A stretch of DNA of 64,000 bases from Klebsormidium nitens. Taxonomy: Eukaryota > Plantae > Klebsormidiophyceae. Made by a program: the position numbers and the translations under genes. Within the stretch, counting starts at the first letter, position 1; every line of letters begins with the position of its first letter. Positions 1 through 64,000 of the stretch are shown here, one piece after another. Where the stretch lies: assembly GCA_000708835.1 (NCBI GenBank), contig DF237087.1, forward strand, positions 62,001 through 126,000. The letters are read 5' to 3'. The notes below the pieces were generated by a model. That model saw nothing but the letters and a program-made list of their open reading frames with translations. It ran no database searches and was not told where the DNA came from.

Positions 1-3000
1 GGGGTGGCGGTTCCAAGCCCCGCTGCGGCGTTCTACGGCTCTCCGGCAGTCAAACTGCAGTCGCCCCTGAGCAGAAGGGACGGCGATTCGTCGCAGCCAA
101 GTAGATTGAATACGGGTGGAACTGCCAGGACGTTGTTTGAGCGACGGGCAGAGAAGCAAAATCAGGGGGGTAGCGCGGAAGTTGGGGAGGAGAAGGAGGT
201 AGAAAGTTCGTCGGCTCCGAGCGGTGACATCAGCGAGTTGAGGCCGGAGGAGACGGTTCGAACTTCGGGTGGGGAAGCAGAAAGACCGGCGCAAGGCGGT
301 GGGGGAGAGATAACTGGGGAAACGGCAAATTCGGATGGGGGGGGCCCTTTGCCTGTTACTGATGAGACGCAGAGTGCCACATCAGCGCCTGTCGAGGAGA
401 AAAGTTTTAGCGACGTCGTGAACAGTACGCACGAGGAAATTTTCCGGAGCATGCTAGAAACCCCCCCCGAGCAGCCGTCGCCCTCCCCCTCAGGGGCAGT
501 TGATTTGGGCTGGGGACGAGACGGATCGTTTGCGCTGGCCAACGACGCGGCGCCAGCTGGCGCGCTTAGAACTCGGCCAGAACCCCTGACGCCGGAGAGT
601 GCCGCCAGCGAACCACCGTGGGGGGAAACCAGCAGCTTGGAAAACACCCCCACGCCCGAGAAAAGCGCAAAGCCCGGGCACCGACGGGAGCTGAGTCTGT
701 CGAATTCGGCACCTCTGATGGTGACGCCCCTTCAGGGGACAAACTCGGACTTTCCGTTGACGCCTGGGAATATGTTGGTGAAGCGATCAAATTCAACGCT
801 GGAGGCGCGAGCGCTCCAACGAATGAAGCAGGTGAGCGACGCCAGTGTCCAGATATGACCGGCGGCGCTGCATTGCAGGATGCAGCTTTCAAAGCCTGGG
901 CGTCGGCGCCTGTCATCCTATAGGGGGTCCAGCTTTATTGGGATGCATGGTTTATGCATTGTCTGCACCGTCTCTTATCACGGATTGTGCGAGCATGCTA
1001 GCAGTGAGAAGGATTCAAGATAGGTAAAGCCGTTGTTCGGTCAGTACGTGTCCGAGAAAGTCGTGTGGCGGACGTTGTGAAATAAGTGGCATCTCGTCAG
1101 GCTTTGAAACCCCAGAAACGGTTTCGGCTTTCGTCCTTGTAGCTGGTGTAATTTTTTTTTAGGAGGACCCAGAAGTAAGGAACGACGTAGCTATCAACTC
1201 TTGGTGTTTACTCTATGCTATCCTGACGTCCCCATTCTTTCCCTTGTGACATAATGTTTCTGATTTCTGCTTTTTCCTTCGATCTCGGACGCCTCCCACA
1301 GCAGCACTGTCGCCGGTCGCGACTACACCTTCAAGGTCGACGTCATTTGCATCAACCAGGATCTCATCATCAGAGTTTCGTTTTTCTTGTTGCTGACATG
1401 CGCCTTTACGTCATTCTCCAGGACGCCTTCATCCAGCAGCTCCTGCGCAGCAGCACCGTCATCGGGCGCGACTACACCATCAAGGTCGACGTCAGCTCCG
1501 CGCACCTCCCCGGCTTCTCCTCGTTCGACCTCTCGGACCCGGGGGACGACGAAGACACGTCATCTGTCGACACCCCCTCCCGCCTGGCGCTCACCAACTA
1601 CTCCGAAAGCGGCCACGTCATCCCCCCCCTCACGATCGCGATCCTGATTGTGGGCACACGGGGCGACGTGCAGCCGTTCATTGCGATCGGGAAGAAGTTG
1701 CTGGCGTACGGGCACCGCGTGCGGTTGGCGACGCACGCGAACTACCGGGAGTTTGTCACGGAGCAGGGGCTCGAGTTCTTCCCGCTTGGGGGGGACCCAA
1801 AGATTCTCGCCGAGTGTGAGCGCGGACTTCTTGGTCTTCTCGTTCTGAAGTGGTCTCGCTTAGCCAAGATGGGCTTGCGAGCGTGCGAGTCGCGTGAGCT
1901 GCTGCGTTGTTTCATCGCTGTGCGGCTTGGGAACCTTTTGAAGGCGTTTCGAGAACCAGAAGACATGGGACTTTGCTGTGCCTAAGGCTGAGGTTTTGTT
2001 TCGAGAGGCAAATGGTCAGCGGTGCGTCAAATGTTGCGTTTCTGGTGTAGATCCACCATGTTGGACTCACAATCCGCTTGGGGACGGAGTCTATGCTAAC
2101 CACTTCGTCTTCTAAGTGCTGGTAACCTGCAGAGTGCGTATCAAACTGTCTTATTGCGTGTTGTGATCCGTATCTGCAATCTTCAGTACTTGCGCTCAGA
2201 TGAAGCCCGTCTCGCCCTCGTCCTTGACCGCCATCTTCCGAGCCTTTGGTCTCTAGACCCCTCGAAAGGTCGAGCCTTCACTATCCGCACAATTGAGAAG
2301 TCTAGAAGCAGAAATTTCTCCGGATCCAAGTCGCGAAGGTGGCGCTAGCAAGGGCTTCTTACAGTGATTTACACTTTATGACGTTCAGATTTCCCCGACA
2401 CTTTGTAAACAACATTCTGTTCTTCTCAAGATCCCTCCGAATGTCGAAATATCGAACCTTCTCAATACGCCCTGCGCAGACATGGCAAAACGCAAGGGCT
2501 CTTAGATGTAAGCCGCGAGAGAAGCGTCCCGGACTCCTCGAAAAGCCTAGAATCCTCCTGCGCAGACATGGTGAAGAACAGGGGCTACAACCCACAATCT
2601 CTTAAAATTCTCTGAGGCTAAAATCCGAAACTCCCCCTGTACAGACATGGTGAAGAACAAGGGCTTCCTGCCGTCGTGGCCGAGCGAGGTAAAGGAGCAG
2701 CGGCGGCAGCTCAAGAGCATCATCTTCTCCACGTGGGACGCGTGCACGTCGCCAGACTGGGAATCCAACGGCCGCAACTTCATTGCAGAGGCAATCATTG
2801 CAAACCCGCCCGTCTATGGTGAGCCGGGCTCGGATCCGGGCAGATGCCCAATCTGCTGACAGCAATTAGACTCGATGCTTGTTGCAAAAGTTTTTTCGTG
2901 TCCAGTTGACTCTCTTTTCAAGCCCCGAAAATTTTCCAAAGGGAAGAGAAAGGCAAAGGAGCGCCTGCGTATCCTGCTTGTTGTGAAGACGCATCTTTGA

Positions 3001-6000
3001 ACCTTCTTAGCCGCAAGGTAGCCAAACCTCCAGCCTCTTCAGAGCACACCTGCATGGGAAAGCGTCATCAACATCGTTGCTTTGAAGACCTTTGAAGCCT
3101 TTCCTTTGGGCCGCATCCACGTGGCATCCAATCCTCGTCACCCTTTCATGCCTACACACAGATTACCTTAAACCCCTCAGATTCCAGCACATATCTCTCG
3201 AACCAACACCCTGAAATCCCGACGAACATTGATTTCTGCCATGAAATGTGCAGTGCACATACACGTGGCAGAGCAGCTGCGCATCCCGCTCCACGTCTTC
3301 CCCACACCCAGCATATATCAAGCGCCTCAAACCCCGAATCTTCAAACCCCTCGAAACCCCAACGAACATTGGATTCTTCGATGTGCAGGGCACATCCACG
3401 TGGCGGAACGGCTGCGCATCCCGCTCCACGTCATCTTCACCATGCCCTGGTCGCCCACCGGCGCGTTCCCCCACCCGCTCGCGCGCCTCACCCAGTACGC
3501 CGGCTTCGAGAACCGCCTCTCATACGCGATCGTCGACTCCATCACGTGGCTGGGCGTGCGTGACATCATCAACTCGTTCCGCAAGAAGAAGCTCAAGCTT
3601 CCGCCCATTCCGCTGACGGACCGCTGGTCCAGCTCCATGCTGCAGACGAACCGCGTGCCGTTTGCGTACATTTGGAGCCCCTCTCTAGTTCCCAAGCCGA
3701 AAGGTGCGCCCTTGTCAAGAGCTTGCGGGGTACTTGCTTGTAACTTTTGAATTGGGATCTTGAAGGGGACGTGAGCTACGCTTCGACTCTAAGATGGCAC
3801 GATTGCAAAGACCTTTTATCAAAAATCCACCGGGACAAACGACGTTGTTAGCTTGTACGAGTGACGCCTGTCGAACCCAGACGTCGATTGATTTTACCCA
3901 GACTTATCTCGATTGGTAGTCCATTTTCAGTGCCCAAGCTCATAAGGTGTGAAATGCAGCAGCAATTGTCCAAGCGTTGCAATACCGAAGGATCAAAGCA
4001 CTTAGTCTCTTCTCGGCGAGCCTCCGCATCTCATCAGCCGCTGCATTCCCATAGATTCGTTCTCTGCCCCACGCGTTTCCTTGCCTTCTTGGACTTCGTC
4101 TCTTGTCCTATTTCGTGCTTTTCTAAGCCCGTCAAGGGTGCAAGCCCGTCAAGGGTGCAAGCCCGTTAAGCGGGGAACCGAATTCTTATAGCGCCAGTCT
4201 GCAATGCATTAGAAGGTTGTCAATTGTGACCATATTCTCAGATGGCTATCTGGCGAGGTTCTGAACACCGTCGATGTAGAACACCGTCGATGTAGTCCCT
4301 GTGTTGGCGCGGCTTGAGCTTGCACTTCTTGCTTTGCACTTCGCTCTTGTTTTTTCCCACCCCATCCCACAGAATTTCTGCACTTTATTATTTTATCTCG
4401 CGAGTCTCTGCTTCCGTCCTTTTGAATCCCTTGACAAGGGAGCCTGATCTTGAGTTCCTCCGTCCTTTTTTGGTTCGTGCAGACTGGAGCAGCTGCATCG
4501 ATCTCCGAGTCTCTGCCTTCGTTGTTCTGAGCAATCCCTTGTCAAGGAAGCCTGATCTCGAATTCTCCATTCTCTTCTGGTTTGTGCAGACTGGGGCAGC
4601 TACATCAATTTCGTAACTCTCTATACCTTGGCAAGGAAGCCCGATCTCAATCTTCGTCCTTTTGTGTTGCGTGCAGACTGGGGCAGCTACATCGACGTCG
4701 TGGGCTTCTGTTTCTTGGACCTCGCCACAGAGTACAAGCCGCCCCCCGAGCTCGACACGTTCCTGAAGGAGGGGCCGCCGCCCGTCTTCGTCGGCTTTGG
4801 AAGCCTGGTGAGGACCAAACTTTTCAAAGCCGCTCTTCACCCCCTTCTTCGAACTATGCTCCTTCGTCTTCAGTGGTCAGGGACCATTGTTTTGCCTGTC
4901 TGCGTAGCTGAGTGCTGACAGGTCGATTGAGGCGGTGGTAGTCCAGAGAGACTAACTCACGCGTATCGAAGAATGTGATTCCTCGGGGCTAGGAACTGCG
5001 AAGCTTTATAGGTGAATGGGCGTCGATCTCAGCATCCACTGGGCTTCTTTCTAGATGGGCTTGTTGCTATCGTTCCTGGCGCTAGAATGAGGCATGGCTT
5101 TGTTTGCTTCGCTCTCCTACGAGCGCAAGCGAAGCGACTACGCGCAACTTCGTTCCAGAAGAGACCAAGCAATCTGGAAGAGGACTTCTGGCTCATGGGA
5201 GATTATAGTCTCGTTGTCAGCTACGCCCTTGACACTTACTCGAAGAACTCAAGCAAACCAGTTTCGTGTTCGACGTTGATTCCCACAATCCGCGAAGCTG
5301 CACGCTTTCTCCTCTTTTGGAAGTTTCAAGCTCCGCCCTGACATCTACCCCTGCCCAAACCATGCACCGAGAACGAACCAATCTTACCAATCAACACTAA
5401 AAATTCCATTTCCTCCCGCTTTGCAGCCGGTAGGCGACCCCCAGAAGATGACGGCGATCATCTTTGAGGCGCTTCGGAAAACGGGGATGCGGGGGATCGT
5501 GCAGAAGGGGTGGGGGGGTCTCGGGGAGGGCGTTCCCGCCCCCCCGACCGTGCATATCGTCGGAAACTGCCCCCACGACTGGCTGTTTCCGCAGTGCTCG
5601 GCGGTGGTGCATCATGGGGGGGCGGGGACTACTGCGGCCGGCCTGCTGTCAGAGGTGAGCACGGGGAAGTCTGGCCGGTGTTATGGCCGAGCTTGAAAAG
5701 CATAAACTCGGCAAGTGAGTGGATGAAGTAGTATGTAAAAGCCCGTGCCAATTGAGGACGTGACGCAGGTTGCGAGTACGGATATGGCATAGTGCGGAGT
5801 CGCATGCTTGCGCTCGTTTACATTTGCAGATCTGCACGTCAATAGTGCTCTCAAGACCTTGCGGGGTAGTCATCGACATCCATGTGGGATTATGATGGGA
5901 GTTGTTGTTTGAATGCAGTGCGCCGATGGTGTGACTCCATTTCGAGGCTCAATCAGATACAGACGTTGACCGAACGTGTTCTCAACCAGCACCCTGATTG

Positions 6001-6758
6001 TTGAATCTCCCTTTTCGAAAACAAATCTTGACGCTGGAGAAGCTATGGTTCCTCCCACTGAGATTGCCTCCACAGTCATGCCCTTATAAATTGACGAAGT
6101 CTCCGAATGCAGTGCCCCACAACGGTAGTTCCATTTTTCGGCGACCAACCCTTCTGGGGAGACGCCGTTTTCACTCAAGGTGTTGGCCCGAAGGCGATCC
6201 CGGTCGGCGACTTCAGCCTGGACCGCCTCGTCAAGGCGCTCGAGTTCATGGCCCGCCCCGAGGTAAGGGCCCTTTTACGTGTTTGGTCGAAGATAGTCCT
6301 GTTTCGAACCGAATGGCTGCAGGCTCAAGTGTTGGGGGATTGTCGGTTTGCGATGAGTTTGTCAAGAAGCTCCTACGTGGCTGCGCACAAGTGAATTCCC
6401 GCCAGTTGAAGCTACATTATAGATGTGAGGTGCGATTGTCGTGGATGTTTTTAAGCCCCTCGCGAGCAAGGTAGAGGATCGAAGTTTGCTTTGCTTTGAA
6501 TTGCATGCAGAAGCAGTGGGGCAGTCTTAAGATGGACATGGGTTCCAAGTTTCCTCATTTGCCATACTCCAGGTGAAAGAGGCTGCGGTCGTGCTGGCCG
6601 CCAAGATGCGGCAAGAGAACGGTGTTGATGGGGCGGTTCGCGCTTTCCACAAACATCTGCCCAAGGATATCAAAACCACCGGGCATAAGATGCTGTGGGG
6701 GCTTACGCGAAAGCAAGCGGCCAGGGCGCAACCAAGACAGTGCGGTTGCTTTGGGTGA
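1..6758 (+). CDS. UGT80: Sterol 3-beta-glucosyltransferase (UGT80 family, GT28 N-domain), 8 exons, 5' end outside window
   Basis: Hand-spliced GT-AG exons: <1-831, 1422-1815, 2645-2818, 3389-3703, 4677-4807, 5427-5654, 6113-6262, 6573-6758(TGA), with consistent phases. Motifs IAILIVGTRGDVQPF, RVRLATHANYREFV, YMVKNKGFLPS, IIANPPVYGHIHVAE, PPVFVGFGSL, PHDWLFPQCSAVVHHGGAGTTAAGL, VPFFGDQPFWG are typical of plant UGT80A/B. The reading frame is open at the window edge. Confidence 0.95.
4125..4170 (+). repeat. Tandem 17-mer x2.7 (AAGCCCGTCAAGGGTGC)
   Basis: Two exact copies plus a partial third in UGT80 intron 4. Confidence 0.95.
4263..4294 (+). repeat. Exact tandem 16-mer x2 (GAACACCGTCGATGTA)
   Basis: Directly visible in UGT80 intron 4. 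Confidence 0.95.
4425..4700 (+). repeat. Three diverged tandem units (~100 bp) spanning the UGT80 intron 4/exon 5 acceptor
   Basis: Units start about 4425, 4533 and 4623. Each contains CCTTGnCAAGGRAGCCYGATCT...GTGCAG|ACTGGRGCAGCTRCATC; only the last continues into the exon. Confidence 0.9.
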
Positions 6759-7424
6759 TGACCCAATTGCGGTGTTTTGGAAGTGACTTGCGTAGTCTAT
6801 GGCTGGCGTTCATTGTCCCTGATTGGGTGCTCCCCGCAGGAAGCGTGATACTCAGCAGGTTCAGTCAGATCTTGTAGATACGGCAGAGAGTAGACCATAC
6901 TAATGTTATTGGGCCGAAACGAGCCTGAGCGTAACGGACCACGGCTTCTAGTTGCTGCACGCAGAGCTATCCCCTTCACAACTGTTCTGCATGATGTCGT
7001 GCATGAGTGAACGGTTCCAACACTGATTATCTATGGTGCCAGCTGTTAGTAACACTGGGCCCGCATCAGTCAATGATCGAGCGCTGTCAACCTCTGTGAG
7101 GCATGCACATGATTGAAGGACACATGGATTACTGAGGGCTGGCTGCATGGTTGCACTAGATGCATATATGGCAGATCATGCGGTACCAAAGATTGAAAAC
7201 TTACCGCATGTTCAAGCTTGATCACGCACATACGGAAATTCTTGCAACTAGTTTACAGGATCATATGCATCGATTGCCCTTTATAGGATATCATATACGC
7301 ATCGATTGGCCAGCTAGTTCGCTAGAGCCGCAGCTGCATCAAATTACTTAAGCTGGTATGCTGGCCCGGGGCCGGCACGCAACTTCAGTCACTAATCCCA
7401 TCTATAGCTAGCCTAGGCTGCAGA

Positions 7425-7448
7425 GACGTCGCGATCACGTGGTACGTA
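7425..7448. promoter_or_regulatory. Cluster of three ACGT-core elements (GACGTC C-box, CACGTG G-box, TACGTA A-box)
   Basis: GACGTC 7425-7430, CACGTG 7436-7441, TACGTA 7443-7448 are directly visible. These are known plant bZIP-binding cores, but function here is untested and the site lies between two gene 3' ends. Confidence 0.3.
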
Positions 7449-7579
7449 TGAATCATGACATGATCCATAGTGCCTCTCAGTAAGTCAATCTTCGAAGCCG
7501 ATGCATGTCTTTACATGTTAGTAAGAATTTATTATATTAGAGAATTCTGTACATGGCAAATCAGAAGCTTGCCTCAAAT

Positions 7580-9007
7580 CTATCCGTGTCTTTCCAAAGC
7601 AGCTGCCAGCAGTGTCACCACGCTGTTGTATACAACGTGAACAACGAAAGGCGAAAAGAGATTGCCGCTCACATCGTACACTGTACCTAAAACAAACCCG
7701 AGGATAAATAATGGCACAAAGGACCTCGAATCTAAATGGGCTACACTGAATGCTATGGAGCTCACCACAATCGCTCCCCTCGACGACATGTTCAGCTCTC
7801 GCAATGAGCTCTGGAAGAAGCCCCTGAAGACTGCTTCTTCAACAAGAGGGCTCGAAAAACTCACGAGAATGAAACTTATCAAGGCACTATATACACCTCC
7901 TGTGCCAATTGCATTCTCTAGAAATTTCCCAAAACTATCTAAATCCAACCCCTCATTTTGGTCGACATACGAGGAGAGAAAAGAGGCGGTGGGGACCAGA
8001 AGAAGGACCCCAGTCCCTACCAAAGCTGGATATAGCCAGCCTTCCTTGCCAAGTACAAGCTGCGGGCGGAACCTGTCATTTCTGAGCCGACCGAGAGCAC
8101 TCTGAGCTGTTCCCCCGGGCGCCACAAACAGGAAGTAGGTGCCAGTATATTCAAGAACCGCAAGTAACAGCATGAAGGTTGCCTACAGGGAAATGAGGAA
8201 AGCCACAATAAGCTTCAAAGCTGAGCAGTGACGTCCACAAGATCTCACGTACACATCCTAGTCCATTTGTCGCAGGCGTCATCAAACCACTGATGCAAAC
8301 AACCAATGCTATCAGCTAGTCATTTTCAGGGGCCTTTTGATTACCTTCAGGTCAGGAATCGCAAAGCTGAACATCCATGTCCACAAGCATTCAAACACAT
8401 CTTAGTCCACCCTTGACAGGTGTCATAAGACCTCTGGTGCGAGCAACCAATGCAATCAGCTAGTTACATTCAGAAGCCTTTTCCTTACCTTCAGATTGGG
8501 GTCCAAGCTCGTGAGCGGCTGTCCTGACAGCTCAGCAACAAACCGCAGCCCCAATATCTCGCAGCCCGTGCGCAGCGCAAGAAAGAGAATGAGTGGGCGC
8601 ACAACTCCCTGGATGCTTGTTTCTGACTCTGTTTCTTCCACCACCCCTTCATCGGATGAACTGGTTGGCTGAGAGGGGGGAGTTTGGTCTAACTTCTCCT
8701 GAGAACCAGCTCTGACTCGAGTGGGCCTATCAGCGCCATGCTTATCCTGGTTAGAGCAGTTTGTTGAGGCATTGATTTGATGCCAACGGAGCTTTAAATG
8801 ACTGAAGCGACGTACGCTGCCCGTTGTGTATCGCCGCCGCAACTTTCGCGCTTTTCTGAAAGCACTGGAGGGGCTTGGAAGCTCATAGACGCTCAGCTGC
8901 AGAGTACTGAAAGGACATTCAAGTACCAATCGCTGACCCTGGCATTCTGTTGGAATCAACGCAGCTGCTCTGGCAGAAGCCCCAAGGTGGCAGCTCAGGG
9001 ACGTCAT
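7580..9007 (-). CDS. CAAX prenyl protease-like / CPBP (Abi) intramembrane metalloprotease, probably plastid-targeted, 2 exons
   Basis: Exons 9007-8489 and 8182-7580 (phase 0, GTAAGG donor, TGTAG acceptor). CPBP motifs PLVEEAVFRG (EExxxR), FSVAHL (FxxxH), HVVYN (HxxxN), plus several hydrophobic helices. The Ser/Arg-rich N-terminus resembles a transit peptide (inference). Confidence 0.85.
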
Positions 9008-10008
9008 TGAGGTGGAAGACAGGAAGGCTGTGTGCGTCCTGGGGACTGCGATTGAGAAGGACGTCTACAAGGGCGTTTATTTTATAGGCCCCCAACCACA
9101 CGAACAGTCTCTCCTATCTATGAGTATTGACTTTTTGGTGCCACTTGTCTAACATGCTGCTAGCATCAAACTCCCATCTAACCCGGCAGTCTCAGCTGCT
9201 GGAGCGCTGCATACCTACAATAAGTTAGACCCAATGCAGATGGCCGCACACTCTGTCTTCCTTCTGCATTGCCCCCGATCGATGACATTGCGAGCGCCGC
9301 TGCATAATACAAGCTGTGGAATATTGCATATATTTCGATTTCATGAAGGGTTAAAGCGCCATGGAGGATAGAAGCAACACTTAACTAAGACCCTAAACTA
9401 ATGGTTAATACACTCTTCGCACCCGTACCCACCCTATTACCCCCTAACCAACCCTATCCGCCCCAGCTACCCTTCATGGCACTTTAACCCTTTATGAACT
9501 ATATCAAAATATATTGCCAGCGCCTGCGTCGTCTGCTTTCTTGGTGCCACGTCGGACTAGAATCTAATACTTAATTGCCATGCTGTACAAAATTTTTAAC
9601 TCTCGACGATTCCGATGAACCTAGGCACTACAGTAGTGGAAGTCTGGTTGGCTAAGTCACTCCGAGTCCGAGAACCCTTGAAGTTGCCACCCCTAGTTTT
9701 CTGCTGGAAGCAGGGGCAAAAATCCCATATTTTTGAACTTAATAATTTAAATAGGGCAGCAGAGCAGCCAGAGCAGGAGTTCCTAGCTTGCATGATCTGC
9801 ATGAAAACGAAGTAGCGAGGATTCTGCAGGTCATGGCCGCCTTTTCTTAGGAACTGCATAAAGTACCCCGCGTGTGACAAACGGCCCTGCCGGGGCCTGT
9901 GCCCAGCTCGACTATCTTGGCCAAGGGCGGCTTTGAAATGTGAAGCGACGTTTGGCATGACATGAGACAATCTTGAACCTGAGCTGGGTCGTTGAGCAGG
10001 GACGCAAC

Positions 10009-13000
10009 ATGAATAAGCTGTTTGGTTTTCTTGGACGAGGCGCTGGGATCGATCTCCCATACACAATCGGAGAGGCGTACTCAACAGCATGGGGTTCTTG
10101 GACACATTCCCGAGGGACCAAGAAGGTAAAGAAGGAAGAATGTGTATGGAAGAATGAATGAATATAGTTGCTGAGAGGGAGTCGCTATGTGAGGTGCACC
10201 TGCTAGTGCGTAAGCTTTCGGACACACGTTGATCGATCTGTCTATGTGCTGTAAGCTGTGCGCGTTCATTGGGCCCTATGTGCTTTTATGATCAAACTAG
10301 AATCACCAAAGCATAAAACATGATTTCAAGCTGGGAGATTCCTGATGAAAGATACTTCGCCAAGGAGTGGAGCATAAGAGATCCACAGCTCATTTGTGCC
10401 TAGTGGTCATCTCTGACGACACGCCTTTCTGCAGGAGGATGGGAGCCCCGTGTCGGTGTTCTCATTGACTGCCACAAATGCTGGAGATGGCAGACTAGCA
10501 GCGGCAAGGAATGGCGTGAAGCGACTCAGGACGGTACGTTGCATCACATTATCGCATCTGTGTCTTTGCTTGTTGATTAAGGATGTTGCTAGAATGCCCC
10601 GTTCAATCCTCTCAAGAGGGGCGCAATCACCAGGCAGCGGCAGTCTTCTGTGTTTGTTCTCATTGAGAGGGCTCCTAGCAACATCCTTGTTGAGCGCATG
10701 TTGTGCTCCGTATGCACATGCCTTTGCAGCTTAGGAAGTCAGAAAACCAAGTCCCCTCTGACACCGTGTTCAACTTTCTTTCGTCGGTCATCAGGTCAGG
10801 AGTGGGAAGCTTTCTTGTCGATGCGCACTGATTATACCCTACGTTGCTCTCCCAATTTAAATGCAGCCGCTCCTGTCACAACGTTAAAACGCACGCAAAG
10901 TATACCCTATCTCTGCTCTAATTTTATCGCTTGCCAGGCATGTGTCTTAGAGTGCATCTTCTGTTCTTTCCGCAGGTCCGGCATCCGAACGTGCTGTCCT
11001 TCTTGCACAGCACGGAGGGCGAAGTGACAGAGAATGGTGTCACCAAGCCAATCATCTATGTTGTCACGGAAGCGGTGATGCCGCTGTCTGAGAAAGTCAA
11101 GGAGCTCGGCTTGACTGGCGTTCAGAGGTACGAGCAACTGATGTTTTCAATGACGAGAATCTGGTTGAGGAGCTGGAAAGTATATTCTCAACAAGTGTTG
11201 TAGATCTGGCACCGGTGCCCTTCTATATCGTGACAGATTGATTTCAAGCCGTCTCTAGGTGCTTTCCCGGCGCCCTGGGTTTCGCAGAGGTAAGGAGCGA
11301 CAAGTGAAACGTGGTTTTCCCTGCATTGTTTTGCCACACTGCCACCATCTGTTCGTTTGGTTTGTGTTTGCCCAGACATTGTAACCTGTGCTGAGTGCCT
11401 TTCAATCTGGCTGCAGAGATGAGTACTTCGCCTGGGGCCTCTTTGAGATAGCGAAAGCAGTCAGCTTCCTGAACAACGATTGTAAGCTGGTGAGTTTTCG
11501 TACTGGCCTTGCCTAAGCCAAGTCTAGACTACTGGCTTATTGAAGTGCACAATCTGTCATCACCATGAGCAGACTGAAGACAAGCGCTGTTGATGCTGCA
11601 TGGATTGGGCTTGATTGTAGGCCGAAACATTGCTCTCACCATTTATGCACAATCATCGGAAGAGGGTGACTGTAGCTCGATGCTTGAGGGAGTCGAATCG
11701 CCCTGGTGCAATCGGCCGAAGCCTGTTGAATATTGCTGGATAAAACACATTTAAGCACTCTCAGTGACAGAGTCCACGAGTGGCCTGACGAACGACCGCC
11801 ACAGCGTCGCCCACTATAATTGAACTTGTTTTTGCGCTCTTAGGGCTTCTGGAAAATTTGGGGCTTAATTTTCCTCTCACGCGCAGGTACATGCCAATGT
11901 GTGCGTTGCATCTGTGGTGGTCACGCCGACACTGGACTGGAAGTTGCATGCATTTGATGTGCTCTCTGAGTACGACGCAGGGACGCCTGCTTCGGAGGGG
12001 CCCGGCGCGGCGCCTATGCTGGTGAGTTGACTCCTGAGTGAGTCAAGAGTGGAGCAATATTAGTTCGCTCAAAGCGGCCATGGACGACTATCCTATCCGA
12101 CTTGAAAGAGGGTAATTTCCGCCTTTCTAGTTCAGCCTTGAAGCCGATTGCACGCAATGATGGCATGCGTACCTTCAACGGCATGATTGAACAGGTTTTC
12201 GGACGCAGTTTCACAGGCCTTGACAAGCTACTGTCTCGGCCATTAGTATCTGTAAGGTCCCAACAACGCAGGGAACAAGTGCGAAACTCACTGTCTGTGG
12301 AACTGATGGAGGTTCTGGTTTGCAGCCGTTCGAGTGGCTTGTGGGGGTGCAGTACAAGCCAGTGGAGCTCACCAAAGCGGACTGGCCCCTCATCCGGCGC
12401 TCGCCTCCTTGGGCTATTGATGCGTGGGGTCTAGGTAATCACGAACGTCTTCTTTGCCACCTAGAAGGAGAAAGCTCTTTTCGTGAACTGACGAAAAGCC
12501 AAAAGGCTTTGCTGAGCACAACTGGTTGCTTCTATGTGGGATAGTCTTATGTACAGGCTCATGCTGCCGCTCGTTTGATTCTGAGTACACGCTTCCCTAA
12601 CGGCTCTCCTTGAATTACAGAAGGACGTCAAGAAGATGCCGGATGCGGATATAGTTTCCGTGGGAATGCTTATCATCAAGTATCTTGGCTTGTCAACCCT
12701 TAGCATGAGAATATATCCTGTCCTTTTCCAGGTTGCCTTATCCAAGAGCTGTTTTCTGCGGGGCCGCTGAGAAAGACGGAGGACCTTCGTAACACGGGTT
12801 CGATCCCCAAGGCCTTGTTGCCGGACTACCAACGCCTCCTGGGGGCGGCCCCCAATAGGAGGCTCAACCCGTCCAAGTTCGTGGAAGGCAGTGGTGAGGG
12901 TTGAAGCTGGTGCTGGTTTTCTCTTTTCGTCTTTTGGCAAATCAATCGAACCGACCTAGAGAATCTGGGCGTCGAGTTTGAGATTTCTGGTAACGACTGT

Positions 13001-16000
13001 CAGGGGCCAGAGTTTTATTGAGCATCTTATGAGGCAATGTGCGTCACGCTTCGCCCACAAGGGATGGATGTGGCGCAATTGTAAAATACTTTTGACACGC
13101 CAAAGAAAGCACTATTTGAGGGCAGTACGCATGCTTGACTTTCTCAAAGGGTAATCGGCGGAAGTCGCAAAGCTCCCGAAGTCGATTTTGTTGCTCACGT
13201 CACACTTGATACCGTCTGTTTGCAGAGTTCCTGCGCAACAAGTTGGTGGAGACGATCCAGTTCATGGAGGTGCTGAATCTGAAGGACAGCGTCGAGAAGG
13301 ACAGCTTCTTCCGCCGCCTGTCCGGCCTTGCCGAGCAGCTGCCGCGCCAGATCGTCACCAAAAAGGTGAGCCGCTGTTCAGTTCTTGTTGCGGCGTTATG
13401 GATTGATTTGCTGTTAGCAAGCATCGGGGACGTTGCTCCTTGTTTTCAAAATTTGCATTATGGCAGCGCGAGGTGCAGTCGTTGGTGGCGGTAGTGATTG
13501 CGGTTCAGAAAATCTGGCGGACGTCCTGCCCGAAGCGAAAGCGGTTCGCAATCTTTTGACTCATTTGCATTATGCATTCCCGTCCTGCGATGTGCTCAAA
13601 GACTGGTTCCGAGGACCTTTCGTGAAGTCATTCGGCTGAAACCGTTTTCTCAAATTTCAGTGGAAGCATCCGGCCTTGCATTGTGCGAGTTCTTGCGCCC
13701 GCACCGACGTTTTCAGCAGAGGCATTTGGCGCTTGCTTACTCACTTTTGTTGACGACTCCGAAGTTTTCAGTAGAGGCATCTAGTTTTATGAACGCGTTT
13801 CTCTTGCCGGCGCTGACGTTCTTGGTAGAGGCAACTGGCCTTGAAGTACGAGATTCTTTCAACGCAATCGCCCATTTCGTACATTCAACTGGCCCTGTTC
13901 TATGCGTTTTTCTTGAACCGACGGAGGCAACTGGAACTCGAAGTATGCGATCGCCCGGAACTAAAGTTCCTTCTACAATGTGCAGCTGCTCCCGCTCGTT
14001 GGCGCCGCGCTCGAGTTCGGCTCCGGCTCGTCGCTCGCTCTCCAGCCGCTGCTCAAGATGGGGTCTCTCTTGCCACAGGACGAGTTTAACGTCAAGGTTC
14101 GTGCATTCCACCCGCCTGAGAAGCTGGAGTGCCCTTCTGTTGTCAGTGAAAGCTGCCTCCGTCTTTGAGGAAAAGTCTGAAAGTCTGCTCGGAAGAGCGA
14201 GCTCCGTATCTCCTTCCAAATCGACGAAAATCCATTAAAATCTGCTCGTCATCTGTCGCACCCCGTTTTTGCGTGGCTTCACGAAGCTGTTCGCGCCTTT
14301 TCTTTATGGGAGCTCTCGGTCTCATCGGCCTTTCGATGCAAATCAGCGGCCAAGCTAAGACCTGCTCTTCGCCGATGAACACAAAACCACCCAGGTTATA
14401 AAGTCGACAGAAACATGCGCTCCTTCTTTTCTTCCCAGGTGCTGCCGACCATCACGAAGCTGTTTGCGTCCCAAGACCGCTCGATCCGCGTGGGGCTCCT
14501 CCAGAACTTTGACGCCTTTGGGCCGCACATCTCGGCGTCCGTCATGGACGAGCAGGTTTTCCCGCAGATCGCCACCGGCTTTGCAGATTCTTCGCCGTTC
14601 ACGCGGGAGCTTACGCTCAAGTCCATGCTCACCATCGTACCGAAGGTGAGGCTGGCTCTGAGTAAACGCTTCGGTGACAAACTGCGGGTTATCCTGTTAA
14701 CGGCGCTTTCGCAGATCCCGCGATCGCTGAAATTTTGACCATGTCATTGTTCACCACGGAGTTAGGAGTGGTTGTTGCTCAGCGTACTACTGAGGAAGTA
14801 TTGTGGCTCCTTTCATTTTGCACGCTGACAGAAGCATGCGTCCAGAACGTGAACAATGGCAGCGACTGTCAGACGTTGTCCAACCATTGACCAAAGCAAG
14901 CCGGTATCTCCTCGCCAGAATCAAAGGGCACGATTTGAGACCGCAGCCGAAACAAGCGCCAAGGTCCTGCAAAACTCTCAATGCTCAGCCAACCAGTAAC
15001 CATGACTAGGCTTCTCTTGTGCAGTTGTCGCAGCGCACGCTGACGGGCGCGCTGTTGAAGCACCTGTCGAAGCTGCAAGTGGACGAGGAGCCCGCCATCC
15101 GCACCAATACCACCATCCTACTCGGCAACATCGCACGGCACCTCAACGAAGCGGTTAGCCCCCGGCTCTTTCTGCTCCCATTCCTTTGGAATCATAGTGC
15201 AGATAAGTTACAATGCAGCTGATAGAACGGAAGGAGGGAGAACATGGACTCCCAAGCCGATGTTACAGACCCCTCCTAGCGATAACCCTCTAAGATCGAC
15301 AGTCTAGATTGAGGAAATTGACTAAGTTTGACCGTCGATCGAAGGGGGTCCGAGTCAAAGGGGGTATCTAGGGAGTCCGCCGGAAGTCCCTGTTCTCCTT
15401 TCATCCCTTCTGTTAGCATCTGGTAGCACTAGCTTCGCCTGGGTCAGCTTCCTGCAAGCAAAATCTGGCGTCCCAACTAAAGTTACCAGGAGAGTCGAAC
15501 GACACGCCTACTCGTTTCGGACCCGATTAGGAGCACTACCTAATGAGCTTCCTTTTCGACGTTTCTAAGCGAGCACAAAGGTTGCCCACTTTCAAAGAAA
15601 GGCTGCTAGTAGTGGCGACCTTCCAGGTTTCGACCTTGACCCATGCTAACTCATCCCCATGCAGACCCGCAAGCGTGTCCTCATCAACGCCTTCACGCGC
15701 GCACTGCGCGACCAGTTCCCCCCCGCCCGCGCGGCCGGCCTGATGGCGCTCACCGCCACGCGCGAGTACTACGACCCGACCGAGACGGCGACGCGCATCC
15801 TGCCGTCGGTCGTGGTGCTGACAATCGACGGGGACAAGGACTCCCGCGAGAAGGCCTTCCAGTGCGTCGAGACGTTCCTGCAGAGCATGCGCGACCACTT
15901 TGCGCGGGTGGGTCTTGGGCGATTCATGGCAAGCGTGTGTCTCTCTTGAAGTTTCTCTGCTCGCGTGCGGTGGTTCCGACAGTCATTTCTGGATGCAGCC

Positions 16001-17355
16001 TAATTACATGTTTATCTTGGTTGAGCAGCTTCGGTTCGTTCTCCTCGCGATAATTACATCCTTTGCTGGACTATCAGGCGTTTTGCAGTGCCGACCCATA
16101 CTTCTATGCTGCTTCAGTGGAAGTATCATTCTCAGCCGACGTCATAAGCAGATATTGCCCATTTGAAAACGCCGTCCCTTTTCTCTGCGCAGCTCGCCAA
16201 CGGCGACTCGGGCCTCCCGTCCCGCACCACCTCCGCATCCTCCGACAAGTCCAGCGGCTCTGCTCTTCTCGGCTGGGCCGTTGGCTCCCTTATCGGCGGC
16301 AAGGGCTCCGCTGCCCCGGCCCAAACCCTCGAACCCCCAACCTCTTCTGCGGCTGCCACGTCATCAACCGCGTCAGCGGGGTTAGCGTCGCCCGTCAGCC
16401 CCAGCCCCCTGACCCGGAGCATTTCGACAAAAGTCACCCCCCGGCAGTCTATGTCCGGGGCAGACGTCGCGCCGGCTGCGAGCGTAGCTGGGGGGGAAGA
16501 TGGATGGAATAACGACGAGGATGAGGGGGGGGGAGAGGAGGATGCGGAGGGATGGGACGATCTGGATGCGGTCGATGAGCCCGCGCCGCCGCCGCCGCCA
16601 GCTAGGAGCCAGGTATGTGGTGCTCGTACTCTGCGCTAATTTCTGTTAGGAAGCCGTAGTGCTGGCGGACAACGGTTTACTTTTTCTAGTGCCGAGTGAG
16701 CGAGTAACTCTTAACGGATCACAACATGACTCCGATCCGGCGCTAGTTTCTCTGAGAAATGCTTCAGTTCTATTCGAAGCTTCTTTGGAGTCCCTCGTCG
16801 AGAACAAAGGTTTTGGCGAGTACAACTGATGTTCCTCTTTTTCGGGTTCAGATGGGTCAGCTTTTAGTCGTACAAGATTGTCAAATCAGGGCGTGGAATC
16901 TTGTCCCTTTACAACCTAGTGCCACAACTTACGCTCAAAGCTTCAGCGTTTTGTAAAGAACGACTGAAATCTTTTGTTGCCCCGTGCAGTTCCAGCCTCG
17001 GCCGCCTTCCGCATCGACCAGCAGCGCCGGCAGCGTCCGCAGCCCACAACCGTCCGATGATGCGGACCCCTGGGGCGAATCAATGGCTGCGCCCGCTCGG
17101 CCGTCTAGTTCGGCCGTCAGCAGTAGCAGGCCCGCTCGGACGAGTGCCACATCAGCAAGCCGGCCCGCCTCTGCGAGGGCGCCGGCGGCGCAAACGGCGC
17201 AGCACGTCTCGTTGGAAAGCATGCTCGGAAACAGCATGACGGCCGGCGGGCCCAAACCGGGTATGCAACAGGCGAAGCACGTGTCGCTGGATAGCATCAA
17301 GGGGGCAGGCCGAGGAGGTGCCATGAAGCTCGGAGCGCAACGGTTGAACCGGTGA
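10009..17355 (+). CDS. SCYL1: SCY1-like N-terminal kinase-like (pseudokinase + HEAT repeat) protein, SCYL1/CTEXP-like, 14 exons
   Basis: Exons 10009-10125, 10435-10533, 10976-11127, 11417-11489, 11887-12021, 12326-12434, 12732-12893, 13226-13365, 13986-14096, 14439-14645, 15025-15153, 15665-15907, 16193-16612, 16990-17355. Peptides DLPYTIGEAYSTAWGSWTH, RNGVKRLRTVRHPNVLSFLHSTE, KAVSFLNNDCKLVHANV, VVVTPTLDWKLHAFD, EEPAIRTNTTILLGNIA, RVLINAFTRALRDQFPPAR. C-terminal MKLGAQRL resembles the SCYL1 KLGARKL motif. Confidence 0.93.
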
Positions 17356-20196
17356 CATCAGGTGGATCTGGATCAACGGGATTGGCTCCGGAAATGGTTT
17401 GCGCTTTCTACCCAACTCTCTGTTCAAGTAAGAAGCAGGGGGCCGCCGGCCAAGGCAGTTGGATCAACACTGCCTGGAGCAGGTCAAATGTAGCAAGGCA
17501 ACTGTGATTCGATGCACGGGACTGTTGCAAGGTGGACGACGTTGGTTACGTGTGGATGCAAGCCACAACTGAGTTGCCCATGTGAAGCTATGCTAGACCC
17601 CTCTGCAAAAATAAGGCTTCGAGTAACTTGCCTCAAGTAGACTGTCTGCTGACATTGCCCCGACCTTTCTCAATATCAGATGCTTTCGCGCGCCCACCTT
17701 CGCAAAGTCGATTCGCCATTGAGCAACTTTTTGTAAATGTACTTGTTCATTGGCGATGGTCGAACGCTCTCCAAGCCGTTTATCTACAGGGAAATGGTAC
17801 CGGCCTGTGGTGTGATCGTGATCTGAGACGGACGGTCTGCACCATGAACTTGCATGTGACTAATTGAATAGACATAAGCATTGTGGTTCTGGCTAGTTGG
17901 GTTGGCCGCGTTGGTTACGTGCTGACATTGTGCAATGACCGAAGAATTGTCAAATCGATGACGGGGTGGTCCGTAAATGGGACAGACCGTCCAGGCGGAA
18001 TTTGCATGATGCCTGAACTGCACCTAGTGTGCTGAGGCCGCCATGAATCTGTTCCATATGCAGACGTATGCATCTGGGTTAATCGAGGCGTACCATACGA
18101 AATCCGTATGGCGGCAATGCACCGCCGCCTGGAAAAAGTGATGATGCAGCCTCACAGACGGTGACGATTCCGGCCTCCTTCAATCATGATAATCGTGGCT
18201 AGCTGATAATCTAATTGGCGCACCTGACGCCGACCGCGAGCGCGCGCTTGCAAGGACCAAATTCAGTTCGTTATCCGTACAGGTGCACGGGAATTGTTGC
18301 GTGATGCCGTCTCATTTGTTGGACGCCCAACACGCAAGGTAAGATTGTATATAGTACTGGTAGCTCAACCGGGCAATCATTGCTTCGATGGAGTCAACCC
18401 GACGTTGCCAGGTTTGCAAGCTTGGGCCCGCGAAAGGGGTGAAATGATCTCAGGCCCTTAAACAGAGGGTGCAACGTTTGTGCCTTCTCCCAGAAGCGCG
18501 TGTTGCGAGATAAGATATTGTTGCCTACGCGTCCCCTCTGGCCACGTGTGGTGAAGTCGTCATATCTCGGCATTCAGTCTGGGCTCGTTTGAATCGGTGT
18601 GCAGCAACCTCAGAGCCTCGGGCGCAGTCGTTGGGCGGGCGTTGGGCATAGTTTCTTCCGACCTCGGGGAGTGTGATCGAAAATCGCCCAGCCCTACGCC
18701 AGCGCTTCCGCTGCCGTTTGCTCGCTCAGCATTCTGCATATCACCTCAACTGTGTTCGGCTCAGCGAATCCTATCGTACTGCCTCCGATTCAATCCTCCT
18801 CTATTTTGTCAGGGATCGAAATAATTTGACTCAAGCTCGTCTTAGTAGTGAGAGCTCAGTTTTCTTTCACAAAGTTTCAGAACAAGGATGTTTTCAAGAA
18901 ATAAAGAAGAACCCGCTTCATTTCTGTATCGCAGATCCTTCCCTCGGATGTAAGCTTGGGACGCGTCAATGCAAGCCTGTGATTCCCTCGGCCTCGGTGT
19001 CTATCGTACCTAAATGAGGCAATACAGCTTGTCTTGTAGAGCGTCTCTGGGTACTACAACTTTAGTCTCTCATATTGAGGGGTCGGAACACGTCTGCGCA
19101 AACCTGTCTGAATGCTGCGGGCTCAGTCGGTCCTTTATTCCGGACGAGAGTAGAAAGCTCGTCTAGGCAGTGCGGTCCTTCACTTTGCAGCGGCCTAGGG
19201 ACCCCGATCCCTGTATCTTTGTCTAGGGGTCAAACAAGTGAGTCCAGACATGTCTGGATACTGTGGGCTCAAACCCCTTTCTCGTAAATTGTTCCGATGA
19301 AAGAGTGCTGCTGTCTAGAAGAAGCGGCTCTCCTCTTGTAGAGAATCTATGTTAGCAGATCTCGTCTCTCAGTTTAGGTGGCGGCACAAGTCGGCGCAAG
19401 CCTGCCTAGATCCTGCACATATGTCCCTCGTAAAGAATTCAGGTGGGAATCAGGTCGAATGAAGCCGTCAAGCGCGTCTAGCTCTTCTTTCATGCCGAAT
19501 GTCTGTAGGCTATCAGTGCCGATACCGTCTCTCGGATCAGGGTTGAAACAAGCCAGCGGAAATCATGTCTAGAAAGTGCGGGCGTCAATCTCCCGTAAAA
19601 GGATCCCACGGATTCGTGAAGCTGTCTCAAAGATGCACTTTTTCCGCATGGAAAATCTCCTGAATGTCGTCTCTCAGTTGAGGTGCCGGAACAAGTCAGT
19701 CCGAGCCTGTGTCGATTCTGGGGGCTCTTGATGCCTCCCTCGTGCAGGTATCCGCTATTTCCCTGAAGCCCGTGTAAAGAATGCACTTCCTTGCTCGGTA
19801 AACGTCTCTAGGCCATCAATGCAGAGCGGGAAACTTGCCGAGACATGGGCGGCCTCCGAGACTCTTGCGCGCATGGGCATTTCTGCTTTCGGTTCCGGCG
19901 CCGTGTCACCAGCAATCAGTTCGCCCTTGTTTCAATGCGGGCCTGCTCTCAGCGCTTACACAAGAAGAGCATAACGCACCTGACTCTGGAACAACAGTCT
20001 TCAGCCCTAAGCAAATGCATTGCAGCCTACGCAAGCATCCTTTTTTAGCCCTGCTCGGCTCAGTATTTGCAGCCCCAATAACGCCACTATAGAAAGCGTT
20101 GCTTCTCCACAAGAGACAGCATTTTTCATACTCTCTGAAAGCTCTCCCTTACGAGCCGCTCCCCTCTCCCAAACCCCAGCTCAGATTCCCGGCACC

Positions 20197-22599
20197 ATGG
20201 CGGCTTTGAAAGGCGTTTCCGTTGCTCTCTTTGCGCTTTTTGGCGGCGCTCTAGTTGGCTTCGCGGCGGCGGCCGACCCGGACCCCCTGGTAGACTTTGT
20301 CCCGGTCGACGCTCTAGGCGACGCGCAGTTCAAATTCGCCCTGGGGAACTCTACCGGGATAGTCGGCCCGGGGGGGCAGATCCAGCCGGCGAACGTCATC
20401 AATTTTCCGGCGCTGACGTGAGCAAATACTTCCCCGCTTTCTTTCTCTTTCTTTCTCCCGTAAACTTGCATTCCATTTCACTTCCTCTCTCTCTCGTTTG
20501 CTCTTATCTCTATACAAACGTGAACCTTAGAATCATCAACAACTCTTTGACCGTTCAGCAGGAGTCCCTCTTCTAGCTGTTTAAGCTGGACCAAGAAACA
20601 CACCAGTAACGATTCTGTTTTTGAAGCTTCAGAAGTCTCTCATCCAGCTGTTACCTGAGTCAATCCGCTGAAAAAGGGCGCTAGCTTTCAAATTAACTGG
20701 CAGTGAAAGAGCCAATCATATGCGTCCACGTGCAGGTCTCAAGGGCAATCCCTCGTGCGATTCAACCTGAGGCCGTGCGGTCAGAACCCTCCCCACACGT
20801 AAGCGCGTGATATCTCAACCTCCTGCTGATTAGATTGTTTAGCTTCAGCTCATTGCACTTTGAATGGTCCTACTGGACGCTAGTTCTGCGCTCATGCTTT
20901 GAAGCTGTTGAATGGAAGCTTGTAGATGTTTTGGTAGGAATCGTTGGCAGTGGCGGCAAAGATACTTTACGTCCGCTCATCTGCTTGATCTGGGATGCAC
21001 CGGCTGAATTTGGAGGCAAACAGTTCTCAAAGATTTCTGGCTATAAAACAATCAATCGCATCCTGGATTTAGCCTTTTTTCTCCAGCCTTTTTCCTCGTT
21101 TGCAATTCAGCGATGTATCTTCTGCTTCATACTTCAAAGGACTTGTCGCGCTTAGACGTACCCGATCTCTAGATCGAATCCTGCAATACAGGCAGATCCG
21201 AATTGCTAAGAAAGTAAGAACTCCGCACACCGAATTGCTAAGAAAGTAAGAACTCCGCACACTGAGAGTCGAAGATTCTCCAAAACCATCAAAGCTTTTG
21301 CGGCTCAAACGACGGATTATGGCTTGGACTATGGAACAGACCTCAAAATTGGTACTATTTATCATTGTGGGTCTTCTCTACAGGCACCCCCGTGCAAGCG
21401 AAGTGATCTTCCTCATCTCTGGAGGACCACTTCTGGTGGGCTTTGTTGACACTACCGGTGAGCCGCCTTCGTCGAAGATCAAGACAGCGACGATTGAGTG
21501 TCAATCGCCTCCTCACAATATCCGAAATCCTAATCAGCTTTCGTCACTGCTTCCTTAAGGAGAATAACGATGCGAAGAGCGCCCCTTGAAACGTCACTGC
21601 TCTCATAGAGAGAATATCCATACGAAGAGCGTCCCTTGAAATCCTTAGCTTAGACGTCTTGTCTAAAGAACCCATAGCCTTCAAACGCACTAAAACCTTT
21701 TCTGTTCGAACGACGCCCCAACCCATGAACATGTTTCGCCCAATACCTGAACTTAAAAAAGTCTGAATGGTTTAAGACACTAATCCTCCGCCCCGTGTCC
21801 AAGGGATCCCCCACCTCAACGCGCTGATGCCCGGAGACGTGACCGTCTTCCCCCGGGGGCTGGTTCACTTCCAGCAGAACTTCGGCACGGAGAACGCCAT
21901 CTATATCGCCGGCCTCAACAGCCAGAACCCGGGGGTCCAGGTAAGGGGCGCCGCAGAGGGATCCCTTCGTTGCAGTACAATGTTCACAGTCTCCGATTCT
22001 TCAATGTTGTCGGCCACTAAATACATAAAACCTCAATTTACTTCGCCCGGTGATTAGAATCAGAGCGGTCTCTGAGTCTCCTTCAAAGATCTATTTGTCG
22101 CCGGAGATTAGACGCAGGACGTCCTCTAGGCACGAGACCGTGACTAATCCAACGTCGCACCAAAACCACTTGGAACAAGGACTCAGAAAGTGCGGACGTC
22201 TACTATGATAGATCGACGAGGGGGTCATCAAGTGCCGTCTACCCGGCCCGTCTTTCCTTACTGGGAAGAAGATGAGCAGCTTTCTTTCCTCCTCTTTTGT
22301 AGCCAATGTTCACTGTACTGGGGGCCTTCCGGGCGCCCATCTTGGCGACCGCCCTTAACACCTCTACGGCTAACCCGATCCTGACCGCGCTTTTTAAACT
22401 TAACTCGAAAATTTCTTTTCCTTTGCAGCCCATGTTCACCGCACTGGGCGCTTTCCCGGCGCCCGTCTTGGCGACAGCCCTTAACACCTCGGTGGCTAAC
22501 CTGACCCTGACTGCGCTGCCCAAGAACGGGGCGCCTCCCCTAGGGTCGGCCGCCTCAGGATGCGTGCCCGGAAGCCTCCCCCCGGGCATCAGGGTTTAA
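20197..22599 (+). CDS. GLP: Germin-like protein (cupin_1), secreted, 5 exons
   Basis: Exons 20197-20417, 20736-20798, 21384-21457, 21804-21940, 22429-22599 (alternative in-frame acceptor at 22303). Signal peptide MAALKGVSVALFALFGGALVGFAAA followed by DPDPLVDF. Germin box [15 protein letters not shown] and motif 2 [16 protein letters not shown] carry all His/His/Glu/His metal ligands; NSQNPG follows. Confidence 0.9.
21198..21261 (+). repeat. Exact tandem 32-mer x2 (CCGAATTGCTAAGAAAGTAAGAACTCCGCACA)
   Basis: Directly visible in GLP1 intron 2. Confidence 0.95.
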
Positions 22600-23526
22600 G
22601 GAATTGGAGGTTAATTCAGGGGTTTGAGGCCTTTTGGGTTTGCTAGATTCTTGAAGACTTCAGGGAGTTTGAGATTTTTGGTTCCAGGATCGGAGGAGGG
22701 TAATCGATACAATGTCCGGGATGCTTCCTTCGAGCATCATACGTTTTAAGTCTCACTCGACTCATGAGCATCAGGCCACTCCTGTACAAACCTTCTTGCT
22801 GATTTAGGTTTTTTGGAGAAGTTATTCTTAAATCGAAACGCAGAGACTTCATATAGGGTAGTAACAGTAGCATAGCCGAAACGTATCGACGACTTGACCC
22901 TACGAGTACTCTGGAAAAGGAGACTGTGCCTTGAATAGTGTTCTGTTGTAGGCTTGACTGTTGTTTTGCTGTAGGAATGTCTTAAGATTGGCTTTTTAGT
23001 CCTTTGCCACGAAGGGCTTACATTGCTTGAATCAGTCATCCTCTACCGGCTTAGGACTGCCCAGTACATGCTTTCTTAGAATGCTTGAGTGATCATCCGA
23101 CGTCTATTGTTGCGAAAGTCAGGATAAACCTGAAACTTAAGCAATCATCATATGCATCTTGAGTCGCGCGCCTCAAGAAAACATGCCAAGAATGCTTCGA
23201 TCCCGAGAATACACTGCATTTTTTTGGGTCATCGTGATCTGCCCCATTTGAAGGACCTACATGTATAGTAATGCCTCGTCCATATTTGCGTAGGACTTTT
23301 GCCAGAAGATATGTAATTGTTAGGTCGGTACGTTTTCACTTAGATTTCTTATCCTTGACCGTTCATCCAAGGGAGAATTAGCTGCTGATCAAAACAAGCA
23401 TCACTAAATTGAGCTATGATAAATATTCAGGACTGGAAAAGCAATGCCACAAGTAATCTATGACAAGACACTAGCAACGTCTTGTAGATGCATCCAATTT
23501 CTTTGACGTTACTTATTAGACCCTAG

Positions 23527-23708
23527 ATGACTGAGGTCGGCGCACTGGTTAGCCTGCTCACTCCGGTTTTGGCGACCGCCCTCAACCTTACTCTGACAAC
23601 GCCTGACGCCGTCAGAATCCTTGCCTCGGTGCCAAAGACCGGGGCTTCAACGCTCGGGACACGTTAAGGGATGCGTGCCCGGGGTGCTTCCCTGGGCGTT
23701 AGACCTAA
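23527..23708 (+). pseudogene. Diverged third copy of the GLP1 terminal exon (alternative last exon or remnant)
   Basis: After CCCTAG an open frame reads MTEVGALVSLLTPVLATALNLTLTTPDAVRILASVPKTGASTLGTR* (23527-23667), matching PMFTALGAFPAPVLATALNTSVANLTLTALPKNGA of exon 22429. The downstream GGATGCGTGCCCGG matches the GCVPG-coding segment at about 22558. Confidence 0.7.
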
Positions 23709-24983
23709 CGGGAGGCGGTCGGTATCGCTTCCGGAATACTTTCCCGAGCATTAAAAGGGAGTGTTGATCGGTCTATCAAGCTAGTTCTGTATAGGCGCGG
23801 TGTATATTCTGAAAAAGTTGACGACCATACTTCTATCATTGAAGGAATCATGGGGTTGAAAAGACTCATTCAAGCAGAACAAGCAAGCGAATGACCAAAA
23901 ATGCAGAGATTGTTTTGCAACGAGGTGATTGTGCAGTGGATTTCACTATATTATGTAGGGAGCCGTCAAAACAATGGGCTCTTAGTCTGACCACGAAACC
24001 TCCGAAATGCTTGGGTCAGAAGCCTCTTAAGCGCTGTATATGTTGAGAAATGCCCTTTCCTATCGTGTCGGAACGTGGGATGCTCCGTATCCGTTTTGGT
24101 CTGCTGAAATGCGGGCAGTTGTAGCATTGAACCAATAAAGCGGCCGGCTTCCTCGACGCTCTGCTCGCAAACGACAACAATGTTCCATCAATACATCATG
24201 ATGCGAGAACACTCCTCATGCATGATCAAAATCTAAATGCTGAGATCCGGCCTTGCTAGAGAAGAGATACAAAGCACACCACACTTTTGTATGGATTTAA
24301 GTAGATCACAGGGTTGTTTACACTATCAAGTACGTCCTGTGCTCACTACAAAGAGCGCAGCATGAGCCACCGTACTCGAAGCAGAAATCTATCCTACGAC
24401 TGTTCGAATACGATACTAGCAAACTCTTATGATTACGTCTACGGTCCAACGCTCGTCTCCGGCAATCTTCTTATGAGAGTTACCGGCGTAAGTTGTACCG
24501 GAGCATGGGTACTCAGCTCATTGTCACCAAAGTTCAGGATTTCGTCCTTTCAATCGGCAAAGGTCCTTCTACTACGCCCTTAACTCGGTGACCCCCCTAT
24601 TGCGCACACTCATCTAAGCACACTCGTACTTTATGACGTACACGATTTGTCCATAATACACATGCGTCCTGACACACAAACTGCTTTGAGAGTCGCTCTC
24701 GTCCTCCACGTAGAGGTACTGCGACCTTACCAAACCAAGATGTCCAATCCACAACTCTTTTCCTACCTGCCTTAATTCAGCCCTCGACTCGACCGGTTGA
24801 TCCTCCCAGGCTCCACAAACCCTCACTATCTCCCCCCTTTATTTCTGCCCGTTCCTTTCAACCGGGCCGCCGGATCAAAATATCCTCTCCCTCCCGCTTC
24901 TTGTCTACTAGTTGACATCTTGAGAACTCCACTCCTGACGTCATGCTACAGCGCTGACGTCACGCCTGCTTGCTGGGGTCAGC

Positions 24984-27913
24984 TTAGAACAGCTTCCGGC
25001 CCCTGGACTCCGTTCCGTTTCCGGCGGCGCAACCGGTGGTCGGGGTGCCGACGGCGTTGCCGGACGCCGGAAAACCGGTCACGAGCTTGTTCACTGTCGC
25101 GGCGTCCTGAGCGAGCGCCACCTGGACGACGTTGGTCGGCAGGCCGCCGCCAAACATGGTGCGGGCCAGGAACTGCTGGGGAAGAGGGGTCTAACGTCAG
25201 CCGTGTTGGGCGTAGGATAAGGGTTTCAGTGGTCCAGAGAACGGTGGAGGAACGAAGTGGAAGGAATCGAGGCTAGGGAAAGGGTCTACGGAAGAGGATA
25301 CAAATGCTAGAAGACGCCTCAGGGAGTGTAGTCGAACGTGCTCGCAAAATGTCGGGACCAATCTCTAGACGATCCACCTTCAGAAAGCCGAGTGCGAATT
25401 CAGTGTCGTCGAATGTAATTGGCTGAACAACGTTTACTCTTCATCCGCAAGTTACGGATCCAGACACGAGCTGAGCCCCGTCGAGTCTGAACGGCTTTCC
25501 TCCACGTTCACAAAAGCAAGGACCACCAGATTCTCAAGCACAAAAATCGATCCAAGTAGACAGGCCGGTTCAACCAACCGAGCACCGTGTCTCAGTGTGA
25601 CAGTAGGCCAGAACCAGTCCACCGACCTGAGTCCCCGGGTTCTCAGAGTTGACAGCGGCAAGCGCCACGGCGGGCTGGCTCTGGTTGAAGTTCTGTTGGA
25701 AGTGAACCAGGCCGCGGGGGAAGACGAACACGTCGCCCACGTTCAAAGTTGCATCGAACAGTTTGTCTGCACCGAAAGTGGGAGAGATGAGTGAATGGGC
25801 GTGAACGATGGCGCGGTGTCAATGGCGGAGGAAGAAGTTCTGACGAAGACAAGGCAAGGTTGTTGTTGGGCTCCGAAAGCAGCCACAAAAGATGGATGTC
25901 TCGAATACAGGATACAACGGTAGGTGAACCGCCCTGGAAGTGGATCTTTCATACATTTCCTACCCAAATCTCACTCTTTGGACAATGATCTGGGTGAGAC
26001 AAGAAGACCTCGAGTGGTAACGTTACCAACCCGCACAACAAAATTATACTGCACCAGCATAAATCTAAACCAACCCGCAAACCGACACCTTAACCCGCTT
26101 ACCAAACTATCTCGCAGACTTCGGCCAGACGCTTGGGCAGCAGACTTACTGTTGGAGTCCACGAAGCCCACGTAAAGCTGGCCCGACACGACGTAGAGAA
26201 TCTCGGTGGCGCGGGGGTGGGTGTGGGGGGGGATCTGGCCGCAGGGGGCGTAGGACAGGTACACGTAAGCCAGGCCCTGACCCCTGAAAACGAAACGGGG
26301 GGCAATATGTCAGATATGTTTGGGGGAGGTGAAACGTCAGTTCTGCTTCGGGGTTGTGATGAAAGTGCGCACTGGAGAGAGGAAAGACCAGACCTTGGGC
26401 TTCCGGGATTACAATTGTGAGCTTTATTAGACACCACCCGAAGTGGGTTTTTAGACAGCCAGCCACAAAATCTACGATTACTCCAGAGATCTCAGTACCC
26501 AGTGCTTCAGTGTCAGAGGCCTAATCATCCGCAGTGACGGCCAAAACAGCAATAACATCAACTGTTCATTGAATTTTTTCGCAAACACCTTTGGTTGATT
26601 GTCTATCCAGACCACAGCTTCTAAAGCAATAGGACATATTCGAATGAACTTCGAAGGCGCTTCTCGCCAACATCAAACAAAAGTATTTGACCCCACATGA
26701 TTAGGAACAATTTCAGGCGCGGGCGGGTGAGCTACCTAGTCGATTCCATCTTTTGAATTGGCAGCTGCGGTGATTTGGAACAGCATAAGGGTTCCGCTGA
26801 TCAGACTTACTTGAGGCCCGGGAGGGCGGGCGGCGCGGCAACCGCAGCGTTGGCCCCAACTCCGGCGGGAATGGTGACCTTGTTGAGTCCGCGGAACGTG
26901 AAGTCAGCACCGGTGGCTAAAGAAAAGAGACAAAGCAGTCAAGTAGTCAGCAATTATTGGATAAGAAGATTGGGTCAGGCAGCTTGAAGCTTAGGAAAGC
27001 CCGCAAAATTATTTTTGTGGTTTAGAACAGTATGAGGGCGTGTAATGACTTGAAGTGATATGATTGGTTAGTGGCAACACCGGTTTCTTGAACGATTGAT
27101 TTTCCTTCAGAAACTGAAGCACTGGTCCAACAAGGGTACAGCAAGCCTCATGGATCAGGAGACAACATAGTAGCGGCTCATTGTCACGCAAGGTGCATAA
27201 GTCAAACTTGATACAGGATGTCACCAAGGAGGAAACAATTCTATACAAATGCCGAAGGTGTAGAAATGAAGGACTAAACTCTGGCATGCGCACTCCGACC
27301 CCACTTCCAATTGAAACATCAAAATCCTTTACTCATAAGCTGCTTTCGAATTTTACAAGAGTCAATCGGAACGAGAGACAGAGCCACGCAGAACTACAAT
27401 TCCCACTGACTTGAGTAGAAGCCTTACGGAACCTCATATCTTCCTCATATATTCGAGACCAGTTGGACGGTAGGAAAAAGGGCACTGGGCAATAGTCAAA
27501 CCAGCCAATCAGGGCAACCGACACCTCTAGTGTGCCCGGCCCGCAATTGAGAGCAATCCTTTGCAGAAATTAACCATCTTGCAGCCTACTTCTCACAATT
27601 GACGGTGCTTGACACAACAAGACACCTTCCCCTTTGCAGCATTGAAAAGAGCCCGCAATGGCAAAAGAACTGAGCAAGGATCGCCAAGCAACCCCGTACT
27701 ACCCCTGAATACCAACCCCCTGATCCAGTGCTACCAAGCTTGATTTTCACCAGGACAATTAAGTGCAAAACTTCGTTGCTTACCTGTGGTAGCAGTTTTT
27801 CCGTCAATGATAAAGTCCGCCAGTGGGTCCGGGTCGGAAGCGGACACCAGGAAGGCCGGAACGGACACCACCAGGAGCAGTGCCGCCAGAACTGACGTCA
27901 GCTGGGGAGCCAT
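24984..27913 (-). CDS. GLP: Germin-like protein (cupin_1), secreted, 5 exons
   Basis: Exons 27913-27784, 26916-26811, 26283-26150, 25766-25627, 25175-24984(TAA), phases consistent. Signal peptide then SDPDPLADF; [15 protein letters not shown]; [16 protein letters not shown]; NSENPG; ends TESRGRKLF*. Confidence 0.92.
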
Positions 27914-28066
27914 TGTCTTGCAGATTCTTGGCCGGCTGTTGCGCAAAAGAGCGAGGCGGATGGGAAGACGTTGCTATGAGTGAAAAGAGGAGGGGGCGAA
28001 GGGCAATTGAGAATGTTGGGAATTGAGGACCAGAGATTTGTGACGAAGGGCTGTTCCGAAGCGCTG

Positions 28067-28074
28067 CTTTTATA
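28067..28074 (-). promoter_or_regulatory. Putative TATA box of the minus-strand germin-like gene
   Basis: TATAAAAG on the minus strand, 154 nt upstream of the ATG at 27913 and followed by a pyrimidine-rich leader. Confidence 0.55.
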
Positions 28075-30074
28075 GAGGGAGGAAGACGCACTTGCACTGA
28101 AGTGCAGTTCGTGCTAGCTGAACGTCTTTCAAGCTCTACGGTACAGGTAACAGCAGTGGAGGATGGGGCACTGGCTGCTGGCTCCTGGGCCGGCGGCCCG
28201 CCAAGTCGACGATGCGGCGCTGACGCACGCGGACGCAATCGGGGCAGGCACAGAGGCTCACGTCCTCTCGACACGTCCCGATTTCAGAAAACCCGTACAT
28301 TATCGTCAAAGTCGGGTTTTCGCCGGCCTGCCGGGCTCGTGCGACCGGGAATGTCCTTTCTTTACGGTCGTTTTGGGGTTTCCGGTCAACCGGGTCGCTG
28401 TTATAACTTATCAGACCTGTCAGAGATATCGTAAAGACTGGAGCAATGTGCCCGGGAGCCTGGGCAGTAAACGCTTTGGGGCCGGCATTGAGTTTCGCGG
28501 TCGATCGCCCGTGACGGACTGTACGGAAAGAAGTCTGGTTTGCTTTCACATGCCGTCTTGCTTCCGCGAAGCTCAGCATGACGTTGGTCACATGGCTCGT
28601 GACGATTCTTTCTATGACGTAGCTACCGAGCAAACTGCTTGCAGATTGCATCTTCGAAAATCGCTGTCGAAGTGGACTCTGCAACGATTGGCACTTAACA
28701 TTTCGACGACGAACCGGGAGCGACTTGCTGACCTCACCTGCATCCGCATTTCTGACGTCTTACATTTGTAAACGTCAGCATGTTCTGCTGTCATTGCCCG
28801 TAAAGTGCGGCCTGAGCTTCTTCAGGATGTGAAGCATCACGTGCAGCAGATTGAACTTAGCCAACTCATAGTCCCCAACTTGGTGTGGCCGACGGCCGGC
28901 GAAAGTTCTCAGTCGTACGGAAGTTTTGACTTCATTTCCTGATAAATTACAAGAAGTCCGGAATCCGACCTGGCGGCAAATGCCTCTAGGCACATGGTGA
29001 ACACGGCCATCTTCAATATGATCTTGAGTTTAGATGGTCGTGCATGGCGTCGCCCATATCACCCAAGGCTTAACCAACGATCACCATGTTTTCCGATCAT
29101 GTTGATTCACAACTCCCTCTTTATATGCGCAGCTAACGGATGGTTCTGCACACGTCTGTTTTTTGTTCGCGCCCGCTTTGGCTTCCAATAGCAAGTCATT
29201 GTAAGCTGGCCATAATGTACTTCAGTACGTCATGTGTGTGCATCATCCCCACATGAGGATTGCACATATAGTTGCCGTCAAGAGCCTGGCATTACCCGTT
29301 TTGTTGAACGACTCTTACGCACCTTTAAACGTGTGTTTAGTGGAGCGTTGGAATTCAAGGGCAAATTTGCACCACTACTATGCGAGGGCACTGCTCGTAG
29401 CACAGTGGCTGTCACATTGAATCGTTCTTCACAGATTGCATACTCCATTCCCAGGCTGGGACGGCCATCGCTTGCGGTCAGACTAAGTTTCATCTAACCC
29501 AGGCTTCTCCCTGGCGATTGCCTCCAAATTCGACCTCTTCTGCAAGACGGGAAGAACGCCCGTTCAGAACTTAACGGTTGCAGACTCAACAACGTACTGA
29601 CGCAGCAAGCAATTAATTTGACAAACCTTTTTTGTGACTTTCGCTACTGGACAAAGCGGACGATACTCAGAGATGCTTCGCCCATTTGTGATTGCAACAT
29701 TCCGAACCCCCCAAGGCAGTGATGCAATAAGTGTTTGAGCAGCCACAACCTCAGAATCCCGTAACACATTTGAGTAAAACCTAAAAAAATTCTGACTGCG
29801 GATCAAAAGAAGGCCTTATCCGGCCATCTAAGCCGGAGGCTCAACATTTCCCCTCTGCTTTTTTTAATTTACCCTCAAACCGGTGTGATATGCTAAAACT
29901 CAGATTCACTCCCTCAACGAACCAGAAACGTCGAAGATTTGTGCACTCTCCAACTCGATGCGGCCTCAAAAGCACCTTCTCACCCTCGAAACCTCGTCGA
30001 GTCCCTCCCTCCCTAGATTACCCCTGTCTTGGCCCCTGGTCAGCATCGAACCCGAGAAAGAAAACGACATAAAT

Positions 30075-30110
30075 TGATAAAATGATAAAATGATGAAATG
30101 ATAAAATGAT
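30075..30110 (+). repeat. 8-mer minisatellite (TGATAAAA)x4.5
   Basis: TGATAAAA TGATAAAA TGATGAAA TGATAAAA TGAT downstream of TAF1. Confidence 0.9.
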
Positions 30111-30226
30111 CGCACTCGGACGGTTGGATCGGTTTTGGGGCTGGGGTCGGTAGGGGTGCGGAGCAGGTATTCTTTGGGGTTGCGGTTTCTAGTTGGAGTT
30201 TGATATCAACTTCAGCTTTCCGTGAC

Positions 30227-33200
30227 CTAATTCCCCTTGAATTCCAGCGTCCATCTCACCGCTTCGACCGCCGTCATGAAGGCGTCAAAGAGCCGGTCCG
30301 CTTGCGGAGGGATCCCCTCGTAGTTGTACGTATGTGCGTTCGCCCGGATCAGCTCCATGTCCGCGACGAGCTCCTCCACCGACTTGTACGCGGCCGCCTT
30401 GAGAGCCTTTTCCTTCATCACTGTCAGGCACATCGGCCTGCATCCGGGAAAGAAATAAAAAAGTAAACAGATAAATCTCAATAAACATACTAGATAAATG
30501 AAGGTGGGGTTATTTACGATTTGAAAGCTCTTCGGAGCGTGGGCCTGGGTTTCTAGAGCGCTCGAGACCTGGAAAAGTTCAGAAGTTCGATCTCCTCATG
30601 TTCATCCGATCCATATCTTAGATTAGGATAGCTCTGCTTTCTGCTACAATTCAAATTCCACAAGACGCAATCTGCTCAAGCGCGCCAAATTGAAACCCGA
30701 TGTAGAGTCTAGCTGTCTCTTGTTTGAACGACCTAGAGGCTCCGCGGCAAACACTTCAAGCGTCGCTTTAGACAACCAGGGGGTAACAGGATTTTGGCAA
30801 ATCCAGTGGGCAGGAAATCGGCTGAATGCTCACAAAAGTGAGATGCTAGGCCCAGCCGTTTTTTCAAAAGACAACTGATCTGACGTCACAGTCGTACAAC
30901 CGAACGAGCGCATGATGCAACGTCCGCGACAGACGGTCAGACTTGAGGTTGGGCTCACTGCCCAAACAAAACTCTCAAAGTAATCTGATTGCGAGGAAAA
31001 ATAGTGAGCGAGCCAGCAGCGATCTTCCCACCGTGTGATAATGTCGTAGTAATCAGGCACCAATTTCTCATCCACTGGGTCGAGGAACGGATACGACTCC
31101 GTCAACTTTTCCTCCAGCCGTTTCAAGATCCTGTAGAACTCTCGGTTCAGCTTCCGATTCGGCTGCGGCCGCTGCTTTTTTTCCGGGGGGGACGCCTGAC
31201 TCCTCTCCGCGGGCCGCTTCTGACCCCCCGAAACGTCGCCCTCTGCACGACACACGAAGCTCAACGTCCCCTTGAGCTTCTTGGGCTTAGGTTCCGTTTC
31301 CGTCGACTCCTCTTCCGTTTTCCGCGGCCGTTTCAGCGACACGAGCGTGCTCGGCGCCCTCCGGGGGGCGTCGACCACCTTAGGTGTGAGCCCCCCGAAA
31401 GAACCCCCCGCGCCGGGGGGCTTCTTTCGCGAGATCGCAACTTTCGTCCCCTCAACTCTCACCGCTTCATTCACTAGCAAAACCGTCTGCCTCGACGGCC
31501 CTTCTACCCCATCCGCATTATACATCGGACACGCACGGTTCGTGCTCATATGCCCAACTTGCCCGCACTTGAGACATACCCTATCCGTCCCCTTCCCCCC
31601 GGTCTTCGGCGTCGGCGTTCCCTCGCCCCCCCTGTGCTTCAGCCCTGTCGTCTGCACACTTAGCCCCCCTTTGCCGAACTTCTTCCCCTTCACGCCCCCC
31701 TTGAACGGCGACTTTCGTGACTTAATCATCGCTTCGTCTTCCTCCTCCACTAACCCCGTCCGCTGAACCTTCTTCTTCATCCCCGGTTTCGGCCCGGGGG
31801 CCGCCTTCGCCCCGCCTTTCGACCCCCCCGCCGCGGCCGCTTTCTTCTCCTTCTCCCGATAGAACTCGGCAATCTTCTCAGGGTCTCGCAGAAACTCCTC
31901 CACACGGACTTCCTTCCCGTCCACTTTTCGGATCCGCACGACTTTCACGACTTTCGGCAACTGCTGCGCGGGCGCGGGGGCTTCGGGCGGTTCCGGCAGC
32001 TCCGGTTCGACCTCGCCCTTGTCCTCTGCGGTATCGGTGTTCCCTTGCACCTGCTCGTCGTCCTCTTGCAGCATCTTGCGCAGCTCCTCTGCCTCGGCCT
32101 GCAGAGGACGGGCCGAAAAGACATTCAGAGCCCAGCGGCGGTACCAAAGTTAAAGCGGCCTACCAAAGAACAAGCGAAGGAAGTCAGAACAAGCGGCGTA
32201 CCAAAGAACAATAGCGCAGCTCTGCATATCAGGCCCAGCTACGTCCAGCAGACCCGAAAGTGAAGCATCTGCCTGCGAGTTGCAAACACGCTTGTCAACA
32301 AGGATTGCCTTGATCGGGCCATGGGCTGTCCTGCCAAGCAGCTCACAATAATCGGCCCTTCTCAGGAACACACGACACACGATGAAGGAACGCCAGACCC
32401 TTGAGTTTCGCCGTCCTTCCTTTTCGGCTCTGCCAAAGATTACCGCTCCTTTCCGATGTCGACAAAGCAGGTTCAATCGGTAGAGCTTCAGCAAAAACCG
32501 CCCGAATGACGTATCGACCCTCAAGCCCTGGAAACTCACGACGCCAGAACAGAAAGCTCAACCCCTTACTCTACATCTTCTGTCACCCCATCTTTTCGTC
32601 CTTTAGCGGCTCTTCGTGCACCCTAATCTGCAACTCCCAACACGCCAAAGCCTTGAAAAGCAGAAGTCCTGAAGCCTACAAACTTACAATCGAACAAATG
32701 CTCTGCTAAAAAACGCTTGCGGTACCACCTTTTCGTCCTCCAGTCGCTCTTCCCGTTCGCGCGCGCTGCGCCTCCCTGTTAAAAAGCTCAGACCATCAAT
32801 TCTTACCCCCAAAACCCTTCAAATCCAGAGACTTGTAGCCTCCGAAACCTCAGAAACCCTAAACCGATAGTTCCCACCCACCTCCCTCGTCCTCCAGTTG
32901 CTCCTCCCGTACCCCCGCCTGCAGTGCCTTCTTGTTGGAAGCCTTGTAACTCAAAACCTTAACCTCGGATATGCTAACCTGAAAACCCTTCACCTGAAAA
33001 ACTGAGAAACGAAAAAACGAAACCCAACCCACCTCTTCGTCCTCCAGCTGCTCCTCCCGCACCCGCGCCTGCAGCGCCTGGCGTCCGCGCCCGAACCCCT
33101 TGGACCCGTCCTTCTTCTTGGCGACCTCCTCGTCTTTGTCGCCCTCCTCGAGCGCCGCCTCCAGTTCCTTCGCGAACGAGTCCATATCGCTGCCCTCCCC

Positions 33201-36200
33201 GTCGCTGCCAGCCTCCTCGGGGACTTTCTCGTCCGCCAACGCCTGCACCAGGTGTTTAACATCAGTGCCAAGATTCTCTTCGACTTGGTGCTCATTGTCA
33301 TTCTGCCAGTGAGCCTTTCGTGGGGATGAGAATCCCAATCGTTACGTCCAATTGAGTATCCAAGTGTGTCAATGCGAGCTCAATACTTCATTCCTTACCG
33401 TAAAGTGACTGGCAGGCCACAATCAACCCAGTGCTCTGAACAGTATCCGCGCCTTATGGTTGATGTGACTGACCGTCCGAAACCAGTGCTCTGAACTGAA
33501 ATTCTACGCCTTGCTGATGATGTGACTGGCACCTAGACGTCAAAGGCGCTTGGCTCTTCGGCGGACTCTCTTGCAATGATCGGAAAGAAGCGCACCCAGA
33601 AAACATAAAACCCCAACACGTTTGCCTGAATGGTGCTCTAATCTGAAGTAAAGCGTCAAGTCGCAAAAGATTAACACCCTAATATCCCGAACCGGAAATC
33701 CTAAATCTTAAGCCCTCCTCACCTTGAGCTGCGCGTCCCAGATCTCCTGCGCCTTCTTCATAAAAATCTCCTGCTGCTGCATCAGCGTCAGCCGGCTGCC
33801 GCGCGCAAACTTGTTGGCGGTCGCGCCCGCGCGCCCCTCGAGCGCGGCCGCGCTGCTGAACTTGCGCACCATCTCGATGCGGCGCCAGCGGTTCTTCGGG
33901 ATGTCGGCCTCGCGCACGCCGAAGTTGAGCAGCATCTGCCGCGATGCGGCCATGCTCAGCCGGCGCAAATCCGCGTCCGTGCCTGACAGGTACGTTTAAA
34001 GTCAGGGTTAGACCTTTAGAATTAGGAAAGTGAAGTTTTTCGAACTCGTCTTTCGAGTCCGCATCGGAGCTTGAACAGCAAATGGCGCAATGCTCAGCCA
34101 GCAGAAGTCCGCGTCCGTGCCTGACAGAGAGGGTTTGAAATTAGGATTCATCTTTGTGACAGGAGTTTGGGGTTCTCCGAATCCTTGTTCCGGGTCCGCG
34201 ACCGAACTTTAGCAGCATCTGCGGCTACGCCGCCATGCTCAGCCGGCGCAGGTCCGCATCCGTGCCTGGAAAACAGGGTTATGCCAAGCCTCAAGCTTAG
34301 CGTTGAGAAATTGGCATGAGGAGTTTACAATCTGAGAGAGCTGATGCTGGTCTGACACGTTGGGTTTCCAAGCGCAGGGTTTTAAAGTAGGAGCGCGAAG
34401 AAGGTTTCTGGGGATGCGAAGTAACCCCAGATGTGGAAGAGGCATTCAGAGGGTAATCAAACCCAGCAGTTGGCTGCATCGCCAAAGATCCCTCATCACG
34501 GCCTGGACTGGACCAGCCCTCTTGGGCTCTGCCGCAAAAGAACGGGGACAAATTTAACGCCTCTTGTGCAAATGAAATTAACGCCGGGGGCAGCACTGAG
34601 AACTTTCATGCACGGTCTGGCTGAACATGATCGGCTTTCTTGCATAGAGAGACAACATCCAAGCAAAGATTGGTTCACATTCTGTGGCACCCCTGAGCCA
34701 GACACATCAAACCTACTGAGATCAACGTCAATACAAGGTCCTAATAAAATTGACCAACGTTAGTTGCTCTCTGGAGTTCCCTGGCCCAGTCCCCATGATC
34801 CACGAGGAAGCCAAATGTCCCTCGTCATAGCCTTTGACCGTCTCGCCTTCGACCGTCTATTTGTCAATTTTGGCATGAAAGACCCTTAGGGAAACGCCTC
34901 CTTCAACATACGAACCTAAAACAACTCGCTTCCTGAGTTCCTCTGGTCCACCATCAAAAGCGACTAGAGAACGTCGTCAGCAAGAACTGAAAGGCGTCAG
35001 CATTTACAGGTCGGATGCTATCGAGGTAACTTGCAATCTCTCAGAACCGCTGCGCCTATTCCACCCCGTTGACAAAAGTTCTTCAGGCCGCGTTCCAACC
35101 TAGACTTTCAGGAAACAACATCGTGATTGTCCTGGGGTGGACAGCCAGGAACCCTAGGCACAAAGTTGGCCATCTTTCTTTTGCCAGCTGTCCCTCTTTG
35201 GAGCCCACAAAGACTCGCCACAAAAACTAAAACTTGAAATCGAAGCCATGTAGGAGGCATGCCGTTACCGAGGCAACACTAAACCTAGAATCGTTTCCCT
35301 ACAAACCGGTAAAGGGGTCCTCTTTGCAAAGTCAAGGGTTGCTGAGTACTCCAGCTTGGCAAGAATCATAATCTGCCACACAGCGGGACTATTGTTGGAT
35401 GGTGCTGGCATTTCACAACCCCACCAATTGCAGCCAGCCAAAGAAGAAACTCGACGCTTTGACTGCAAGCCCAAGGATCGTGACCCGCTTTTGCCAAGCG
35501 GCACAAAAGTTGACGACTGACAGGGCCGACAACGCAGTAATCCTCCAAGATGTCTTCACGTCAGCATACCTCCTGAGATTTCGTTTCGTAACTCAACTAG
35601 CAAGAAAGCGCTGCTTCTACGAGAAAAGAGTCAACGGAATGCTGTGGGCAGTCAAAAGTATCGGCTGCGTTCTGACGCGTCTGCCAGTCTTGGAAAGTTT
35701 CATTGCCACAGATCACGATCGCTGACCCGGTTACTCAAGGTCGATGCGAATCATGCCGCTAAAGCACGCTGGCGAGCCCTTGATCAGAAGAAACATTCAA
35801 GAGATGCCATGACCAAGGGTCGAAGGGTCCGTAAGTCGCAGCACTTCGGAAAGGAGACGGCGATGAGTCCCGACAGAGCCGGGGGAGCCGTCAACTGGTA
35901 GGCGCCATGAGATGCACGCCAACATGCAGTTCTGATTGCTTCACTGAGAAACATGGCTATCCGAGCACGATCGAACGGAGGTTTGCGAATCTGATGTGAC
36001 GGCCATCAGGAATAGAGTATGGCAAAGGTGCCCTTGCCAAGCCGCAATTCCATCCTCGCCGCAGTCGATCGACGTGCTCCCTCGAGCAAGTCAACATGCT
36101 GCAAAAGCTTCCTACTTCTCGAACGGTTTGGCAGTTCATACGGCAAGTTCCTCACCGCAACCAATACGAGAAGGCCTTGGAGCTTTTGACGAATCAAAAC

Positions 36201-39200
36201 TGCTAAAGCGAGGCGTACAAACCTGATCTTCACTCAACTACAAAATGGAGAGAGGCAAACCTCCAGTACAGCCGAGAAACTTGCAATTGCACGAAACAAG
36301 CGAACGAATCAAAGACAGAAATTCGGATAATCGGCCATCAAAAAGGTCAGGGCCTATCTGCAGACCTTTGCAGGCATGCAGGGCTCAGATATAGCGAACT
36401 TTCATTTTGGCCATCAGCCTCCAGTTACATGTGTGACAGAAGATGCTGCCATGTGTGCGTCCTTGCCAACATTAAGCCCTCCAGAGATCCAGGTTGCCAA
36501 CCAGAGTGACTCCTCAGTGAGATGCTTCTACGTAAGCCTCGCTGGGCCAGTAAGTCTAGAAACTTGCCACAGCGATGCTCAAAAGGCACATCCGTGACGA
36601 CCGGACAAAGTGGAGAAGAACAGGAGAACCAGGCTACAGCATGGGGGGAGATCAATCTCAGCAATAAATGGTTCGAAACTTCGAGCCTGTTGGAAGCAAT
36701 TTTGAGAGGCGCTCGTGGGACGAGGAACGCAAGGCGAATAAGAGGAAACCAAAGTAGACCACCATTACACAAGAAGGGAAACGAGGTGGATCAGAAGGAA
36801 CGAAACGAAATGGTCATTTCGTGTAGGCAAAGGGTCAGATTATAGAAAGGGATCAGGAAGAGGAAAAAGACAATCGGATCCGCATGCCCACCTGTGAGCT
36901 TCCCCTCCTTCTCTTTGAGCAGCGCCTTCTTTTTCTTCCCCAGCTCGTCCTCCTCCTTCCTCGCCGGCAACCGCAGATAACTAAACCCCTGGCCCCGCCC
37001 GCTCGGGTCCGCTAACCCGCTTAGTTCCATCTGACCCCGCCCCTCCATCCCAGTTAGGAAACTCGCGGTCAAGTTCCACGGGGTTAGCTGTAACTCTCGG
37101 TGGATGTAGTCCGCGAGTTCTCGGGTTTGGGCGTCGACCTCTTTGGCTATCTGCTCGAGCGCCAGGGGGATCCCCCCGGGGGTCGTAAGGACGCTGATGC
37201 CCGCGCGGCGGAGGTACTCTTGGCCAGCTTTCATGGCCTCGAACATGCAGACCTGTGGAATGGACAAAAGGAGATGGATGAAAATACCAGAGCGAGAGGA
37301 TTCCGTAGTCAAAGACGAGCGATGCAGCGCAGTTTCTCTGGCTTCAAGGTTGATTTAACAACCGGGAAGAGTACGAGAGAGCGATGAAGTTGGTCGTGAA
37401 TCCAAGTGCGCTCTGTCGCTAAAGAAGGCAAATGAGGGCTGACCGAGATGCAAACACGGTTCATTGAAGGCAACCATAGATACATTCGAACGCGTCCTGC
37501 AACCATATCAGTGACATGCACCGACAGCGTCCCTTCAACTCCAACAGGTAACAACTTATCCCTTCGAGCATACTCGTTTTCATTCAGGGCCACCGACCAG
37601 GTACCTTGAGACTTAAACTTGCTCAGAACTGCAATTCTCTATCCTCAGACCAGAACCTACAACACATTATCAAAAGCAACCACCCAAGGCGGTCTCAGAC
37701 GGTCTGATCAGCAACTTCCCAAACCCAGAATGGTAACCAAAACCGTTCCGCCCACCTGTTCCGGCGCCACCATCCGCCGCAGCTCGTCCTCCTGCGGAAT
37801 GATAAACCCGGGCTTCTTGCGCAGCATCCCGAGCGTCGTGAATTGCGCAAACGGCCGCAGCCATTTGCGCAGCGTCTGTTCCGCTTGCCCGGGAAACTGG
37901 CGCGCGAGGTCGTGCATCGGCAGCGCCGCGTGCTCGCCGCCCTTCTTCTTGCGCAGCTGCGCCGTGAACTCGCGGAAGACGTGCAGCTGGAGACGCGCCT
38001 CCGAGTACTTGAGCGCGGCCTTGCTGTTGGGGACCATCACCTCCTTCGACGGCTCCTAAACGAAGAGAACGAGAAAACTGTGAGGTTCGGCGCAGTTTAT
38101 TGATTGATGGTCTGATTCGGGAGAAGTGGGCCGCTGGGTTGAAACAGGTCTGAGGGTTGCTCTCAACAATAGTCACTCGTTAAGAAATGGTCAAGTGTTT
38201 CTCACAGTCTCAGGCCTCCTATTTCGCTAAGTCTCACTCTCCTCATTCTGGTCGGTCAAAAATGGCGTCAACTGGCATCCAGCAGATGGGCAAACTTGAC
38301 ACCTAACATGATCAAAAGAGCAGCAGGCTGTAAGCTATCGGATGGGAATACAAGGTACTTTAAAGAAACAGACTTCCCTCGACTCCCTGGCTCGGCAAAG
38401 GTGTCATGGATCGCGAAAACAAACGAAAGGCCCACCTCCTGCCCGACAAGGTGCAGCCCCGTAGCCTTGCGCAGGCTCAGCTTCCCGTGATTCGACCGAA
38501 TTAGCACAAAGTCCGTCGTCGGGACTTTGTGCCGGAACGCCGGCGCCCGGTACAGGCTCGTCTCCAGACTTGTTACCGACTGCCCCTCCGGAACCTGCCC
38601 CAGGAACGGCGTCGGCTCCGCGGGTTCCAGGGGGACGATTTGGCCCAAGAAACCACCCCCCGACTTGAGGGACGCGGCGTTCCCGTCCGCAGAGCTGCGC
38701 TTGCGGTAGTAGGTCGCGAGGCGGGCCCCCATCCCGGGAAGGCTTAGGAGGGGGGGCCGCTCCTCGGCGTACTCCATGAGGAGAACGTGCCCGTCTTTTG
38801 CGGTGAGGTCGACCCTGGGGCAGAAGTCGGTGCAGGTTAAGAGGGGTTCCGTCCGAGGATGAGGAGTCAATGATTTAGAGTAGGTCTTCACGTTGGACGG
38901 TACTGATTCTTAAAACGGTAAAATCGTGCTCAAAATCTAGGTTGAAGCGAACAGAACTTGACGTGCCTCGTTTGCTAACAAGTGGAGCTCACACGAAGCT
39001 GCAACAAAGTTCATCCAACCCACCCTGCGAAAGCAGGGCGTTTCTTGAGCAGTACATGCTTAAGTTTGCAAAGGAGGATAGGGGATTACAAAGGATTGAC
39101 GAGGCCAGCAGCCGGCTGGCTAACAGCTTTGAATCTTGTCTTCTCTAGAACTTTGATTCCAGGACCCTTGATACCCTCAGCGTTTCGAAGCAATAAAGTC

Positions 39201-42200
39201 GACTCAGTGACAAGCTGCAAAGTTCCCCATGATAGCAACTTTGAAAATGTAAAAGACCTCGTAAATGCAAGAACCCACTTTTTCTTGAAGGCCCCCGGGG
39301 GCCGGGACGGCTGCTCGGACTTGGGCAGCTTGTTGGCCTTGAGCAGCGGATGCACCTTGGTGCGGATCAAGTGCACAATGGAGTCGTGGCGCAGGGACTG
39401 GTCAGTCAGCGGGGCGCCGTCCGTGATCTCCTTGCCGGCGTGGAGGAAGCGCAGGGTTTCCTTCTTCACGTCTGCACAGAAGTTGACGGTGGGCGAATCA
39501 GAACTAGCTTCCTGTTGCCTTCGTTCGCAATGCGTCTGCACAAGCGTTGATGGTCTTAAAAGTTAGCTTCTTCTGTCGCCTCGAAGTGGTAAGTTGCTCG
39601 AGTCGGTCCTCGTCATTGACCGTCGGGTTACTCGGAACACTCGTCGAGCTTACGGTGCTCGTCGATTGCAGGTTTTGACTCATGTTGTATCTTTTTCGAG
39701 AGTGCACTATAGCACTTCATAAAGAGTTTGTTGACTAATCAGCAAATCTCAGGTTCATTAGCCAAGCGTCTCACTTCCTGCGGCCAAAAGGCACCAGCTT
39801 CGTCGATAACCCCTTATTTCCAAAGCTCTTCCAATCCCTAGTCCCCATTAAAAGTCCTCAAATCCGGTTTCTTACAACCTCAAACCCCTCGGTTTCATAT
39901 CCATCGGTCCCGCTCACCTTTCCACTTGCTCATCACCTTGCCCCGCACCGCCTCCAGCGCCTCCGACCCCTTGACACGCACCGTCACGCTCTTTCCGATG
40001 TTCCCGAGCGACTTCACCACCAGCCGGATCTGCCCCCGGTCGCCGTTTTCCTGCTCGAACGCGCGGTCTTTGGACACGGGGAACCACACCGCGCGCGGCC
40101 GGTGGAAGTTGGCCATCTCCTTGAGCAGCGGAGTTGGGCGGCTGGTCTGGAGCTTGAGCGCGGGGACGGAGTGCACGATCTTGACGCGGGTCTCCTGGGC
40201 GCGCTGCCGGGCCTTGGTCTTCTTGACCTGTGGCGGGTTGAGGGCGGGTCAACGGCGGGTTATAGAGGTGTCGAATAATGATGTGCCAGAGTCTTAGGAC
40301 GCAATACAGCGAGGACCCGAACAAAGAAACGGAGGAACTTCAAAATAGCCGATAGAAGCGGGTGTCTGGGCGCGCTGACAGACCTTGGATCTCTTGAGCC
40401 GGGGAAGTTCTTGGTTGGGTTAGAGAGCGGTTCAAAACGTCAATAATGGGCCAGAGTCCTGGGGCGGGACTTCAAACAGGCAAAAAAAGGGTCCCACTTC
40501 GCGATAGAAGCGGGCCTCTGTGACCTTCGGTGCCTTCTTCTGGGATGTATAAGGGTTGACTTAGAAGGAGGTTTGAAAGTCGCCAAGTAAACTGATGCTA
40601 AGTCGAAAAGCTTGAACCAGGCGGAGAGCAGGTGCAGTTTGTCCCACAGTTTGTCTCAGAATTCAATGTTCAGGGCCAGTCTATGTACTTGAAAACTGCA
40701 CATCTCGTGGGGTGGCCGCCTGCTTCCTATGGCCGTCATTCACAAGCCCAAAAGACAAGCCGTTTTCCCAACGTGGACGAAGATGCCATCTTACCTGTGT
40801 GGTCTGGTAAAACCTGTCGTTTGACACATTGAACCGGACCGCTGCACCAGGATGGGGGGCAGCCGCCGCCTGCTGATTCTCCCCCCCTGCCAGCGTCGCC
40901 GACGGCGGCCTCTCCTTACTATTTGCCGTCAGAACAATTGCTGCCGCATGCGCTTTCACCTTAAGACCCTCCTTATCCCCGTCCCTCACTTCGAAGACCA
41001 TGTCCGGGTCGTTAAGATCCAGGACGAGTTTCGCCCGCAGTGCGGGTTTGTCCAAACCGTCTTTGATCAGGTCCAAACCCTCCTCGGTTAACCAGTCCTC
41101 GGGCCCCAGCTCGAGTCTCGTCATCCGCTTCAGCAGCTCCTGCGCCGAGACAGCTCTCTCGCTCGCAGAGCCCGGCGCTCGTTTCTCGAGGCGCAGCATC
41201 TGCGGGTGCGCGCCTCCATTGACGTCACCCTCCGCAAAAGTGACGTCATCTTTCGTCAGCTTCTCGAGCACCACTGGCGGCACGGACTCGCCCTCGGTCG
41301 CCTCCGCTAAAGTCGCCGACTGGTCCGTGAGGTTCTTCCCTGCCCCTCCCAAACTCGATGACGTCAGCTCGCTCTCCTCTTCAGACATCGCCCCATTCGA
41401 AAGCGCCCCGTTTGGCAACGACTGCGTCCCGTTCTGTTCCGCAGCGTAAAAGCTACCATCTTCCTGCCCCCTCGGATTCTTCTTCCGACTCACCCTCATC
41501 GCCTCTGATGTCCGCCCATCATCCCACATGATGTTACGCTCCCAGTCAACTTGATGCACCAGTGCAAAGTTTTCCTCTGGCAGCGACGCCCTGAGACTCT
41601 CCAAAACCTCGCCGTTCTCCGCACGAACTGGCTGATTCCCTCCAAAGGCCCCCCGCCGGCGGCCCTTTGGCGCCCGGCCGTCTCTCGGTCGGATGATGAC
41701 GTCAGCGGACGTGCTGGCCGCTAGGTGTGAGGCCCGCCTCTCATCATCAATGTCCATCAGTTCTCTTCCCTCCAACAAACCGTCTCCCAGACCCTCAGCC
41801 GAAATTCCCTCTGGGGCCCGCAAATCGTGCTCGCGAACGGCGACGTCAGCACCCCCCTCGGTGATGTCAGCGGCGGAGCGGCGGCGCTCGTCCTCCTCGG
41901 TTGTGAGGCCCTCTTCTCCGGAGGAGCGCGCCTCGTCCGGCTCTGGCTCAAACGCCTCCTGCACAGCAGAAAGAGACGAGCGGAAGCTCACAGAGCCAGT
42001 GACTGGGCGTGGCCATACACATCGCGCCACTTGGCATGCTCTCCTCGTTCCAGTCTGCTCCCCTTTCTCTTGTTGGGCTTGAACTTCACTTCCAACAGAA
42101 CGTGTGCTGGAACTCTGGTAATCACCAGTCAGGTGCCCGGTTATTAATAACCACGGGCACTCACCCGTTCTTCCTCACTCTCGTCGCTCTTGGCCGGTCG

Positions 42201-44593
42201 GCGCGCTCGCCAATTGAAGCTTCCCCGCTGCTTCAAACTCTTAAACCCCTCTCCGCTCGGCTGCCTCGCTAAGTCAGCACTTGGCTCCTTTCTCAGTTCC
42301 GCTCGTGGCTCCGCACGAAACCACGCCTCGTCATCGTCGCTCTCTTCATGGTCAGCGCTAACCTGGATCTGAACCCGCTTCTTGACCGCCTTCTTCTTCC
42401 GCTTCGTTGACCGCTCGACCCGCTTGCTGAAGATCTCCGAGAACCGCAGCACAGGCTCGCCGCCCGCCTTCTGGAACAGCACCGGAAGCTCTAGGGGTCC
42501 CGCAGCCTCAGCCGGCCTCTCCGAAACCTCTAACGCCTCCTCGTCCTCCTCCATAGGAATCCCCTCAGAAAGCCCTTCCGAGCTCTTCGCAACACCTTCC
42601 TTCTCCCCCGTCCCCTCCTCGTCGTAATCCTCTTCTTCCGGGGGGGGTACTTGCGGCCACTTTTCTGTGGTGGGTCCCCGCCCCTCCTCATCGTAATCCT
42701 CTTCCTCTGGCGCAGCCACGTTTGCCGCTATGATTGGCCCCGGCAAAACTGGTAGTTCCGTTGCTCCCCCATCATCGTCATAATCATCTTCCTCTGCGCC
42801 GGGGGCGGCCGGTTGCTGGGGAAGAGGCAGCACAAAGTTTGGCAGGGGGGGTTGTAAGGCGCCAGGGTCGTCAATCACCTCCTGTTCGTCCTCGTAGTCA
42901 CGTGCGTTCTCTGCTTTCACGTCGTAATCTGCAAGTGAGGCAGAGTGAAAATTGGTGTTGTGACCAGGATTTGAGAAGTTGGAAGATAGCAGCGCAAAAA
43001 TGAGGTTGACGATGACTTCTGGGTCTCTACTTCTACCTCTGAAACCTTGCGGCATCACATTTGCAAGATGTCAGAAGTAAAGCCTTGACGGAAAACGAGA
43101 ATTAGAGCTGAGAATTCGAAGAGATGCCCCAGTATGTCCCAGTGTAAATTCCTGCAGAGCTTGGTTCTACTCGAAAATCAGAACTGTCTGAAAGGAATAT
43201 TGCCCTTTCCTTTTCTTTGAGTCACTATGCTTGAGAAAATGCTTCACTTGAGCTGCGGCATCCCAGATCTTGGTCGAGCCCAGACCCAAACGCTGCTTCC
43301 CAGAGAAATAAAAAGTTTGATTTGAGATGCTTTCCAAAGTCTTGGTACCAAGCTGCAGAGCCCATGCACGAAGGATACTTGGAAAGCCCATAATTGACTG
43401 GTATCCAATTTCAACACTTTGAGCTAGGACAGGTGGCGACGATGAATCTTAAGACTGACGCTGTTGTGAGCCAGCATGTCTACAATTACATCAAAGATTC
43501 TCACCATCATCCTCCTCGTCCCGGTGATTCTCAGACACGAGCCGCTGCAGGTTGAGCCGTCCACCCAGCCTGGCGCCCAGCTCTCCCAGCTTGTCAATCG
43601 CATCCTGGTCAGAAGAGCACACCAGTGAGCGTGCTGATGATGAAAGTGGGATGATGAACCTTCAGATATCTCCTAGTTGCGAAGGTCTCCCCAGACATTC
43701 TGTAGCATCTGGTTTATGCTCCGTCTCGCTACAGCTTTTGTTTCTTTTTGACTGATTCAAGAGAACCTGGTTCCTGAAGTTTGTGGCACTTGTATGGTAG
43801 ATCGTGAAAAAAGGTGATGTCCAACAAAAGTCCAAAAGTGAGATGGTGTCTGTGCTTCGTGTGCGTCGAGTGCGTTTTCTAAGATCGCAACAAGACCTCG
43901 TCACCTTCTTGATGTCAAGAACAGGGTATAAGCGACCGAAGCCTGTGGTGCTTTTAATCCTTACAGTCAAGTAATCACACAAACCAGGTATGTGGGACAG
44001 CAAAAAAGAGGAAGTTGTAGTGTCAGCAAAAAACAAACAGTTCCGGTGGTTGTCCACAAGCTGCAACTTGGAGATAGAGGTTGAGTAGCCGCAGCCAGAG
44101 CAACCTTTAACCTGCTCTTCGTGTCAACTTGGATTGCTATCAGACTTAGATGGTGACGCAACCAAAAAGTTCTTGGGTTGGTTTCGCAGCCATACAGGAT
44201 TGTGTTCCACTTGTCATTGAAGGAAGAAGAAAGAAGAACTAATAGGTGACTAAATTGCACACTGCGGTCAGACGGCATCTCGGCATATCTCAGAAGCACT
44301 TTCAACAAGGAGCCCATGAACAAGCATTCAACCTCACACCTCATTCAGCCTGTATTCGTAAGACAAAATGCATGCTGCAGGATTCAGGCAATTGAAACAG
44401 TGGTTGCGATGAGGTGACACGAAAAAAAAGCACCTACTTGGTCAAGATAATTCTCTTCCAGGCGGAGGTTGCGGTCCACGTTCCCAAACATAAACCCTCC
44501 CAGCGCGTTTCCTCCACCCCCTTCCTCCTTCTTTTCCTCCTCTTCATCTGTGTAACCCCCTTCATCCGTCTGATCGCCCCATGAGGTTGCCAT
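30227..44593 (-). CDS. TAF1: Transcription initiation factor TFIID subunit 1 (plant HAF/TAF1 type), 13 exons
   Basis: Exons 44593-44438, 43604-43505, 42928-42165, 41958-40795, 40227-39918, 39471-39279, 38814-38436, 38055-37756, 37252-36892, 33982-33723, 33242-33033, 32098-31032, 30437-30227. The 3' end is uncertain because a GTGAGA donor at 30259 may lead to another exon. Features: TBP-binding LGGFMFGNVD, DYDVKAENARDYED, DUF3591 core (MANFHRPR, LLMEYAEERPPLL, GTDADLRRLSM, RWRRIEMVRK), inserted ubiquitin-like domain, zinc knuckle CLKCGQVGHMSTNRACP, one bromodomain (YPFLDPVD...PDYYDIITRPMCL...IRANAHTYN). Confidence 0.95.
32722..32930 (-). repeat. Two decayed copies of the TAF1 exon 11 3' end plus donor site
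   Basis: Minus strand GAGGAGCAACTGGAGGACGAGGGAG|GTGGG (about 32930-32874) and GAAGAGCGACTGGAGGACGAAAAG|GTGG (about 32780-32722) echo the real GAGGAGCAGCTGGAGGACGAAGAG|GTGGG (donor at 33032). Confidence 0.85.
34062..34272 (-). repeat. Two decayed copies of the TAF1 exon 10 acceptor plus exon start
   Basis: CAG|GCACGGATGCGGACCTGCGCCGGCTGAGCATGGC (acceptor at 34266) and TGTCAG|GCACGGACGCGGACTTCTGCTGGCTGAGCAT (acceptor at 34121) echo the real TGTCAG|GCACGGACGCGGATTTGCGCCGGCTGAGCATGGC (exon starts 33982). Confidence 0.9.
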
Positions 44594-45294
44594 CTCTAAA
44601 CCACCCTAAATAGGTGAATTACATGGTGAGCTTCATGCAAGAGCTCACATTTGACCACTACTGGCCAGCACTTCCTCTCGTAAAGTTTACGCCAAAACAG
44701 GTTGCAATTAGGAGTGTGATACGCTGGATGGCCCCATTGATCAATCTCAGCTGTCATGGGCATCTCTGCCAGCAAGCAGCTCGTGCGCCCACCAGAGATA
44801 GAAAAACATGCTCATTGCTGGAGCAACCAAGCTGATCACCGAAGGGACCTGAGCGGCATTCACAGATGATTCACAAGAAGAGAGCGCCTCCAAGCCAGCG
44901 CCAGTGGCAGCAGCGTCTTGACAATGCTCTCTCAGTCTGGCAACTTGCGGAGTCACAAAGTCTGCTGGCTCTCATTGGCTTATAAGAATTTGAAACTTGA
45001 ATGTGGTCCGCCTGCTTCGACGAACTGTACTTACATGACCAATGCGAGCTCGATTCTCAAACGAGTTTCGCAGCAGCTTGCCTGCTCTTCTGCTTTAGAA
45101 TCAGTGTCCCCTTGTGGGGAAATCCTGCATGCAGAACGTTGAAACAGAAGTGTTTTTAAATTTACGGTTTCAGCTTCAATTTCAAGTCCGTTTGGTTGTT
45201 CAAACTTCAGGGGTCGGGACGTTTGTGGTGCCTTGCGGCCTTCCTCTAGGTTCATTTCCAACAGGTTTCTCTAGAAAGCTCCTCCGCTGCAATC

Positions 45295-48200
45295 ATGGTG
45301 GTTGCCAGCCCTGACGTCGTTGCAAAGCTGCGGGCACAGGTTTTGGACCCAGCAGCGCCCATCGCGCAGCGTTTCAGGACGCTCTTCTCGCTGAGGAATT
45401 GCAGTGGGGATGAGGCTCGGGAGGCCCTGGAAGCTGGTGGGTGAAGCTTGCGCAATATGGAGTTTCATGTACCTATGTACAGCCGTTTGAAGTAGCTGGG
45501 TTTCTGAAGAGTGTGAATTCCGTTTCACATTCTTCATTACCACCATTACCATCATGTCGTTCGAGAAATGTGCATTTTCTGCACCAGACGCTTGGATAGA
45601 CATTGGAGCTTGACCTCTAACAACTTTAAGGGTTTCTTGTATTTGGGGGTGGGAGATCTAAGTTGGGATCTAAATGCCAAAGAACTTCGAACACCTTAGC
45701 ATCTTGCTTGCATGTGAAATGTCCTCTGCCTTCAGATATATATAGCACTATAGCTACAAAAGTACACACCCAATTTTCGTCTAAAGTTTCTCCTTCGCTG
45801 GGTGCTTAAGGATTCATAGATTAGCCCTTATCCAGGAGAAACACGGGGGCCACCATGCCTGCAATGTCAGTGTCTGCCAATATGCCCTTGAAACCCTAGA
45901 ATCTGAAAATCCTTGCCACCAACTTAAGAGGTGAGAGATTTTGGGGGCCTGTTACAGTGACTACCACCATCGTCGCCATCGCGACGGGTGATACTGTTGC
46001 TGACCAGTGCGCCCCAGTTTTCCCCTCTCCTTTTCAGGATGTCTGTCTCAGTTCAGATCTGGTCGCTAATCCAGATCTCACTGGCACCACAAAATCTGCT
46101 CAAGGGCAGCCATCTCGTTGACCCCTCAATCAAAGGTCATACTAGTGGGGACGTGTAGCCGCAATTGAGTACTATCGGATCAAGCAGTTCTGACTTTCTG
46201 TAATGCAGCTATGAACGACCCATCAGCCCTGCTGGCCCACGAAGCAGCCTTCTGCCTGGGCCAAATGCAGGACGAGAAAGCAGTGCCTGCCCTCCAGGAG
46301 TGCCTCAAGAATGCCCAAATCCATGCCATGGTCCGACATGAGGTGCGTGCGATTCTGTGATTCCCGTATGGTCAGCTACAAGTAGACTCGACTGTTGGAT
46401 CCAACTCACATCTCGCACCGTCAGGAGAGTGTTGCCGTACCTGCTTTTGTATTGGGTATGATGCAGAAGCGTCAGACGCGACAGTTGGGTAGAAGCAGAT
46501 TATCCTGGTCAAGCTTTAGATTCCCCGTTGGCCAGTGCGGCTAGTCGACGCTGTTTTTCATGCTAGATGGTTGTCATGAGCTGGCAGTCTTGGAGGTTCT
46601 AGCTGAAGCGGGGTTTGGTGGCAAATTTCGTAACTTTTCGTGTGCATCTTGACCGTGAATAAGATCACTTATGATAGCACCTAAAAGAACACTTCCACAC
46701 AGTTTGTCAATTCCATACAGTATGGCAGTGGATCCTCCCTCGCTGAGCGACAAGTAAACGAGATTAGGGGACTGGTCGTGTGTCATTAGGGGACTGGTCG
46801 TGCGTTATTAGGGGACTGTCCTGCGTCCTATGTCACTTATCGAAAGCGTGCTCGTTCAATTGGGTCGCAAAGAATGATTGCAAAGCGCCAAGTTCAATTT
46901 GACGTACTCTATCTGGTAGGCTGGGGACTTCTCAGGATCTTGCGAATACGCTGGGCCCTTTTGATGTAACTTCTGCTCAGGCTGGTATGGAAAGTTTCCT
47001 ACTCCTGCTCAGGCTGGTATGGAAAGTTCCCTACTCCATTTTTTAAAGTAGCGGGGCCCACTTTCGTACTACCTCACTACTTACATGGCTGGCTGAAGCG
47101 CTGAGAGCATTTGACAATAGAGCATGCCTCTTCCGGCTGAGGAGAGGGCCTGTGATGCAACTGCAACCGCTTATTGACCCTCGCATCTCTTATGCAGGCC
47201 GCAGAGGCGCTGGGGGCGATTGGCAGCAAGGAGTGCCTTACTTTGCTACAGGAGCGAGCAATCGATGCGGCGCCCGAGGTCGCAGAAACGTGCCAGCTGG
47301 CGCTACGGCGGATCGCGCACAAGCAGGCGGAGTCTGCGGCAAGTACCAGCGGGGATGGGAACTCGCCCTATAAGTCGGTCGACCCGGCGCCGGCCGCCAA
47401 TCCAAATGCAACGGAGGCTGAGTTGAGGTGAGCTCCTCTTGTTCATTGTAAACTTGTCGGTCTTACAATTTGCTTGCAAAAATTTAATTCATCTCGCTCT
47501 TCGACTACTCAAAGGTCATCGCTAACTTGTCGATTGATGATGGTTTGTCCAGGTGTTTTACCGCACAAGGATCTGCATAGTCGGCTGCCGGCCGTGTTCT
47601 GTTCATGATATATTTTGCCTACCAGAGATTCGACGCAGGTTGTCAGATTTGAGACCTCCGTGAGACTTTCACAGACCGAAGCAGACTGCTCTGAAGTCGA
47701 CCGGGGGATGTGACTGTGGGCATTGTTGAGGCTGCTAATGGCCCCTGCAACCAGCTTCTATCAGCTTGACATCTTCCCTGCCTGTCCGGCTTCAGTTCCA
47801 AAAGCCTGCCACAAATTCGAGCGTCTAATCCTGGCACTTCTGTGCGTTTCGATGATCTGATTGTATTGTCGCTGCGAGTGGTAGTTCCGTGGAGGACAGT
47901 CGGATCGACTTACCGCTGGAATCATTAGACAAGCGAGTTAAGGCTCTGAGGAACGATATGAGCTTTTCGCTATCAGGCCCCGCTTCAAAAATGTGTCCGA
48001 AAGTACGAACCCCTGGGAGCGTACTTTTTGAGGGAAGCTCCCGTTCGAAGTCTGGCCTCTTCTCTTCCCTCATATCTGAATCAAAGGCTATCTGATTGCT
48101 GTGCAGGGCGAGACTGCTGGACGAAGGCCTCGATCTCTTCGACCGCTACGCTGCCATGTTTGCGCTGCGCAACCGAGGGACGCCGGAGGCTGTCGATGCA

Positions 48201-48978
48201 ATTGTGGACACGTTGACGGCCAAGAGTGCGCTGCTCAGGCATGAGGTGAGCGGCTGCTTATTATCGTGGTCGCATCCTGCTTTTGTATCTTTCTTCATGT
48301 TGTCGTAACGTATTTTCATTCCCCTGGATCCCACTGGGGTCTTAACTTGGAAATGTTCAAATTCTCTTGGTTGTTTTCCGAGTTTCCCCCGGGGTCGGGA
48401 GACACCTGTCTGCGGTGTTCTAGCAAACGGAGCTCTGGTCGCGAGCACTGCTGCGGAAAGTCTCCTAAGCGGCTGAACGATGGGGATTGTCTGGTCAACG
48501 CTTCCTTGTCTAGGGTCCCTACGTTGGTTCTGAGCAGTGCACGGAAAAGCAGGGTCCCTGGCGAATGTGAAGAGAAAGGGCAAGTGTTCGGAAGTTTGTC
48601 AACGGCGCTGCACAGGTGGGTTGCATCTGTCAACGTTGACTCACGGCTTGATTATGTCTGCAGGTAGCATATGTTCTGGGCCAACTGCAGAGCGACCGCG
48701 CCACTCGGGCGTTAGCGGACACGCTCTGCGATGAGTCCGAACACCCTATGGTCCGACACGAAGCGGCCGAGGCTCTCGGTTCCATCGCCGACCTAGCTAG
48801 TGTAGAACTACTGAAAAGGTTTCAGAAGCATTCGGAGCCAATTGTCAGCCAGAGTTGCGAGGTCGCGTTAGATATGCTGGAGAGCGAACAGGCGGGCGAG
48901 TTCCAGTATGCCACGGTGGAGGTTGACCGGATGAACGCAGGGAGTAGTGAACAAACTGCTACGATAGAGGTGTGCTGA
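45295..48978 (+). CDS. DOHH: Deoxyhypusine hydroxylase (HEAT-like di-iron monooxygenase), 5 exons
   Basis: Exons 45295-45436, 46209-46342, 47198-47427, 48107-48245, 48664-48978. All four HE iron-ligand motifs are present ([47 protein letters not shown]), plus [10 protein letters not shown] and YKSVDPAP. Confidence 0.96.
46763..46828 (+). repeat. Tandem 22-mer x3 (ATTAGGGGACTGGTCGTGYGTY)
   Basis: Three progressively diverged copies in DOHH intron 2. Confidence 0.9.
46973..47036 (+). repeat. Tandem 32-mer x2 (CTGCTCAGGCTGGTATGGAAAGTTYCCTACTC)
   Basis: Two copies with one mismatch in DOHH intron 2. Confidence 0.95.
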
Positions 48979-49978
48979 GTGACTATTGGAACTGCACGAG
49001 ATTTTTTGGCGAAGACCATTGGTTGATAGACTCATACCGAATCTTGTTGTCTGGGAAATGAGCCGCGGCATGTATAACAAGATTGTCCAACAATGACTGC
49101 CCGTGATTGCCGAAGCAAGTGCACTAGCTTGTCGGACCTCAGGTCTTGCATGCCGCAGATCCTGAGTCAAATTGGAAGTGCCGGACGAGGGGCCATTATC
49201 GTCGTACATGCCAGATGACGGACGTATGCTCAGTGGCAGGCGCCGCGGGTTAATGCAAGCATGCGAACAGACAAGCTGCATGCGTGAGCATTCAAACGTA
49301 CATTTATGGGACGACGGTGCCATAGGAATCAAAGCGGGCTTGAGAATTCCGCGGGCCAGCAGCCATGACATGCCCGGCCGTGCAAGTCTTCACTTACCGT
49401 CACCATGAACGGTGATCTAGCTTTATATATTGCAATATTACAATTTGCGACCGCATCGACAGCGTCCGACAAGGCGCACCGATGCGGGCCCATGTACAGT
49501 TATTGCATAAAATTTGCCTGCATGATTTGGATGCTTGCTAGAAAAGTGCTAAAGACCGGGTCTCTCATGCAGCCTGAGGCCTTCTCACCATGCATGGCGA
49601 TACAACGTGCCGAAGAAGGCAATCAATTACAAAGCATGCCGGCCATGTTAGCCATCTGCCAAAACTGAAACAAGTCCTCATTTCAACAGCTCAGTACGTA
49701 ATGTCATGCTCGCATAATGTGCCGAATGTGCGATGTGAGCCAAGGTTTTTGCACCAGACTGATCGCTTTTGCTTGTGCAGATTTCGAACCCGGTTATCAC
49801 ATCCGGAAAAGTTGCGAATGCAGATGTCAAACTTATACCGCACTAGCTACGTACTCAACAATTCACTTTATTTTGTTCATGAGTCCTGTCTCCGTCCAAA
49901 GCATCCGCTGAAATTGCACCTCACAACGATGCCTGATCAATCTGCCATTGCACTCATCTGCTTAGACCTACTTCTTGG

Positions 49979-52181
49979 TTAACGCGTTTGTGAACGTATT
50001 GACCATCTCCTGACTTTTGCTTTGATCTTGGGCCCTACCTTGCGCGACCACCCCACAGCGGTCTTTGCAATCCACTCAAGAACGGTCCAGGCGAGGCACG
50101 CGCACAGATACAGGCACAGCGCGCGCAGCGCGGCATCCACTGGCGGCAGAAAGCGAAAGAGGCCGACGGAAAAAATGAGAATCACCATGTCGATCAGGTC
50201 TCGCTCGCCTTGGATTGCCGCGCGGAGGGAGGGCCACCCGGATAATGCCGCGACGAACACCTGGACTGTAATTGGGATGCCCAGCTCAGAATCGAACCCG
50301 AACAGTCTGACCGAAAAGAAAACTGAGGTTAGTTGTGGTCTGTAAACGGTTAAATGAGGTACTCCAGGGAAAGCACCAGGCCAAAGATGACGTCAGCGAT
50401 GCAGATGCCCCAGATCACGCGGTCCGCCGCTCGAAGCGCAACCTCAAACAGGCGTTGTGACCGAATTTCCTGGTTTAGTGGGGTCAGGATTGCGTCCTCG
50501 AGGGCGCCCCCGCTCGGAACCGCAACCGTTTCACCCCGTTCCGCCGCTCCTCTGCGATCCGTTCCGCCCGGAAGTCGTGCCCCGCCCTGGTGCGGCACGA
50601 TTATTATCCTCTTTCCCCGCCGTGACGCGCACAGCACCCTGAGTTTTGCGAAGAGCTGCTGTGCCGCAGCTGCGCTCCGCGCATAAAAGGCCGGCCGCAA
50701 ATGGATGACGAAGCGGGCGTCGGCGTTTCGCTCCAGAAACTGAGCGACGTAATCAAGGTCCGCCGGAGCCAGCGGAAAGTCGAGCGCAAGCGCTTGCAAT
50801 CCCTGGCTAGCCTGCAGCTCTGCGCAGGTCAGAATGGTCCACGCCATGTCATCGTCGCGGGCGAAGTCGTGGCAAAGATGCTGAAAGGTGACGGTTCCGG
50901 CGTCGCCCTTGCCAAGCACAACGGAAAGTGAGCGGACTTCCAAGTAGCTCAGCATGCAGTTGCGAACGACCACGCGGTGAGCGGACGGCGCGCCTCGTAG
51001 AAATTTGCCAAGCTCCTCAAGTAGAGGTTCCTCGAGATGAGTAACGAGGTGCTCGAGGATGACGGTGTAACTGAAAACCTCCGTCGTCGCGCCTCTAGTT
51101 TGCGACCCTCCACCGCCCGTGATTGCTGCTATCTTCGCTCTCTGTTTCACGAGAGAAGAAATCTTCCTCAAGAATCTCTGGTACGCTGCTTCCGAGCCAA
51201 CGGATTGAGGAGCGACTGAAGCAGCGACGCGCTCAAGTTTCGTCTCTCGATCGCCTCAAATGCGCCAAACGGTTCTTGGGCGGGACCCCACGGATTGAAT
51301 GGCGTCAAACAGTTCGGCTTCCAGGGGTACGTACCGGACACGTCCTTGAGATTCAGGAGAAATGCACAATCGAGCGCCAGACTTCGAATCACGTCTAACA
51401 CCGGGTCGTTCGTCAGGAAACCGGGGTCACCTTCCCCGTCCATTCTAACAGTGACTTGGAACGCCGCTGCTGACAGGGCGATCACGCAGGCCGCGACAAA
51501 GTTTGGGGACAACTGGACCGCTCCAGAGACGTTGAGAAGGACCTCTCTCTTGGCTGACCTCTGTCGTTCAGGCCTTTCCGGCGGACTGCTCGTTCCGTTT
51601 CTCACGAAGGCAGAATGGCTGCTGCTCACGTTCCGCAGGAAGTTGCAGACGGAGCGGACAGCCAGCGGAATCCGCTGCAGCTGGTCTTCCACCCAGAGCG
51701 TGCATGTCTCGAGGAAGAACCTCACAGAGATCCAGGACTCAGGCACTGCTGTGTACAGAAACCGCAGGGACATCAGCTGCAAATAGATGGCCTCCCTCCA
51801 GAGCGACGCCCGCGTTTTCCGCTTCAGCTGTTCCACCGCCAGTAACTTGGCCATCCTGTGCTTCGTGAAACCCGCGGTGACGTCACCCAGGCTCTCCGCC
51901 ATTCGCCGTATCTGAGCTGCGCCTTTCTGCATGCGTGGCTCCAGCCTGATCAGCAGAGACAGAAGCTGGTCCTCCGTGCAAGTTTGCGCGTCCACAGCTC
52001 CTAGCTTTATCGCATGCCAAAGCTCCGGATCCCGCAGCGCATCCCTGTGGCTCTTGTCCAAGATCTCCAGGCGCAAGCGCTCCTTCAGGCTGATGTCTTT
52101 GAGTATCAGACGGAGGACATCCGCAGGCAGCGCAGCTAACGCCTGCGCTTGTGCAGATGGACGAAGAACCTGAGCCGCCAT
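49979..52181 (-). CDS. F-box protein with long central region and C-terminal hydrophobic (putative transmembrane) helices
   Basis: N-terminal F-box LAALPADVLRLILKDISLKERLRLEILDKSHRDALRDPELW. Three collinear ORFs can be joined in frame through short GT-AG introns 51184-51126 (59 nt, weak; a frameshift is the alternative) and 50362-50307 (56 nt, with CTAAC branch and pyrimidine tract). The C-terminus has hydrophobic runs such as VIWGICIADVIFGLVLSL, LIDMVILIFSVGLFRFL and ALCLYLCACLAWTVLEW. Confidence 0.65.
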
Positions 52182-53192
52182 GGTGCGCGCGCGGGAGTGT
52201 AGGCGGTGCTAAGCCTTTTGATATCCGACGAACTTGCAGATTATATGAAGCGCTTGCAGCTAACGAGCATTATGGGCGAGTAGGACTCAAGCTGCATGGC
52301 AGCTACGGTAGCTAAGGGCCGAAGGGCACAGCTGATGACGTACAGAAGATGTTACAGAAGTTGGTGGATTTTCAAAATCCAACCACTAATAATTCTCCTT
52401 TATGAAGCGAGACGTTCCGCTGTGCGCGCCTTATGTAGCCATTTTGAAGACGTTCCACATACTTTCAGGGCAGTAACAATGTTGATGCGGAGTATGAGGC
52501 AGTCAAAGGGCCCGCTAATTAGTATTACTGGTGCATGCGCTGCCGGCTTGACGATCGGTGCGGTACAAAAACCTGGTTCCGCAACGCGGACCCCAGCGCC
52601 AGGCGTCGCATATACCTAGTCCGATACCAAGCGGCCGCACCGTACGTGCGACTTGCTCGGCCGGCCGCGGGCGGCGGCGGCTCCTGGCACAACCAGTTGG
52701 CGCGACCTTGCATTCCCACCCAACCCAGCCGGGTACGTCTACCGGGCGGGCCTGGGCCTGGCCCCTCCGGCATACGCTATGAGCCAAAGAGGCTCAGCCC
52801 GTGCCGTTACCAAGCACTCACAGACCGTTCCCATTCAGCACGCCAAAAGAAGACGTCCAGCTTCCTTGCCCATTCAGATGAGCCCTCGCAGTGTGCAAAT
52901 CAGCCGCAATCTTGCTCACTTTCCACAGTTCGCTTTCTTCGGTGGCAATTACTTCAGCGGCTTCCGTGTGCGTTAGGCCTCTTGCAGTAGAATGACAGAG
53001 CCAAAGCAGGCGGCCTTAGAGAAGGTGCAGGGCAGATTGGTGTGGCTCAGGGCTTACAGGTTGGCCGGCAATCAATGTCAACAGGGATTGGTGTTCTGTA
53101 AAGCGTTGTGGGGGCGCTTCCTAGTATCAGTCTCATTATCTCTCTTGGTCTTGTAGGAAGCAAATCAGAGCTGGCCCTTCAACTGTGTCGTC

Positions 53193-56100
53193 ATGGCAAG
53201 AGGCCGCCCTCATGGCCGGTCCAAGTCTGACCACAGAGTTTGTCAGGCAGCCCGACATGCGCTAGCNNNNNNNNNNNNNNNNNNNNNNNNNNNNNNNNNN
53301 NNNNNNNNNNNNNNNNNNNNNNNNNNNNNNNNNNNNNNNNNNNNNNNNNNNNNNNNNNNNNNNNNNNNNNNNNNNNNNNNNNNNNNNNNNNNNNNNNNNN
53401 NNNNNNNNNNNNNNNNNNNNNNNNNNNNNNNNNNNNNNNNNNNNNNNNNNNNNNNNNNNNNNNNNNNNNNNNNNNNNNNNNNNNNNNNNNNNNNNNNNNN
53501 NNNNNNNNNNNNNNNNNNNNNNNNNNNNNNNNNNNNNNNNNNNNNNNNNNNNNNNNNNNNNNNNNNNNNNNNNNNNNNNNNNNNNNNNNNNNNNNNNNNN
53601 NNNNNNNNNNNNNNNNNNNNNNNNNNNNNNNNNNNNNNCTGCAGGAGGCGCGGATTGCGGCGGTTAACGTAGAGTGCAACGTGGAAGATGCCCCTCGTAG
53701 GCAGCGGGGCCAGAAGTCTAAGGATCTACAGACCAAGGCATCAGCTGCTCGGGTGTCAGCACAGGGCCATTCTTCCAAGGCAACTGGCAGTGGGAAAAAG
53801 AAAGTAAACAAGCGATTGGAACATGCGCATGGCAAAGCTGCACAAAGCGGTGAGTTTCTGGTGCATGGCTTCTGGGTTGAATGCTTGGAGTTATGAGGCG
53901 GACGCAAAGCAGAAGCTGGGACGTATTGGTGTGTAAGATAGAAAGGTGAGGGGTGGGTGGCCTTGCAATGTGTACCAAGAAGAGCATGTCTGTTCTTGGT
54001 AATGGAAAGGAACGAAGTTGGTACACACTACTTTCGGTAGCGCGGTCAGAATGGTTTAAGGGTGGCTGGCTCTGCAGTTACTCATAAGATTCTGAGGAGT
54101 CTTAGCGGGCATGTTTGTCCCTGGGACGTACCAGACTTTGCCTCTTTCTCTTTAGGAATAAGAAGCTAATTCTTGGTACATACTGTCATCACAAAGTTCT
54201 AAGCAATCTTAGCGGGAATGGCCGTCCCTGGGATGTACCAGACTTTGCCTCTTTCTCTTTTGAGTATAAGAGGCTGATTCTTGGTACATGCTGGCAATTA
54301 CAAACCTCCAGCCCCACTGCCAGAAGAAAGAGGCATGACTGCAAAAGGCAGGGGCACCCACCAAGTTCTGCATTCATCTCCAAGTTTAGACTCCAGGTTC
54401 AACACCCAACCTCTGCGATTCTTCATTGCAGACTTGCATAGCCTGTACTGCAACGCGTGCGGCGCTCCCGCAGAGTTCGGGCTGCGAGGAAGCAAGGAGG
54501 GGGGAAGCGTCAAGTACTCGTGCAGAGCGCACACCACGTCGAGTGGTTGCTTTCGAGTCGACCGAGACCGCGCAGGTGAGAGCATTCGGGGAGCCTGCTG
54601 TTGACATGGTTTAACTTTCATACAACGTTCATAACTGCTCTCCCATTGGTGAGCAGTGAGCCTTTAGAAAAGACTGTCGAGAGCTTTACATGCTCTGTAT
54701 GCTCCTGCAGCATGGGCAGAGGACCGAGAGATGCGCCGCCTGAGAGCACAGGAGAGGAGGTTGGAAGAAGAGCTGCGGAACCTGGGAGGGCCCTCCTTCA
54801 CTGCAAAACCGCCATATGGTAAGCATGCGGCGCAATATCACCCAATCATTTGTGCTCTTATACAAAGCCGGTGGGCAGTGAGCTCACTGTCATACCTCTG
54901 GTGCATTTTGCATCTTCTGCTGTGCCTTGACCCGTTATTCAATGGTGATGGCAATCAATGGTGATGGCAACTTAACGCTTCACTGTTTACTTCTGCAGCT
55001 TCGGAAAAGTCCCAAAGTGTGGGGCCTCAGGCTTCAATGCCCATGAGCCGGTCGCTCATAGGTAAGGCGCTTCGGTTGCAGTTCTGCAACTGCAGTTCAC
55101 TTGTACGGCTGTTGGGCTCGCTCTGTATTGCAAGCGCTTGTAGCAGTTAAGCTAATCCTACTTTGACGGTTTTTTAGACAGACTTGGTGCTTTTCGCTCG
55201 TGCCGTGATCAGTCCAGCTTTCAGCATCTAGCGTTCCAATATGTTGTTCCTCACGTGCAGCTGCTCTTCTCATGATGGGTGGGATAGAGATCAACCCCGG
55301 CCCTACTGCAGACAAGGTGAGCCTGGACAGTGAGAAGCAGTTCAGGCGGGACCAGCACTGGTTGTACTCGAGCACCCAGTCGGGCCTCCGCTGTGTAAGC
55401 CTTCACCTTGGTAAGCGAGTTTGTTCAGGAAGATGACCTGTGGAGGGCGCCAAATAATTGGAACCAAACACGATTCCTGGTGTCCACTCGTGCAGGAGAT
55501 AGAGATGGAAGTGTGCATCTGGAGGACGCCAGACTTCAATGCGATACCAAAGGGGGAGACAGAGGGGATCCCTACAGACATCAAACTGCTGCCAGACACT
55601 GCTGCTGAAGAAGACCAGCGCCTGCACTTGCTGAACCAGTTTGGGGAAAAGGAGAGAGTCTTTGTGTGGGGTAGGCCCCTGCGCCCTGGGGGTGAGCCTG
55701 TCTTCCGGGAAGTCGAGCGGGCAAAGGCTTTGAAAGCCCCGCCACTGATGGAGCGGCTGACCCAGCGCCCCCAGATCAAAGTTGTCTCAGGTACGCATAT
55801 ATAAAAATAAAGGATTCAAGTCGTGGTGTTGTTGTTCAGCATGTAGCGGCAGGAAAGCTGGGAGAAGATGGCATGGGAAGGGACATGGCTGATTGCCGGG
55901 TAGTATAGTTGCTTCTTTGTCGATCTTGCCGAGGACACTGGTGCATGCTAGGCATGGGGTGTTTCTAGCAGAAGCGGAGTTGCTCTGGAGCAGAAAGCGG
56001 TCTGCTGTGCAATTGTTGGCAGACCAGGTGCAACTCACGAGCATTTAGGTGCTTGTCAGCCGTCACTCTTATGCACTTTTCACTTGCTGGGGTTCTCAAC

Positions 56101-59100
56101 GATCCAACCTCATTTGCTGCCTCAAGCATATATGCTGCGTCACCCTGCTCATGAAGCTCTTTGTTGTTGCAGGGGCTGGTCCATCAGCAGTTGGCGAATC
56201 CAGCAGTGGGGTGCAGGTGCGGGGGGAGCAGGTGGGTGAGTGCACCTCCTCCCAAAGTGCCTTTCTTGCCACCAACCAGTGATTGTGCAAACGTGGAATG
56301 CAAGTGGGCGCTCCCTATGGGCAAGCTGTGGTGAGCCATTGGACTAATATTCCATGGCTGTGGAGGTGGGCCACATGCAGGCCCCAGTTGGAGGGGATTT
56401 GTTCCAATGAAAATTGTGGTCCGAGGGTTTCGTTCTTTGTGTGGCCTGCATGATCTTTGTCATGTCAGCGTGCTCACCTGGTTGCACGTCCAACCCAAAG
56501 CCTGTTTGGCGATAAAGTGCTGTTACCTATCTTTGCTGTCGTAGATTGCGTCTTACCTCAAGAGTTGCTCAGCTTGTTGCCAACACGACTGCAGACGTCA
56601 AGTAGGACAACAACACCTGCATATTCTGCAGACTCGGAGGAAGAAAGTTGCTTGTAATGGTGGCCTTGTCAACCGAAGCTGAGCAGCAGGATGCTTTTCA
56701 CACTCATTTGCGAGACATGCGGTTCATGAAAATCGGTTTCATGGGACAGGTCAGAGGGAGCTGGCTTTCGTTGACCCCTCAATGTCTCTTTTACAGGCCG
56801 GAAGGAGTACATTGGAAGCAGGACGGAGGGCATCAATAACAGAAGCAAGGAAGCCTACTCCTTGAGAACCAAGACTGTAGATGCGGTCATAGATGCAATG
56901 GACGAGCAGGGGGCTATTCTAGTCAGAGCTCCGCCTCAGAGTGGAAAGACTTCGTTGCTTCAGCTGGTTGGGGACAAGCTGACTAATATGCAAAGCAAGG
57001 TCTACTACGTCTCGTTGGGGCAGTACGATCCGGCAGAACAGGACTCGTTCGAGAGAGTGTGGGCTGAGTACAATCCTGGCACCGTCTTCAACAACATCGT
57101 TGTCACTCCGCAAACCTCCCCAGAGTCTAACAACAAGCCGGCCCCCCCACCCCAACCTGTGTACCTCCTTGTAGACGAAGCCCAGAAGGCCTTCCCCACT
57201 CTAGGACTGGCCCTGTTCAAGAAGCTAAAGGACATCCAGAGCGGGAGGTCCAAGAGCGGTTTGCGTATTCTACTAGTCTCGTGCTGGGGCAGCAAGAGGA
57301 TCAAGGCAACGACCGCCGCTGGATCCGCGTTCTCTACCCCGGGCTCTTGGGACAATCAGACTACGATAGGACTTTGGTAAGCCGCTAACTCACGCACCTG
57401 TGATGGTGCTACTTGTAAGAACACGAGAAGTGAGGCGCCTCTTTGTCTCTGGAGCATGTTTAAGCTTCCTCTTTTCCTATCATGTTTCTCATTTGAGCTT
57501 GCAGGACAAGGAGAAGTGGCAAATGAGTTTTACTTCCTCTTAGCCTCGCAGGAGAAGGTGTTGAGCTGTTTGATTGTCTGTGCCGGAACGTCTAAGCACT
57601 TGCTAGTAGCCCACACAAGTGACGATGAAGGACTTTCTCAACACAGACGTCTTTTGATTCTGTCAGGCGAGAGCCGGAGTCGAGCGGGCTGGACATAGCG
57701 CTCCAGTTCACGTTCGACGAAGCACAGGAGTACTGGGCGGGCTGGTTAGCTGCCAATGGTTGGAGCGGGTATGCAGCGGATTCGGAGCGCAACTACCTCT
57801 TTGTCATAACTCAGCGTCAGCCTGGCGCACTCTCGCTCCTCCTGGACCGCATCAAGGACCTGGGCCTCCAACCCTCACGAGCCACTGAAACCGAGTGGCA
57901 TGAGAAAGTGCGGGCTTGGCTGCTGAGCGAGAACCTCATCAAGGCGGTCGCTGACTTGCGCAGTATGAGCATGTAAGTAGCAGTCCAACAAGCAAGAGCC
58001 TGGCTTGCTACACCTACTGCTTGGGTATCCCCCCGAGCGCCTCTTGCGTATCACAAAGTTTCCTTAGCTGTTCACCTGCCAATCATCCACTAAGGAACAT
58101 CGGTTTCTACATTCATTTTGTGTACCATCTGACACCCGCCAATTTGATCGAGTAGCTGAAGGCTCACATTCATTGAGACTCGTCCGGTGTATTCTCGCAG
58201 GTTAGCGGATGCCTTTGATCAAGGCATCACCGGTGCTGTCCCTGGGTCTGCCGATGTTCCAGCAGTTGCTGTGAAGGACCTCGTACGGAAGTTGCTGCAC
58301 GGGGGTGAATTGAAGGTGATTGTGTTGCAACTGACAGGTAGTTTCCACTGTGTGGAATGCGCTTTGATGCATCAGCAGCCAGGATGCGCTTCCTGTGAAG
58401 TTTGCCGCCTGTTTCACAATTCTACGTGTTGGTCGGCCAAGCTTGCAGATCGCTGAAGCCGCAGGATTTCGCAGAGTTTCGACAAAGATAGCATCAATCA
58501 TCGTGATGCTCGTGCACTACTCTCTGCACGAGTGAGAAAGTGGATGCACATATCCAAATGAGGTCGCTTTGTTACCAACTTCCTCGTTATGCCGATCTCA
58601 GAGTAAGTTGACTTGGCCTCTACTTCCATGCAGGTCCACTCCAGTCAGCTCGTTCGGTTTGCAGACGAGTATGATGCTGCATTGACGCTGACAAGATTAG
58701 GGCAGCTGATCCTAGAACAGGAGTTCTTCTATCTGCCCTCCATCCTCCACATGCGGTATATGACCCGCCAGTTATATCTGGGCCGTAACCAGGACGCACA
58801 TGCTATTCTCGAGGCGGGCATTTTTGAGTTCGTCGTGGTAGTGGTGGAGCGGCTTGATCCTGTCCAATTGAGGAAGTCGGAGTCTCGTCATTCTGCCGAG
58901 AGCGCCCTGTATGAGCGACAGTTCCAGAACTCCTTTTATCAGTGAGTATTCCTGGCACTAGTGGTCTTCATGTTTTTGAGATTGTCGCAAGTCGTTTGCA
59001 AGGGCGACCCTTTTGCTGCATCTGAGAAGCAATCAAACCATTGCTTGTTTGCTTGCTTTTCATTAGGGCCTCAGTGCTTCTTGAGAGAAGGTAACGTACC

Positions 59101-59871
59101 TTTCTGCAAGTGCGAGAGTTTGAGAGAGTCCATGCAGATCCAGATTCTCTCTAGCCCTGATGGATCAATGAGTGTCTCATCAAGCATCCTTGCGGTGTTT
59201 GTCGACACGGAGCTCCATGTTTCTGCAGGGCCGCTATGAGCTACCTACCCCACGATGCGATTCTCTCACCTGATGTCGGGTACCTATATGGAGCCGAAGG
59301 CTACCTTGATTTCTTGCTGGGGCACCCGTTTGCATGGGGATTTGAACTTCTACGAGAAGGTGATAGGCGGCGGGAGCACCTGGCAAGGTAAGTGGCGTGC
59401 AGTATGGGCTGTCTGATGCACTTGACTTGGTTTTAAGTATAATTTGTTTCGTTTGACGGTGTCTTTGTCGAAGCTGTCCAGATTTCATCACTGCAATTCG
59501 CCAGAGAAGACTTCTTGCCATGAGAGTCCTACTCATTGAGAACGTCTCTGAAGACACATGTTCTGATCAACACTAGCCTTTTGTTTGAGCCATGTGTGTG
59601 ATTAATCTACAAGTTGCTTGTCTGGATAGTAATTTGAGCTCAAGCGAGTTGTATGGTTCGCAGGTTTGCTTCTGGAGGGAAGTACTTTCCACTCCTCAAT
59701 GCCAACGCCGTTAAGCAATGGGTAGTGTTGGATTTCTGCTGGAAGAGAGGCGCTTTTCCTCCAGAGATCCCACACGGCTTTGTGCACGTTTCATTTTCGG
59801 ACAACTTCACACAAGCTGTTGTAACAGCTAGCGACAAGCAGAAGATCGTTGAGTTGAGAGGCCTTAGATAA
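53193..59871 (+). CDS. Crinkler/RHS-type (CR) effector-like protein: N-terminal header with Zn-binding motif + P-loop NTPase + PD-(D/E)xK-type nuclease, 13 exons
   Basis: Exons 53193-53849 (contains N gap), 54432-54575, 54711-54818, 54999-55061, 55312-55394, 55496-55790, 56173-56235, 56797-57376, 57667-57972, 58201-58315, 58634-58941, 59229-59387, 59664-59871(TAA). All junctions are GT-AG, phases match, and there are no stops outside the gap. Walker A ILVRAPPQSGKTSLL, Walker B YLLVDEAQ. Nuclease-like motifs LYERQFQNSFYQ, LSPDVG, GYLDF, WGFELLREG, EHLARF, WVVLDF. The family assignment is from recalled motif similarity, not a search. Confidence 0.8.
53267..53638. other. Assembly gap (372 N)
   Basis: Run of n characters inside exon 1 of the NTPase-nuclease gene. 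Confidence 0.99.
54100..54294 (+). repeat. Direct repeat, ~107 bp period, in intron 1 of the NTPase-nuclease gene
   Basis: TCTTAGCGGG...GTCCCTGGGAYGTACCAGACTTTGCCTCTTTCTCTTT...TTCTTGGTACATRCTG occurs at about 54100-54187 and 54207-54294. Confidence 0.9.
54940..54971 (+). repeat. Tandem 16-mer x2 (CAATGGTGATGGCAAY)
   Basis: Directly visible in intron 3 of the NTPase-nuclease gene. Confidence 0.9.
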
Positions 59872-61949
59872 GTTTCGCTGATTTACATTGACTTCCGAAA
59901 CTAAGAACGATCATATGCCGCAAGGTCACTTGCCAGCATTTTCTTTGCATAAAAGCCATCCGTGGCAAGAGGATGTAGGAAGCTGCCCGATTGGGGATTT
60001 AAGCAGCCGACGGCCTCCAATTGGGACTTTGTTTGTGTGCCTTTGCAATACAGAGATCATGCATGCTTGTTCATGTTGCGAAGCTATCAAGGTTGCAAGC
60101 TTTGGTTGCAAAAATGAAGCTGCGGGCTTAAAGCTGCATATTTTATGCATGGCCAGTTTAAGCCGGACACATACAAACCCGGAACGATCCGGCAAGAGTA
60201 TTAGCCTACTTGAAGGGCGCCAGATCAGCCTCCAGGACCGTAAGGCACACATTTTTTTGTGGCACTGCATTGGAGTCAGAAGCCCTATCCATTGATGTAG
60301 GTTGCCTTACCTATCAAACACCAACCTAGAAACAAACCGCTATTTTGATTCTTTGTGAGTACCCGGAAAGGCAAGGAATCACCACAAGGATAACTGCTTA
60401 CTGCATATGTTATATCGGTACAGCTTCTCCCGATCAACCTGCTAGTTTTACTGTCATCTAATCTAGACTAATTTCACTCACAAACAGACTGACTAAGTTA
60501 CACTATATTTTTCACTAAAACTAGCAGGTTGCTCGGAACTATAGCTGTATGTATCCGTTCTCTCCAAAAAGAACAGACCGTACTCGTACTTCATCGCGAA
60601 TGTTCTCAAATGCAGCGCGGTAAACGCGTAGTCGAGCGGGTTTTGGGTCAGTTTGGGGCTGTGGCTGTCCAGCCATTACCAAAGACTAAGTTCCGGTTCG
60701 ACTGTACACTGTTACCAGTGTGATAAGTGCAAACCGTAGGCTCTAGTTGCTCCGGCCTTGAGGCACGGTGGCACTTTTCATTATTCAGTCTTCAGTACCA
60801 GCTCGCAAATGGCCACCAGCAGCCCCGGCACCTAGCTTTGGTGCCGCTTACGGCACCGTGCTGATGGTACTCAGCTCGCAATGGCACCTTTTGGTGCATT
60901 CATGGCACCCTGCAGCTGCCATCCACTTGGCTTTCTCTGCTTCTATGCTGACTCAATTGGCCAGGGACTTGAGTCAGCTGGCTTGCATGGAGCTTGACTC
61001 ACCTGGCTTGGAGCTTCATTCAGCTAGTCTGGAGCATTTCTGCAAAGTTGCTAAACAGTGTATCTCCATACGTCCTCACGCTGTTAAGGGAAGAGAGGCT
61101 GCCCTCATCAGCCAGGGATTTATGGTGTGCAACCTTGTTTCAAATGCAAGTAAGTCTAATTCCGTAACGGCTGAGTTTGGGGACTAGCCTGAGTCGCTTG
61201 ATCTTCATGGTACGGGTGCTCAACGAAATGTCACAGTCAATGCAGAGGGTTGAAGTTCAACAACAGCACTTGGTGAGTAGCATAGTGCTGCCGGCTGGAA
61301 AGCCGCACGATGCAGGGAAAAGAGTAATTTCCGTGAAACTTAGCAAAGTTCAGGCTTTCAAGCATCATTGCCTCCATTTTGGGGGACGCAGATCTCAGGG
61401 TTTTGTGCACTCTGTGGGTGTCAGAAGGGAGCAAAAGATTAGGGATAGCTGGTCCACATGAAGGCTCGTTCAAGCACGTGGTTTTGCATGAGGGCGCAGG
61501 TCAATACGCGCAAAGTTGAGCATCAAAAAGGCTATGTTGCTGCGTATTAGATCATGTGTGTCTTGGGGTCAGAAAAGCTGTTGTCTCTACATACTTGGGC
61601 AATATACAATGATGATAAGCTGCGAGTCAGTTGTTGGGGACCCAATAGATCAAGTCAAAGATTGGGGGGTTTGAGCTGCCTAATTGCTGCTCAAGGCAGT
61701 GCACTCATTTAGATTTGGGCACCTCAGTTTTCTGGTCTCAGGTCGTTGGCAATCTCCTGAAGTGTCCCTCACAAAGACTGTCTGGATTTAAGGGTTATGA
61801 TGTCAAATGCTTGAAGGACTTACATAGACATGGAGAATGGTTGAAAGACAGTAGCGTCAGATTCTTTGCATCAGTGATTGAACACAGTTCTTAAATTGAG
61901 TTTACTTTTTTCTTCACTTCTTTGTGCTGCAGTTGGGTTCTCTTGGAAC

Positions 61950-64000
61950 ATGGCGAGGACTCGCCCCCCCGGAAGGACCAAGTCTGATCACTGGGTTCGT
62001 CAGGCGGCACGACATGCGTGCCCCGCAGACGACAGAGACTGCATTACAATCAGCGCCGAGAAGCAGGAGGCTCTCATCGCTGCTGTCAACACGCGAGGCG
62101 AGGCTGAACCTACCCTGTGCCACCGGCGGCGCCAGGAGTTCGAGGGGGTGCAAGCTGCTTGTGGATCCTCGCCATTCCGTCCTGAGGGCGAGCCCATGCT
62201 GGGACATGCTCAAGTAGCTTCCAAGCGGCCCTCCCTCGAGGTGAGCGAGCTTTGACAGCTTCCGTGTTACGAGCTTTTGCTCGGTTTCTCCAAACTTCCT
62301 TGGGCTGCGGCCACCGGGCCAGAAAAGGAGCGGGCCGCCACAAAAGCTAGAGCCAGGCAACAACTGCAACAACTGGTCGCTTTGAGTCTGGTCTAAGTCA
62401 AGCCCCCCAAACAGGCCGAGTTGCATTGTGAAACAAATACGCAGTAAGTGACTGCCAGAGCCTCGAGCAGGTGATCTGCTTGGTTTAGGAAGCATTGAGT
62501 ATAGAAAAGCCAATGCAAATTGACTGGCAGCCGCACCGGCATGTTTCTCCCGCAGCATCTTGCTCTTGTAACTGACAGCAGCGGCCAGATTATTTGCTTG
62601 GTTTGGGAGCTTCAAAAGTATAGAAGAGTTGGTGCAAATTGACTGCGGACATGCCCGCCAGTTTCAGACTTGATTCGGAACCATGTTTGTGAGGTCGATG
62701 ATCACGGTACCTTCTTCTAACGCGAGGCTTCGATGCAGGACCCATCGCTCGACGCGTGTGCTGCTCAGGGCGTCAGTCCTACGCACTCCCCCCAAGCTGC
62801 CCTCGACAACTCGCAGGACGATGCCTTTAGCTTCTCTACAATCCGGGCGCTCGTGAGAGCCGCGCTGACCGGATCGCCGAATGATTCGAAGAGGGGCCAG
62901 CGCGTCTTTCGGAAGCATGCAGGAACGGTGTGCCGTCGCGCTCGGGAGGAGGCTGGCCCTGCCGGCCTTCTGTGGTCGAGAGCCGCTTGGGAGGGCAGCT
63001 TGCATGCAGCGAAGACCGGCCTCGAGTGGCTGGCAGAAACGTCGGAAGTCGTTCTGCTGGACGGTTTCAAGGAGGTGCTGGCTGCGACAAAGAGGGCTCA
63101 CCTTGAGGGGCTCGAGCAGCCAGCAAGTGCGTCCAGCAGGCCTAGGCATGCGGCAAGAGAGAAGACGGCTGGCATGGCTCGCTCCCCAGCTGGCAATCCT
63201 AGAAAGAGAGCGGCTCAGCGCTCTGCACGTTCACTTGGCAAACCCGCAGACCAAGGTGAGGAGAGCAGCCGATCTGCGAACTTGTCCTTCGTTCAGCTTT
63301 TGATTCTCTTCGTTCAAACCAAGTCTTGAAGTCTGGTCTGGAGAGCAGATGATGCTAGAATGCAGTAACCGGCTGTTTGCATGATCAGTCCTTGTGTCCT
63401 GGCGTCTGCTGGAATTAGAGTCTGGACTAGCAAGAGTTATTGATGGCAGGTGCTTTGGCTTGACTTGGTGCGCTGGACGTTCCAAAGTGTCGAGCTTCGT
63501 AGCTTTTCTGGTGCCGCTGTGAGCCCCGCGTGCCCCAGTCTATTTGCCTGGCTTAGAAGCTCTAGAGTATAGAAGGCCAGGGCATATTGTCTTGCACCAT
63601 GCCGCGTGTTTCCGGACTTCCCGCTTTCAACTGATGGCGTGGACCAGTTTATTTGCCTGGCTTGGAAGCTCTGAAGTATAGATAAGCCAGTGCAAATTGT
63701 CTTGTAACTGATGGCGTGGACCACTTTATTTGCCTGGCTTGGAGACTCTAAGTATAGACAAGCCAGTGCATATTGTCTTGTAACTGAGTACGTTCGCATA
63801 TTCCCCATTTGGAGTGCAGCCCATTGTTGGTACCAGTGTCGTTCTGTAGAATCAATCAAGGCCTTCTATTTAGTGAGTTACTCGACTGCCTCTAGCCTCT
63901 AACCCCACCGTTTGTGTTCTTCAGATGATCTGCATACTCTTCAATGTAACAAGTGTGGCGCCACTGCGGAGTTTGCTCTTCGGGGCAGCAAGGAAGGGGG
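61950..64000 (+). CDS. Tandem paralog of the 53193 gene (5' part; continues beyond window)
   Basis: Exons 61950-62240, 62739-63255, 63925->64000 with phases 0 and 1. MARTRPPGRTKSDHWVRQAARHA matches MARGRPHGRSKSDHRVCQAARHA; KQEALIAAVN matches LQEARIAAVN; DLHTLQCNKCGATAEFALRGSKEG matches DLHSLYCNACGAPAEFGLRGSKEG. Confidence 0.8.
62474..63787 (+). repeat. Dispersed/tandem ~55-77 bp repeat family in introns 1 and 2 of the 61950 paralog
   Basis: Core TATTTGCYTGGYTT.GAAGC...AGTATAGA.AAGCCA.TGCAAATTG at about 62474, 62591, 63541, 63650 and 63727. The last two form a ~77 bp tandem pair (63629-63787). Confidence 0.85.

Follow-up and report, generated by a model that had tools for sequence, protein, structure and literature searches.

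CR (Crinkler-RHS-type) effectors include proteins in which an NTPase is followed by an HTH part and a restriction-endonuclease (REase) domain (Zhang et al. 2016, as relayed in the accessible parts of PMC5289972 and PMC11342252). The same portions of these sources describe CR genes from non-pathogenic plants (PMC5289972) and link CR NTPase+REase modules to mobile elements including Medea1 (PMC11342252). 2A/StopGo peptides are described as frequent among RNA viruses and seldom seen in cellular genes, with hardly any in plant viruses (PMC12846837), and their role in eukaryotic proteins has been called unclear (bioRxiv 2026.06.17.732966). A cellular case is provided by the sea-urchin NLRs, in which, as far as the accessible part of the report goes, partial skipping yields two forms of the protein and the 2A is N-terminal, doubles as a secretion signal, has a D-type core and stands in a DEATH-NACHT-LRR architecture (Roulston et al. 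2016, PMC4981915).

Here we analyse a gene in a window of 64,000 nucleotides from the streptophyte alga Klebsormidium nitens (assembly GCA_000708835.1, contig DF237087.1, positions 62,001 to 126,000). It resembles the CR effectors, so far as those sources describe them, in its variable header, P-loop NTPase, helical/winged-helix part and REase-like domain, in its modular recombination, in having no signal peptide and in occurring in a free-living green organism, but differs in carrying a 226-aa leader and a 2A before the header, in its 12 introns and in having no Pfam Crinkler domain; none of the other CR relatives fetched carries a 2A motif. Like the sea-urchin NLRs, it belongs to a multigene family of cellular STAND NTPases in which a Leu-rich 2A lies upstream of the NTPase (accessible part of PMC4981915), whereas the algal 2A has a G-type core, lies inside the protein at residue 226, is interrupted by an intron and follows a basic leader with a predicted zinc finger, and its predicted nuclease cargo has no LRRs. 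The core octapeptide, the Leu-rich upstream helix and the permitted variants are those of viral and non-LTR retrotransposon 2A peptides (accessible parts of PMC12846837 and PMC3708506), although the host here is an intron-rich nuclear gene family. STAND immune NTPases, such as plant NLRs and prokaryotic Avs, have the same core of NTPase, helical and winged-helix domains, but the algal protein has a predicted nuclease at its C-terminus and no C-terminal sensor repeats. In the literature we found no link between 2A/StopGo and CR effectors or Klebsormidium, and nothing relevant on Klebsormidium Crinkler genes or on 2A-like signals with STAND or nuclease proteins. CR genes in plants were known already, and the sequence-only reading of this locus as a CR-type gene for an NTPase and a predicted nuclease stands, the toxin or defence role that it proposed being a putative one; what that reading overlooked is that the N-terminal quarter is a family-wide leader ending in an intron-split 2A/StopGo peptide.

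Gene structure and splicing

The gene lies at 53193-59871 on the plus strand, as do all features described below, and its 13 exons and 12 introns are confirmed. It matches the public K. nitens gene KFL_001380200, whose protein model (P0003) contains all 13 exon translations as substrings. In an exon-by-exon check all 12 introns were GT..AG, their phases agreed, no stop codon arose at any split codon and 871 codons stayed open after a gap of Ns, ending at TAA. Eleven of the 12 junctions were found as joints in spliced contigs from 4 to 7 of 7 sequencing runs, which are RNA by a tool's guess ('RNA?'), so that expression rests on the spliced joints; the sole backing of junction 2 (54575/54711) is a 12-letter loose end, seen in 5 runs. 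The 13 exons, 12 GT-AG introns and matching phases proposed from the letters are thus borne out by contigs and exon check together, with junction 2 as the one present as a loose end. An eighth run, X19, covers introns without showing a joint and therefore behaves as DNA. Among the contigs, none spans the whole transcript or the stretch from leader through NTPase, and 55568-55699 is covered by paralog-like contigs only. Donors chosen by eye for exon 5 (55410), exon 7 (56216) and exon 10 (58337) break the frame and are absent from the contigs. A joint 55061-56171 was rejected as skipping of exons 5 and 6 because its loose ends match the paralog P0167.

Exon 1 (53193-53849) holds the start codon, the first, basic part of the leader and a run of 372 Ns (53267-53638), at whose nominal length the ATG at 53193 is out of frame. 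The loose ends flanking this run, of 28 and 29 letters, overlap by 20, which closes the gap to about 37 nt and joins it in frame. The N run therefore likely stands for about 37 nt, a length to be read as an estimate because the loose ends may derive from near-identical paralog transcripts. The paralogs P0004 and P0174 have 37 residues ahead of the post-gap codon, and the exon 1 product is 72-96% identical to paralog N-termini. With the gap taken at this length the protein would have about 908 aa, in agreement with the more than 900 codons counted earlier. The start at 53193, likewise proposed earlier, fares better than that of the public model, which uses the ATG of a 54-codon upstream ORF in the 5' region (52992-53156) and a splice across the gap; this splice is unsupported, the contigs being unspliced through 52995-53266.

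A CR-type NTPase and nuclease-like cargo

The C-terminal 524 aa comprise a STAND-type NTPase and a restriction-endonuclease-like domain. They are preceded by a cargo header domain in exon 6 (55496-55790), of which near-identical copies occur in other transcripts and which gave no usable match in the Atlas (best TM 0.46), and by a linker in exon 7 (56173-56235) common to P0167. Exon 8 (56797-57376) encodes the P-loop core, with Walker A at 56943 (GKT) and Walker B at 57174 (DEAQ), and matches Pfam AAA_22 at 29.7 bits (cut-off 27). The helical domain, with a conserved Arg (LRS at 57956), occupies exon 9 (57667-57972), the winged-helix-like part starts in exon 10 (58201-58315) and the STAND region ends in exon 11 (58634-58941). 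In the cargo model (pLDDT 90.7) P-loop core, helical domain and winged-helix-like domain together give a STAND make-up. Its best structural match, over model residues 1-350, was 2qen, a STAND-like ATPase from an archaeon (Z 16.5, rmsd 4.1, 266 aligned), followed by 2fna (Z 15.4) and 9h2l (Z 15.1); the matches below 2qen include plant NLR cores such as RPP1 and a wheat resistosome. Pfam found no sensor repeat family (LRR, TPR, WD40), the C-terminal domain being alpha/beta and REase-like.

This domain starts at about 58781 in exon 11, where an ExxxQ helix lies at 58910 (YERQ). Its core is in exon 12 (59229-59387), with SPDVG at 59266, the conserved Asp (GYLD, 59299) and Glu (GFEL, 59338), EHLA at 59374 and conserved His and Arg, and it ends with the stop codon in exon 13 (59664-59871); the motifs from which a nuclease had been proposed are thus all in place. 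Modelling of the corresponding domain of the homolog P0010 (39% identical) points to a restriction-endonuclease fold, as 44 of the top 50 VIA-align rows were REase-fold nucleases, with BstYI first (Z 6.7, rmsd 4.3, 120 aligned), all pairs lying under the mark of Z 8. AF1548, TT1808, CdiA-CT and SfsA, among the matched rows, we take to have this fold. With the C-terminal model Foldseek reported no match at E<=0.001, and PDB sequences yielded none to P0001 or P0172 in phmmer. The expected REase fold therefore appears through VIA-align and not through Foldseek.

Relatives of the NTPase+REase part carry Crinkler headers, and the CR assignment therefore holds. Among phmmer matches to P0002 (E<=2e-12), P0029, P0065, P0094, P0130 and P0145 have the Crinkler header PF20147 above cut-off, the rate being 2 of 95 in the unselected alignment A4 and 5 of 12 in hand-picked relatives; the header-bearing proteins include those of an oomycete and a glomeromycete. 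The proteins P0001-P0004 showed no Pfam match to PF20147 and hence none to the LxLFLAK/HVLV header that serves host translocation in narrow-sense oomycete CRN effectors. What the gene does show is the CR order of NTPase then REase fold, the latter by way of P0010, and so both the order and the kinship first suggested by motifs are upheld by structure matches and Crinkler-headed relatives. In a quick tree of 43 rows (fragments and 10 near-duplicates excluded, P0167 not retained), five Klebsormidium rows join Selaginella (SH-aLRT 99), and this clade is nested in a looser one (support 90) that also holds Chlorokybus, chlorophytes and a xanthophyte; nothing in the tree points to a recent transfer out of fungi or oomycetes.

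The canonical lysine of the D...(D/E)xK signature is absent: the gene has E-L-L, and the E+2 position is L, T or V across the family. Near-invariant E, Q, H and R residues may substitute for it. One could therefore suspect that the copy is decaying or catalytically dead, being transcribed and spliced yet lacking nuclease function, all the more as a Glu common to 98 of 112 family members is Ser here and several paralog models are truncated (P0164, P0174, P0175, P0180). Nevertheless, the lysine is missing family-wide, the frame is open over 13 exons, and the Walker K, D and E are intact, as are the six C-terminal residues that hardly vary in the family (E, Q, D, E, H, R), the Asp being conserved in 109 and the Glu in 112 of 113 relatives; the K. 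subtile-labelled transcript protein P0001 is identical at 510 of 524 residues. We regard a dead copy as very improbable.

The leader and its 2A/StopGo-like peptide

The leader has 226 aa and ends at a 2A/StopGo-like peptide. Its first 110 aa contain 25-29 K+R versus 11-13 D+E in five paralogs. Exon 2 (54432-54575) adds a predicted zinc finger (CxxC...CxxH, 54449-54532), whose zinc-ribbon Pfam matches are weak and below cut-off, and exon 3 (54711-54818), present in spliced contigs, a charged helical, coiled-coil-like part. The leader is accordingly predicted to be nuclear and nucleic-acid-binding. An Atlas search with it gave no usable match (best 0.76; an EsV-1-7 Cys-motif row fell under the bar). 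The absence of a signal peptide, as proposed earlier, is confirmed in the first 60 aa of the paralog P0004 (maximum Kyte-Doolittle 19-mer 0.25); with the motif internal and no hydrophobic N-terminal segment, this is not a 2A signal peptide of the sea-urchin type.

Exon 4 (54999-55061) contributes the leader's linker and, from 55046, the opening five codons of the 2A 20-mer; after intron 4 (55062-55260), which splits the peptide (55046-55304), exon 5 (55261-55316) supplies the 2A core and the first cargo residues, with joints in runs X2, X4, X5, X8 and X13. The core octapeptide GIEINPGP (55281-55304) fits (D/G/C/N)(V/I)ExNPGP, and the predicted skip site, Gly226|Pro227, falls between 55301 and 55302. 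By chance the motif would be expected 6e-6 times per 880 aa, and it was absent from 71,421 residues of relatives outside the family.

Leader-bearing proteins number 34, of which 17 carry [VI]ExNPG[PW]; the other 17, of 115-209 aa, end short of the motif position. The strict core is matched in 13 of the 17 motifs, or in 16 if W is allowed at p19. E, N, P and G, as well as Leu at p3 and p8, are invariant (17/17), while p13 is V or I, p15 takes six residues, p12 is G in 14, C in two and A in one, and p19 is P in 14 and W in three. This variation obeys StopGo rules; G or C at p12 and W at p19 are variants for which activity in viruses is reported (PMC12846837). Across the 14 long members, in which the motif ends at residue 184-642, the 14 aa ahead of the core have a mean identity of 61% over 91 pairs and the 60 aa after the skip site fall into five unrelated groups, so that family homology ends at the skip site, before differing headers and cargos.

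The gene's exact 20-mer was classed 'Skipping' in a pooled HEK293T screen, with scores of 2.62/2.30/2.35 versus about 3 for non-skipping controls, and so was an engineered Asp variant (2.56/2.30/2.26; PMC13405545, supplementary file 3). That class was assigned by an SVM with a small training set and 86% self-reclassification, and its authors request individual confirmation (PMC13405545); the 20-mers were tested alone, in human cells and not in algae. Eight family peptides could be mapped to the screen: four skipping, one fall-off only and three non-skipping. As base rates in the library are high (721 skipping and 815 fall-off among 3,993 rows), the family is not clearly enriched for skipping. 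Li et al. assayed upstream motifs 1, 3, 4 and 6, and not the Gly-ending motif 5, to which the peptide may belong; a very similar upstream class is present in their dataset S1.

An alternative is that the motif is a relic, or too weak, and that a single 908-aa protein is made in which the leader is a long lineage-specific CR header. The three non-skipping peptides and the high base rates speak for it, and the conservation may stem from recent duplication, given that 5'-region contigs of paralogs differ in just 4 of 105 and 6 of 232 letters; indeed, motif conservation is partly the shared descent of a young family. However, the core is invariant although p15 and the flanks vary, the substitutions are known permitted ones, homology stops at the skip site, and both the gene's own peptide and its Asp variant scored as skipping. 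On balance we find a single long protein unlikely.

Leader and cargo as a probable two-part product

Because the leader ends in a 2A/StopGo peptide, the gene likely yields two polypeptides. Our main reading, to which we give a probability of roughly 0.6, is that leader, 2A and CR cargo are encoded together and that the Gly|Pro step is skipped in part of the translations, freeing a 682-aa cargo. Partial skipping at Gly226|Pro227 in the alga would give free cargo, a leader-fused form and a fall-off product. The analogy to STAND proteins and CR effectors suggests that the NTPase would act as a gate on the nuclease and that nucleic acid would be cut in the alga's own cell, be it invader DNA or in the self-killing of infected cells.

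K. nitens has at least 15 leader-family models spread over many scaffolds, a lower bound from protein searches; three further members labelled K. subtile are Trinity isoforms and may be chimeric. A tandem paralog with the same leader lies downstream at 61950-64000 (coding exons 61950-62240, 62739-63255 and 63925 onward) and extends beyond the window, its 2A and cargo being outside the visible stretch. Cargos differ: the exon 6 header recurs in P0165 with a different NTPase, and P0170, P0171 and P0190 have cargo without a recognisable enzyme. Primase-like motifs seen by eye in P0168 and P0172 had no match in Pfam, PHROGs or NCBIfam. Across eight family proteins PHROGs matched none and NCBIfam one, a sub-cut-off RHS hit for P0162.

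If skipping takes place in the alga, the leader-2A unit would serve as an expression cassette that plugs in ahead of a cargo; duplication and exon shuffling would have carried it to different conflict cargos, whose dose and location it would set. A broader proposal, which we put slightly short of an even bet, is that StopGo of a virus or retroelement type was domesticated into a plug-and-play leader cassette and exon-shuffled onto 15 or more conflict genes, among them several types of CR NTPase-nuclease and possibly primases; partial skipping would set how much of a self-held nuclease is made and where it goes, and the freed zinc-finger leader would act as a family regulator.

Peptides of this class are also found in the ORFs of RNA viruses, at 8 loci among 89 pattern hits, where Pfam identifies an RdRp in L002 and L005-L007 show GDD motifs; others stand ahead of PHD+SGNH ORFs, which are typical of retrotransposon ORF1. 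This counts in favour of the main reading. These occurrences, the ties of CR modules to mobile elements described above and the number and scatter of the K. nitens models would also suit a selfish toxin-antidote or Medea-like mobile element, in which the leader neutralises the nuclease or is the remnant of a transposon or virus first ORF that captured a cargo. A specific antidote fits poorly, since one leader precedes several unrelated cargos, some enzyme-less; moreover, the gene is interrupted by 12 introns, its repeats of at least 30 nt include no terminal ones, and family searches named no leader homolog outside Klebsormidium. A selfish element therefore seems to us distinctly improbable.

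Under the main reading, the gene is a spliced nuclear 2A example in the streptophyte lineage with an intron within its 2A codons, and the p12 (G/C/A) and p19 (P/W) variants of its family form a natural allelic series within a single cultured alga; the cellular use of 2A is therefore directly testable. The parallel with the sea-urchin NLRs suggests repeated recruitment of 2A by STAND conflict proteins, and partial skipping is a possible answer to how a free-living cell keeps CR nucleases without harming itself. If the broader proposal is true, the nuclear genome of an alga closely related to land plants would contain a naturally occurring polyprotein system.

Structure and expression of the 13-exon gene

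The plus-strand gene at 53193–59871 has 13 exons, and all of its introns have GT..AG borders. Among contigs from seven RNA-like runs, spliced joints were found at 11 of the 12 introns, junction 2 being backed by a 12-letter loose end only; run X19, which behaves as DNA, covered the introns and contained no joints. The twelve junctions, matching phases and absence of stops outside the assembly gap proposed by the sequence-only reading were borne out by an exon-by-exon check (871 stop-free codons after the 372-N run in exon 1), as was its start codon at 53193, since the paralogs open with the same peptide. Moreover, the translation of each of the 13 exons lies within P0003, the public K. nitens model KFL_001380200, and P0001, the protein of a K. 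subtile-labelled transcript, matches the gene product exactly at 510 of the 524 C-terminal residues. The true length of the gap cannot be 372 nt. Overlap of the loose ends flanking it gives ~37 nt, a length we can only infer because near-identical paralog transcripts have that region in common; it would restore the frame and yield a protein of ~908 aa, in agreement with the more than 900 codons originally claimed. No single contig covers the entire message. A dead copy seems very improbable given this open frame.

The 5′ region (52888–53192), almost identical between paralog transcripts, contains two uORFs, one of 54 codons that shares the frame of the main ATG and one of 8 codons, possibly a second layer of translational control. 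Downstream lies a spliced tandem paralog (60814–64000, plus strand) with the same leader, starting at 61950, a 5′ intron (61150–61932) and an extra exon (62739–63255) common to paralog P0167; a 3,633-nt contig contains this tandem paralog, whose 2A and cargo fall beyond the window end. Short diverged tandem repeats occupy an intron of the gene under study (54082–54296) and introns of this paralog (62497–63787), with spacings of about 107 nt and 76–119 nt.

Directly upstream are two long tandem minus-strand ORFs (50350–52208), spanning 301 and 346 codons between stops, the second with a weak F-box-like match (E 0.046). An inverted, coding-like pair (21833–21942 and 25625–25737) probably represents two paralogs in opposite orientation, which we take to be germin-like. 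A large multi-exon minus-strand gene (30830–43070), presumably encoding TFIID subunit TAF1 judging from its motifs, and glycosyltransferase-like (1227–3750) and CAAX-protease-like (7580–8182) genes are present, and the chromosomal setting is therefore ordinary.

A leader family ending in a 2A peptide

Exons 4–5 encode a Leu-rich peptide ending in GIEINPG|P, a 2A peptide overlooked in the sequence-only reading, whose coding sequence is interrupted by intron 4. A search with residues 1–245 of the paralog P0004 retrieved 13 long and 20 short proteins, making 34 with P0003, and named no leader homolog outside Klebsormidium. Of these 34, 15 are K. nitens genome models, 14 of which bear the motif, and three are Trinity isoforms labelled K. 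subtile; single-exon fragments make up the remainder. A basic N-terminus, a CxxC...CxxH motif and a charged helix characterise the leader. The 2A motif is present in 17 of the 34, and the other 17 (115–209 aa) end ahead of its position. E, N, P, G and two Leu never vary across the motif-bearing proteins; p12 can be G, C or A, p13 V or I and p19 P or W, and p15 is unconstrained.

Homology stops at the skip site, with 61% mean identity directly upstream and five unrelated groups downstream. Family members differ in how headers and cargos are combined: in P0165 the exon-6 header of our gene is joined to the P0004 NTPase, P0167 has exon 7 alone in common with it, and P0163 and P0162 carry NACHT-like and RHS-like NTPases, respectively. 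The C-terminal parts of P0168 and P0172 matched nothing in Pfam, PHROGs or NCBIfam, nor P0172 anything in the PDB; we presume from their motifs that they are archaeo-eukaryotic primase (PrimPol)-like, cf. giant-virus primases. That the family is a toxin-antidote system or mobile element is an alternative we consider improbable.

The CR-type cargo

With P0002 as query against 50% representatives (E ≤ 0.001) we found 781 relatives, those named among 20 proteins looked up coming from Selaginella, Chlorokybus, a hornwort, Chlamydomonas, a xanthophyte, a chytrid, glomeromycetes and an oomycete. CR kinship, already proposed from motifs, is supported by a Pfam Crinkler header in 2 of 95 unselected and 5 of 12 hand-picked relatives. 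Residues 1–350 of the P0001 model (pLDDT 90.7) match STAND-like ATPases (2qen, Z 16.5; 2fna, 15.4) and plant NLR cores (Z 14–15). The C-terminal fold was taken from the homolog P0010 (39% identical, pLDDT 93.7), for which restriction-endonuclease-fold proteins fill 44 of the top 50 rows, in keeping with the proposed NTPase-then-REase order. The best matches (BstYI, OkrAI, BamHI and BglII) reach only Z 6.3–6.7, and Foldseek with this domain model gave no restriction-endonuclease match; each pair is weak, yet the list of matches is consistent. Walker K, D and E and the near-invariant E, Q, D, E, H and R are all retained, and the canonical catalytic Lys is missing across the whole cargo family. 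Judged by sequence and models, the cargo is a CR-type NTPase with a predicted nuclease, an identity that is already known biology.

Probable skipping and its proposed role

The motif can be compared with the StopGo core (D/G/C/N)(V/I)ExNPGP of Li et al., whose natural p19=W variant keeps 91.5% activity (PMC12846837). The exact 20-mer of the gene, with its spliced coding sequence, is classed 'Skipping/Skipping and Falloff' in a 2026 preprint supplement, and an engineered Asp variant scores nearly equally; this class was assigned by an SVM from pooled HEK293T measurements, and the authors want such calls confirmed individually (PMC13405545). Eight screen peptides mapped to family proteins: four skipping (our gene, P0162, P0174 and GAQ93188), one fall-off only (P0004) and three non-skipping (P0164, P0173 and P0175), in a library with 721 skipping and 815 fall-off rows among 3,993. 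The main text of the preprint mentions neither Klebsormidium nor Crinkler, and in the available part of Rao et al. one different Klebsormidium protein is listed without test and the gene's motif is absent (PMC12338488). The non-skipping members would suit a vestigial motif in a gene making a single protein, the skipping calls would not, and we regard this alternative as unlikely, if the most plausible of the rivals.

The use of 2A peptides in the K. nitens genome extends past the leader family. GAQ92643 has a related 2A peptide of class skipping and an Ndc10-domain protein as top structure match (PMC13405545, supplementary file 4), and UPI000B56B393 has two related copies (PMC12338488, Table S2). 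Eight viral contigs, out of 89 pattern matches, have the 2A class of our gene, RdRp-bearing ones and a W variant among them, and so do 15 of 516 metagenome loci, a likeness that is partly selected because the searches were seeded with the motif. In the RNA-virus contig L002:2-6110, ORF1 combines a methyltransferase-like domain and RdRp and ORF2 has two such 2As; the RNA-virus contig L004:1-140 has the W variant and an upstream stretch closely resembling the algal one, and L005–L007 are further RNA-virus contigs. Of the metagenome ORFs scanned, 4/8 have a PHD finger and 3/8 an SGNH domain; at L009–L014 and L017–L020 the 2A precedes PHD(+SGNH) ORFs, which we take to be retrotransposon ORF1-like, at L015 a herpes-tegument-like peptidase start (weak Pfam match) and at L022 a possible APE-like start (by eye).

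The 2A and CR ingredients were each known already, and the 20-mer is catalogued in the screen; our literature searches did not find a 2A leader cassette coupled to CR effectors in a streptophyte, although Zhang et al. 2016 may list the proteins or the leader. The nearest precedent is the sea-urchin NLR family, ~35% of whose members have a 2A doubling as signal peptide; there it is N-terminal, whereas in Klebsormidium it is internal, intron-split and ahead of a predicted nuclease cargo (PMC4981915).

We favour, with a probability of roughly 0.6, a mechanism in which partial skipping frees the cargo from its leader. Our data show the gene structure, the motif and the pattern across the family, and skipping in a reporter is taken from the published screen; native skipping, the function of the leader, and the activity and target of the nuclease are what we infer. 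Translation from 53193 would produce the 226-aa leader, the ribosome would stall at Gly226 and let it go, and partial restart at Pro227 would yield a 682-aa header-NTPase-REase protein of standard CR layout; read-through would give a leader-fused form and fall-off a lower cargo dose. The leader-2A unit, 5′ region and uORF would form a reusable cassette, and the NTPase may turn the predicted nuclease on within the alga's own cell.
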